Of a stretch of DNA of 32,000 nt, positions 1 to 32,000 are shown one piece after another. Source of the DNA: Geobacter metallireducens GS-15 (GTDB lineage: Bacteria > Desulfobacterota > Desulfuromonadia > Geobacterales > Geobacteraceae); the NCBI RefSeq assembly GCF_000012925.1, contig NC_007517.1:2430001-2462000 (forward strand), read 5' to 3'. The position numbers and the translations under genes were made by a program. Under the pieces are notes generated by a model. The model was given only the letters and a program-made list of their open reading frames with translations, had not been told where the DNA came from and made no database searches. The number at the start of each line of letters is the position of its first letter. Position 1 is the stretch's first letter.

Positions 1-327
1 AAACAGGCCGGACACCCACTGCCAGAAGTTCGTTTTCCCCTTGCTCGTGGAGTTAATGGAACCGCGCGTGTCGGCGGTCGCGGTGTAGGTTACGGTAACG
101 CCTGCCGTCACCTGCTTGCCGGTTTGACGGTCGATCAACTGTGCATGGAGGTTGTTGTACGGGGGGAGAATCGCGAAGACCGAATAATCGTTGTCTATGC
201 AATGCATCCCCAGATCGTTCCAGGCGATAAGGGAATATGCTGCCGGGGGATCGCCTGCCCCGTTTCCGCCACACCCCGCGCAGACCATGACCACCAGGAG
301 AGCGGACAAATGCAGTTTTGTTTTCAT
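1..327 (-). CDS. hypothetical secreted/lipoprotein-like protein, first 109 codons only (gene continues past left edge)
   Basis: Not in the ORF track because there is no stop in the window. The reverse strand from ATG (327-325) is open to base 1: MKTKLHLSALLVVMVCAGCGGNGAGDPPAAYSLIAWNDLGMHCIDNDYSVFAILPPYNNLHAQLIDRQTGKQVTAGV... AGGAG (rc of 336-340) lies 8 nt upstream. A hydrophobic signal-like segment is followed by CAGC. Confidence 0.7.
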   Translation of the reverse strand, partial: MKTKLHLSALLVVMVCAGCGGNGAGDPPAAYSLIAWNDLGMHCIDNDYSVFAILPPYNNLHAQLIDRQTGKQVTAGVTVTYTATADTRGSINSTSKGKTNFWQWVSGLF

Positions 328-647
328 GGGGTTCTCTCCTGGCAGCGCCTGGCGTGGCAAGATTGTGCTGGTATAGAGTCTATCGATAAATCGGGAATTG
401 GCCTTGATGTAAATTGCTGAATATTTGTGAAATATTGCTATAGCGGGTTGCATCATTTTTTTGTATCAGCGCAATATTGACTCATTACACATAGTTGAAC
501 TCGTTTTAATACAACTTTGATTCAGATCCAGATACTAAATTGACATTTCTAGTAAGCAATTATTTTTGTGTAATAAATCTGCAACACAAAGACAGTTGGA
601 TTGTTTTTGGTATCAAAGAATTTTATGCATAGGATTTAGTTGTGGAT

Positions 648-1400
648 TCAACTAAGGCAGGAGCGTCTGAATGCAGATGGGGATATGCCAGTAATGCTCT
701 TGAACTGTCGGGTGAATTCACTCGGATCATTGAACCCGAGCTTGTAGGCAACGGTCGAGATAGTGAGATCCGCTCTCCGGAGAAGGGTTTCCGCCTTGCT
801 TATCTTTACCATATTCATGAACCGCATGGGGCTCACGCCGATATACTTTTTGAAGTTGCGGCAGAAGTGGAATTTACTGAGGTGGGCCGCGCGGGCCAGG
901 TCGTCGAGATATAAGGCGCAGTCGTAATTGCTCTTGATGTGCATGACCGCACGGCCGATCGATTCGGGAAGGTCGTCGGGAAGGTTGATGGGATCGGAAT
1001 AGTGCCGCTTGAGGGGATCTCTGCGCTCCCGCTGCATCCGGCGAAGGGCGAGTATGGTTTCAACCGCATGCTGGAGCACATGCAGATCGACCGGCTTGCG
1101 GAAATACTCCCGGGCTCCTTTTCTGAATGCCTTGAGGACGATCTCCTCGGAGCTGGAATCGGTCAGAAAGATTACCGGCAGATCGTTGCGAAGTGCTTTG
1201 ATTTCTCCAAGGAGGGTTATCCCGCCATCGGCGTCGGTGCCGCTGTCGAGGATGACGATATCCGGATCACTGGGGCCAATTGCCGTGGAAAGCCCCGCCG
1301 CGGATACGAGCCGGATGCCCGCATTGCCGACTGCCAGCAAGTCATACAGATCGGAATGGCTCGGTTCGGCAACAACAACTATGGATTGGGCCAGTGACAT
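648..1400 (-). CDS. response regulator: receiver domain plus AraC/XylS-type HTH output
   Basis: 250-aa ORF with ATG at 1400. The N-half is receiver-like (DIVILDSGTDADG, VIFLTDSS, GAREYFRKP). The C-half has the AraC signature (LDDLARAAHLSKFHFCRNFKKYIGVSPMRF ... LGFNDPSEFTRQFK). Confidence 0.85.
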   Translation of the reverse strand: MSLAQSIVVVAEPSHSDLYDLLAVGNAGIRLVSAAGLSTAIGPSDPDIVILDSGTDADGGITLLGEIKALRNDLPVIFLTDSSSEEIVLKAFRKGAREYFRKPVDLHVLQHAVETILALRRMQRERRDPLKRHYSDPINLPDDLPESIGRAVMHIKSNYDCALYLDDLARAAHLSKFHFCRNFKKYIGVSPMRFMNMVKISKAETLLRRADLTISTVAYKLGFNDPSEFTRQFKSITGISPSAFRRSCLS

Positions 1401-1424
1401 CGCCAGACCTTTCCCATGAACCCA

Positions 1425-2057
1425 TCAGATCAACTTGTTCTCGATGACGAAGCGGGTCAGTTCCGCGTTGTTTTTCATGTTCAGCTTGCGCAGGATGTGG
1501 GCCCGGTAGGTACTGACGGTCTTCACGCTCAGGGAAAGCTCGGTGGCGATCTTGCCGACCGTCTTGCCTGAGGCGATCATGCTCATCACCTGATACTCCC
1601 TGTTGGAGAGACTCTGGAGGAGATCCTGCTGGTTATGATCACTGAGACCGGATACCAGAGACTCCGCCAGGGCCGAGCTCACATATTTTTTCCCCATGGA
1701 AATCTTATGCAGGGCATCGAGCAGTTCATTGGAAGCGCTTCCCTTGTTCAGGTAGCCCGCTGCCCCCGATTTATACGCACGGAGCGCGTACTGCTCCTCG
1801 GGGTGCATGCTCATGACGAGGACCGGCAGTTTCGGTTTGATGCTTTTCATCTCCGTCAGGACATCGAGTCCGTTTCTGCCCGGCATGGTGATATCGAGGA
1901 TCACCATGTCGTAATCATTGGCCTGTATCTTGTTCAGCAACTCCTTGCCGTCGACCGCTTCGTCGACAACGCTCATGTCCACCGTGGTGCCAATAACCTG
2001 CTTGAGCCCTTCCCTGAAGATTGCGTGATCATCGGCTACAAGTATCCTGGTGCTCAT
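1425..2057 (-). CDS. NarL/LuxR-family response regulator
   Basis: MSTRILVADDHAIFREGL, DMVILDITMPGRNG, and LuxR HTH LSNREYQVMSMIASGKTVGKIATELSLSVKTVSTYRAHILRKL. ATG 2057 is preceded by AAGGAG (rc of 2064-2069). The ORF-track start at 2060 is a TTG one codon upstream. The 5' end overlaps the kinase stop (2029). Confidence 0.9.
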   Translation of the reverse strand: MSTRILVADDHAIFREGLKQVIGTTVDMSVVDEAVDGKELLNKIQANDYDMVILDITMPGRNGLDVLTEMKSIKPKLPVLVMSMHPEEQYALRAYKSGAAGYLNKGSASNELLDALHKISMGKKYVSSALAESLVSGLSDHNQQDLLQSLSNREYQVMSMIASGKTVGKIATELSLSVKTVSTYRAHILRKLNMKNNAELTRFVIENKLI

Positions 2058-3285
2058 CAACGTCTCCTTCCCTGGCTAATGGAATCCGTGCAACCACTGT
2101 GGTCCCCTGGCGCGAAGAGCCGCATATCCTCAGTCTCCCTCCAAACGCCTCCGCCCGTTCCCGCATCCCTGCAATACCGAGCGACTGCGGATTGTTCTTC
2201 TCTCTCTCAGTAATTCCCCGGCCATTGTCGCTCACCGACAGGGTCACCCTACCGACTTTTTCCACCAGGGTCACCCGGACATGGTCAGCGGTGGCGTGGC
2301 GGGCGACATTGCTCAACGCTTCCTGAACTATCCGGTAAACCGCCGTGGACACATCCCGATCCACCTTCTTCTCGGCGAGAAGGATGGTTGTCTTGCAGCG
2401 TATCCCGCTTTTCTTCTCGAATTCCTTTGCCTGCCATTCAATGGCATCGGCCAGTCCCAGGATATCGAGCATAACCGGCCGCAGTTCCGAGGAGATCCTG
2501 TTCACGGTCATGATGGACGAAGTGATCAACTGCTCCATCGCCTGTGTCCTGGCGACAAGCTTGGCGTGGTCGAGGTATTCCTTTGTCACGAGCGACACGT
2601 TCAACTGAAGGGCCGCCAGCATCTGTCCCAGTTCTTCGTGAATTTCCCGCGCGACTGCCGTTCGCTCCTCCTCCCGGGCCGACATAAGGTGAAACGAAAG
2701 CCTGCGCTGCTTTTTCAGGGAATCGACCAGCCCCTCCTCCCGTTTGCTGCGCTCAATCTCACGGGAATCCTCCCGGTCCGGAGGAGGCGGCTTTCCCGAC
2801 AATTCATACCAACGCAGCTTCCGGTGCCCCCCCGCCCCGGGTGCCCGCTCCTCCTCCGGAATGTGCCGGCCGGTAATGTCTATCATCGCGACGCGGCACT
2901 CGTCCCCGCAGGTGTCGCAAGCCCCCTCGAAACGGATCAGGGAGGGATTCCCCCCTATCGGCTGTTCAAGCTCGCAACTGGCTTTACACGCACTCATCAT
3001 GTTCCTGAGAAATTCCGCAAAGACCGGACGCGATCCCTCGGAAAGAAACTGCTCCAATGGCCGGCCAACGAGCCTGGAACGCTCCTCCCCCAGCATGTGG
3101 GCCGCAATATGGTTGACGGTGCGAATTATTCCATCCTGTCCCAGGATAACGCCGCCAACCGGCGCCTGATCGAACAGGCGATTGAATTGTTGCAGAACGT
3201 GCTCTTTCTCGGCCATGGCATCAACGAGTTTGGCGTTTTGCAGTTCCAGCACGTTCTTCTGCGCTTCAATTTCAAGCAGCAGCAT
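2029..3285 (-). CDS. cytoplasmic PAS-domain sensor histidine kinase (HisKA_3/NarX-DegS type)
   Basis: PAS-like FDQAPVGGVILGQDGIIRTVNHIAAHMLG, H-box AREIHEELGQ, and ATPase boxes EALSNVARHA, DNGRGI, GIAGMRERAEAFGG. The frame is open up to 3504 (TTG). The best start is ATG 3285, with AAGGAG (rc of 3292-3297) 6 nt upstream, giving a 418-aa protein that starts MLLLEIEAQKN. Confidence 0.85.
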   Translation of the reverse strand: MLLLEIEAQKNVLELQNAKLVDAMAEKEHVLQQFNRLFDQAPVGGVILGQDGIIRTVNHIAAHMLGEERSRLVGRPLEQFLSEGSRPVFAEFLRNMMSACKASCELEQPIGGNPSLIRFEGACDTCGDECRVAMIDITGRHIPEEERAPGAGGHRKLRWYELSGKPPPPDREDSREIERSKREEGLVDSLKKQRRLSFHLMSAREEERTAVAREIHEELGQMLAALQLNVSLVTKEYLDHAKLVARTQAMEQLITSSIMTVNRISSELRPVMLDILGLADAIEWQAKEFEKKSGIRCKTTILLAEKKVDRDVSTAVYRIVQEALSNVARHATADHVRVTLVEKVGRVTLSVSDNGRGITEREKNNPQSLGIAGMRERAEAFGGRLRICGSSRQGTTVVARIPLAREGDVDEHQDTCSR

Positions 3286-3522
3286 CTCTATCTCCTTCTC
3301 TGTCCGAGGCGAAAACGCGCTCGACGAGGGAGGGAGGGGCTCCGTCACTCTTCCCGGCTCCGATTCGGCGGATACTGGCGGCTTGTTCTTGAGATTGTCC
3401 GTTTCCAATGGCGACCTCGCATACTCGCTACACCGGCTAATAAGTATACCGGATTGAGGCCCTTTGTCTCGCAGCGGTTCGGGCCAATGGCGTCCCGACC
3501 ACAATATACTGCTGCAATTTCC

Positions 3523-4894
3523 GGCTCTTTAGCAGAATCTGTGGTGACACAGGGGTTCTGGCAAGTCGCCAAGTGTGTGATATAGCGCCACTTGCAGGCA
3601 CTTGATGGTTCGGAAACCGTACGCTTTTCTGATAGTCAGTTTTGCTTTGAGGTTCAGACCCTCTACCGCGCCGCTGGAAAGTCGGCCTTTTGCCTTGAAC
3701 CAGTTGAGAATCATCGGTTTGTGGTTGCGTAACATCCTGGCAACCTTCTTCATCGGTTCCAGGTCAGTTTGCATTGTCCTGATGACCCAGTCGTCGAGGA
3801 ACTTGCCAGCAAAGTCAGACCGCTGGTAGTCCCAGAACTGCTGAAAGTCCTCGCGCAGCAGATATGCCTTGATTGATGAGAGGTTGAGCTTGAGCAAATC
3901 TCCCAATCGTGACGTCTGCTTCTCGGACAGATTTTCCGGCCGTTTCAGCAGCAACCAACGGCCCTTTTCCAGGACGTTCTCCTGCTTGGCGGCCTTGAAC
4001 TCCTTGGCTTCGGTGCGCCGAACCTCGTCAATCGCTTCGTTAAACTTCCGCATGATGTGGAAGCGGTCGAGGATGTTCACGGCATTGGGTGCCCGCTTGG
4101 CGATAACCTTGAGATACGGTGCCCACATGTCGCTGCAGACATACTTGAGCTTGGCGCTGCGTTCTTTGCCGAATTCCCGAAAGAAGCGCAGTAGCGTTCT
4201 TATCCGACGTTGCGGACCACACCAGAGAAGACGCCTGACGCCGGCATTGAGCTGATAGACCATCGTAAGATACTGATGGCCCTTGAAGACGGCAATTTCA
4301 TCAACACCGATTTCCGTAACGCCATCAAGGTTTCTGTTTGCCAGGCCGTAATCGACAGCATACTGCACCGCCCGAAAGATGCTGTCCCAACTGGTCTTAA
4401 AGATTTCGGCAACTTCCTTCCAGGAGAGTCGCCGAGCCCACCGGGCAAGATAGACCTGGTACGAGATCGTCATTTGCTCTTTGCCATACCCCCAGGGGAG
4501 GGATTCAACCTTTACCCCATGGATTGGGCACAGAACCCGACGGGGAGCGTAGCGAAAGAAGACCTTGAACGCCCAGATCGGCACATACTCGAACAGTCGG
4601 GCCGGTTGCGTGTCGTATGTCTTGCCTCGCTTGCCACATTCCGGGCATTCGGGCTTGCTGTTGCGACGAGCCTTGATGTCAATGACCAGTGCTTCTGAGC
4701 CGCCGACTTTCGCCAGTCGGCAATCTCCGTAAATGAAGGACTTGAAACGCTCGAACTTGTTCAGTACAGTCTTGATAAGCATTGCTTCTCCCGTGTCGGA
4801 CTTGATCGTTTCTCGCAAAAACAATCTTATCCTTCACGGAGGGGCAATGCCCTTATTTTTTCAGCCAACTACCCACAGATTCTGCGGACGAGGC
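3523..4894 (-). mobile_element. ISL3-family insertion sequence, apparently intact
   Basis: The imperfect terminal inverted repeats share the 13-nt core GCAGAATCTGTGG (3532-3544, and rc of 4872-4884), with GGCTC/GCCTC ends. They are flanked by the 8-bp direct repeat CAATTTCC (3515-3522 and 4895-4902). Boundaries are +/-1 nt. The element has a single transposase ORF. Confidence 0.85.
3529..4782 (-). CDS. ISL3-family transposase
   Basis: N-terminal zinc-finger pattern CPECG...CPIHG. Central VDEIAVFKGHQYLTMVYQL and DRFHIMRKFNEAIDEVRR. C-terminal SSGAVEGLNLKAKLTIRKAYGFR, typical of ISL3 transposases. ATG 4782 follows GGGAGAAG. The track start at 4824 is a TTG. The stop lies inside the terminal repeat. 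Confidence 0.9.
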   Translation of the reverse strand: MLIKTVLNKFERFKSFIYGDCRLAKVGGSEALVIDIKARRNSKPECPECGKRGKTYDTQPARLFEYVPIWAFKVFFRYAPRRVLCPIHGVKVESLPWGYGKEQMTISYQVYLARWARRLSWKEVAEIFKTSWDSIFRAVQYAVDYGLANRNLDGVTEIGVDEIAVFKGHQYLTMVYQLNAGVRRLLWCGPQRRIRTLLRFFREFGKERSAKLKYVCSDMWAPYLKVIAKRAPNAVNILDRFHIMRKFNEAIDEVRRTEAKEFKAAKQENVLEKGRWLLLKRPENLSEKQTSRLGDLLKLNLSSIKAYLLREDFQQFWDYQRSDFAGKFLDDWVIRTMQTDLEPMKKVARMLRNHKPMILNWFKAKGRLSSGAVEGLNLKAKLTIRKAYGFRTIKCLQVALYHTLGDLPEPLCHHRFC

Positions 4895-5406
4895 CAATTT
4901 CCCCCCTCCCCCCGCTCCTCTCCCCGCCGTGGGAGAGGGTGGCCGAAGGCCGGGTGAACGGTAAGGCAGGTTTGAATCAGTGCCACGCTGAGGATTAACA
5001 AACCCAAAGAGAGAATAACAAGACGATTCTACAGACGATATGTGCAGGTGTCCGTATTTTTACTAGGACATCATACGCTGAGTTTATAGGTAATTGCGAC
5101 AGCACTATTAAGGGTTTGTCTTAGTCTTTCAGACCACACCGCATCACTTCCCTCGTACTTCAGTCATCGGAAAGTTTCTGTCTAACGATAGTACTTACTG
5201 CCGCTTATTCACACACAAATACCTATAGACCATTTCCCTGATACCTATGACAAATACAGATGTCCACCGAATAGAGCGGCCGCTGTTATTTCGTATAGTT
5301 TTATCCAAAATTGGGCCGCCGGAACAGACAGTGCGCAGCCCTGCATCAAACATCTCCCGCAAAGTTAGCCTAGGCATATTGACATATTCTAAGAGGAATT
5401 CCACCT

Positions 5407-7182
5407 ATGAGACTCGTCATCCCCTGCATCACGTCATTTCTTATTACGGCCGTTCTCACCCCCTTCGTCATCCGCATCGCGACCGCCTGCAGGTGCGTGG
5501 ATGTGCCAGGCGAGCGACGCCTGCACCGGAGGCCGACTCCCCGGTGGGGAGGGGCGGCGTTTTTCGCCGGGGTGCTCCCCTTTCTGTTTGTCGAGAGCCA
5601 TGGCGGAGCATTGGCGTCGTTCATTGCCGCGTCGTTCATTCTGGTCGGCATGGGGATGGTGGATGACCTTTCCTCCCTTGACTGGAAAATGAAATTTGCC
5701 GTCATGGCGGCCGCGGCCACAATCGTCATATTCGGCGGCAACGTCACCATCAACCACATCGGGGTCTTTGGCTCACTGGGGCGGTTGGACCTGGGGATGT
5801 TAAGCATCCCCTTCACCTACATCGGCATCATTGGCATTACCAACGCCATCAACCTCCTCGACGGCCTCGACGGCCTGGCAGGCGGCGTATCGCTTCTGGG
5901 ATTCCTGTTCATGGGGATTGCGGCCCTCCTTACGGGCAACGTACCGGTAGCGGTCATCTGCTTCGCCTATGTGGGGGCGCTGGGAGCCTTTCTCCTCTTC
6001 AACTTCCCCAACGCCAGAATCTTCATGGGGGACACGGGAAGCCTCTTTCTCGGGTTCTCTCTTGCCTTCGTGGCCGTGCTCCTCACGCAGGGCGTACAAG
6101 ACTCGGTGGACTCCATGTTCCCGGTGCTCGTGCTCCTCATCCCCATCTTCGACACGCTCCGGGTCCTGCTGGTACGACTGCTGAAAAAGAAAAACCCGTT
6201 CCGGGCAGACAACCTTCATCTCCACTACCTGATGGTGCGCAGGAATATTCCCCCGGCACACGTGACGCTCCTCTTCTGGGGGGGCACGGCCCTCTTCGGC
6301 TCCATTGCGCTGCTCCTCACAAACCGGCCATCGGTCTCGTATCTTTCCGTCGTGCTGTATGCCGCGTCATTCCTGGGCCTGACCGCCGCAAGCCTGACAC
6401 CGGGAGTGGAGGCCGGCAGGGAAGCGAAACCGGTTGAAACCAGTTCCTACAATACGGCCAGACAGCCGTACAGGCCCAAGGAAGGGACGATTACCGTCAG
6501 GCTGATGTTTGTCCTTGGCGTCGTTTTCCTGGCAACCCAGGTCTTTGCCGAGGAACCGGCCGTTCTCAAGACCCAGCGGGACAAGGTCAATTACGCCATT
6601 GGCGTCAACATGGTGAGGAACTTTACGCAGCAGTCGGTCGAAATCGACCTGGATATGCTGATGCAGGGCATGAGGGACGCCCGTTCAGGCGGCAAGCTTC
6701 TCATGACTGAGGAAGAGATCCGCAGAACCACCCTTGCCGTTCAGGAAGAGGTGCGGAAGAGACAGAAGATGGCCCCCATAATAGCGGCCAAGGAGGGGCA
6801 GGCATTCCTGGCTGAAAACAAAACGAAAGAGGGAGTGGTAACCCTGCCGAGCGGCCTCCAGTACAAGATACTGAAGGCAGGTAACGGCAGGACCCCCACG
6901 GATGTTGACCATGTTCTCTGCGACTACCGCGGGACCCTTCTGAACGGAGCTGAATTCGACCGCTCCTATCCCGGCCGTCCGGTGACGTTCAGTGTCGCCG
7001 AAGGAGGAGGAATCCCCGGCCTGAGCGAAGCTTTGAAAATGATGCCGGTGAACTCAAAGTGGCAACTTTTCATTCCCTCCCAACTGGCCTACGGAGAGCG
7101 GGGGCGGACAAGTCTCATCGGATCGCCGGTCGGGCCCAATGAGACGATCATCGTGGAGGTTGAGCTCCTCGCGATCAAGTGA
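5407..7182 (+). CDS. in-frame fusion: WecA/MraY-family polyprenyl-phosphate sugar-1-phosphate transferase (N) plus FkpA/Mip-like FKBP peptidyl-prolyl isomerase (C)
   Basis: 591-aa ORF with no internal stop. AGAGGA lies upstream of ATG 5407. The N-terminal ~330 aa is polytopic with GT4-family motifs (NAINLLDGLDGLAGG, FMGDTGSLFLGFSL). A linker follows, then the signal-peptide-like MFVLGVVFLATQVFAEE (from 6505). After that come an FKBP_N-like helix region and an FKBP_C domain (LPSGLQYKILKAGNGRTP...DYRGTLLNGAEFDRSY...LFIPSQLAYGERG). Confidence 0.8.
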   Translation: MRLVIPCITSFLITAVLTPFVIRIATACRCVDVPGERRLHRRPTPRWGGAAFFAGVLPFLFVESHGGALASFIAASFILVGMGMVDDLSSLDWKMKFAVMAAAATIVIFGGNVTINHIGVFGSLGRLDLGMLSIPFTYIGIIGITNAINLLDGLDGLAGGVSLLGFLFMGIAALLTGNVPVAVICFAYVGALGAFLLFNFPNARIFMGDTGSLFLGFSLAFVAVLLTQGVQDSVDSMFPVLVLLIPIFDTLRVLLVRLLKKKNPFRADNLHLHYLMVRRNIPPAHVTLLFWGGTALFGSIALLLTNRPSVSYLSVVLYAASFLGLTAASLTPGVEAGREAKPVETSSYNTARQPYRPKEGTITVRLMFVLGVVFLATQVFAEEPAVLKTQRDKVNYAIGVNMVRNFTQQSVEIDLDMLMQGMRDARSGGKLLMTEEEIRRTTLAVQEEVRKRQKMAPIIAAKEGQAFLAENKTKEGVVTLPSGLQYKILKAGNGRTPTDVDHVLCDYRGTLLNGAEFDRSYPGRPVTFSVAEGGGIPGLSEALKMMPVNSKWQLFIPSQLAYGERGRTSLIGSPVGPNETIIVEVELLAIK

Positions 7183-7234
7183 GCACTGAACGAGCATTGT
7201 GCAGAGTACACAGGGCGGAAAGGAGGTAAGAATC

Positions 7235-7471
7235 ATGAGAAAGCTGCCGGCATTAGCATCCGCGATTATCCTCTCGGGTTTGATGGCTGCATCGCTGCAC
7301 GCGGCACAGAATCCCGGTTCCGGGAATCCGCAGAAACAACAGGCACAAGTCAAGCGAAACAGTGCCCCTGCCCCGAAGAAGGCCGTTTTATCCAAACGCA
7401 ATCGGGCCAAGATCGAGGTGGAAGAGATGAAAAAGATCAAGCAGCAGTTGCAGAAGGACGGCACGAACTAA
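7235..7471 (+). CDS. small secreted basic protein (78 aa), unknown function
   Basis: GGAAAGGAGG lies upstream of ATG 7235. Signal peptide MRKLPALASAIILSGLMAASLHA|AQ. The mature part is K/Q/R-rich (KRNRAKIEVEEMKKIKQQLQK). It sits between the FKBP fusion and the oxidase with short gaps. Confidence 0.6.
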   Translation: MRKLPALASAIILSGLMAASLHAAQNPGSGNPQKQQAQVKRNSAPAPKKAVLSKRNRAKIEVEEMKKIKQQLQKDGTN

Positions 7472-7499
7472 GAACTTGAGCGATTTTGGAGGAGGACCT

Positions 7500-10400
7500 A
7501 TGAACAGGCAACAGCTTTCAATCATTATGAGCCTGGTGCTTGCACTGGCGGCACTTCCCCTGGCTGCCTACGCTGGTCCGGGGACAAGGGCGACGCCGCC
7601 GGCACCTGACTACCCTGCGTCCGCAACGCCCAGCGGAGGCACGTTCTACGCCAACAGCCCGGCAGGCCCCTGGAAATACACTAACATCATGGGCACCTAC
7701 AGTAGCGCTTCCAGCAATTCCGGAACCCCTCTCAGGAAGTTTGTCGACTCGCTGCCGGGGCTCGGGTCCGGCGCACGGCCTGCCGGTACAGCCCTGGGCG
7801 CCAACAACCTCGGGCAGTACATCCCAATCGCAGCTCCCGACACGGCCACGTACCCCGGCTCGGATTACTACCAGATCGGTCTGAAAGACTACCGGGTACA
7901 GATGCACTCGGACCTCCCCCCCACCGCGGATGCGTTGGGAACCGGCACTAAGCTGAGGGGGTATTACCAGAAAAACGGTACGGACCACTCGTCCAACTAC
8001 CTGGGACCTCTGATCATTGCCCAGAAGGACCGGCCGGTGCGCATCAAGTTCTTTAACGAACTGGGCGCTAACGGCGCGGGCGACCTCTTCATACCGGTGG
8101 ACACCACGTACATGGGTGCGGGGATGGGCCCCAACGGGATGGATAACTACACACAGAACCGGGCCGATCTTCATCTCCATGGCGGACACTCTCCGTGGAT
8201 CAGTGACGGGACCCCACACCAGTGGATCACCCCGGCCGGGGAGACGAGCACCCCCTATACCTCTGGTGCAAGTTTGAGAAACGTTCCCGACATGGATGGC
8301 GGGATCGAGCCGGCCGGCGCCTCCACCTATTTCTGGACCAACAACCAGAGCGGCAGGATGTTGTTCTACCACGACCATTCCTACGGGATAACGCGCCTCA
8401 ACGTCTATGCCGGCGAGGCGGCAGGCTACCTCATAGTCGATCCCGCGGAAGAGACCTCGCTGGCCGCCGCCGGCGTCCCCGGCACCATCCGTAATCCAGC
8501 CAATCTGGGGGATACGGCAAATAACGACCTGGCACACATTATCCCCCTGATCATCCAGGACAAGACTTTCGTTCCCCAGGACATTGCCGTTCAGGATACG
8601 AAATGGAACGATCCCAAATGGGGCAAGTACGGCGACCTGTGGTTCCCGCACGTCTACGAAACGAACCAGTGGCCCACCAACCCGGACCTGAGTGGTGCGA
8701 ACAACTTCGGCCGGTGGGACTACGGCCCCTGGTTCTGGCCGATCTTCCCCGCTGCCGTTCCGGGACTGCCCACAATGAACGTGTCCGGCGTGCCTGAAGG
8801 GTTCATGGATACGCCCGTTGTCAACGGTACGGCCTACCCGTATATGGACGTACAGCCCCAGGCCTACCGGTTGCGGATCCTGAACGCGGCCAACGACCGG
8901 ATGTTCAACCTCTCCTTCTTTACGGCCGACCCGACCCTTACCCCCTTTGACCCGGTGACCGGCCAGCCGAACCCCGGTTATCAAAAGGAAGTCAAAATGG
9001 TTCCGGCAGTTCCGCGGCCGGTCTGCAGTGCGACCGTCACCACGAACTGCACCTGCGCCGGCGCCCCCGGAACACCGGTTGGCTGTTTCCCGCCGACCTG
9101 GCCCACGGATTCGAGGGCGGGCGGCGTGCCCGACCCGGCCACAGCCGGCCCGCCAATCATCCAGATAGGTTCTGAAGGCGGCCTGCTGCCGGCGCCTACC
9201 GTGATCAATCCCCAACCGGTCAACTATGAATACAATCGCAGAAACGTGGTGGTCCTGAATGTGTCGGACAAGGCGCTCTTCCTGGGGCCGGCGGAACGGG
9301 CCGATGTGATCGTCGACTTTTCCGCCTATGCCGGCAAGACCGTCATCCTTTACAACGACGGCCCCGCGCCGGTGCCGGCGTTCGACCCGCGCAACGACTA
9401 CTACACGGGCTGCCCGGATAATACCTCGTCGGGTGGCGCACCTCCGACAATGGCCGGTTACGGTCCCAACACCCGGACCATCATGCAGTTCCGGGTAGCG
9501 GCTGCTACTCCGGTACCCTTCAATCCGGCTCCGTTAACCACGGCTCTGCCGACGATCTATGCAGCGTCGCAGCCCGCGCCGGTGATTCCGCAAACCGGCT
9601 ATCCCGGCCCCTATAAAGCAACAGCCGATACCTATTCCAGAATATCAGACAACTCCCTGACCTTTACGCCGGTCGGCGCCACCGCGCCGGTAACGATGCC
9701 CATGAAGTCGAAGGCCATTCAGGAGCTTTTCACCGCGGACTATGGCCGCATGAACGCCACTCTGGGGGTCGAACTGCCGTTTACCAACGCCCTTATCCAG
9801 ACGACGATTCCCCTGGGTTACATAGACCCGACAACCGAACAGCTCAACAACGGCCAGCCCCAGCTCTGGAAGATCACCCATAACGGCGTTGACACCCATG
9901 CCATCCATTTCCACCTGTTCGACGTGCAGATCATCAACCGGGTCGGCTGGGACGGCATGATTCGGCCACCCGACGCCAACGAGTTGGGATGGAAGGATAC
10001 GGTCAGGATGCACCCGCTGGAAGACATCGTTGTCGCCATGAGACCGACGACGCCGCCTGTGCCATTCCCTCTCCCCAACAGCGTCCGGCCGCTCGACGTG
10101 ACAATGCCTCTGGGTACCACAACGCAATTTACCGGTGTTGATCCCACTACCAATACGCCGATCACCGTTACCAACGAGTTGACAAACTTTGAGCACGAGT
10201 ACGTTTGGCACTGCCATCTCCTGGGTCATGAAGAGAATGACATGATGCGGCCAGTTGTATTCGCTACCAAGCCGCCACAGGGTGACTTCAACGGCCTCGG
10301 CAAAACCGATATCGCCGTCTGGCGCCCTGGCACCACCGGCCAATGGTGGATCAAAACGTCAACTAACACGCCCGTTGTAATAAACCAGGGAATAACCGGA

Positions 10401-11105
10401 GATAAGCTCGTTCCCGGCGACTACGATGGCGACAGAAAGACCGACGTGGCCGTATGGCGCCCCTCCGACGGCAACTGGTACATTACCAACAGTGCCAACG
10501 GGACGACCAGTACCATAGGTTACGGAACCAATGGCGACATCCCCGTCCCCGGCGACTACGATGGCATCGGCAAAACCGAGACGGCAGTGTGGCGCCCCTC
10601 CAATGGTACCTGGTATATCCCCAACAGCGCCAATGGTACGCAGAGCGTCATAACGTACGGGACGAACGGCGACATCCCCGTCGCCGGCGACTACGACGGC
10701 GACGGCAAGACTGACGTTGCCGTCTGGCGTCCATCCAATGGCAGATGGTACATCAAGAACAGCGGCTCAACCACGCAAACCGTCGTCAGCTACGGCTCGA
10801 ACGGCGATACCCCCGTTCCCGGCGATTACGACGGCGACAACAAGACCGACATGGCCGTCTGGCGCAACGGCACCTGGTACATCAAGAACAGCGCCACCAA
10901 TACCCAAACTGTCGTGAATTTCGGCACCGCCGGCGACATCCCGGTCCCCGGCGACTACGAAAACCTCGGCCGGACGGAAATAGCCGTATGGCGTCCCTCC
11001 AACGGCAACTGGTACATCATGAATCCGGTGACCCACTTGCAAACCACCGTAAACTGGGGCGCCCCGACAGACTTGCCCATCAAGGTATTCCAACCGGTGA
11101 AGTAG
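7500..11105 (+). CDS. large secreted multicopper oxidase with C-terminal FG-GAP/VCBS repeat module (possibly OmpB/OmpC-like)
   Basis: GGAGGAGG lies upstream of ATG 7500; the track start at 7476 is a TTG. Sec-type signal MNRQQLSIIMSLVLALAALPLAAYA. All four MCO copper-ligand motifs are present: HLHGGH, YHDHSYG, HAIHFH, HCHLLGHEENDMM. The last ~274 aa are six tandem DxDxDG repeats. Confidence 0.9.
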   Translation: MNRQQLSIIMSLVLALAALPLAAYAGPGTRATPPAPDYPASATPSGGTFYANSPAGPWKYTNIMGTYSSASSNSGTPLRKFVDSLPGLGSGARPAGTALGANNLGQYIPIAAPDTATYPGSDYYQIGLKDYRVQMHSDLPPTADALGTGTKLRGYYQKNGTDHSSNYLGPLIIAQKDRPVRIKFFNELGANGAGDLFIPVDTTYMGAGMGPNGMDNYTQNRADLHLHGGHSPWISDGTPHQWITPAGETSTPYTSGASLRNVPDMDGGIEPAGASTYFWTNNQSGRMLFYHDHSYGITRLNVYAGEAAGYLIVDPAEETSLAAAGVPGTIRNPANLGDTANNDLAHIIPLIIQDKTFVPQDIAVQDTKWNDPKWGKYGDLWFPHVYETNQWPTNPDLSGANNFGRWDYGPWFWPIFPAAVPGLPTMNVSGVPEGFMDTPVVNGTAYPYMDVQPQAYRLRILNAANDRMFNLSFFTADPTLTPFDPVTGQPNPGYQKEVKMVPAVPRPVCSATVTTNCTCAGAPGTPVGCFPPTWPTDSRAGGVPDPATAGPPIIQIGSEGGLLPAPTVINPQPVNYEYNRRNVVVLNVSDKALFLGPAERADVIVDFSAYAGKTVILYNDGPAPVPAFDPRNDYYTGCPDNTSSGGAPPTMAGYGPNTRTIMQFRVAAATPVPFNPAPLTTALPTIYAASQPAPVIPQTGYPGPYKATADTYSRISDNSLTFTPVGATAPVTMPMKSKAIQELFTADYGRMNATLGVELPFTNALIQTTIPLGYIDPTTEQLNNGQPQLWKITHNGVDTHAIHFHLFDVQIINRVGWDGMIRPPDANELGWKDTVRMHPLEDIVVAMRPTTPPVPFPLPNSVRPLDVTMPLGTTTQFTGVDPTTNTPITVTNELTNFEHEYVWHCHLLGHEENDMMRPVVFATKPPQGDFNGLGKTDIAVWRPGTTGQWWIKTSTNTPVVINQGITGDKLVPGDYDGDRKTDVAVWRPSDGNWYITNSANGTTSTIGYGTNGDIPVPGDYDGIGKTETAVWRPSNGTWYIPNSANGTQSVITYGTNGDIPVAGDYDGDGKTDVAVWRPSNGRWYIKNSGSTTQTVVSYGSNGDTPVPGDYDGDNKTDMAVWRNGTWYIKNSATNTQTVVNFGTAGDIPVPGDYENLGRTEIAVWRPSNGNWYIMNPVTHLQTTVNWGAPTDLPIKVFQPVK
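10281..11102 (+). repeat. six tandem ~43-46-aa FG-GAP/VCBS-type repeats (coding)
   Basis: The unit GDYDGDGKTDxAVWRPSNGxWYIxNSxxGxQxxxxYGxxGDxPVP occurs six times. Repeat 5 is the short form (WRNGTWYIKNS). Repeat 6 is the terminal variant GDYENLGRTEIAVWRPSNGNWYIM. Confidence 0.9.
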
Positions 11106-11119
11106 ATGAGAAGAACCGG

Positions 11120-11147
11120 AAAGGCCGGCAGCAATGCCGGCCTTTTT
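11120..11147 (+). terminator. rho-independent terminator of oxidase operon 1
   Basis: AAAGGCCGGCA-GCAA-TGCCGGCCTTT followed by a T run, 15 nt after the stop codon. Confidence 0.85.
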
Positions 11148-11252
11148 CGCGTTAGGACAAAGTATGACGCGGGACTCATTGAGGCGAAGAAACATAAGAC
11201 AATCTCACATTCCTCAATCAGAAAGTCTCTACAAGAAAACAGACGTTCGCCG

Positions 11253-11282
11253 ATTACACGAAATGCCGCTTAAAAATATACT
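11253..11282 (+). promoter_or_regulatory. possible sigma70-type promoter for oxidase operon 2
   Basis: ATTACA (11253-11258), 18-nt spacer, TATACT (11277-11282). It lies about 100 nt upstream of the first ORF of the operon, in an AT-richer intergenic stretch. This is a motif match only. Confidence 0.25.
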
Positions 11283-11383
11283 TTGATCAACAACAAAGCA
11301 CTCCCTCAGGGAGAGGGGACTATTTAATCACCGAAGAATGAGTAGCCCGCGATTCGCGTGACCCGTTGGTTGAGGGGTTATCC

Positions 11384-11698
11384 ATGAAACTAGCTGTCGT
11401 GGCCGGAATGGTGCTACTGCCGCACGTTCTGTTTGCGGATACCGACTGCCGGGTCGATGAATACCCGGATCACTACGTGGTCGTATGCACCGGAGAAGAA
11501 AAAGCAGAACCTCCGGCGCCCCGGCCGTCGACTATAGGTCAATCCGCCACAGCAGCAACGTCCGCAACGCCGATTCAAGCCGCAATCCAGGATCACTCAA
11601 CGGATAGCATCAATGGGCCCAGGCCCGGCCGCATGTCCAGGTCGCGCCTCGAGGCCGCGATCACGGCCCGTAACAGGTTTCTGCAGGAGAATGAGTGA
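11384..11698 (+). CDS. small secreted protein (104 aa), unknown function
   Basis: ATG 11384 follows GAGGGG. Signal peptide MKLAVVAGMVLLPHVLFA|DTDC. The mature part has two Cys (DTDCRVDEYPDHYVVVCTG), an A/T/P-rich linker and a basic C-terminal helix (SRSRLEAAITARNRFLQENE). Its stop lies 35 nt before the next start. Confidence 0.6.
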   Translation: MKLAVVAGMVLLPHVLFADTDCRVDEYPDHYVVVCTGEEKAEPPAPRPSTIGQSATAATSATPIQAAIQDHSTDSINGPRPGRMSRSRLEAAITARNRFLQENE

Positions 11699-11733
11699 TC
11701 CGTCATATCCAAAAATCAAGGAGGAATCAGTAC

Positions 11734-12519
11734 ATGAGCCGGTTTTCTCATCTGAAATGGGGTGATTACTCGCTGAAATCCCCCGAATCCGTACCAGCCT
11801 TTCCCTGCCTCAGGGGCAATAGCCGCGGCAGGAGATGTATCCCCATAGGAATCTGGGGCTTGATCCTGTTGTTCTGTGCGGTATCCGCCGCCCTCGGTCA
11901 GGAGATCAAGGGAGAGAATGCAAAGCTCAACTACAGCGTGGGCTACCAGGTGGGCAGTGATTTCAAGGCCCATGGCGTGGAACTGGACCCCGACGCACTG
12001 ATGCAGGGGGTACAGGATGCCGTCAAGCAGAAAGAGCCGTCTGTGTCCAAAGAAGAGATGAACAAGTCCCTGACGGGACTCAAACGGAAGATTGATGCCG
12101 CCGGGCAGACGAGCGCCCGGCAGAAAACCGCCGAGTACCGCCGCGCCAGCGAGGCATTTCTGAAGGAGAACGCCCAAAAGGAAGGGGTCAAGATCCTGCC
12201 GAGCGGCGTCCAGTACCGGGTAATCAGCGAAGGGAGCGGCAAAATGCCAACCCTCAAGGATGAGGTAAAGGTCCACTATCGCATCTCGCGGATAGACGGC
12301 AAGGAGTTGGGCAACACCTATGACGCCGGCATTCCGAGAACCGTCTCCGTGGCAAAAGCGATGCCGGCCCTCCAGGAGGTGCTGCCGCTGATGGCCGAGG
12401 GGTCCAAGTGGCAGGTCGTCATCCCCACTGGCACCGCTTCGGGAAACAAGGAACCCCTGGATGACCAGGGAGTTTTGATCTACGACCTGGAACTGGTTTC
12501 CGTTATTCCGGCTAAATAG
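11734..12519 (+). CDS. FkpA/Mip-like periplasmic FKBP-domain protein with degenerate catalytic residues
   Basis: AAGGAGGA lies upstream of ATG 11734; the track start at 11695 is a GTG. Hydrophobic anchor/signal IPIGIWGLILLFCAVSAALG. FKBP_N-like (KLNYSVGYQVGSDF...ALMQGVQDAV) and FKBP_C-like (ILPSGVQYRVISEGSGKMP...VKVHYRISRIDGKEL...WQVVIPTGTASG) regions. Confidence 0.8.
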   Translation: MSRFSHLKWGDYSLKSPESVPAFPCLRGNSRGRRCIPIGIWGLILLFCAVSAALGQEIKGENAKLNYSVGYQVGSDFKAHGVELDPDALMQGVQDAVKQKEPSVSKEEMNKSLTGLKRKIDAAGQTSARQKTAEYRRASEAFLKENAQKEGVKILPSGVQYRVISEGSGKMPTLKDEVKVHYRISRIDGKELGNTYDAGIPRTVSVAKAMPALQEVLPLMAEGSKWQVVIPTGTASGNKEPLDDQGVLIYDLELVSVIPAK

Positions 12520-12670
12520 GCGACCTTCAACGTCTCTATAAAAACCTAGGGAAAGGTGGTGATCGGAAAGACGGCAGGGATTGCTGCAGACATCGCTGAA
12601 CCATCTCCGGAGCGACACACGTCGGGATGGCACCCAAAGGGCATGAGGCCCTGAACTCGAGGAGGCAACA

Positions 12671-15600
12671 ATGAATGATCACCCACCATGGAAAACCGGA
12701 ACCAGGCTGCTCTCCGCCCTCACCTTCCTGGGCCTGAGCATCACGTCAACCGCCCACGCGGTGCCTGTACCGGGGGGGACCGTCGACCCCGCCAGCATCC
12801 CCAAGTACGTGACCCCTCTGGTCATCCCCCCGGTGATGCCCGCAAGTGTCTCGTCACCGGCCCCGGCGGCCAAATATGACATCGCTGTCCGCCAGTTCAA
12901 ACAGCAGATCCTTCCCGGCGGCATCTGGGGGAGCAGCTTCCCCAACCCGCTCGCTGCTGCGCCGGCAACGGTCGGCCCATTCCCTGCCACAACCGTGTGG
13001 AGTTACGGCCGGGCATCGGACCCGCAGCCGGATTCAACGGCGATCGTGGGGGGAGGCGTAGGGATCGCGCCGGCCACGAACTCGAGCTTCAACTATCCGG
13101 CCTTCACCGTGGAAAACACCTCGAACGTGGCTACCTCGGTGCGCTGGAGCAACGATCTGGTCGCCGATCCGGTTGCCTGCGCGGCATCTCCCAACAAGAG
13201 CGTCGCCGCGTGTAATTTCCTGCCTCACCTCTTCAGCGTGGACCAGACCATCCACTGGGCCAACCCGACCGGCACGGGCTGCGTCATGGCCATGAACCCC
13301 CTCGGGGTCGATTGCCACACGGCCAATGCAGCTCCCTACATCGGTCCGGTCCCACTGGTGACCCACGTCCACGGCGCCCATGTCATGCCCCATAGCGACG
13401 GCTATCCCGAAGCGTGGTGGCTCCCCGGCACCCCCGGCACCAAGGGGATTCCAGCCAGCTATGTGGAGCGCGGCACGAAATACGACCAGGCCAACACCGC
13501 CAACGCCATCGCCGGCACGGCCTACTTCAACTACCTCAACACCCAGCCGGCCACAACGATCTGGTATCATGACCATACCATCGGCATGACCCGGCTTAAC
13601 GTCTATGCAGGCCCGGCCGGTTTCTGGCTCATCAGGGGGGGCGTGAACGATCTGGCAGCCGGCAGCCTTCCCGGCCCGGCACCGACCGTCGGGCAAGACC
13701 CGAACCTAACCCCCGCGACCCGCAACGCCATCCGCGAGGTGCCGATTGTCATCCAGGACCGTTCGTTCGATTGGGCCGATGCCGCCGGCAACACGCTCCC
13801 CACGTCGACGGGGGCCACCCAGGCCAAGCTGTTCTACCCGTCCAGCCGCCTCTTCTTCGACGGCTTCACCGGACCGTACATCGGTGGAGTCGGCACCCCT
13901 GCCGGTCCTTCGGACATCTCCCCCATACTCAACCCCGAAGTGTTCTTCAACACCATGGTGGTCAACGGCACAACCTGGCCGAAATTCACCGTGGCGCCGA
14001 CCAAATACCGCTTCCGCTTCCTGGACGGCTGCAACTCCCGGACCCTCAACCTCTCGATGTATGTGGTAACCGCCGGCCCCGACGGCAAATGGGGCACGGC
14101 CGACGACGTGAAGACCACTACGGAAATCCCCTTCTACCAGATCGGCGGCGATCAGGGGTTCCTTCCCAAGGTCGTCAAGATCACCAAGGGCTTCGCTACC
14201 GCCCTTCCCGGGAACGGGACCATCCCGGCAGCCGTGGCCGCTCCCTCCACCGAACAGGGTTTGTTGATGGGTCCGGCTGAACGTGCCGACGTGATCATCG
14301 ACTTCACCGGTCTGGCCAACGGTACCCATGTCCGGATTTTCAACACGGGTCCCGACGCCCCCTTCCAGGGGTTCCCGGCCAACCTGGCACTCTATGCGCC
14401 GGCCGATCCGCTCACCTCCGGACAGGTGATGGATTTCATCGTCGACTCCGTTGCCGTTCCCGTGCTCCCGAGCGACGCAACCACAACGACGGTGCAGAAC
14501 CTCGTCCTCCCCAGCGAGGCACCCCTCGGCGCACCGGTGCCCACTCCCCGCAAGGTTTCCCTGAACGAGCTGGACTCCGCCCAGGTCTGCGTCGAAGTCA
14601 ATCCGGTCACCGCGGCAATCGTCCGGACGATTTTCAGCACCTTCGCCGGGGATCCGAACTTTGCGGCCAACTGCGCGAAGGCGGCGGTCCTCACACCGGG
14701 TGATGTGCCGTTGCCGGCAGGCCCCCGCATAACGCTCCTCGGCACGCTGTCCGCCGACGGGCTTACGGCGGTCCCGTTGAACTGGAATGATCCGCTCACC
14801 GAACTGCCGCTTCTCAGCAGCACCGAAACCTGGGAAATCTACAACACCACCATGGATGGACATCCTGTCCACGTACACCTGGTGCGGTTCGAGCTGGTCA
14901 ACCGGCAAAAACTCCTCGCCGCCACCCTGACGCCGGACCCCGCGGCCGGCAGCACGACTCTCCCGCAACCCAACGAACAGGGCTTTAAAGACACCATCAT
15001 CGCGCTGCCCGGACAGGTTACCCGGATAAAGGCAAAGTTCGACATCGAGGGGCTCTATGTATGGCACTGCCATATCGTCGAGCATGAAGACAACGAGATG
15101 ATGCGCCCCTATGTGGTGCACAAGGCGCGGCTCAACGCCGATTTCGACGGCGACGGCAAGACCGACCTGGTGGTCTGGCGCCCCAACACGGGTGACTGGC
15201 TGCACATGCCATCATTCACCAACATGACCCGCACGGTCAACTTCGGCACCACCGGCGATAAGCTGGTCCCCGGCGATTACGACGGCGACGGCAGGGTCGA
15301 CATGGCTGTCTGGCGCCCCTCCAACGGCCACTGGTACTTCATGAACAGCATCACCGGCGCCCAGAGCACCGTCAGCTACGGGACCATGGGCGATACCCCC
15401 GTCCCCGGCGACTATGACGGCGACGGCAAGACCGACATGGCCGTCTGGCGCGGCGGCAGCTGGTTCATCAAGAATAGCGCCACCGGCACCCAGAGCACCC
15501 CCAGCTACGGGACCACCGGCGACATCCCCGTTCCCGGCGACTACGACGGCGACGGCAAGACCGACCTGGCTGTCTGGCGCCCCACCAACGGGACCTGGTA

Positions 15601-15955
15601 CATCACGAACAGCGCCACCGGCACGCAAACCACCGCGGCTTACGGGACCACCGGCGACGTTGTCGTCCCCGGCGACTATGACGGCGACGGCAAGACCGAC
15701 ATCGCCGTCTGGCGCAACGGCACCTGGTTCATCAAGAACAGCGGCAACGGCACCCAGAGCGTCATCAGTTACGGGACCGCCGGCGATATCCCCGTACCGG
15801 GCGACTACGACAGCATCGGCAGGACCAGCATCGCTGTCTGGCGTCCTTCCAACGGAACCTGGTATATCATGGACACCGTCACCGGCAAGCAACGGACGGT
15901 GAGTTGGGGCCTGTCCACCGATCAGCCCGTCCAGGCAAACCAGCCAGTGAAGTAA
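12671..15955 (+). CDS. large secreted multicopper oxidase with C-terminal FG-GAP/VCBS repeat module
   Basis: GAGGAGG lies upstream of ATG 12671. Sec-type signal ...LLSALTFLGLSITSTAHA|VP. Copper motifs HVHGAH, YHDHTIG, HPVHVH, HCHIVEHEDNEMM. The last ~272 aa are six tandem DxDxDG repeats. Confidence 0.9.
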   Translation: MNDHPPWKTGTRLLSALTFLGLSITSTAHAVPVPGGTVDPASIPKYVTPLVIPPVMPASVSSPAPAAKYDIAVRQFKQQILPGGIWGSSFPNPLAAAPATVGPFPATTVWSYGRASDPQPDSTAIVGGGVGIAPATNSSFNYPAFTVENTSNVATSVRWSNDLVADPVACAASPNKSVAACNFLPHLFSVDQTIHWANPTGTGCVMAMNPLGVDCHTANAAPYIGPVPLVTHVHGAHVMPHSDGYPEAWWLPGTPGTKGIPASYVERGTKYDQANTANAIAGTAYFNYLNTQPATTIWYHDHTIGMTRLNVYAGPAGFWLIRGGVNDLAAGSLPGPAPTVGQDPNLTPATRNAIREVPIVIQDRSFDWADAAGNTLPTSTGATQAKLFYPSSRLFFDGFTGPYIGGVGTPAGPSDISPILNPEVFFNTMVVNGTTWPKFTVAPTKYRFRFLDGCNSRTLNLSMYVVTAGPDGKWGTADDVKTTTEIPFYQIGGDQGFLPKVVKITKGFATALPGNGTIPAAVAAPSTEQGLLMGPAERADVIIDFTGLANGTHVRIFNTGPDAPFQGFPANLALYAPADPLTSGQVMDFIVDSVAVPVLPSDATTTTVQNLVLPSEAPLGAPVPTPRKVSLNELDSAQVCVEVNPVTAAIVRTIFSTFAGDPNFAANCAKAAVLTPGDVPLPAGPRITLLGTLSADGLTAVPLNWNDPLTELPLLSSTETWEIYNTTMDGHPVHVHLVRFELVNRQKLLAATLTPDPAAGSTTLPQPNEQGFKDTIIALPGQVTRIKAKFDIEGLYVWHCHIVEHEDNEMMRPYVVHKARLNADFDGDGKTDLVVWRPNTGDWLHMPSFTNMTRTVNFGTTGDKLVPGDYDGDGRVDMAVWRPSNGHWYFMNSITGAQSTVSYGTMGDTPVPGDYDGDGKTDMAVWRGGSWFIKNSATGTQSTPSYGTTGDIPVPGDYDGDGKTDLAVWRPTNGTWYITNSATGTQTTAAYGTTGDVVVPGDYDGDGKTDIAVWRNGTWFIKNSGNGTQSVISYGTAGDIPVPGDYDSIGRTSIAVWRPSNGTWYIMDTVTGKQRTVSWGLSTDQPVQANQPVK
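15137..15952 (+). repeat. six tandem FG-GAP/VCBS-type repeats (coding)
   Basis: Same unit as 10281-11102. Repeats 3 and 5 are the short form (WRGGSWFIKNS, WRNGTWFIKNS). Repeat 6 is the terminal variant GDYDSIGRTSIAVWRPSNGTWYIM. Confidence 0.9.
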
Positions 15956-15982
15956 ACGAGAAGTTCCAGCAGCAGCACAACG

Positions 15983-16014
15983 GAAAGGCCGGCAGAAGTG
16001 CCGGCCTTTCTTTT
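15983..16014 (+). terminator. rho-independent terminator of oxidase operon 2, U-tract interrupted by an IS
   Basis: GAAAGGCCGGCA-GAAG-TGCCGGCCTTTC then TTTT. The IS left end starts at 16015. Confidence 0.8.
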
Positions 16015-17340
16015 GGTTCTTCAGGGAATTCCGGGGAAGATTAATAAACAACAACGGCAGCACTGCGGTATCTTGATGGTTCCCCAACCAAAAAAGATCG
16101 CAGGAGGCTGCCGTTGTCGTATTCCGATGTTATCGCAATTGCGGGAGGGTGGGAAGGATATCGTGTTGCTGGGACACGCACTATCGTCACAGGTGATGCC
16201 AAACGGATCGAGGTAGAACTGATTGCCCTGTCCCAGGATGAGATGGTGTGTGGCTCGTGCGGCGGGCGTTGCACAAGCGTCCATGAAACGACCAAGCGCG
16301 TAATTCGAGATTTGCCGATTCTCGATGCTCAGACTTATCTGATCGTTCACCGCCGCAGGCTGCTGTGCCCTCAGTGTGGGCCAACGCTGGAGCGTCTGTC
16401 ATGGCTGGCGAAATACGCCCGCGTGACGCGCAGGCTTGCAGAGAGCGTAGCGCGACTGTGTGGTGTCGTGTCTGTGAAGCACGTGGCGCAGTATCTGGGG
16501 CTTTCTTGGGACCAGGTGAAGGAAATCGACAAGCGCTCACTCACAGAGCGGGTCGGCACCGTCGACCTCTCAAACATCGAAGTTCTCGGGATGGATGAGT
16601 TCGCCCTTCACAAGGGGCACCGCTATGCGACGGTTATCATCGAGCCATACCGTAAGGAAGTCTTATGGATCGGCAAAGGCAGGAGTCGCGAGAGTATCCG
16701 TCCTTTCTTCACGCAGCTTGGCCCACATGGCTGTAAACGGCTCAAAGCGGTCGTGATGGATATGAACGCATCATATGAGGAGGAAATCAAGCAGCACTCG
16801 CCCCAGGCAGACATAGTCTACGACCTGTTCCATGTGGTGGCGAAGTATGGCAGGGAAGTGATCGACAGGGTGCGAGTCGATGAGGCAAACCGCCTGAAGG
16901 AAGACAAGAAGGCACGGAAGGTAGTCAAAACATCGCGGTGGTTGCTGCTACGAAACAGCGAGAACGTCAAGGGCGACGACATGCTTCGCCTCCAGGAACT
17001 GTTGGAGGCAAACCGCAGCCTCCTTACGGTCTACCTGCTCAAAGACGATCTGAAGCAACTGTGGAAGTTTACCTGCATTGAAGAGGCGGGACTATTCTGG
17101 GAGCAGTGGCACCAAAGGGCGATGGAGAGTGGAATACCGCCACTCATCCTGTTTGCCCGCCGGCTAAAGGGCTATCTCCAAGGAATCCTCAACCACTGCC
17201 TCTGGCCCCTTCACACCGGAATCCTCGAAGGCATCAATAACAAGATCAAGGTGATCAAAAGAATGGCCTACGGCTTCCGGGATCACGAATACTTCTTTCT
17301 CAAGATCAGAGCCGCTTTCCCCGGAATTCCCGGATGAACC
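16015..17340 (+). mobile_element. ISL3-family insertion sequence (a different member from the one at 3523), apparently intact
   Basis: Terminal inverted repeats GGTTCTTCAGGGAATTCCGGGGAA (16015-16038) and rc of 17317-17340 GGTTCATCCGGGAATTCCGGGGAA match at 22/24 by hand count. They are flanked by the perfect 8-bp direct repeat TTTCTTTT (16007-16014 and 17341-17348). Confidence 0.9.
16114..17337 (+). CDS. ISL3-family transposase
   Basis: GGAGG lies 6 nt upstream of the TTG start at 16114. Zinc-finger pattern CGSCGG...CPQCG. Central MDEFALHKGHRYATVII and DLFHVVAKYGREVIDRVR. C-terminal HTGILEGINNKIKVIKRMAYGFRDHEYFFLKI. The stop lies inside the right terminal repeat. Confidence 0.9.
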   Translation: MSYSDVIAIAGGWEGYRVAGTRTIVTGDAKRIEVELIALSQDEMVCGSCGGRCTSVHETTKRVIRDLPILDAQTYLIVHRRRLLCPQCGPTLERLSWLAKYARVTRRLAESVARLCGVVSVKHVAQYLGLSWDQVKEIDKRSLTERVGTVDLSNIEVLGMDEFALHKGHRYATVIIEPYRKEVLWIGKGRSRESIRPFFTQLGPHGCKRLKAVVMDMNASYEEEIKQHSPQADIVYDLFHVVAKYGREVIDRVRVDEANRLKEDKKARKVVKTSRWLLLRNSENVKGDDMLRLQELLEANRSLLTVYLLKDDLKQLWKFTCIEEAGLFWEQWHQRAMESGIPPLILFARRLKGYLQGILNHCLWPLHTGILEGINNKIKVIKRMAYGFRDHEYFFLKIRAAFPGIPG

Positions 17341-17377
17341 TTTCTTTTTGCCCCATCTTCCACCGCCGGTTCCCGGG

Positions 17378-17521
17378 AGGGGCGGAGCTCTTGCGGAGAA
17401 GCGATCCCCGCAAAAAACCACCTTCGGTATTGGCGGAGGGAAAGCCTCGGAAACAGCTGTTCACGTGCCACGAAGACCGGCTGGTGACGCTGGATCGCTT
17501 CGGAGCAAGAGCTCCGCCCCT
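17378..17521. repeat. long imperfect inverted repeat (30-nt arms, 84-nt spacer); function unknown
   Basis: Left arm AGGGGCGGAGCTCTTGCGGAGAAGCGATCC (17378-17407) pairs with right arm GGATCGCTTCGGAGCAAGAGCTCCGCCCCT (17492-17521). That is 17 bp, a 3x3 internal mismatch (GGA/GGA), then 10 bp. Confidence 0.8.
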
Positions 17522-17619
17522 GCCCGCCACAATGTGAAATCAGTATTAAAAATATTTTTTTTGACTTTATTCCCCCCACTAAGGCACAAATAGATAACAA
17601 ATTCACAACAGACTCGATA

Positions 17620-17696
17620 CACGACAATACTCAACCATCCGCGAGGATGGGGCGGAAAGCCTACAGGGTCTCCAGCAGACAGCCGGGTTGCCGAAA
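17620..17696 (+). ncRNA. candidate GEMM-I class (c-di-GMP-I / cGAMP) riboswitch aptamer
   Basis: CAACC, then a perfect hairpin CCAUCC-GCGA-GGAUGG (17635-17650), then GGCGGAAAGCC, then an imperfect hairpin CU(A)C(A)GGGUCU-CCAGC-AGAC(AG)CCGGG, then UUGCCGA. Block order and sequence parallel the V. cholerae Vc2 aptamer as I remember it (GCAAACC-AUUC-GAAA-GAGU-GGGACGCAAAGCC...GGGGUUACCGA). No covariance-model search was possible. Confidence 0.6.
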
Positions 17697-17728
17697 TATC
17701 ACTCGATGATAGCGGTCCCGGCTTTTTT
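17681..17728 (+). terminator. intrinsic terminator acting as riboswitch expression platform
   Basis: AGCCGGG (17681-17687) pairs with CCCGGCT (17717-17723), extended by inner stems CCG/CGG and TATCA/TGATA, then a T run (17723-17728). The 5' arm overlaps the 3' strand of the proposed aptamer helix. It lies about 125 nt upstream of the start codon at 17853. Confidence 0.65.
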
Positions 17729-17852
17729 GTGCGCAAAAATCCGGGCAACAACCAGCACAGGGGAGGAATTATTTCAAAAGATGTCACAACGAGGAGAGCA
17801 GTTGTTTTCGGACGAAGAAACGTATCTTCCAAGGAATGGAAAAGGAGTCTGC

Positions 17853-19457
17853 ATGCGAATCATCAGTAAGACATCGGTATTTTTCGCCTTTGCCATGGCA
17901 CTGGCGACATTTCAGCTCTGGCGCGGCGAGGCACAGGCATACCCCGCATACTTCACGGCCAACTGCGCCGGCTGCCACGCCTCACCGGTAGTGGCCACCT
18001 GCAACGGTTGCCATCACCACGGCCCGGTCGGGTTGAAGGGAACCACGGACAAGGCAACCTATGCGCCGGGAGAGGCCGTATCGGTTACCATCAGCGGCGG
18101 AAGCCAGAGCGGCTGGGTCAGGGCCATCCTCTACGATCAGAACAATACGCGCGTTGCCGTATCGAACGGCAATGCCAGCGGCATGGGAAGCGCGACCACC
18201 TTCCCGGCAGTGCTGAGCGCGCCGGCGCCCACGACCCCCGGCACCTACACCTGGAAAGCGGCCTGGTACGGCAACAGCTATGATACCGGCAATGCAACCG
18301 CGGCCGCCCACGGCGAAGTGTCGGTGAACACCAACTCCTTCACCGTCGTGGCCCCCGCTGACACGACTGTTCCCGTGGTCAGCAGCTTTACCCTTCCCGC
18401 CACCACCACCAACCTGACCGTGCCGGTCACGAGCTTCACCGCCACCGACAACGTGGCTGTCACCGGTTACCTGATCACCAAGAGCGCCACTGCCCCGACA
18501 GCGACCACCGCCGGCTGGACAGCCGCCGCACCGGCCACTGTCAGCGCCGCTGCCGGCAAAAACACCTTCTATGCCTGGGCCAAGGACGCGGTGGGGAACG
18601 TCTCTCTTGCCAAAAGCGCCATCGTTACCGTCGTCGGCAAGATCATCTCCAGGGACTTCGATGGCGACGGCAAGACCGACCTAGCCGTGCTGGATCCCCA
18701 GAGCTACAACTGGTTCATTCTGAACAGCGCTACCGGCAAGCAGAATGTCGTGAATTACGGCACCTCCGGCGATATCGCCGTCCCCGGCGACTACGACGGC
18801 GACAAAAAAGCCGATATCGCGGTATGGCGCACCTCTACCGGCACCTGGTACATCACCAACAGCGCCACCGGCGCCCAGAGCGTCGTGAAATTCGGAACGA
18901 CCGGCGACATCCCCGTCCCCGGCGACTACGATGTGGACGGCAAGACCGATATCGCGGTATGGCGACCCTCCAACGGCACCTGGTACGTCATCAACAGCTC
19001 CACCGGCGCCCAGAGCGTCGTGAACTTCGGAACCTCGGGAGATACCCCCGTTGCTGGCGACTATGACGGCGACGGCAAGACTGATATGGCCGTATGGCGC
19101 CCCTCCAACGGCACCTGGTACGTCATCAACAGCTCCACCGGCGCCCAGAGCGTCGTGAAGTACGGGGCAGCCACCGACACCCCCGTCCCCGGCGACTACG
19201 ACGGCGACGGCAAGACCGATATCGCGGTATGGCGCAGCGGCACCTGGTTCATCACGAACAGTGCCACAAAAACGCAAAGTGTCGTCAATTTCGGGACTAC
19301 CGGCGACATCCCGGTTCCGGGCGATTACGACGGTACGGGCAGGACTGAAAGCGCTGTCTGGCGTTCAGCGGAAGGGAACTGGTATATCATGAACGGCATG
19401 ACCGGCGCCCAACGGATCCTTCAGTTGGGGATACCGACCGACAAGCCCATCAAGTAA
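17853..19457 (+). CDS. secreted protein with two CXXCH haem-binding motifs, Ig-like middle domains and C-terminal FG-GAP/VCBS repeat module
   Basis: AAAGGAG lies upstream of ATG 17853; the track ORF starts further upstream at 17688, inside the leader. Signal MRIISKTSVFFAFAMALATFQLWRGEAQA|YP. CAGCH (17964-17978) and CNGCHHH (18000-18020). The T/A/P-rich beta-sandwich-like segments include SFTATDNVAVTGYLI. The last ~267 aa are six DxDxDG repeats. Confidence 0.85.
   Translation: MRIISKTSVFFAFAMALATFQLWRGEAQAYPAYFTANCAGCHASPVVATCNGCHHHGPVGLKGTTDKATYAPGEAVSVTISGGSQSGWVRAILYDQNNTRVAVSNGNASGMGSATTFPAVLSAPAPTTPGTYTWKAAWYGNSYDTGNATAAAHGEVSVNTNSFTVVAPADTTVPVVSSFTLPATTTNLTVPVTSFTATDNVAVTGYLITKSATAPTATTAGWTAAAPATVSAAAGKNTFYAWAKDAVGNVSLAKSAIVTVVGKIISRDFDGDGKTDLAVLDPQSYNWFILNSATGKQNVVNYGTSGDIAVPGDYDGDKKADIAVWRTSTGTWYITNSATGAQSVVKFGTTGDIPVPGDYDVDGKTDIAVWRPSNGTWYVINSSTGAQSVVNFGTSGDTPVAGDYDGDGKTDMAVWRPSNGTWYVINSSTGAQSVVKYGAATDTPVPGDYDGDGKTDIAVWRSGTWFITNSATKTQSVVNFGTTGDIPVPGDYDGTGRTESAVWRSAEGNWYIMNGMTGAQRILQLGIPTDKPIK
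18654..19454 (+). repeat. six tandem FG-GAP/VCBS-type repeats (coding)
   Basis: Same unit again. Repeat 5 is the short form (WRSGTWFITNS). Repeat 6 is the terminal variant GDYDGTGRTESAVWRSAEGNWYIM. Repeats 3 and 4 share a perfect 59-nt stretch (18966-19024 = 19101-19159). Confidence 0.9.
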
Positions 19458-20637
19458 GATTCCGTCTCCCAAGGCCGGCAGAAATGCCGGCCTTTTTTTC
19501 GGCCGGGATTGCCCCGGACAGGAGCACATCACCCCTCCTCTCCCCGCAATGCATTTCGATGAGGTCGAGATACTGTTCAGCTATGGCACCCCAGTCGTAT
19601 TTTTCCCGTATCCTGGCCCGGGCCTTGCCGGCAAGGGCAGCCTTTTCCGGCGCGGTGAGAGATTCGACCCCCTTCAGGAGAGCGGGGATAGTGGAGGATG
19701 ATGAAAAATAGAAACCGATATCCCCCACAACCTCACGGTTGAAGATATTGTCGTGGGCAATGATCAGACTGCCGCAGCCGAGGGCTTCGAGCAGGGAAGG
19801 ATTGGTTCCCCCGACGGAATGGCCATGGAAGCAGGCCCTCGCATGATAGCGAAGAGCCCGCAGTTCTTCCCGGTCGTAAACCCCGCCCACGAGCCTGACG
19901 CGCGACCCCGCCAGCGGTCGGAGTTTTCTTGCATAATCGGTGGTAACCATATGGTTGCCGACAACAACCAGCGGGATCTGCGTTTCGTGGGCGCGGTACC
20001 CTTCGATGATTTCCCGGACATGATTTTCAGGCTCGATGCGGGCGACCACCAGGTAGTACCCTCCGGGCTCAAGATTCCACTTGCGCAGGAGCGAGGCGTC
20101 CGGCGGCACAACCGCAACCGGGGCTCCGTAGGGGATTACGCTGCAGGGGGACGAGAGGCGATGCCGCGATTCGAGGTGAGCCCTTATCCCGTCGGCATCG
20201 GCGATGATCCGGTCGGGAACCCACGTTGACAGCCATTCCATCATTTTGAAGTAGAGCTTTGCCGCGCTGTTCCATTTCCCCCGCGCCCATTCGATCCCGT
20301 CCACATTGAGCCAGACGTCTGTCCCCCACACTTGCGGGATCAGGCAGAAGGGGGCCGCGCCATACCCCAGCATATAGACGACATCGTAGCTGTTGCGGGC
20401 ATGCCACAGGCAGCGCAGGTCGAACAGGACCGTGGTCAGGGGGCCACAGGCGGTTGCCGGGATATGGACGAGCCTGATCCCCCGGTATTCCCGCGGCTGA
20501 TCGGTGCCGTTTGCCTCGCAGTAGACCGTCACCTCGGTTCCCCGGGCGACCAGGCGGAGAGCGAGCTCTTCGGCAAAGGTTTCGAAGCCTCCGTAACGTG
20601 CGGGTATCCCCCGCGTGCCGAGTATGGCCAGTCTCAT
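19450..20637 (-). CDS. GT4-type glycosyltransferase with DUF1972-like N-terminus
   Basis: ATG 20637 follows GGGGAGG. MRLAILGTRGIPARYGGFETFAEELALRL is the typical DUF1972 start. C-half GT1/GT4 motif FHGHSVGGTNPSLLEALGCG. The ORF-track N-terminal extension to 20784 overlaps the upstream gene and is rejected. Confidence 0.85.
   Translation of the reverse strand: MRLAILGTRGIPARYGGFETFAEELALRLVARGTEVTVYCEANGTDQPREYRGIRLVHIPATACGPLTTVLFDLRCLWHARNSYDVVYMLGYGAAPFCLIPQVWGTDVWLNVDGIEWARGKWNSAAKLYFKMMEWLSTWVPDRIIADADGIRAHLESRHRLSSPCSVIPYGAPVAVVPPDASLLRKWNLEPGGYYLVVARIEPENHVREIIEGYRAHETQIPLVVVGNHMVTTDYARKLRPLAGSRVRLVGGVYDREELRALRYHARACFHGHSVGGTNPSLLEALGCGSLIIAHDNIFNREVVGDIGFYFSSSSTIPALLKGVESLTAPEKAALAGKARARIREKYDWGAIAEQYLDLIEMHCGERRGDVLLSGAIPAEKKAGISAGLGRRNLT
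19471..19499 (+). terminator. rho-independent terminator of the dihaem-protein gene
   Basis: AAGGCCGGCA-GAAA-TGCCGGCCTT followed by T7. It has the same stem as the terminators at 11120 and 15983, and lies inside the 3' coding end of the convergent glycosyltransferase ORF. Confidence 0.8.
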
Positions 20638-20642
20638 GGCTG

Positions 20643-21554
20643 TTACCTCCCCGCTACGATAATCTGTGATATGTAGCGAATGCCGAGCCGGTGGAGCCCT
20701 TTGTCGACCGGCGTGAGAAGAAGATTGGCCGTCCCGCGGAGCCGGTTCATGCCGCGGCGCAGGCCGGTCGTGATCCTCTCGCATTTGAATTCTCCCCCCC
20801 GCAGGCTGCTTCGGTCCTTTGCCCGGAAGAAGGTCCCCAGGTAGTGGCGGACAAGCTCATAGGTGCTCATCTGCTCCGCGGCATAGAGGCTCTTCATGCC
20901 GAGGCCGGACAGGCAGGCGTTCAGTGATGCAATGGTGAATCGCGACAGATGGTGCGGGGGATAATCGAGGGGGGGACGCCAGCACATGTTGTTGTTGGGC
21001 GTTGATATGATGATAACCCCGTCATCCTTGAGCAGTTTCAGGACATTTTCCAGAAACGGCCTCACCGCCGGCACATGCTCCAGCACCTCGAAGAGCGTTA
21101 TCACGTCAAAACGCTTTCCCCGGGCGATACACTGGTCAACCGAAAGGGACGAGACCCGGGGACCGAGCCCGAGAGCCTTCTGCCCATAGGCCACGGCCCT
21201 GGTGTTGAAGTCGATTCCATGGGCATCGAATCCCAGGGACAACAGTTTTTTCACGAAGAACCCGTTGAAGCACCCCACATCCAGCACCGCCGCGTTCCCC
21301 GACGGGTACCTCGACCGCAGGAATTCCACGGCGTTCCGGTGATGCCACAGGATGAGATCTTCATGGGTGCTGGCGACCGTCAGATCATCGCAATAATCGG
21401 TGTCGTTTTCGTAGAGGTGCGCGGCAATGGCGGCAGCGGGCGAGCGGAAGCTCTCGTATCCGCACTCCTCGCACCTGACATGGTCATAGGCGCCGTAGGG
21501 GGCAATGCTCTTCATGCTTGTGGAAGCGCAGCACGCGCATTGACGGTCATTCAC
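20643..21554 (-). CDS. class I SAM-dependent methyltransferase with N-terminal zinc-ribbon
   Basis: CACC...CEECG cysteine pairs, then motif I VLDVGCFNGFFVKKLLSLGFDAHGIDFN and ITLFEVLEHV. GTG start at 21554, overlapping the upstream stop by 8 nt. Confidence 0.8.
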   Translation of the reverse strand: MNDRQCACCASTSMKSIAPYGAYDHVRCEECGYESFRSPAAAIAAHLYENDTDYCDDLTVASTHEDLILWHHRNAVEFLRSRYPSGNAAVLDVGCFNGFFVKKLLSLGFDAHGIDFNTRAVAYGQKALGLGPRVSSLSVDQCIARGKRFDVITLFEVLEHVPAVRPFLENVLKLLKDDGVIIISTPNNNMCWRPPLDYPPHHLSRFTIASLNACLSGLGMKSLYAAEQMSTYELVRHYLGTFFRAKDRSSLRGGEFKCERITTGLRRGMNRLRGTANLLLTPVDKGLHRLGIRYISQIIVAGR

Positions 21555-22719
21555 TGTTCAGGCTCCCCTGGTAGCGGCCGAGCGTCAGGTCGGCCAGCCA
21601 CGCTGCGTCATACTTCGTCTCACAGTATCTGCGCGACCGGCTCCTGGCGGCGGTCAGCATCTCCCCATCCACTGCCAGAAGCTTTGCCACGAGGGACTGT
21701 TCGTCCCCTTTCCTGCACAGGTAACCATTCCACCCATCTATCACCGTTTCCCTGCACCCGGGCATGTCGGTGGTCACTATCGCCTTGCCGAGCGCCAGGG
21801 CCTCGATCAGGGAACGGGGCGTCCCTTCCCGGTAGGACGACGGGAGGACCACGATATCGGAGGCAATCATGTAGTCCTTGATATTGTCCTTGAACCCCAG
21901 GTACTTGACGCCGCAGTCAGCGGCATACTGCTCCATCCCCTCCTTGCTGATCCTTCGGGCGGCGTCGGCATCGACGAGCCCCAGGTGCAGGAATGCATAG
22001 GCGTCCGGCTCCAGGGCGTTGATGGTCTTTGCCGCCCGGTAAAATTCGAAGAACCCCTTTTCCGGTACCCCCCGGGCGGGAAAGAGCGCCACCTTGCGGC
22101 CGCGCAGGTCGACTCCCAGCTCAGCACCCAGCATTGCCCTGGCCCGCGCGATTTCTTCCGTGGACGGGAGCCGGTATTCGTCGAGGTCCAGCCCCGAGCC
22201 GTAGGTCAACACGGCTTTTCCAGCCCCCACGAGCTTTTTCGATACGAAATACTCCATGTCGTCCGGATTCTGGAAAAAGACCGTATCCACGAAACCGAGC
22301 GCGAATTTGTACTGGGCGAGGAGGAGATAGCGCATCAATCGGGTCTTGGGATCATCATGGACGAACAGGGAGCCAAGTCCCGTTATGGTGATGAATATCC
22401 CCTTCACGCCGGCGAGCCGGGCAGCAATGGACCCGAGGATTGCCGGCTTATGGGTGAAATTGTGGACCACATCCGGCTTCAGGCGCCTGACCATGGCATA
22501 GAGTGCCCTGAACAACCGCACGTTGCTGAGGGGGGAGACCGAATGCCGCGCGAAATCGAGTTGGAGCGGATGCACCCCCAGTGCGTTCAGGGGCTCGAAG
22601 TACCGGCTGGCCGCGCTGATGGAATCAACCTCGTGGCCGCAGGCGACCAGCCTGTTGATGATCGGTTTGCGGAACACATAGAGCGCGCCGTCGGTATTGC
22701 AGATCATGAGCACTTTCAT
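21547..22719 (-). CDS. GT4-family glycosyltransferase
   Basis: ATG 22719 forms an ATGA overlap with the asnB-like stop. MKVLMICNTDGALYVFRKPII..., C-half VVLPSSYREGTPRSLIEALALGKAIVTTDMPGCRE (E-x7-E type motif). The upstream extension in the ORF track is rejected. Confidence 0.85.
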   Translation of the reverse strand: MKVLMICNTDGALYVFRKPIINRLVACGHEVDSISAASRYFEPLNALGVHPLQLDFARHSVSPLSNVRLFRALYAMVRRLKPDVVHNFTHKPAILGSIAARLAGVKGIFITITGLGSLFVHDDPKTRLMRYLLLAQYKFALGFVDTVFFQNPDDMEYFVSKKLVGAGKAVLTYGSGLDLDEYRLPSTEEIARARAMLGAELGVDLRGRKVALFPARGVPEKGFFEFYRAAKTINALEPDAYAFLHLGLVDADAARRISKEGMEQYAADCGVKYLGFKDNIKDYMIASDIVVLPSSYREGTPRSLIEALALGKAIVTTDMPGCRETVIDGWNGYLCRKGDEQSLVAKLLAVDGEMLTAARSRSRRYCETKYDAAWLADLTLGRYQGSLNSE

Positions 22720-24713
22720 GGTCTTCTTTCCTGCTCGAGCCACGACTGGAACATCAGCACGTCCCACAGGTGGAATTCCCAATCCCGGCGCCCGGAAACG
22801 TGCTCCAGCCATTTTTGCCGCACCGGCCTGGGGTCCAGAAACCCTTCGCGCAGCAGCCGGGACTCATTGAGAAGCTCCTCGGCCCATTCGCGCAGCGGCC
22901 CCCGCAACCACGTCCCCAGCGGGATGCCGAAGCCATGCTTCGGGCGCTCCACAAGCTCTTTCGGGATATGCCTGTTCAGCACCTGGCGCAAAATCCACTT
23001 GCTTTGGCCCCCGCGGATCTTCAGGCCGAGCGGCAGCCGCCAGGCAAACTCCACCACCCGATGATCGAGGAACGGCACCCGCGTTTCCAGGCTTACCCCC
23101 ATGGCTGCCCGGTCGATTTTCACGAGAATATCGTCGGGCAGATAGGTGACGCTGTCCATGAGCATGATCTTTTCCGGCAGGCTGAACGAATCGAGCTGGC
23201 GGGGCATCCGGCCGGATGATGCATGGAAGGGGGATTGGCCCCCCACGACAACCGGGTCGTCCTGCTGCCAGTGGGAGATGCATATCTCGTACATGGATGC
23301 GGGGGAATCCGCCCGGATCAGCTCGGCAAGCCGGTAGGCCTTGTAGACGGGGGCGTGGACCCTGTCGATGAAGGGAAGATTCCGCAGAACGGCCTGGAGC
23401 TGGCCCGGCGAAAGAAACCTGATCTTGTCGGACAGGGCTTTTCGCATCGGCAACGGGCACCAGCCGATGTTATTCCAGATCCTGTGGAGCAAGGTGTGCC
23501 GGACATAACCCCCGAACAGCTCGTCCCCGCCGTCTCCGGACAGGGAAACCGTAACGTGCTCCCGTGCCAGCAGGGACACCAGAAACGTGGGGATGTGCGA
23601 AGGGTCCGAAAACGGCTCGTCATAAAGCTGCGGCAGGCGAGGAATCACTGCCAGCGAATCACCGGGCGACACGTACAGCTCGGTATGGTCGGTCCCCAGG
23701 CGGGAGGCGATTTCCCCTGCATATTTCGCCTCGTTGCAGTCATCCTCGTGGAAACCGATGGTAAAGGTCTTCACCGGCCGGGACGAGTGGGCCTGCATCA
23801 GGGCCACGATGGCGGTCGAATCCACCCCCCCTGACAGGAAAGCCCCCAACGGCACATCGGAGATCTGCTGCGCCAGCACGGCTTCCGTCAGAACCCGTTC
23901 AAGTTCCCCTATCGCCTCGCTTTCCGTCCCCTCAAAGGGGCGGGCATGCCCCTGCTCCGCCGCCTCCAGCAATGACCAGTACGGGCGAAGGGAAACCCCC
24001 TCTCCCTGAAACAGCTTGAAGGGGGGATCGGCGGCATCCCAGGGGGCGATTCCGCGGCCCGTGTTTCGCAGAGTCAGTATGGTTCCCGGCCAGAGTTTGT
24101 AGATGCCGCGATAGATCGAGTGGGGCGTGGGAATGCAACTGTGGCGCATGAGGAGGGCAATGGCGTCGCGGTTGATTTCCGCGTCGAAACCCGGATAGGC
24201 CCGCAGCGCCTTCAGCTCCGAGGCAAAGAGGAAAACGCCCTGGTTCCAGCCGTAGTACAGGGGCTTCTCACCCATGCGGTCGCGGGCAAGGGTCAGCGTC
24301 CTCTCCGCATTGTCCCACACTGCCAGGGCGAACATGCCGACCGTCCTCTTGAGCGTGGCCTCGATGCCCCATGCCTCGAATCCGGCCAGGAGGGTCTCCG
24401 TGTCCGAATGCCCCCGCCAGGGCTCGAACGCCGCCAACTCCTTCCGCAGTGCCTGATGATTGTAAATCTCGCCGTTGAAGACGATCGTGAACCGCCCGGA
24501 ACGCGATTCCATGGGCTGGTGGCCGGCAGGGGTAAGATCGAGGATGGAGAGCCGGCGGTGCGCCAGGCCGACACCCGCCCCCTGGTCGCACCACGCGCCA
24601 CTGTCATCGGGGCCGCGGTGCATGAGGGCATCCGCCATGCGCCGTGCGTTGGCTCGCATGGCGTCAGGTCCGCATTGCAGTGAGAAATCCATGAAACCGG
24701 TTATGCCGCACAT
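22716..24713 (-). CDS. asnB: asparagine synthase (glutamine-hydrolysing) family amidotransferase
   Basis: MCGITGF N-terminal nucleophile Cys, GATase-II region, and the synthetase PP-loop region FLSGGVDSTAIVALM. 665 aa. Confidence 0.9.
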   Translation of the reverse strand: MCGITGFMDFSLQCGPDAMRANARRMADALMHRGPDDSGAWCDQGAGVGLAHRRLSILDLTPAGHQPMESRSGRFTIVFNGEIYNHQALRKELAAFEPWRGHSDTETLLAGFEAWGIEATLKRTVGMFALAVWDNAERTLTLARDRMGEKPLYYGWNQGVFLFASELKALRAYPGFDAEINRDAIALLMRHSCIPTPHSIYRGIYKLWPGTILTLRNTGRGIAPWDAADPPFKLFQGEGVSLRPYWSLLEAAEQGHARPFEGTESEAIGELERVLTEAVLAQQISDVPLGAFLSGGVDSTAIVALMQAHSSRPVKTFTIGFHEDDCNEAKYAGEIASRLGTDHTELYVSPGDSLAVIPRLPQLYDEPFSDPSHIPTFLVSLLAREHVTVSLSGDGGDELFGGYVRHTLLHRIWNNIGWCPLPMRKALSDKIRFLSPGQLQAVLRNLPFIDRVHAPVYKAYRLAELIRADSPASMYEICISHWQQDDPVVVGGQSPFHASSGRMPRQLDSFSLPEKIMLMDSVTYLPDDILVKIDRAAMGVSLETRVPFLDHRVVEFAWRLPLGLKIRGGQSKWILRQVLNRHIPKELVERPKHGFGIPLGTWLRGPLREWAEELLNESRLLREGFLDPRPVRQKWLEHVSGRRDWEFHLWDVLMFQSWLEQERRP

Positions 24714-24743
24714 TGGTTCAATGCCCTCTGCCGCCGCGCTCCC

Positions 24744-26924
24744 TCAGAAAGAGTTGCCGGCCACGCTCTTGGGAGTCGAGTTGAGGAAAGCCGGCCCGCT
24801 ATACTTTCCCGAGTAGGTATTGTTCTTGATGATATCCTCTCCGGAAAAATCCTTGTCTGAATACCCTGAACCAACGAGTATTTCGAACGGACGGTCAACG
24901 TCGGTATCGGAAGTGAATCTGTTGCCGGAAATGCTGTTCGAGCCGACCCCGCCCGAGGTGAACGTATAGGTAATTGACCCTTTGCCGTTTACCACGACAT
25001 TATTGGATATGTCGCAGTAGTTAGGCCTTGTTACGGTCAGATTTATTCCGGTGAGTTTGTTCCCGGTAATTTTGGAATGCTTGAATTGCCCGTCGTTGAC
25101 TATCAAAGGCACGTCTTTTACGGTCGAAACAATCTCGTTATCGATTATCTCCATGCCGTCAATTCCCCCCACGCAGTGAATGCCGTTGTTGAAGCCCCCT
25201 ATCTTGTTCCCCTTGATGATGACGGCGTAATTCAGATCCATTGAGTAGGGAGCGCTGGTGGTCACGTTGATGTCGTTGCCGACGATTGTCAGGGAATCGG
25301 GCTTGATGGGGGGCGCATCGGCGCCGACCACCGCCTCCACGAGCTTGTTGATCCCCCTCCCCCTGAAAGTGTTCCCCTTGAGTATTGTGGCTCCCTGGTT
25401 GGGGTCCACCGAAGCCTGGCCGAAGAGGATGTACAACAGGGGATTGAGGTTCGTTCCGCCGGAGAAGAAGACCGTGTTGGTGCTGAACTCGAACTTGTAG
25501 GGACGGTACAGCTGGAGACCGTATTTGGTGGTGAAACGGTTGTCGCGCATGGTGATGTTCGCCATGCTGCCGTTGGGTTGCTCGGGAAGGATGTAATCGT
25601 AGTTTGACGCATCGTTGAAGCTTACGACGATGGGAGAGAACCCTTCCGTCGGACCGGCGTCTCCGTTTATCACGAACGCCGAGCCTCCCCCGCCGCCGAT
25701 GAGCTTGTTGTTGGTAATGAGCGTGCCGCCGTTTACCCGGCTTGATGACACCGTGATGCCGTTGCGGCCCGGTCCGCCGACAATGGTGTTACCCTCCACG
25801 GTCGTATCGTTCATCCTGGCGAACTGGGGCGAGGCGAGGGCAATCCCCGCCTGCACGTAGTTTCCCTTGATCAGGTGATGGTTATTGATCTCTCCATCCC
25901 AGTTCGCTTCGACATCGATGCCGACTCCCGTCCCGGCATGCTTGATCGTGCAATCGAGAATCTTGTTGTATTTACCCGTTATCATGGCGATGCCAGTCCG
26001 GACGTTGTTCTCTATGCGGCAGTTCCTGATGGTGACGTAATCGCTGCCGCCGTGGAGGGTATACCCGACGAGGATCCCGTCCAGCCGCGCGTTAATCAGG
26101 AGGCAATTCTCGACCGTAATGCGGGCGGCCTGATTCAGGGAGATGTCGGCGCCCATTGCCGAGCCGTTCTGCCCGACATCGCCCAGGGTATTCCGGGCCT
26201 TGTTCCCGTCGATCACCAGATCCCTGATGATCACATCGGTCACGATATAGGTCGAATTGTTCTCGTTCCTCGCCCGCGCGCCGTTGTCGAACCAGGTTCC
26301 GCCATGATGGTTGAGGGTCGTGCCAATAACGTTCGCCGCGTAGTTCCCCTTGTCGTCGGCGCCGGAGCCGTTGATGCTCCGCACGTGGGCATTCGGGGGC
26401 AGCTTCAGCAGCGACCCCTCTCCCTGCCCGATGATATTCACCCCCGTTTTGAGCTGGAGATTCGCAACGATGTAGGTGCCCCGGGTAACGAGCATATCTC
26501 CCTCGGCAACGGCGTTGATCGCCTTCTGCACCAGGGCCGATTCCTCCGTCTTCCCGTCCCCCCGCGCGCCGAACCACTTGATCCGGGCGGAGCTCAAATT
26601 GACCACGCTCCCCGTACCGCTGAAAATGCGATAGTCGCCCGCGTCAGGCCTGTTCCCCTGGAAATCCAGAACCCCATTGACGGTGATCAACCCGCTGGCA
26701 GTGACGTAAATCTTCCTGTCGGTTGGAACCGTCAGACTCGTGCAACTGACCGGCGTGCGCACAAGAATGACGTTGCCGGCTGTTCTGCTGCTGGCCACGG
26801 CAGCTTCGAAGCTCGGGAAGAGTTTCACATCAAGCACTGCGGGAGTTGCGGCGAAAACCTTGGGTGCGACCGCCATCAGAACAATTGAGAGGATCGCCAT
26901 GAGGAACAAAATTCTGTATTTCAT
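24744..26924 (-). CDS. secreted right-handed parallel beta-helix protein (pectate-lyase-3/PbH1-like; polysaccharide hydrolase, lyase or epimerase)
   Basis: AAGGAG lies upstream of ATG 26924. Signal MKYRILFLMAILSIVLMAVAPKVFA|AT. KWFGARGDGKTEESALVQKAINAV is typical of the pectate_lyase_3 N-terminus. There are many I/V-x-N/G-N repeats. Confidence 0.75.
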   Translation of the reverse strand: MKYRILFLMAILSIVLMAVAPKVFAATPAVLDVKLFPSFEAAVASSRTAGNVILVRTPVSCTSLTVPTDRKIYVTASGLITVNGVLDFQGNRPDAGDYRIFSGTGSVVNLSSARIKWFGARGDGKTEESALVQKAINAVAEGDMLVTRGTYIVANLQLKTGVNIIGQGEGSLLKLPPNAHVRSINGSGADDKGNYAANVIGTTLNHHGGTWFDNGARARNENNSTYIVTDVIIRDLVIDGNKARNTLGDVGQNGSAMGADISLNQAARITVENCLLINARLDGILVGYTLHGGSDYVTIRNCRIENNVRTGIAMITGKYNKILDCTIKHAGTGVGIDVEANWDGEINNHHLIKGNYVQAGIALASPQFARMNDTTVEGNTIVGGPGRNGITVSSSRVNGGTLITNNKLIGGGGGSAFVINGDAGPTEGFSPIVVSFNDASNYDYILPEQPNGSMANITMRDNRFTTKYGLQLYRPYKFEFSTNTVFFSGGTNLNPLLYILFGQASVDPNQGATILKGNTFRGRGINKLVEAVVGADAPPIKPDSLTIVGNDINVTTSAPYSMDLNYAVIIKGNKIGGFNNGIHCVGGIDGMEIIDNEIVSTVKDVPLIVNDGQFKHSKITGNKLTGINLTVTRPNYCDISNNVVVNGKGSITYTFTSGGVGSNSISGNRFTSDTDVDRPFEILVGSGYSDKDFSGEDIIKNNTYSGKYSGPAFLNSTPKSVAGNSF

Positions 26925-26948
26925 CGGAAACTCCTTAGCTGCTGGCGC

Positions 26949-27875
26949 TCAATATTTGTTGGATAGAATCAGCAGTCTGACAAGGACATCGTCTATAAAT
27001 CTGTGCCTGTATACCCTTTGGCTGGATGTCAGATAGTTAAGGCGTGACAGAAAAGATCGCTTGGACTCTATGAATTGACTCACTATCCCTCTGCTCTCTC
27101 CCTTCAGCTCATCCTTGTAGCCAAGCCAAAAGGAATATGCCTGGTCATAACACCCGAAAACCCCTTTCCTGCGTCTGCTTAAAAAATTGATGATTCTGCT
27201 TCTGTAATCAGATACGAACGATACCGTCCCTCCAATTACATTGCCTCCGTGCTGACGGTACTTGATAGACACAAAATCATCGTAAACTACCTTGCCAAAA
27301 GCAGAGACTACTATGTAGGACCACCAGTCATGCATGAGGACCTGGGGAGGCCACTCACGCTCCAGCAACAGGTCCCGTGCCGCCTTGTTCATCACAACGG
27401 TACATCCTGTCGCAACATTCTGAATGAGCGCATTATTTAAACAAACCGGCCTGACCATCATTGGTGAATCGTCCAAGTGTCCGAGGCCCGCGGAGACATA
27501 TTCCACCCTTGAGCAATAAAGGAGCGGCAGAGTTTCATCGTATCGGGAAAGAACATCCAGTGCTCTTTCGAGCTTATTGGGCAACCACACATCGTCCTGA
27601 TCGGAAAAGGCAACATAGTTACTCAAGGGGCTGGAATTCTTCAGCAACCAATAAAAACTCCCCACTACCCCCCGATTTTCCTGCACACAGTACGTTATCC
27701 GTTCGTCAGTAGCGGCATAGCGCGAAAGGATATCCGGCGTACCGTCTTTCGACCCGTCGTCACGAACGGTCAAAACGAAATACTGATGAGTCTGGGCCAG
27801 GATACTGTCCAGTTGTTCGGCCAGGAATTTCTCCCCGTTGTAAGTGGACATCAGAATTTCAACGCGCGGTTTCAT
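26949..27875 (-). CDS. GT2-family glycosyltransferase
   Basis: ATG 27875 follows GGAGAAGAG. MKPRVEILMSTYNGEKFLAEQLDSILAQT, RDDGSKDGT, FSDQDDVW (DxD). The long N-terminal extension in the ORF track overlaps the upstream gene and is rejected. G+C is visibly lower than in the oxidase genes. Confidence 0.85.
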   Translation of the reverse strand: MKPRVEILMSTYNGEKFLAEQLDSILAQTHQYFVLTVRDDGSKDGTPDILSRYAATDERITYCVQENRGVVGSFYWLLKNSSPLSNYVAFSDQDDVWLPNKLERALDVLSRYDETLPLLYCSRVEYVSAGLGHLDDSPMMVRPVCLNNALIQNVATGCTVVMNKAARDLLLEREWPPQVLMHDWWSYIVVSAFGKVVYDDFVSIKYRQHGGNVIGGTVSFVSDYRSRIINFLSRRRKGVFGCYDQAYSFWLGYKDELKGESRGIVSQFIESKRSFLSRLNYLTSSQRVYRHRFIDDVLVRLLILSNKY

Positions 27876-29064
27876 CTCTTCTCCAATAGAAATCCGTCGC
27901 CATGGCCATGAACATGAGAAACGCCGGACTGAGCAGGACCGGATTGGTGCCCGCGGCAATGAATAGCGACAAAAGGGCCAACCCCAAGGCCCGCTCTTCG
28001 GCTGGCTGCGAGCGGAAGAGCCGGTACGAGACCGCCAGGACAAAGGCAGTGAAGGCCATGAACCACGGCAACCCGAATTTTCTGATTGCATTGAGATGGT
28101 CGAGTTCGATGTTCGAGACAAAGGCTCCAAGGTTCCGCGCGTAGAAAACAGCCCCGGGCCCCTGCCCTATCAGGAGGCTGGCCGGATCTTCCCCGAACAT
28201 GGCGAGCAGGGAATCCAGATAGCCGATCCGAACCTGTGCCGTTTCCGCCTCGCCCGTCAGGCTCCGAAGCAGCTCCTCGGTAAACTGCTCAAAACCGAGA
28301 ACCAGAGGTGTGACCGCTATAAACAGTACTATGACTGCTGCCTTATACCGCCTGTCGCCTCTATGCAAAAACAGGAAGTACAGTGTGAACAACAGGCAGA
28401 GGGCAAAACCGGCCTTGGAAAAAGCGACAACGAGTGCCAGCAAAGCAATCAGTGCGTGTATCGGCTTTGCCATGAATAAAAAGTAAACATAAACCGGCAC
28501 CAGGAAAAGCGTGGCCTTTAGATAAACGTTCGGCATGAATATGTTTCCGAACGGACGATACCCGATATATCCATGGGCTTCGGAACTGAATATTCGCATG
28601 AACATATCAGCAAAGGGACTGGTAAACCACATCAGCAGATAGAGAGCAATCACGATAACAGCCAATGAGAGCATGGTGTATAAGAATACGGAAAGCGCAT
28701 AGCGCGGTCGCACTGACTGTATGACCAGAAAGAAGACAATTGCCGCGGGAAAGGCTGTCATCTGACTTATGGCAAGGGAGAGTTCAGCCCCTGCGATCAC
28801 GCTGTGAAGCAGAGACAGAACAGGCCACAGCAGGAAAAGGAACATGAACAGGTGGCTTGTCTGACTGTCCATGGGGAACGGCTTGAAGTGCAAAAACAAA
28901 TAGAGCATGGCAAGGGCAAACGATGCGTACTTTATTCCGAACCCCCCACCCATGTCGTAGATATTGGCAAACCACAACAACAGGACAACGCCCTGGCCGA
29001 GAAATCGGCTCCGGCATTCCGGAAAGCTTTCCTGATTCATGGCGTGAATCGATTGCGAGTTCAT
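27859..29064 (-). CDS. O-antigen ligase/polymerase family (Wzy_C-like) polytopic membrane protein
   Basis: About 10 hydrophobic segments. A large loop carries LIGQGPGAVFYARNLGAFVSNIELDHLNAIRKFGLPWF, resembling the G-x-G-x-G...H-N...G motif of the Wzy_C family. ATG at 29064; the track start at 29070 is a TTG. Lower G+C. Confidence 0.65.
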   Translation of the reverse strand: MNSQSIHAMNQESFPECRSRFLGQGVVLLLWFANIYDMGGGFGIKYASFALAMLYLFLHFKPFPMDSQTSHLFMFLFLLWPVLSLLHSVIAGAELSLAISQMTAFPAAIVFFLVIQSVRPRYALSVFLYTMLSLAVIVIALYLLMWFTSPFADMFMRIFSSEAHGYIGYRPFGNIFMPNVYLKATLFLVPVYVYFLFMAKPIHALIALLALVVAFSKAGFALCLLFTLYFLFLHRGDRRYKAAVIVLFIAVTPLVLGFEQFTEELLRSLTGEAETAQVRIGYLDSLLAMFGEDPASLLIGQGPGAVFYARNLGAFVSNIELDHLNAIRKFGLPWFMAFTAFVLAVSYRLFRSQPAEERALGLALLSLFIAAGTNPVLLSPAFLMFMAMATDFYWRRDETAR

Positions 29065-29109
29065 TGGCAACCCGTTGGCAATGCCTGCCAGCCCACTGTC
29101 ATAATGAAA

Positions 29110-30075
29110 TCAATCGCCCCAAAATATATCCTTGCAAAAGCTGAAGTATCCGTTGGAATAATTATGGTATCTTCGGTTCAGCAATTCACAGGTGGCTTCT
29201 ACGGTCTTGATAATTTTTGGACTCGTGCAGATACTGTTACGTACTTCCATGTGTTCGATCTTATCGTGCAGTTTTCCTATGGCATAATCGTTGGGGACCT
29301 GGTTCAAGCAGCGTATATGATCAAGCAGCATCTCGTACTTAGAGATCTGCGCATAATAATCAGTTATTGACTGTGCAACGTTTTTATGGTCGGTAAAATT
29401 TTTTTTGACACTGCCAATCTGCTGATTACTGTGCTGGCGATAGTCGATCAGATTCTTGTCAATGAAATCAATCTTCGAATAGATTGAGGTCAAGAGTGCT
29501 ATCCAGGCGTCGTGGACCCATTCGACAGGTATCGGGACAACGATGTCGCGCAAGGCGGAACGGAAGGCCATGGTCGCGCCCGTGACAACATCATGATTCA
29601 GAAGCACTTCCAGCGCCCTCCCCTTCTTGAAGCAGCTTTGTTGCTTCTTCTTGAAGCGGAAGGTATCCCAGAGGGTATACCCCAAGGGTGACAAATCGTC
29701 GCCGACCACCGCACCATTTGTGAAAACCGCTCCCGTCAGCGGCGCATCGAGAAATGCCCGCTCGATCACTTCAAGCTTGTCGCGATGCCATACGTCATCT
29801 TGATCCGATAAGGCGATTATGTCTCCGTCGCAAAGGCCGATGGCACGCTCGAAGTTTTTGGTTGAACCGATGTTGCTGACATTCCGGGATGATTTCACCT
29901 CGAACGGAGCGGACGAGGCAAAATTATCGATGATCTGCAGTGTCCTGTCCGAAGAACCGTCGTCGCAAAGTATCAGCTCGTCCGGCAGTCTTGTCTGGCG
30001 GGCGATGCTGTCCAGCTGCTCCCGGAGGAACCGTTCACCGTTGTAGGTGCATATGGCGACAGACAGTTTCAGCAT
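29110..30075 (-). CDS. GT2-family glycosyltransferase
   Basis: ATG 30075. MLKLSVAICTYNGERFLREQLDSIARQT, CDDGSSDRT, LSDQDDVW. The upstream extension in the ORF track is rejected. Confidence 0.85.
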   Translation of the reverse strand: MLKLSVAICTYNGERFLREQLDSIARQTRLPDELILCDDGSSDRTLQIIDNFASSAPFEVKSSRNVSNIGSTKNFERAIGLCDGDIIALSDQDDVWHRDKLEVIERAFLDAPLTGAVFTNGAVVGDDLSPLGYTLWDTFRFKKKQQSCFKKGRALEVLLNHDVVTGATMAFRSALRDIVVPIPVEWVHDAWIALLTSIYSKIDFIDKNLIDYRQHSNQQIGSVKKNFTDHKNVAQSITDYYAQISKYEMLLDHIRCLNQVPNDYAIGKLHDKIEHMEVRNSICTSPKIIKTVEATCELLNRRYHNYSNGYFSFCKDIFWGD

Positions 30076-30080
30076 GGCAC

Positions 30081-31118
30081 TCACTTGACACCCATGAGAG
30101 ATAATTCCTCTCCCTTGTGAGGGAACACTTTGAGCAGGCCCCACTCCACCAGCCGCATCAGCAGCATGAACAGCCTGCCGGACCGGCCCGGTTGCGATCC
30201 CATGGCATACGTGCCCCGTCTACTGATGGAGTAGCTTGCCCAGAAAAGGGCGTGGGCATCGCGGATGGTGGTCCTGATTTCCATGTTGGTGAAGCCGGCC
30301 TTGCGGGCCAGCGCCCGAATCGTTCTGACGTTGTAGAGGATCAGATGCCGGGGCGGGTCCAGGTGCAGCCAATGCCTCCCGAAGAGATGGCTGCCCATGG
30401 ATTCGACGTTCGGGGTTACCAGACTGAGCACCCCGCCCGGTTTCAATATCCGGTAGCACTCGGTGAGCAGTTCCACAGGATTGGGAACATGCTCGATCAC
30501 GTGGCTGATCATGACGGCGTCAAAGGTGTTGTCCCCGTAGGGCTGCTCCAGAAGGTCGCCCTGCGCCACATTCAGCCCCTTGCTCCTGGCATTGGCAACT
30601 GCCGAAGGGTCAACGTCTATCCCTTCCGTCCGCCACCCCAGCGATCCCAGGTAGCTCAGCATCGTGCCGCTGCCGCATCCGATTTCCAGCAATCGCCCCC
30701 CCGGCCTGCTTCGCAGGTACATCACGCTGAAATCCACATCGGCGCGTCGTCCCGGAAAGAGATACAGAAGTGTTCCCAAAAACCTCAGTGGGGACTGACG
30801 CAGTTCGTTGAAATAGTCATATTTGAGGGCCAGATAGCAGTCCCTGACGCAATGGAATATTCTTTTCGCAACGCCTGCCGGGGGAGCCTGATTGTCCCCG
30901 TGGGTGTAGTAGGAAGCGTACGCCTTCCAGATCTCATCCTTGCGGGGAGCAGGATTCAACCAAACAAGGCCGCAGTTATCATTAACGCACTTCTCAAGCG
31001 TCCATTTACCGGGCGCCCCGAAGAGCCTGTCTCCCAGATCCTCGTAGAGCGCATTCCCGTTCCTACCGCATAACAAGCAGTCACGCCTGGGTTCAGTGGT
31101 TATCCTGATGTTATCCAT
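30081..31118 (-). CDS. class I SAM-dependent methyltransferase with N-terminal zinc-ribbon
   Basis: CLLCG...C..NCG, then motif I LLEIGCGSGTMLSYLGSLGWRTEGIDVD and VMISHVIEHVPNP. ATG 31118. Confidence 0.8.
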   Translation of the reverse strand: MDNIRITTEPRRDCLLCGRNGNALYEDLGDRLFGAPGKWTLEKCVNDNCGLVWLNPAPRKDEIWKAYASYYTHGDNQAPPAGVAKRIFHCVRDCYLALKYDYFNELRQSPLRFLGTLLYLFPGRRADVDFSVMYLRSRPGGRLLEIGCGSGTMLSYLGSLGWRTEGIDVDPSAVANARSKGLNVAQGDLLEQPYGDNTFDAVMISHVIEHVPNPVELLTECYRILKPGGVLSLVTPNVESMGSHLFGRHWLHLDPPRHLILYNVRTIRALARKAGFTNMEIRTTIRDAHALFWASYSISRRGTYAMGSQPGRSGRLFMLLMRLVEWGLLKVFPHKGEELSLMGVK

Positions 31119-31255
31119 GCTCTAGCTTTCCGGATGGGGCCAAGTATCGTCTGGCCACCGGTCCGTCGGAGATACTTGCTCTGTTGTCCACCAACCAGGT
31201 TCGGCGACCTCATCAAGAGACACGTTTTGTTGTCCGAGAGCCTTAGCCACATGGC

Positions 31256-32000
31256 TTATCTGATAACAGCTGTTACGAGCGCGGCAGGTTCAAAGGTGAT
31301 AGATTCCAAAAATACATCTCCCGCAATAGAGATTGGCAGATCTCCCGTTGGGCCAGTTGTGCTTGCAACCAACACCCCATCAAAAATATAGCTCACATTA
31401 GTTCCCGACCGGCGAATTTCGAAAGTTTTTGTCAGTTCCTTCACACGTTGGAATCCTCCGGCAATCATGGTACCGTTGTTGTTCACTGTAAATATGTTGC
31501 TGCTGTCCACTTGGAAAAACAAGTGAGTGGTCCCATCGGAGAGTCCTACCTTAGGGGTGTTGCCTCCGGTCATCTGCGCAGTGATCCGTAGTGTACCATC
31601 GCCAAACTTTTGGCCTGATCGTAGCGACGTACCGCTCGCCACTTTCATCCGGCTACCCCATGAAAATGGCCATTTTGCCTCCACGAACCCCCCATCACGA
31701 AATTCATGCCCCCAGACAGGTTCACCGGAAGGTGGCCGCTGCCTACCGTCATAAGCTCCGTATACAACCCCATTTCTCACGACCAGACTCGAAAGCAACC
31801 CGATTATGTAGCCATCCCAGGCACCGTACCCCGGAGAAACGACCGTAGTCTTATTTGATACGTCCCAAGATTTCGGGTCGTTAGACCAGTACATGACAAT
31901 AGAATCTGTATATGCTGGCTCTGAATTCGGTTGCTGCACATGGTTTGCAAACAAGTAATAATACCCAGACAACGCGTCATGAATCAGCACGGGATTCTCA
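31256..32000 (-). CDS. hypothetical protein, 3' part only; possible glycosidase-like beta-propeller plus lectin/ConA-like C-terminal domain
   Basis: The frame stays open to the right edge (...ENPVLIHDALSGYYYLFANH...MYWSNDPKSW...). The C-terminal beta-rich segment is GDGTLRITAQM...FEIRRSGTNVSYIFDG. The functional call is weak and rests on pattern resemblance only. Confidence 0.45.
   Translation of the reverse strand, partial: ENPVLIHDALSGYYYLFANHVQQPNSEPAYTDSIVMYWSNDPKSWDVSNKTTVVSPGYGAWDGYIIGLLSSLVVRNGVVYGAYDGRQRPPSGEPVWGHEFRDGGFVEAKWPFSWGSRMKVASGTSLRSGQKFGDGTLRITAQMTGGNTPKVGLSDGTTHLFFQVDSSNIFTVNNNGTMIAGGFQRVKELTKTFEIRRSGTNVSYIFDGVLVASTTGPTGDLPISIAGDVFLESITFEPAALVTAVIR

Follow-up and report, generated by a model that had tools for sequence, protein, structure and literature searches.

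Two giant multicopper oxidases (MCOs) of Geobacter metallireducens GS-15 are each encoded beside a gene region with FKBP_N and FKBP_C domains and beside a small secreted ORF, and this locus raises the question of whether such neighbours are dedicated partners of the oxidases and what they might do for them. An earlier note made on the same DNA had described a duplicated architecture, in which FkpA-like proteins would help oxidases that are exported unfolded. We analyzed the locus within a window of 32,000 nucleotides (the whole stretch of DNA studied), where it corresponds to Gmet_2161-2165, with corrected gene starts read from the DNA.

Organization of the locus

The two sets of genes are on the + strand. 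Module 1 (5407-11105) comprises a GT4-FKBP fusion, the small ORF small1 (78 aa) and MCO1 (Gmet_2163), and module 2 (11384-15955) comprises small2 (a Cys protein of 104 aa), FKBP2 (261 aa) and MCO2. With Pfam, an FKBP_N+FKBP_C region, a signal-peptide small ORF and an MCO of more than 1000 aa were found in both sets, as described earlier, and the corrected starts bore out the lengths of the small ORFs. The duplicated architecture stands as two three-part sets, but the gene order differs (FKBP-small-MCO in module 1 and small-FKBP-MCO in module 2), the small ORFs are unlike and the first FKBP is a fusion. A recent duplication of the modules is ruled out because identity between them amounts to 31-34% for the MCO cores and 34% for the FKBPs; judged by these alignments, the MCO and FKBP paralogues of the two modules are anciently diverged. 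The intergenic distances inside the modules are short (52, 28, 35 and 151 nt), the FKBP_N+FKBP_C region being located 0.3 kb 5' of MCO1 and 151 nt 5' of MCO2. In co-culture transcriptomes, Gmet_2161 and Gmet_2162 are both up (4.3x and 6.0x, respectively) and Gmet_2163 and Gmet_2165 are differentially expressed too.

Within the modules, a terminator is found only after each oxidase, which agrees with the earlier claim that each set ends in its own: hairpin 1 at 11119..11152 (+; GAAAGGCCGGCAGCAATGCCGGCCTTTTT; repeat family D5, inverted repeat I3) and hairpin 2 at 15982..16016 (+; a 13-bp stem plus T-run; repeat family D5). A third terminator lies at 19471-19502 (+) after the gene we call 'cyt3', and the three G+C-rich hairpins with their T-runs are copies of one sequence. 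The end of the cluster had been placed wrongly at 15955, since this third gene (17853..19457, +) carries the same FG-GAP module and terminator as the oxidase genes. It encodes 534 aa with a signal peptide, two CxxCH motifs (CAGCH and CNGCH), an Ig-like region and an FG-GAP propeller; despite the two CxxCH, a family search returned neither a cytochrome nor a Peripla_BP match. A c-di-GMP-I riboswitch aptamer (17619..17695, +; Rfam RF01051, 41 bits for a gathering score of 35, E 7e-5) is located 5' of 'cyt3'. In G. hydrogenophilus, 'cyt3' is directly 3' of MCO2 with both CxxCH motifs kept, and in the window the sole separation between the two genes is an ISL3-family insertion sequence (16011..17544, +; transposase ORF 16114-17337, Pfam). 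Another, different ISL3-family element (3472..4922, -; transposase ORF 3529-4824, Gmet_2160; DDE_Tnp_ISL3, E 1.5e-78) sits in the divergent promoter region between a kinase gene and the GT4-FKBP gene. The boundaries of both elements were set by synteny with G. hydrogenophilus, from which both are missing (the element beside the kinase gene, missing from the G. hydrogenophilus context L093, is missing from L002 as well), and a repeat search of the window found no DNA repeat common to the two. Both insertions appear to be specific to G. metallireducens, which is a new detail.

Upstream, Pfam identified on the - strand an AraC-type response regulator (648-1400), a NarL/GerE response regulator (1425-2060) and a HisKA_3 histidine kinase (Gmet_2159; 2029-3504) divergent from GT4-FKBP; the HisKA_3 kinase and GerE regulator are also divergent and 5' of GT4-FKBP in L084, L085 and L093. 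Downstream lies a convergent polysaccharide-biosynthesis cluster (19450..31118, -; Pfam), with GT1/DUF1972, methyltransferases, GT1, an AsnB-type amidotransferase, a secreted beta-helix protein, GT2, a Wzy_C-like protein and GT2. Among the ten ORFs scanned in this cluster, there is no priming transferase besides the GT4 at 5407. Similar clusters are present beside OmpB-type oxidases in L082, L085, L087, L088 and L090.

The oxidases and their propellers

MCO1 (7500..11105, +; 1201 aa; RBS GGAGGAGG) is the published 'ompB' homologue (PMC10989804). Its signal peptide is of Sec type, its oxidase core resembles CotA in having three domains but carries large inserts, and its C-terminal part is an FG-GAP propeller of six repeats. 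MCO2 (Gmet_2165; 12671..15955, +; 1094 aa), for which UniProt gives the name 'manganese oxidase family', likewise combines a signal peptide of Sec type with an oxidase core similar to CotA and an FG-GAP propeller of six blades. An alignment of 15 sequences shows that both oxidases keep the Cu ligands HxH, HxH, HxxHxH and HCHxxxHxxxxM without any change. Proline represents 9.4-11.5% of the residues in the oxidases and 10.6% in MCO1, the relatives of which often have fibronectin type III (fn3) C-termini. In strain RCH3, the loss of register in a poly-C run (at 7922), shorter there by one base, puts MCO1 out of frame.

The propeller is made of six repeats of 43-45 aa with the motif DYDGDGKTD (Pfam FG-GAP and FG-GAP_3). 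The AF2 model of the MCO2 propeller has a pLDDT of 94.5 and a pTM of 0.89, and its fold matches are beta-propellers, including the FG-GAP lectin PVL, a GlcNAc-binding protein which is the best-fitting FG-GAP structure (TM 0.62). The propellers of MCO1, MCO2 and 'cyt3' are 62-65% identical ('cyt3' versus MCO2, 62%), the rest of the proteins being 31% identical or unrelated. The six-bladed propeller is common to both oxidases and to a riboswitch-preceded, di-haem protein, which is also a new detail.

The FKBP proteins and the small ORFs

The first FKBP protein, taken earlier for a plain FKBP, turned out to be a fusion with a glycosyl transferase that had been overlooked: Gmet_2161 (5407..7182, +) is a single ORF of 591 aa (Pfam). 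Residues 1 to ~335 constitute a complete Glycos_transf_4 (PNPT) enzyme, a polyprenyl-phosphate HexNAc-1-P transferase of the WecA/MraY type (PF00953, E 2.9e-41) with 11 TM segments by hydropathy; an extra TM segment or signal-anchor follows at aa 362-384 (...QVFA|EE), and aa 392-588 form a Mip/FkpA-like FKBP_N+FKBP_C region. A published supplement gives 12 TMH for the protein. The DD, NxxNxxDGxDG, FMGDxGS and HxH motifs line up with those of MraY in a structure alignment, and the GT4 part is apparently catalytically intact and active; with the WecA equivalog model it scores 150 bits, under the 326-bit cutoff. The topology of the fusion (hydropathy and MraY alignment) places its FKBP domain, FKBP1, in the periplasm. 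FKBP1 aligns full-length with Mip (1FD9, E 6.6e-48) and its pocket keeps Y131, F141, D142, F153 and Y185 (Mip numbering), the only change being W162L. At least 22 protein clusters, with identities as low as 44%, keep the fusion without intervening stop, and it is followed by one or more small ORFs and then an OmpB-type oxidase in 5/5 contexts (the window, L002, L082, L084 and L085), with the same arrangement in L093; on the evidence of these sequences, it is conserved across Geobacteraceae. A pure chaperone model does not explain why the FKBP domain is fused to a glycosyl transferase that is apparently active.

FKBP2 (Gmet_2164 by position; 11734..12519, +) has a hydrophobic signal sequence and the Mip/FkpA architecture (Pfam FKBP_N 1.2e-23 and FKBP_C 6e-8; Mip 1FD9, E 2.2e-35). 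Both FKBPs align full-length to FkpA (1Q6U) as well as to Mip and present an N-terminal dimerisation domain, a long helix and a C-terminal FKBP domain. In the pocket of FKBP2 only Y131 is kept, with F141L, D142G, F153V, Y185S and L at W162 (Mip numbering), and its orthologues in L002, L003 and L005 are equally degenerate at the active site. FKBP2 is thus a probable chaperone-only pseudo-isomerase, and a conserved pseudo-isomerase ahead of MCO2-type genes, as these residues suggest, is a new detail. The active site of FKBP1 is largely intact. The proposal that the FKBPs are folding catalysts is unlikely for module 2, since FKBP2 has lost isomerase residues (D142G, Y185S).

Small1 (Gmet_2162, 'secreted protein'; 7235..7471, +), whose ATG follows the RBS GGAAAGGAGG, consists of a signal peptide and a basic low-complexity tail; it has no match in the family databases searched, and its homologues were found only in L002 (57%) and in G. 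hydrogenophilus (79 aa). Small2 (11384..11698, +) presents after its signal peptide a conserved TDCRVxEYPDHYxxVC hairpin, a low-complexity linker and a C-terminal helix, its AF2 model being weak. In the alignment of its homologues, which adjoin FKBP and MCO genes in L002, L082, L084, L085 and L093, residues C22, E26, Y27, D29, H30, Y31 and C35 are invariant. A comparison of small1 with small2 detected no similarity. The "TDCRVxEYPDHYxxVC" small-protein family is conserved and adds a further new detail. A Cu-loading or metallochaperone role of the small ORFs is neither favoured nor contradicted by these sequences.

Conservation of the pairing and the export route

The neighbourhood survey suggested in the earlier note indicates that FKBP and oxidase genes are paired much more often than chance would give, although the conservation is patchy. 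An FKBP_N/FKBP_C gene lies beside the oxidase, mostly on the same strand and at a distance of at most 320 bp, in 15 of the 80 loci with relatives of MCO2 (1.43 Mb surveyed), and these 15 carry 26 FKBP genes, well above the background of roughly one FkpA-type gene per few Mb. Of 11 additional OmpB-type contexts, 7 also show the pairing (L082, L084, L085, L090, L091, L092 and L093); these correspond to G. hydrogenophilus, Geotalea uraniireducens, Oryzomonas sagensis and four metagenomic contexts. In G. pickeringii, Anaeromyxobacter oryzae and two metagenomic contigs, no FKBP partner was found around the OmpB-type gene. Geobacter sp. H2geo and G. hydrogenophilus show synteny over the whole two-module cluster. 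The same adjacency turns up in Desulfuromonadota, Nitrospirota, Gammaproteobacteria, Desulfobacterales and Acidobacteriota, where a locus often has two FKBP genes or even two complete pairs of FKBP and oxidase.

The N-termini of MCO1 (MNRQQLSIIMSLVLALAALPLAAYA|GPG) and MCO2 (MNDHPPWKTGTRLLSALTFLGLSITSTAHA|VPV) were read for the twin-arginine motif (S/T-R-R-x-F-L-K), and both signal peptides are without it, consecutive arginines being present in neither, as had been noticed earlier. Among the relatives of MCO2, an FKBP neighbour accompanies 13 of the 31 Sec-type and 1 of the 32 Tat-type oxidases (Fisher p = 2e-4), but phylogeny confounds this split, most of the Tat-type oxidases being from Actinobacteria and Chloroflexi. 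Some MCO1 homologues have RR where G. metallireducens reads RQ; three close ones, with an FKBP directly upstream, have RR in the n-region (MNRRHMLIL, MHRRLLLF and MNRRQLFF; L090-L092), and an oxidase with a clear Tat motif (L043) also has an FKBP neighbour. A need for folding after Sec export therefore cannot be all that lies behind the pairing: the idea that Sec export accounts for the FKBP partners draws support from the unequal distribution but is weakened by the confounding and by the paired RR and Tat oxidases.

A model for the maturation of the oxidases and its alternatives

We favour, with a probability of roughly 0.55, the reading of the locus as a cluster for the maturation of surface oxidases, of the same kind as mofA/mofB (OmpB/MofA), in which two modules with anciently diverged paralogues are juxtaposed. 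In this model, the giant proline-rich (~10% Pro) MCO would reach the periplasm unfolded through its Sec-type signal peptide, and its own Mip/FkpA-like dimeric FKBP would capture it, maintain its solubility and aid its folding, which would allow the four copper sites to form. The folded oxidase would then exit by type II secretion, the route known for G. sulfurreducens OmpB, and its C-terminal six-bladed FG-GAP propeller, of Ca-binding type, would hold it at the cell surface. In module 1 the FKBP would be tethered on the periplasmic side of the inner membrane through the WecA-like transferase fusion; in module 2 it would most likely be a holdase only, the catalytic Asp and Tyr being gone, and the small2-family Cys protein may be a further dedicated accessory factor.

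A different explanation, which we consider unlikely, ties lipid-linked HexNAc priming to the oxidase, which would be either a glycoprotein or a protein whose lectin-like propellers bind the surface polysaccharide made by the cluster; the FKBP domain would then act at the membrane site of the priming transferase, and the di-haem protein would be tethered likewise. The retention of the fusion in at least 22 clusters with GT4 motifs intact and its 5/5 association with small ORFs and OmpB-type oxidases are consistent with it, and so are the polysaccharide clusters beside such oxidases in the window and in L082, L085, L087, L088 and L090, the ten scanned ORFs that offer no other priming transferase, the fit to the GlcNAc-binding PVL and the propeller identity across three otherwise dissimilar proteins. 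However, glycosylation of OmpB-type proteins was looked for and no evidence was found, the propeller fold matches are generic, and genes for surface proteins and polysaccharides are often neighbours without a mechanistic link. Moreover, L090-L092 and module 2 have standalone FKBPs at this position, which shows that the pairing can do without the GT4 part.

It is also conceivable, albeit quite improbable, that the Mip-like proteins are not folding helpers but partners of the oxidase in structure or secretion, which would dock it or aid its passage through the outer membrane. Full-length Mip is the best match of both FKBPs and Legionella Mip is envelope-associated; the FKBP2 orthologues lost the isomerase residues and kept the domain, which suggests a binding role, and FKBP neighbours remain beside RR/Tat-like oxidases. 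The FKBPs match in addition the BamJ family (FKBP-type outer-membrane assembly proteins) with 67 and 49 bits, but these scores are under the cutoff of 100, 12 helices anchor FKBP1 in the inner membrane and neither FKBP has a lipobox or a beta-barrel element. That general FkpA-type chaperones lie near the oxidases by chance, with spurious small ORFs and no dedicated function, would agree with the several unpaired OmpB-type loci and with the confinement of small1 homologues to very close relatives; it is nevertheless very improbable, given a pairing that recurs over five groups and is often doubled per locus, the Cys, His and Tyr of small2 that are invariant across genera, and the module-specific FKBP divergence kept in orthologues.

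Comparison with known systems

The mofA/mofB locus invoked in the earlier note is confirmed in the literature: a mofA-mofB-mofC operon exists (Brouwers et al. 2000, summarised by He et al. 2017, PMC5566968), in which the peptidylprolyl isomerase MofB has been suggested to fold or activate MofA, and mofABC-like clusters occur in Fe(II) oxidisers (PMC5566968). The same source describes OmpB as homologous to MofA. The folding-helper reading is therefore essentially the published hypothesis. As in the mofABC of Leptothrix discophora, with its c-type cytochrome gene, a very large secreted MCO adjoins an FKBP-type isomerase gene and a cytochrome-like gene belongs to the cluster. The window differs by its two tandem modules, by FKBPs located upstream of the oxidase instead of downstream, one of them fused to GT4 and the other catalytically degenerate, and by a di-haem FG-GAP protein that lacks the periplasmic-binding domain seen in MofC.

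Compared with OmpB (GSU1394) and OmpC (GSU2657) of G. sulfurreducens, MCO1 is annotated and cited as an OmpB homologue, but terminates in an FG-GAP propeller where OmpB has an fn3 C-terminus. The ompB cluster of G. sulfurreducens is reportedly without a mofB homologue and carries a MofC-like gene plus SCO1 (PMC5566968); no SCO1 copper chaperone gene was found in the window. OmpB depends on type II secretion by the Pul/OxpG system (PMC3543383), and MCO1 is probably secreted by type II secretion. With CotA (B. subtilis) and CueO (E. coli), the best solved-structure matches (7z5p and 1gsk, E 1e-43 to 7e-48), the window oxidases share all Cu ligands, but they are twice as big, with inserts between the cupredoxin domains, a C-terminal propeller and dedicated FKBP partners, and their signals are of Sec type where that of CueO is Tat. 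Finally, both FKBPs have the domain plan of Legionella pneumophila Mip and E. coli FkpA over the full length; compared with these proteins, FKBP2 is probably inactive as an isomerase, and FKBP1, with W162L, forms the C-terminal part of a fusion with a glycosyl transferase, which has 12 TM segments in all. A chaperone fused to a sugar-priming membrane enzyme constitutes an unreported twist on the known FKBP-oxidase pairing.

Organization of the oxidase cluster

The cluster Gmet_2161 to Gmet_2165 had been described in the earlier note as a duplicated set of an FKBP gene, a small ORF and a giant multicopper oxidase. Pfam searches upheld the domains, with FKBP_N and FKBP_C in ORFs 5407-7182 and 11695-12519 and Cu-oxidase and FG-GAP domains in ORFs 7476-11105 and 12671-15955, but five points of the description had to be corrected, among them that the first FKBP (FKBP1, Gmet_2161) is not a plain FKBP but is fused to a complete glycosyl transferase 4 (GT4) domain, that the two modules do not have small ORF and FKBP in the same order, and that a third gene also belongs to the cluster. 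From the DNA read around each start, module 1 probably continues with small1 (7235-7471) and the oxidase MCO1 (7500-11105), and module 2 with small2 (11384-11698), FKBP2 (11734-12519) and the oxidase MCO2 (12671-15955), the intergenic gaps inside the modules being 28-151 nt. The supplement of PMC10989804, from which the locus tags were taken, gives Gmet_2159 as a histidine kinase, Gmet_2160 as an ISL3 transposase, Gmet_2162 as a "secreted protein", Gmet_2163 as "ompB" (MCO1) and Gmet_2165 as the second oxidase (MCO2). The 591-aa first ORF and MCO2 match exactly the G. metallireducens proteins ABB32390.1 and ABB32394.1, and in strain RCH3 one 11.1-kb contig spans window positions 4892-16017. 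The poly-C run at 7915-7922 inside MCO1 is one C longer in the window than in RCH3 (contig AGJM01000064.1), where the shorter run splits MCO1 into calls of 151 and 1056 aa; this is either a sequencing error of the RCH3 draft or a slippage-prone tract able to switch the ompB homologue off.

Both oxidases have the full set of copper ligands, and CotA-type laccases are their closest solved structures. Two further claims stood: each module ends in its own terminator, the same hairpin being copied 3' of each oxidase, and neither oxidase carries a twin-arginine motif, their N-termini being hydrophobic, Sec-type and devoid of consecutive arginines. A recent tandem duplication was rejected, as the oxidase cores are 31-34% identical, the FKBPs 34%, and each paralogue is closer to orthologues from other genera than to the other; judged by sequence, the module paralogues are old.

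Conservation of the FKBP-oxidase pairing

Searching one genome per species with a profile of the oxidase core yielded 80 loci (loci are designated L0xx), in which FKBPs were then sought by tblastn with FKBP1 and FKBP2. This gave 26 FKBP genes in 15 of the 80 loci, nearly all on the oxidase strand and with the nearest usually no more than 320 bp away. FkpA-type genes occur about once per few megabases, and with this background rate less than one FKBP gene would be expected by chance in the 1.43 Mb surveyed. The FKBP lies upstream of the oxidase in Desulfuromonadota, Nitrospirota and Acidobacteriota, and downstream, as in mofA-mofB, in Gammaproteobacteria and Desulfobacterales; several loci carry two FKBPs or two oxidase-FKBP pairs. 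OmpB-type oxidases, the MCO1 type, are preceded by a GT4-fused FKBP in G. hydrogenophilus, Geobacter sp. H2geo, Geotalea uraniireducens, Oryzomonas sagensis and one metagenome, and by standalone FKBPs in three further metagenomic contigs. No FKBP gene accompanies the OmpB-type oxidase in G. pickeringii, Anaeromyxobacter oryzae or two other contigs. The observed feature is thus genuine: FKBP and oxidase genes adjoin often and not at random, without the pairing being obligatory. The neighbourhood survey proposed in the earlier note shows conserved FKBP partners both among the profile loci and in the OmpB-type contexts.

Other neighbours vary. In the gammaproteobacterial loci L011, L015, L044 and L056, relatives of MCO2 with downstream FKBPs adjoin CusA-like RND efflux genes, often as tandem oxidase copies, which hints that this subfamily may serve copper handling and not Fe/Mn redox chemistry. 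Genes of copper-chaperone type, absent from the window, stand beside FKBP-oxidase modules of other species: NosL and AhpC/redoxin-like genes in Oryzomonas and one metagenome (L084, 20308-21456; L085, 250-1285 and 4904-5374), and a SCO1/SenC gene in another metagenome (L091, 11625-12260).

Export route

The need for an FKBP had been attributed to export of the oxidases by Sec, and this idea stood in part. Among the 80 loci, an FKBP neighbour was found for 13 of 31 Sec-type oxidases versus 1 of 32 Tat-type ones (Fisher p = 2e-4), a contrast that parallels phylogeny and the type of cell envelope. Sec-type signals, often with an FKBP next door, characterize the closest relatives; the CotA-like oxidases that are distant, from Actinobacteria, Chloroflexi and other groups, show clear Tat motifs (TRRxFLK-like) and lack an FKBP neighbour. 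Against it, L043 has a clear Tat-type oxidase with an FKBP neighbour, the sole one, and in the MCO1 subfamily 19 of 116 homologues carry RR-x-hydrophobic in the N-terminal part (n-region) of the signal peptide, for example MNRRHLLIIM (76% identity) and MDRRRFLTLMGLAG, where MCO1 of G. metallireducens reads MNRQQLSIIM. For the RR-bearing homologues whose contigs were examined, an FKBP lies directly upstream in 3 of 3, so either these n-regions would be ordinary Sec signals or the FKBP would be required whatever the export route. FKBP2 itself begins with an unusually long n-region with SRGRRC before the hydrophobic core (window 11734-11900); its RR is conserved only in G. hydrogenophilus, the other orthologues having short Sec signals.

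The two FKBPs and the small ORFs

The alignments of FKBP1 and FKBP2 to Legionella Mip (1FD9) and to E. coli FkpA cover the full length of both references. In Mip numbering, FKBP1 retains Y131, F141, D142, F153 and Y185 of the pocket, with W162L, and FKBP2 retains Y131 alone, with L, G, V and S at F141, D142, F153 and Y185. The pocket is just as degenerate in the FKBP orthologues that precede MCO2-type genes in L002, L003 and L005; it is canonical in the GT4-fused orthologues and in most of the other FKBPs linked to oxidases. Wintermeyer and colleagues are said to have found in 1995 that mutations of D142 and Y185 in Mip abolish most isomerase activity, and with both residues replaced the module 2 FKBP is most likely chaperone-only. 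FKBP2 would thus be a natural pseudo-isomerase, separating chaperone from isomerase function.

The N-terminal 335 residues of the FKBP1 fusion match Glycos_transf_4 and align with MraY structures through the DD, NxxNxxDGxDG, FMGDxGS and HxH motifs; the score against the WecA equivalog model is under the cutoff. Eleven helices are predicted from hydropathy, with a twelfth at residues 362-384, a topology that places the catalytic loops in the cytoplasm and the FKBP domains in the periplasm. A free FKBP may also be produced from this gene, either by cleavage at a possible signal-peptidase site (QVFA|EE) or by initiation within the gene at the ATG at 6505. At least 22 protein clusters, with identities as low as 44%, share the PF00953+PF01346+PF00254 architecture; they come from Geobacter, Geotalea, Oryzomonas and metagenomes, and this conservation led us to reject a strain-specific loss of a stop codon. 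In every context examined, the fusion is followed by one or more small ORFs and then by an OmpB-type oxidase.

Homologues of small2 lie between the FKBP and oxidase genes in L002, L082, L084, L085 and L093 (G. hydrogenophilus), and small2 is read as a real, conserved gene. Past the signal peptide, the family shares the invariant core T-x-C-x3-E-Y-x-D-H-Y-x3-C, and a single-sequence AlphaFold2 model of low confidence (pLDDT 64.6) shows a beta-hairpin with C22 opposite C35 and a C-terminal helix; the predicted hairpin would fit a disulfide staple and a metal site equally, so the metallochaperone role suggested in the earlier note is only one possibility. Small1 is limited to the closest relatives, basic and of low complexity. 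No similarity between small1 and small2 was detected and their homology was rejected, and small1 matched the basic small ORFs of Oryzomonas and L085 with E = 0.013 only, on low-complexity sequence.

A third gene, insertion elements and probable regulation

Repeat analysis found a 135-nt FG-GAP repeat array with its terminator three times in the window, the third copy closing ORF 17688-19457. Read from its probable start at 17853, the product carries a signal peptide and two CxxCH motifs, together with an Ig-like stretch and the propeller found in the oxidases. In G. hydrogenophilus the cluster is uninterrupted: a kinase and regulators, the divergent GT4-FKBP gene, small1, MCO1, small2, FKBP2, MCO2 and a 534-aa di-haem protein. 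In the window there are two different ISL3 elements, with boundaries set by synteny: the first (~3472-4922) occupies the promoter region from which the HisKA_3 kinase and GT4-FKBP genes diverge, and the second (~16011-17544) parts MCO2 from its natural downstream neighbour, the third gene. By synteny, both are insertions specific to G. metallireducens. They do not bound a composite transposon carrying the cluster, since they have no DNA repeat in common, and G. hydrogenophilus and H2geo have an intact cluster with neither element. The RCH3 draft contig ends at both ISL3 sites, consistent with a multicopy IS.

Directly upstream of the third gene lies a c-di-GMP-I riboswitch aptamer (RF01051; 17619-17695, plus strand; 41 bits, gathering score 35), which suggests control of the di-haem FG-GAP surface protein by c-di-GMP; no riboswitch or other known RNA was found 5' of modules 1 and 2. 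The HisKA_3 kinase and a NarL/GerE response regulator (648-3504, minus strand), divergently upstream of the GT4-FKBP gene and kept in L084, L085 and L093, are a likely dedicated regulator of the oxidase operon. In G. hydrogenophilus (L093, 815-6356) the regulators are flanked upstream by two more genes for multicopper oxidases (513 and 726 aa) and by one for a multihaem MtrC-like cytochrome, so the wider region may be a redox-protein island; the matching part of G. metallireducens falls beyond the window.

The shared propeller and a possible link to surface glycans

Over its C-terminal 280 residues, MCO2 shares 65% identity with the equivalent region of MCO1 and 62% with that of the di-haem protein; outside the propeller the three proteins are 31% identical or unrelated. 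A confident AlphaFold2 model built from an alignment is all-beta with six repeats (pLDDT 94.5, pTM 0.89), and its structural neighbours are beta-propellers, the top TM-scores (0.62) going to designed six-bladed propellers and to the GlcNAc-binding FG-GAP lectin of Psathyrella velutina. Homologous oxidases elsewhere have fn3, dockerin, Big or other C-terminal modules in its place, which suggests that the propeller is an exchangeable anchor and would co-localize the three proteins in G. metallireducens.

This module, together with the unusual architecture of the GT4-FkpA fusion, opens another explanation, in which the fusion, with its WecA-like priming transferase taken to be active, marks an unrecognized coupling of surface-glycan synthesis to the maturation of OmpB-type oxidases, and the oxidases and the di-haem protein are glycosylated or, through the propeller, lectin-anchored to a HexNAc-containing matrix polysaccharide of the adjacent cluster. 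Indirectly in its favour are the GT4 fusion, the propeller's likeness to a GlcNAc lectin, and a convergent polysaccharide-biosynthesis cluster downstream of the third gene, similar clusters adjoining OmpB-type oxidases in five other loci. We consider it unlikely. A literature search on an FKBP-GT4 fusion or glycosylated OmpB returned nothing relevant and, to our knowledge, a link between exopolysaccharide and the anchoring of redox proteins is known in G. sulfurreducens only for cytochromes; the fusion may connect the two processes. Were this coupling true, it would produce a redox-active, polysaccharide-tethered surface layer under a two-component system and c-di-GMP. Inside the polysaccharide cluster, a 726-aa secreted right-handed beta-helix protein (Beta_helix, NosD-like; 24744-26924, minus strand) is possibly a polysaccharide-modifying or -degrading enzyme.

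Comparison with known systems

Type II secretion takes substrates folded in the periplasm. OmpB is a substrate of the Pul/OxpG type II system (PMC3543383), and a periplasmic folding step for the oxidases is therefore plausible. OmpB is homologous to MofA, clusters like mofABC, in which mofC encodes a cytochrome c, occur in several Fe(II) oxidizers, and the G. sulfurreducens ompB cluster has no mofB (PMC5566968); a MofC homologue was sought in the window and not found. The mofA-mofB pairing named in the earlier note is upheld by the literature, and the folding role proposed there coincides with an existing hypothesis, dating from 2000, that MofB folds and activates MofA (PMC5566968). We regard this published model, in which dedicated periplasmic FKBPs would escort giant secreted copper oxidases, as the best explanation. 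Its probability of about 0.55 is limited by the patchy pairing and by a Sec logic that is not clean.

What appears new here is the predicted membrane-tethered GT4-FKBP fusion, a conserved putative pseudo-isomerase paralogue, a family of small Cys proteins, a shared candidate propeller anchor and a di-haem partner probably controlled by a riboswitch. For the maturation of the oxidases and their retention at the cell surface, the cluster supplies testable candidates: two dedicated FKBP partners, the conserved small Cys protein and the common propeller anchor. Finally, the core idea, that an FKBP helps a MofA-like oxidase, goes back more than 20 years, and our finding therefore refines the MofB model and does not overturn it.

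Follow-up and report, generated by a model that had tools for sequence, protein, structure and literature searches.

A gene fusion of a WecA/MraY-superfamily transferase and an FkpA/Mip-type FKBP at the head of multicopper oxidase operons in the Geobacterales

The gene that heads a multicopper oxidase operon in Geobacter metallireducens GS-15 is a genuine fusion of two genes, and it is restricted to the Geobacterales. It joins a polyprenyl-phosphate HexNAc-1-P transferase (PNPT) of the WecA/MraY superfamily to a complete FKBP of the FkpA/Mip type. The fusion is a rare new arrangement of well-known parts; our literature search found no description of a PNPT-FKBP fusion. We analyzed it in a 32,000-nucleotide stretch of the genome, referred to here as the window. 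From the topology, cleavage and client link that we infer, we lean towards a reading in which the FKBP serves as an oxidase foldase in the periplasm and the gene product is likely a polyprotein that is cleaved.

The frame is unbroken from its ATG through 591 codons, both in the ORF listing and in the raw sequence (Table 1), as a first-pass annotation made from the sequence by itself had described. It is probably Gmet_2161 of G. metallireducens; the gene order and annotation of the Gmet_2161 region agree with the window (PMC10989804 supplement). Current annotations label the gene by one half, as 'FKBP-type isomerase' or 'glycosyl transferase family 4', and because only one half is named the other half of the fusion stays hidden. 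Three parts make up the protein: an 11-helix PNPT (residues 1-330), a 31-residue disordered linker that reaches codon 361, and the complete FKBP with a signal-peptide-like helix in front of it. Pfam places Glycos_transf_4 at residues 70-226 (E 2.9e-41), FKBP_N at 392-488 (E 3.2e-26) and FKBP_C at 495-588 (E 4.3e-18), all far above their gathering scores.

Table 1. Features of the fused gene and its operon, in positions of the window.
Feature	Position	Strand	Basis
Complete fused ORF, 591 aa	5407..7182	+	ORF listing, raw sequence, Pfam, identical copies
PNPT module, residues 1-330, 11 TM helices	5407..6396	+	Pfam PF00953, PDB MraY/GPT matches, AF2 helices, motifs
Cytoplasmic linker, residues 331-361	6397..6489	+	AF2 pLDDT <60; alignment A1
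Embedded Shine-Dalgarno relic AAGGAAGGGA	6478..6487	+	Anti-SD pairing -8.1 kcal/mol before codon 362
ATT (Ile362) at ancestral fkpA ATG start position	6490..6492	+	Comparison of loci
Ex-signal peptide / predicted TM12 ITVRLMFVLGVVFLATQVFA, residues 362-381	6490..6549	+	Homology to FkpA signal peptides; AF2 helix 360-381; conserved A-x-A
In-frame ATG (Met367), proposed internal start	6505..6507	+	Without usable SD
Predicted signal peptidase I site VFA/EE	between 6549 and 6550	+	A-x-A conserved
FkpA/Mip-type module, residues 382-591: FKBP_N dimerisation helices (392-488) and FKBP_C (495-588)	6550..7179	+	Pfam, phmmer, Foldseek
Small secreted protein, operon partner ('Gmet_2162 secreted protein')	7235..7471	+	Conserved downstream of fusion in L001-L003
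Multicopper oxidase 1, C-terminal FG-GAP repeats, OmpB-like ('Gmet_2163 ompB'), presumed FKBP client	7476..11105	+	Pfam Cu-oxidase_2/3 and FG-GAP; synteny in all fused loci
Stand-alone FkpA paralogue heading second oxidase module	11734..12519	+	34-37% identical to fused FKBP
Multicopper oxidase 2 with FG-GAP repeats	12671..15955	+	Pfam, synteny

PF00953 scores 141.5 bits on the PNPT half, against a gathering cutoff of 27. The motifs of the superfamily are in place (DD at 86-87, NAINLLDGLDGL at 146-157, IFMGD at 205-209 and HLH at 271-273), and their columns are invariant or at least 90% conserved in both of our alignments, A1 and A2. Foldseek matches the region to MraY (8cxr and 6oyz) with target-normalised TM-scores of 0.74-0.77 and E values of ~1e-10; AF2 pLDDT exceeds 85 across most of it. 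The enzyme had been described at first as of the WecA/MraY type. That description holds for the superfamily and fails for WecA proper: the score against the NCBIfam WecA equivalog, TIGR02380, is 149.7 bits with a cutoff of 326.05, so this half is WecA-like only. A true orthologue of either WecA or MraY is ruled out by scores far below both equivalog cutoffs. The PNPT half probably starts an undecaprenyl-linked glycan.

A complete FkpA-like protein does follow the signal-peptide-like segment, as had been claimed, with Pfam scores of 92.4 bits for FKBP_N and 65.9 bits for FKBP_C. Its phmmer match to Legionella Mip (1fd9) has an E value of 7e-48, and Foldseek aligns it with full-length Mip, PaFkbA and FkpA (8r39, 8bjc and 1fd9, E ~1e-15 over ~208 columns; also FkpA in 1q6u). 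It falls below both NCBIfam FkpA equivalogs, with 107.8 bits against 215 for NF008150 and 127.2 against 198 for NF008602. Compared with Mip, the pocket keeps FD and the tyrosine of AYG; the tryptophan of VIPGW is replaced by leucine and the phenylalanine of IFKIHL by valine. The loops in the window's clade carry insertions of two and four residues relative to Mip. Because of these substitutions and insertions, the FKBP half may be a chaperone only, or an enzyme of altered specificity. Other fused orthologues keep the pocket Trp and Phe.

Could the fusion be an error of sequencing or assembly, or a pseudogene, the real sequence having a stop or frameshift between two genes? We give this explanation almost no credence, and nothing turned up in its favor. 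The identical 591-residue product is found on 21 contigs, one of them 3,997,420 bp long, the same fused frame appears in independent genomes and metagenomes, and the catalytic motifs are conserved in both halves. Fused orthologues occur at 94, 72, 63, 60 and 44% identity, and the genomes of at least six species and many metagenomes have the fused frame; clustering at 90% identity gives about 20 clusters with the three-domain architecture. The fused frame is present in Geobacter, Geotalea, Geomobilimonas, Oryzomonas and MAGs, despite in-frame indels in the linker. This conservation bears out the earlier suggestion of a genuine in-frame fusion. The same annotation had proposed a comparison of orthologous loci: relatives carry one fused gene, and unfused arrangements were seen in two loci (L087 and L088). 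FKBP_N is truncated in a few relatives (P0021 and P0024), which could reflect errors or decay. In an exhaustive search of 1.84 billion cluster representatives at 50% identity, only two, P0006 and P0022, span both halves, which rules out a widespread or repeatedly arising fusion.

How did two genes become one? Loss of the intervening stop had been offered as the alternative to a genuine fusion. It stands as the evolutionary origin of the fusion and falls as its rival: the ribosome-binding site and start of the old fkpA are embedded within the ORFs of relatives. The linker is disordered and varies in length and sequence among orthologues, always with the frame kept (alignment A1). One codon is inserted or deleted between G. 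metallireducens and G. hydrogenophilus; EAKPVETSSYNTAR is an example of the linker peptide. The embedded Shine-Dalgarno (SD) sequence is spaced correctly for codon 362. Its form in most orthologues is AAAGGAG, degraded in the window (GGA to GAA). These nucleotides are kept while the residues that they encode vary (the third codon is V, G or E), and GGA makes up only 22% of Gly codons. At the position of codon 362, nine other loci have ATG; ATT is found only in the window and in G. hydrogenophilus. A strong SD with an ATG marks the ancestral fkpA start in eight of ten fused loci. In seven of the eight ORFs from outside the metallireducens clade, the ATG at the junction ranks first or second among all ATGs for SD pairing; this comparison of internal ribosome-binding sites covered fused orthologues less divergent than P0022, the most divergent one. 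In these relatives the internal SD and ATG would still permit separate synthesis of pre-FkpA.

The locus might then function as two genes, with the FKBP made mostly by internal initiation (at ATT 6490 or ATG 6505 in the window, at the SD and ATG in relatives) and the read-through fusion a neutral by-product. The SD and ATG conserved at the ancestral start favor this idea, as do the two unfused arrangements and the relic that still stands properly spaced before ATT 6490. ATT can initiate translation at a low level. In the window's lineage, however, ATT stands at the start position and the SD has degraded; no SD precedes the next ATG, whose product would carry a signal peptide lacking a charged n-region. 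ATG 6505 pairs with the anti-SD at -1.9 kcal/mol and ranks 17th of the 26 ATGs in the ORF. It had been noted earlier that no convincing SD precedes this ATG and that the nearest purine-rich run ends about 18 nt upstream; the run is the relic itself, which ends 17 nt upstream. Initiation at ATG 6505 is unlikely without an SD. Furthermore, because there is no stop codon, ribosomes on the PNPT must make the fusion. The variable linkers never break the frame in the sampled loci, though a frameshift restores a stop within 12-35 codons (after 35 codons in frame +1, after 12 in frame +2). Since the ancestral ATG has become ATT and ATG 6505 lacks an SD, the FKBP here probably depends on translation of the fusion. 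We regard expression as two functional genes as improbable.

In the preferred reading, a translated fusion, the former signal peptide would act inside a membrane protein. As the first description had it, a hydrophilic linker of about 35 residues (331-365) is followed by a hydrophobic segment, LMFVLGVVFLATQVFA/EEP (366-381/382, the slash marking the predicted cut). The segment is homologous to the N-terminal signal peptides of stand-alone FkpAs in five loci (L009, L012, L024, L041 and L088); these proteins begin MARKLTLKWIPVLGVLLMTAPVNA/AD and similar, and their genes are mostly oxidase-adjacent. By rule and by homology it has R365, the h-region LMFVLGVVFLAT and V-F-A/E, where the criteria are a charged n-region, an h-region of 10-15 residues and small residues at -3 and -1. 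AF2 gives 11 helices, disorder over 331-359 and then a helix at 360-381. The loops predicted to be cytoplasmic carry 5, 7 and 5 lysines plus arginines, those predicted to be periplasmic 0-1. WecA has 11 TM helices with its N-terminus out and its C-terminus in (PMC7439462), and Gmet_2161 has been annotated independently with 12 (PMC10989804 supplement). With the C-terminus of WecA on the cytoplasmic side, a periplasmic location is expected for the FKBP module: the PNPT half would have 11 TM helices and end inside, and TM12 would then run N-in/C-out. WecA topology, AF2, positive-inside charges and the 12-TM annotation, all of them predictions for this protein, thus back the original proposal that the signal peptide became a 12th span and places the FKBP in the periplasm.

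Signal peptidase may release the FKBP at VFA/EE. Since the A-x-A site is conserved, the two halves are possibly separated after insertion, and as cleavage would yield soluble FkpA and a 12-TM PNPT, the gene would encode a polyprotein. The A-x-A site would be conserved just as well if relatives use this signal peptide on the FkpA that they initiate internally.

Alternatively, residues 362-381 could be a stable, uncleaved TM12 and the protein a permanently tethered bifunctional enzyme, with glycan initiation or flipping coupled to oxidase folding at one membrane site. The PNPT, linker and TM12 stay in frame where the cargo is swapped or absent (P0031, P0041 and P0044), and in what appears to be an independent fusion the same PNPT is joined to a different secreted protein (P0032, a single metagenome contig). 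Because the PNPT-TM12 unit outlives loss of the FKBP cargo in relatives (P0031, P0021 and P0041), it hints that TM12 serves as part of the PNPT, that is, uncleaved. The in-frame fusion is held across 44-94% identity, and the window's lineage kept the FKBP while its internal start decayed. Also on the side of a tether are an ORF at 27859-29070 in the adjoining glycan cluster, whose match to Wzy_C (ligase / O-OTase family) is below threshold, and a PMT-family glycosyltransferase that lies upstream in Oryzomonas. Against a permanent tether, the hydrophobic core has only ~12-16 residues, and a canonical A-x-A lies exactly where the stand-alone homologues are cleaved. FkpA/Mip proteins work as soluble or separately anchored dimers. 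The same operon in Geomonas works with an unfused PNPT and without FkpA. We consider permanent tethering possible but rather unlikely, and continue to favor cleavage.

What would the periplasmic FKBP fold? In all fused loci the gene heads an operon of secreted OmpB/MofA-like multicopper oxidases, and the order of fusion, small protein and oxidase recurs in nine loci. The secreted oxidases that had been noticed next to the ORF are two FG-GAP multicopper oxidases by Pfam. The 11-kb operon is collinear with that of G. hydrogenophilus, and Gmet_2161, 2162 and 2163 were all responsive in one transcriptome study. Because the gene always heads a multicopper oxidase operon, its FKBP half resembles MofB. 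Outside the clade, too, FkpA adjoins a multicopper oxidase (in five loci). On synteny, the oxidases are the presumed clients of the FKBP module. NCBIfam and Pfam gave no family name to the two small secreted neighbor proteins. Two ISL3 elements share no nucleotide similarity, which rules them out as a composite transposon around the operon.

The account that we favor runs as follows. The stop codon of an 11-TM PNPT with a cytoplasmic C-terminus would have been lost, and its frame would then have run through the disordered cytoplasmic linker into a downstream, mofB-like fkpA. The old FkpA signal peptide would insert N-in/C-out as the 12th span, so that the FkpA/Mip module reaches the periplasm. 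On balance, signal peptidase I would cut after VFA381, freeing soluble FkpA and leaving a 12-TM PNPT. The periplasmic FKBP would most likely be a dedicated foldase or chaperone of the downstream oxidases, which are Sec-exported and proline-rich. The glycan begun by the PNPT half would probably be that of a glycosyltransferase cluster (GT1/GT2/methyltransferase) at 19.4-31.1 kb of the window. In the window genome, with ATT in place of ATG and a weaker SD, most of the FKBP would be produced as part of the fusion.

PNPT, FkpA and multicopper oxidases are associated at the level of the operon; a coupling of glycosylation to folding is speculation. In its fullest form, the two halves would be one coupled maturation station. 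A glycan started by the PNPT and finished by the GT1/GT2/methyltransferase cluster would be transferred by the Wzy_C/PglL-like enzyme and either attached to the Sec-exported oxidase or used to anchor it; the tethered FKBP would meanwhile keep that oxidase unfolded at the same membrane site. We rate this as a long shot; if true, it would give bacteria a counterpart to coupled translocation, glycosylation and folding.

In many Geobacterales the oxidase operon stably includes both an enzyme that initiates a glycan and a foldase of the FkpA/MofB kind; one sub-clade has the two as a single gene. The locus supplies testable candidates for oxidase folding and possibly for glycosylation or anchoring. 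It is also a clean natural case of a membrane protein with a cytoplasmic end capturing a downstream secreted protein by way of the latter's signal peptide. The evolutionary series is visible: separate genes, a fusion in which the internal ribosome-binding site is still live, and a fusion whose internal start has decayed.

The protein shares with E. coli WecA and the PNPT superfamily (MraY, TagO and GPT/DPAGT1) the Glycos_transf_4 domain, the DD, NxxNxxDGxDGL, (V/I)FMGD and HxH motifs, and the MraY/GPT fold. Unlike WecA and MraY themselves, it lies far below the equivalog cutoffs and continues past the enzyme into a linker, a 12th helix and an FKBP predicted to be periplasmic. We know of no characterized PNPT with these three additions. 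With FkpA of E. coli and Mip of Legionella, the second half has in common the three-helix dimerisation module of FKBP_N, the long connecting helix, FKBP_C and a homologous A-x-A signal peptide; it is 38-40% identical to Mip over the full length. In the fusion, however, 361 residues of membrane enzyme come before the signal peptide, which sits inside the protein and not at its N-terminus.

Three further systems invite comparison. MofB, the PPIase of the Leptothrix discophora mofA-mofB-mofC operon, has been proposed as the foldase of the multicopper oxidase MofA, to which Geobacter OmpB is homologous; the ompB cluster of G. sulfurreducens was reported to lack a mofB homologue (PMC5566968). The likeness is one of gene arrangement, with an FKBP-type PPIase gene inside the operon of an OmpB/MofA-like secreted oxidase (PMC5566968 and synteny), but MofB is encoded by a separate gene, whereas the FKBP in the window shares one gene with a PNPT and lies ahead of the oxidase. 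The 'YES' complex of MraY, SlyD and protein E (PDB 8g01) likewise physically associates a PNPT-superfamily enzyme with an FKBP-type PPIase. There, in contrast, SlyD is cytoplasmic, bound non-covalently and recruited by a phage lysis protein, with no evolutionary or mechanistic relation to the FkpA fusion. FbcH, the cytochrome b-c1 polyprotein of Bradyrhizobium japonicum, reportedly joins a polytopic membrane part in frame, through an internal signal peptide, to a protein of the periplasm, and is said to be processed into two at the signal-peptidase site. The predicted arrangement here is alike: the polytopic N-terminal part stops on the cytoplasmic side, a signal peptide comes next, and the C-terminal protein lies in the periplasm. 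The proteins themselves are different; cleavage, reportedly demonstrated for FbcH, is predicted for the fusion, and the relatives of the window protein have kept an internal ribosome-binding site.

The fusion reads as one uninterrupted frame from an ATG, in the ORF listing as in the raw sequence, and its three Pfam domains all score far above gathering (see table). Within NCBIfam, WecA ranks above the FkpA-type models and these above MraY, each under its equivalog cutoff (WecA: 149.7 bits, cutoff 326). Because every score is sub-cutoff, we ruled out a WecA orthologue for the N-terminal half and an FkpA orthologue for the C-terminal half; by profile the former is a WecA-like PNPT-superfamily enzyme and the latter an FkpA/Mip-like FKBP. 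The PNPT catalytic motifs (DD 86-87, NAINLLDGLDGL, IFMGD and HLH) are conserved in alignments of homologues. The FKBP half retains the FD and AYG residues of Legionella Mip. Its pocket is altered: VIPGW reads GGGIPGL (Trp to Leu, two residues added), IFKIHL reads IVEVEL (Phe to Val), and four residues follow AYGERG, the second of two loop insertions. This pocket is common to the clade of G. metallireducens, G. hydrogenophilus, AOG1 and H2geo; in fused orthologues further removed, both the Trp and the Phe are present. The FKBP of this clade may have reduced peptidyl-prolyl isomerase (PPIase) activity or changed specificity.

Features of the window and domains of the fused protein
Feature	Position	Strand	Details
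Histidine kinase, two response regulators	648-3504	-	divergent; PAS, HisKA_3; LuxR-type, AraC-type
First ISL3 element	3472-4922		transposase 3529-4824 (-)
PNPT-FkpA fusion	5407-7182	+	591 codons
Glycos_transf_4	residues 70-226	+	E 2.9e-41
FKBP_N	residues 392-488	+	E 3.2e-26
FKBP_C	residues 495-588 (6889-7170)	+	E 4.3e-18; altered pocket
Small secreted protein	7235-7471	+	78 aa
Multicopper oxidase 1	7476-11105	+	FG-GAP repeats
Small secreted protein	11384-11697	+
Second, stand-alone FkpA	11734-12519	+
Multicopper oxidase 2	12671-15955	+	FG-GAP
Second ISL3 element	15956-17544		transposase 16114-17337 (+)
FG-GAP protein	17688-19457	+
Glycan-synthesis cluster	19450-31118	-	GT1/DUF1972, methyltransferases, GT1, AsnB, beta-helix protein, GT2s
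DUF1972/GT1 gene	19450-20784	-	first of cluster
GT2 ORF	26949-28130
Wzy_C-like ORF	27859-29070	-	402 aa; starts of overlapping ORFs provisional

The fusion is genuine and conserved, though rare. Identical copies of the protein are recorded on 21 contigs (longest 3,997,420 bp), and some 20 clusters at 90% identity share the three-domain architecture. Fused orthologues are found in G. hydrogenophilus (94% identity), Geobacter MAGs and Geobacter sp. AOG1 (72-75%), Geomobilimonas luticola, Geotalea uraniireducens Rf4 (63%), Oryzomonas sagensis (60%) and metagenomes (down to 44%). Across the alignment the linker varies in sequence and length, always in frame; within it, a one-codon indel distinguishes the fusion from its closest relative. 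Shifted linker frames reach a stop after 12-35 codons, so the fused state is easily lost, yet it is retained. Just two of 1.84 billion 50%-identity representatives, all read, match both halves (P0006 and P0022), and on this count the architecture is restricted to the one clade. Fused variants of about 670 aa (P0016-P0019, P0022 and P0115, from Oryzomonas and metagenomes; L082 8001-10019, L085 6001-8034) carry some 75 extra residues within the FKBP_N region that resemble a repeat of the N-domain motif (...TIYAIGLVLS...ELVKQGL...). The oxidases downstream of them are larger (1597-1768+ aa), with Big_7 domains replacing FG-GAP repeats.

How did a PNPT acquire an FKBP module? The first-pass annotation described the linker and hydrophobic segment correctly. 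Stand-alone FkpA homologues, mostly oxidase-adjacent, have N-terminal signal peptides that align residue by residue with fusion segment 362-381, with the A-x-A site (slash) in the identical position: MARKLTLKWIPVLGVLLMTAPVNA/AD in locus L009, MKLNLTLKWLVFLVVGLLVAQASA/DQ in L024 and MKLTRTWIMALGLTLLAVQVSA/QE in L012, against a fusion consensus of MTLKWMVVLGVVLLAAQVxA/GE. Eight fused loci (Geobacter sp. AOG1, MAG H2geo, Geomobilimonas, Geotalea, Oryzomonas and three metagenomic loci) keep a Met codon at the ancestral start, with AAAGGAG, AAGGGAGG or AAGGAAGG 2-8 nt upstream. Ranked by anti-Shine-Dalgarno (anti-SD) pairing among the ATGs of any frame, the junction ATG is strongest in five of these ORFs, second in two and fourth in one. 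AAA-GGA-G is exact in six loci, the third codon being Val, Gly or Glu, and GGA makes up just 22% of Gly codons in fused genes. The embedded SD is conserved as nucleotides. Given this SD and ATG, most species probably make FkpA both as a PNPT tail and separately from the internal start.

The window and G. hydrogenophilus have ATT at the old start (6490-6492) and GAA replacing GGA in the SD, which in the window still pairs at -8.1 kcal/mol. The next ATG, at 6505, had been proposed as an internal start with a poor SD. The pairing calculation bears out the latter: this ATG lacks an SD. A signal peptide begun there would lack a charged n-region. For these reasons the FKBP module in this lineage appears to depend mainly on translation of the fusion. 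Read from these comparisons, the fusion contains a captured fkpA gene that still bears traces of its start signals.

The AF2 model (73-sequence alignment, mean pLDDT 84) has 11 membrane helices ending by residue 330, an unstructured stretch at 331-359 (pLDDT <60), a helix at 360-381, and then three helices and a beta-rich domain. By Foldseek, the structural matches of the N-terminal part are MraY and human GPT; those of the C-terminal part are full-length Legionella Mip, P. aeruginosa FkbA and E. coli FkpA. The chain of E. coli WecA crosses the membrane 11 times, from a periplasmic N-terminus to a cytoplasmic C-terminus (PMC7439462). The charge distribution of the fused PNPT fits this topology: the catalytic-motif loops and linker carry 5, 7 and 5 K+R residues, the opposite loops 0-1. 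Inserted with its C-terminus in the cytoplasm, the PNPT would be followed by the former signal peptide as a 12th, N-in/C-out span, placing the FKBP module in the periplasm to fold there and serve the Sec-exported, proline-rich oxidases.

Signal peptidase I might then cut after Ala381. The segment has a short hydrophobic core ending in V-F-A/E-E, at the processing position of homologues, and lineages with a decayed internal start still have the A-x-A site. From these features we favour cleavage over a permanent tether, in which segment 362-381 stays uncut and FKBP remains attached to the PNPT. We consider the tether rather unlikely, but it draws support from relatives in which the PNPT-linker-TM12 unit stays in frame where FKBP is truncated or swapped for other small secreted proteins (P0021, P0031, P0041/P0030, P0044). 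P0041 and P0030 have an FkpA-type signal peptide and then a K/R/N-rich tail resembling the window's 78-aa protein, P0031 and P0044 short unrelated tails. In P0032 a different internal signal peptide connects the same PNPT with a homologue of the second small secreted protein (11384-11697). These varied periplasmic cargos, seen in P0032, P0041, P0030, P0044, P0031 and L088 (6001-7329), suggest that secreted proteins were repeatedly captured or swapped behind the PNPT. FkpA has its own gene, further downstream, in L088; the Geomonas locus (L087) has the same oxidase operon, in which the PNPT ends at a stop of its own and FkpA is absent.

The fusion is the first gene of a conserved operon; all the fused loci examined have its gene order. 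A second module of the same make-up (small secreted protein, FkpA, FG-GAP oxidase) follows at 11384-15955 (+); its FkpA shares 34-37% identity with the fused FkpA and has a long n-region ahead of the signal peptide. A third FkpA lies between the two oxidases in Geobacter sp. AOG1 (L002 14851-15498) and MAG H2geo (L003 14736-15491). The divergent regulators, conserved in nearly all fused loci (L001-L004, L082, L085, L086), likely regulate the operon. Two ISL3-family elements flank it, neither of which is present in the collinear G. hydrogenophilus locus; the lack of nucleotide similarity between them rules out a composite transposon. The first, between the histidine kinase gene and the upstream region of the fusion, may affect regulation. 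From an exact match in gene order, we infer that the fusion, small protein and oxidase 1 are Gmet_2161-2163, listed in a G. metallireducens transcriptome supplement as GT family 4 (12 TMH), secreted protein and integrin-alpha/multicopper oxidase ompB (PMC10989804). In one comparison there, Gmet_2161 rose 4.3-fold and Gmet_2162 6.0-fold; a response of ompB to DIET partners is also recorded.

What might the PNPT prime? One relative, P0134, fuses the PNPT to a GT1 of the DUF1972 family, to which the first gene of the neighbouring glycan cluster belongs. This Rosetta-stone link hints that the PNPT primes the cluster's glycan. An unfused relative (L084) belongs to a polysaccharide cluster of the classical Wza/Wzz kind. 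Downstream of its oxidase, Geotalea Rf4 (L081) likewise has the DUF1972 GT1 and methyltransferase. An ORF in the window's cluster, overlapping the 5' end of a GT2 ORF, has a sub-threshold Wzy_C match (25.4 bits versus 31.7); that family includes O-antigen polymerases, ligases and PglL-type protein O-oligosaccharyltransferases. In Oryzomonas sagensis, an 836-aa PMT/ArnT-family glycosyltransferase (PMT_2, PMT, PMT_4TMC; L082 1-1039, -) lies upstream of the regulators. Such enzymes use polyprenyl-phosphate sugars periplasmically, sometimes for protein glycosylation. Coupled glycosylation and folding, as first proposed, has a low probability.

Outside the clade, too, FkpA adjoins a related oxidase (L007, L009, L024, L041, L050). 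These neighbourhoods, fused and otherwise, match the PPIase-oxidase paradigm of the mofA-mofB-mofC operon, whose PPIase is proposed to fold MofA, which is homologous to Geobacter OmpB (PMC5566968). Taken singly, the components (PNPT, FkpA/Mip, operons pairing a PPIase with an oxidase, internal signal peptides) are all known; the PNPT-FKBP combination, by our searches extremely rare in sequence space, is named in public annotation by one half only, and we found no description of it in the literature searched. If its product is cleaved, the gene would encode a polyprotein, comparable to the cytochrome b-c1 precursor of B. japonicum.

Follow-up and report, generated by a model that had tools for sequence, protein, structure and literature searches.

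In the window, the whole 32-kb stretch of DNA analysed here, an open reading frame of 534 amino acids on the + strand is preceded by a leader that holds a two-hairpin RNA element and an intrinsic terminator. Upstream of this leader lie the genes of a multicopper-oxidase/FG-GAP protein and an ISL3 transposase, and downstream, on the opposite strand, are genes for glycosyltransferases, a methyltransferase and an asparagine synthase. The remaining window carries surface-polysaccharide genes, a second multicopper-oxidase/FG-GAP paralogue, FKBP isomerases, two-component regulators and a second ISL3 transposase. The features of the locus are the following.

12671-15955, upstream of the riboswitch: multicopper-oxidase/FG-GAP protein
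16114-17337, upstream of the riboswitch: ISL3 transposase open reading frame
17546-17560, + strand: A/T-rich run, conserved with G. hydrogenophilus from 17545, which may act as an UP-like element
17561-17566, + strand: candidate -35 element TTGACT, seen in the sequence, with TTGAC recurring at the equivalent place before the first copy of the riboswitch at many related loci
17585-17590, + strand: candidate weak -10 element CACAAA, a positional homologue after an 18-nt spacer, with a 3/6 match to TATAAT
17616-17700, + strand: complete aptamer including P1, from the covariance-model alignments and the 44-copy alignment
17616-17619 with 17697-17700, + strand: outer P1, GAUA with UAUC, from the alignments
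17622-17623 with 17692-17693, + strand: inner P1, C17622-G17693 and G17623-C17692, pairs present in the RF03167 model structure
17629, + strand: A at the equivalent of Vc2 G20 (A14 of Gs1761), the GEMM-Ib signature, from the covariance-model alignments
17630-17655, + strand: first hairpin, with C17630-G17655, U17631-G17654 and CCAUCC (17635-17640) paired with GGAUGG (17645-17650)
17641-17644, + strand: GYRA loop GCGA of the first hairpin, from sequence and model alignment
17656-17658, + strand: AAA linker, invariant in the 44-copy alignment
17656, + strand: A at what we take, from the model alignment and the Vc2 structure, to be the equivalent of Vc2 A47, the intercalating adenine
17658-17689, + strand: second hairpin, with an AGCC/GGUU base, an apical stem GUCU/AGAC and the loop CCAGC
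within 17658-17689, + strand: bulges of the second hairpin, U-A-C-A on the 5' side and A-G on the 3' side
17691, + strand: C equivalent to Vc2 C92 and pilM C75, from the model alignment; its terminator partner is G17715
17682-17728, + strand: intrinsic terminator, from folding, a 15-bp three-segment hairpin (17682-17722) followed by U6 (17723-17728)
17842-17847, + strand: Shine-Dalgarno sequence AAGGAG, separated from the ATG by 5 nt and also kept in G. hydrogenophilus, G. metallireducens and the metagenomic contig L002
17853-19457, + strand: regulated open reading frame of 534 amino acids, ATG at 17853, with the signal-peptide-like N-terminus MRIISKTSVFFAFAMALATFQLWRGEAQA

The 534-aa protein contains two CXXCH haem motifs (CAGCH and CNGCH), an Ig-like segment and FG-GAP/VCBS repeats (PF13517, E = 3.9e-28). 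Thus, open reading frame and domain analysis agrees with the sequence-only reading, a first description made from the DNA itself, which had linked the leader to a secreted dihaem FG-GAP protein. The exact protein is absent from the protein database, where a metagenomic protein with 73% identity and cytochrome c ABB30537.1 of G. metallireducens come closest. An upstream in-frame ATG at 17781, a start of the sort that the gene caller picked for P0001, was rejected as the start, since a 1-nt gap in G. hydrogenophilus breaks the frame and the signal peptide begins at 17853. For the closest homologue, P0001 of contig L002, the annotated start adds about 26 codons before the conserved MRIISK with which the signal peptide begins (contig positions 6001-6081), and is probably mis-called.

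Two paralogous large proteins of the window (7476-11105 and 12671-15955) each join a multicopper-oxidase domain to FG-GAP repeats at the C-terminus. An FKBP-type isomerase gene or domain lies before each of them, in the C-terminal part of the open reading frame at 5407-7182 for the former and at 11695-12519 for the latter, and no riboswitch was found before either oxidase gene. Together with the dihaem FG-GAP gene, the oxidase paralogues sit inside a glycosyltransferase-rich surface-polysaccharide cluster. Downstream of each of the three FG-GAP genes is a near-identical GC-rich terminator hairpin (GGAAAGGCCGGCA...TGCCGGCCTTTC; 15978-16015, 11117-11145 and 19471-19499), and its copies are 93% identical to one another, a pattern that suggests these genes were duplicated together with their 3' ends.

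The promoter region is conserved with G. hydrogenophilus, in which homology resumes at 17545, just before the A/T run and TTGACT. A/T runs before TTGAC are also seen in many related loci, which repeatedly show TTGAC(N), an 18-nt spacer and CATAAA, TATAAA or TATAAT. In the sequence-only reading, TTGACT at 17561-17566 was named as a possible -35 element and no convincing -10 element was found. The hexamer is present there and its TTGAC recurs across the related loci, and the comparison of these loci brings out CACAAA (17585-17590) as a positional homologue of the missing -10, albeit a weak one. From TTGACT-N18-CACAAA, transcription would probably start near 17597, putting the predicted start at about 17597-17600, roughly 17 nt before P1. 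Two other promoters were rejected. The sole promoter prediction of a consensus scan (TTCACA at 17602 with AATACT at 17631) falls within the aptamer, and a transcript begun from it would lack the 5' strand of P1. A sigma-54 promoter, suggested by GGCAC at 17583-17587, showed no GC at the -12 spacing on inspection.

The RNA element was identified by a covariance-model search of both strands of the whole 32-kb window against the 4227 families of Rfam. RF01051 (c-di-GMP-I) matched at 17619-17695 on the + strand over all 87 positions of the model, with 41.0 bits (gathering score 35, E = 7e-5), and was the sole family in the window at or above its curated threshold. The margin is just 6 bits, and related copies score 36-55 bits. 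The search thereby bears out the GEMM-I-like identity proposed in the sequence-only reading, and the sequence blocks on which that proposal drew, namely CAACC, CCAUCC-GCGA-GGAUGG (17635-17650), GGCGGAAAGCC, a second bulged hairpin and GGGUUGCCGA, are all found where it had placed them.

The architecture is that described for GEMM-I, with two adjacent hairpins, an AAA linker, a first hairpin capped by a GYRA loop and a closing P1 (PMC1950547). The linker between the hairpins of GEMM RNAs is "virtually always AAA" (Weinberg et al. 2007, PMC1950547). In the same work, a variant that lacks the tetraloop receptor was described, with a GYRA loop, bulged A's and a terminator that competes for the 3' strand of the second hairpin (PMC1950547). 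The loop without a receptor, the bulged A's and the competing terminator of the window RNA match this description, in keeping with the fit to the type-2 GEMM variant noted in the sequence-only reading. In addition, the element occupies a 5' regulatory position, with the end of the aptamer 153 nt upstream of the ATG (17853) of a gene in the same orientation. The resemblance to GEMM-I is not due to chance, and the segment 17616-17728 is almost certainly a member of this class.

The same design is conserved upstream of homologous genes. A scan of species-representative genomes with a dihaem-domain alignment yielded 80 loci, and in Rfam scans of all 80, an RF01051 match lies before the gene and in its orientation at 38. 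Together with the window and two further loci chosen by protein identity, these 38 genome loci make 41 loci with 63 copies, in tandem at 22 loci (usually about 200-230 nt apart) and single at 19. The closest locus is that of Geobacter hydrogenophilus DSM 13691, which is syntenic with about 89-90% DNA identity and has a 100% identical aptamer. By pattern match, A at position 20 occurs together with A47 and C92 in 61 of the 63 copies, and A20 is invariant in the 44 copies that were aligned. The loop of the first hairpin is GCGA in 54 copies, GUGA in five and GAGA in two.

Pairing is maintained across these copies. Over the 44 aligned copies, 93.4% of the cells of the proposed structure are paired, a share that falls to 34-47% when the partners are slid. 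The first hairpin helix is 99.6% paired, with compensatory changes in four of its six pairs, and the second hairpin is paired in 92.9% of cells. Six pairs of the alignment show changes on both sides, and the observed covariation score was reached by none of 500 shuffles. The covariation is modest because the copies are similar (mean column identity 89%), and it is in agreement with the family, for which a structure has been solved.

At L002 the tandem copies lie at 5634-5710 and 5852-5928, and the window copy corresponds to the gene-proximal one. Tandem GEMM-Ib copies each have their own terminator, as exemplified by the loci L009, L012, L023 and L027.

Folding of the leader reproduced the 15-bp interrupted hairpin followed by a U run that the sequence-only reading had placed at 17681-17728. 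Its stem comprises 6 bp (17682-17687 with 17717-17722), 4 bp (17690-17693 with 17713-17716) and 5 bp (17697-17701 with 17707-17711), closed by a loop at 17702-17706. The terminator energy is -21.1 kcal/mol in a fold of 17680-17735, with the same hairpin in the minimum-free-energy fold, and the aptamer fold alone, without ligand, has -15.1 kcal/mol. A simple consensus promoter/terminator scan reported no terminator here, though folding shows the interrupted stem, and we read this miss as a consequence of loop and bulge rules that disallow such a stem. Of the 63 copies, 62 are followed by a U-run, and a terminator hairpin is found in 61 of the 62 related copies examined (median 15 bp, median -20.8 kcal/mol), of which 58 pair the C92-equivalent. 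Inner-stem sequences vary from copy to copy with pairing kept (for example UAUCA/UGAUA, UAUCC/GGAUA and UGUC/GACG).

All 15 nucleotides of the terminator 5' arm are aptamer nucleotides, drawn from the 3' strand of the second hairpin (P3), the core residue C17691 and both parts of the P1 3' strand. The dual role earlier ascribed to the 3' strand of the second helix, as the 5' arm of the terminator, is thus recovered by folding, which puts 17682-17687 in the terminator stem. As the terminator 5' arm is made of aptamer nucleotides, the aptamer and the terminator are mutually exclusive, the arrangement of a transcriptional ON switch, and in the folding model the default state without ligand is termination. 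The ON-switch logic put forward in the sequence-only reading agrees with the published cGAMP riboswitches of pilM and pgcA (PMC9262584, PMC6456294). No pairing of the aptamer with the distant ribosome-binding site (17842-17847) was evident, and control at the level of transcription is thus the likely mode.

In the proposed mechanism, the nascent RNA would fold into the two-hairpin aptamer, in whose junction 3',3'-cGAMP is predicted to bind, with its A contacting A17629, its G pairing with C17691 and A17656 stacking between its two bases. Ligand binding would lock P1 (17616-17623 with 17692-17700) and so keep 17682-17701 from the downstream strand at 17707-17722. With the terminator blocked, RNA polymerase would read through into the dihaem FG-GAP gene at 17853. 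In the unliganded RNA, the more stable 15-bp hairpin with U6 would form, and transcription would stop at about 17728. Ligand-dependent read-through is predicted here from the two competing folds, and for pgcA, increased termination has been seen in a cGAMP-synthase mutant (PMC6456294).

The nearest characterised relative in this comparison is the pilM riboswitch of G. metallireducens, an experimentally studied cGAMP transcriptional ON switch, as the window switch is predicted to be (PMC9262584). With the pilM sequence taken from the supplement of Landgraf et al. 2022 (PMC9262584), the aptamers are identical at 77 of 86 positions (90%) and share the GAUA/UAUC P1, the A at the position-20 equivalent, the GCGA loop and the GCCGAA 3' core. 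In both, the terminator 5' arm is the 3' part of the aptamer and pairs the ligand-binding C (C75-G102 in pilM and C17691-G17715 here). Most of the nine differences affect the apical loop of P3, the single strand next to P1 and two positions in stems. Furthermore, the U-tract of the window terminator differs from that of pilM in being an uninterrupted U6, and the downstream gene encodes the dihaem FG-GAP protein, whereas in pilM it is a pilus assembly operon that follows.

Gs1761 of G. sulfurreducens (pgcA, GSUR3008; structures 4YAZ and 4YB0) is also a GEMM-Ib RNA, in which A14, equivalent to A20, recognises the adenine of cGAMP. It is likened to the window RNA by class, and controls another cytochrome. 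This cytochrome, PgcA, is extracellular; cGAMP binding to its riboswitch prevents termination, and its expression is about 10-fold lower in a gacA deletion (PMC6140456, PMC6456294).

Vc2 of Vibrio cholerae, the founding GEMM-I structure, belongs to the same Rfam family and has the same fold, with two hairpins joined by AAA, C92 pairing with the ligand G and A47 intercalating. It has G20, and so binds c-di-GMP, whereas the window RNA has A at position 20. In Vc2, a GAAA loop is combined with a tetraloop receptor, and the riboswitch is reported to act at the translation level. The window RNA, in contrast, combines a GYRA loop and no receptor with bulged A's and a terminator.

The RF01051 and RF03167 model alignments both place A17629, A17656 and C17691 at the G20, A47 and C92 positions with high posterior probability. 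This A/A/C core, with A at position 20 and A47 and C92 retained, is the pattern of GEMM-Ib. In cGAMP riboswitches, G20 is replaced by an adenine (A14 in Gs1761) that pairs with the adenine of cGAMP (PMC6140456). The sequence-only reading had left the ligand specificity undecided, and A at the position of Vc2 G20 now points, provisionally, to cGAMP. [quoted passage not shown] As A20 alone gives no guarantee of selectivity, cGAMP is the best-supported, predicted ligand. Affinity is influenced by the stability of P1 (PMC9262584, PMC6140456), and the outer P1 of the window aptamer has 4 bp only (GAUA/UAUC). No GGDEF domain, as would be expected of a Hypr-GGDEF cGAMP synthase such as GacA, was found among the subset of window open reading frames that was scanned. 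The full account, with cGAMP as the main ligand and anti-termination by an ON switch, is very probably correct.

The main competitor to cGAMP keeps the same ON-switch GEMM-I mechanism and changes the ligand, to c-di-GMP or to both dinucleotides. The matched Rfam family bears the name of c-di-GMP, and A20 aptamers can bind c-di-GMP through a protonated adenine, some natural ones being bispecific (PMC6140456). However, the base at position 20 of the window aptamer is A rather than G, and the aptamer is 90% identical to that of the pilM cGAMP riboswitch. Selectivity for cGAMP in two other Geobacter A20 riboswitches is about 1200-fold (pgcA, PMC6456294) and about 1600-fold (Gm0970, PMC8835794), and the Gmet_0970 riboswitch requires the change A20G to exchange its cGAMP selectivity for c-di-GMP selectivity (PMC6456294). 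Recognition of c-di-GMP, alone or in addition to cGAMP, is thus unlikely. As for the orthologous locus in G. metallireducens (L001), its riboswitch is not the well-studied Gm0970 RNA, as the downstream gene (ABB30537.1) is approximately Gmet_029x by an accession-order estimate and adjoins nrfA/nrfH-type genes.

The neighbourhood of the riboswitch holds a complete ISL3 element at 16015-17340, with 24-nt terminal inverted repeats at 16015-16038 and 17317-17340. It is flanked by the 8-bp direct repeat TTTCTTTT and inserted into the T-tract of the terminator that follows the upstream multicopper-oxidase/FG-GAP gene, and is missing from the syntenic loci of G. hydrogenophilus (L004) and of metagenomic contig L002. 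About 220 nt separate the element from the -35, and the conserved promoter block (from 17545) is intact. As a downstream attenuator, the switch would also gate transcription reading out of the insertion sequence.

An alternative is that the window copy is decayed or non-functional, or a constitutive leader terminator that has lost its response to a ligand, perhaps through disturbance of the region by this insertion. The proximity of the ISL3 element to the -35, the weakness of the -10 and the presence of a single copy, where many relatives have two in tandem, would all fit such a decay. Against it, the aptamer is 100% identical to that of G. hydrogenophilus in flanking DNA of about 89% identity, indicating purifying selection, and every conserved core and paired position is intact. 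Moreover, the insertion sequence has its own 8-bp target duplication and did not touch the promoter block, and the closest relatives without it, G. hydrogenophilus and G. metallireducens, are also single-copy. Loss of function is, on this evidence, very improbable. The related idea that the insertion destroyed a first tandem copy was rejected, because a permissive Rfam search finds no remnant, the 8-bp duplication is clean and the IS-free relatives have a single copy.

That the RNA belongs instead to the variant family c-di-GMP-I-GGC (RF03167), with an altered binding core and perhaps a different ligand, is barely credible, since the score of 45.3 bits, the highest of the clan under permissive thresholds, is well under the RF03167 gathering score of 59, and A17629 and A17656 stand where the model consensus has G. 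The name "GGC" presumably refers to core positions. The overall architecture is common to the two families, and the RF03167 model aligns end to end with the window RNA, P1 pairs included; the difference lies in the two positions aligned to 17629 and 17656. When raw scores of the two families, both in clan CL00126, were compared under permissive thresholds, RF03167 surpassed RF01051 at 17620-17696 (45.3 vs 41.0 bits) despite failing its own threshold. Permissive Rfam searches can thus give a misleading family name for GEMM-Ib RNAs.

With RF01051 membership and a predicted cGAMP-responsive ON switch as the preferred reading, all features found fit the published picture of GEMM-Ib. These riboswitches are abundant in Geobacter, where they occur, often in tandem, upstream of cytochrome, pilus and polysaccharide genes, and they are ON switches that respond to cGAMP made by GacA (PMC6456294, PMC8835794, PMC9262584). 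The gene of the secreted dihaem FG-GAP protein adds to the predicted cGAMP regulon of metal-reducing Geobacter. More generally, GEMM-Ib ON switches often precede genes for this N-terminal dihaem domain in Geobacterales (the 38 of 80 loci above, many in tandem), a modest extension of the predicted regulon. This association lends support to published work in which cGAMP governs components of extracellular electron transfer and of the cell surface, and the understanding of the riboswitch class and its mechanism is unchanged by the window example. A more speculative proposal, and one that is rather unlikely to hold, is that the dihaem FG-GAP gene, the multicopper-oxidase/FG-GAP paralogues and the polysaccharide cluster form a so far uncharacterised, cGAMP-controlled module for extracellular redox activity or adhesion.

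Beyond the Geobacterales, no RF01051 match was found at most of the other loci (Anaeromyxobacter, Methylomirabilis, other Nitrospirota and others). In a Nitrospirota metagenome-assembled genome (L053), a divergent and longer RF01051 match lies before a homologous dihaem gene (1107-1201; 95 nt, 51.2 bits, GAAA loop).

Within the window, a second transposase of the ISL3 family is encoded at 3529-4824 on the - strand (431 aa). It has no DNA match to the first element, and is thus part of a different insertion sequence. Between the first element and the riboswitch promoter lies an inverted repeat (17375-17407 and 17492-17524) with 33-nt arms that are 88% complementary and 84 nt apart; the sequence of 17375-17524 is not common to G. 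hydrogenophilus.

In the aptamer, positions 17652 and 17689 (columns 41 and 78 of the 44-copy alignment) co-vary, with G.U in 24 copies, A.C in 17, A-U in two and G-C in one. This is the pattern of an isosteric wobble pair; in Rfam, the partner of column 78 is instead the invariant A of column 47. The covariation may reflect a junction contact near the binding pocket, and a contact of wobble geometry at this place could tune ligand selectivity or pH dependence among the copies.
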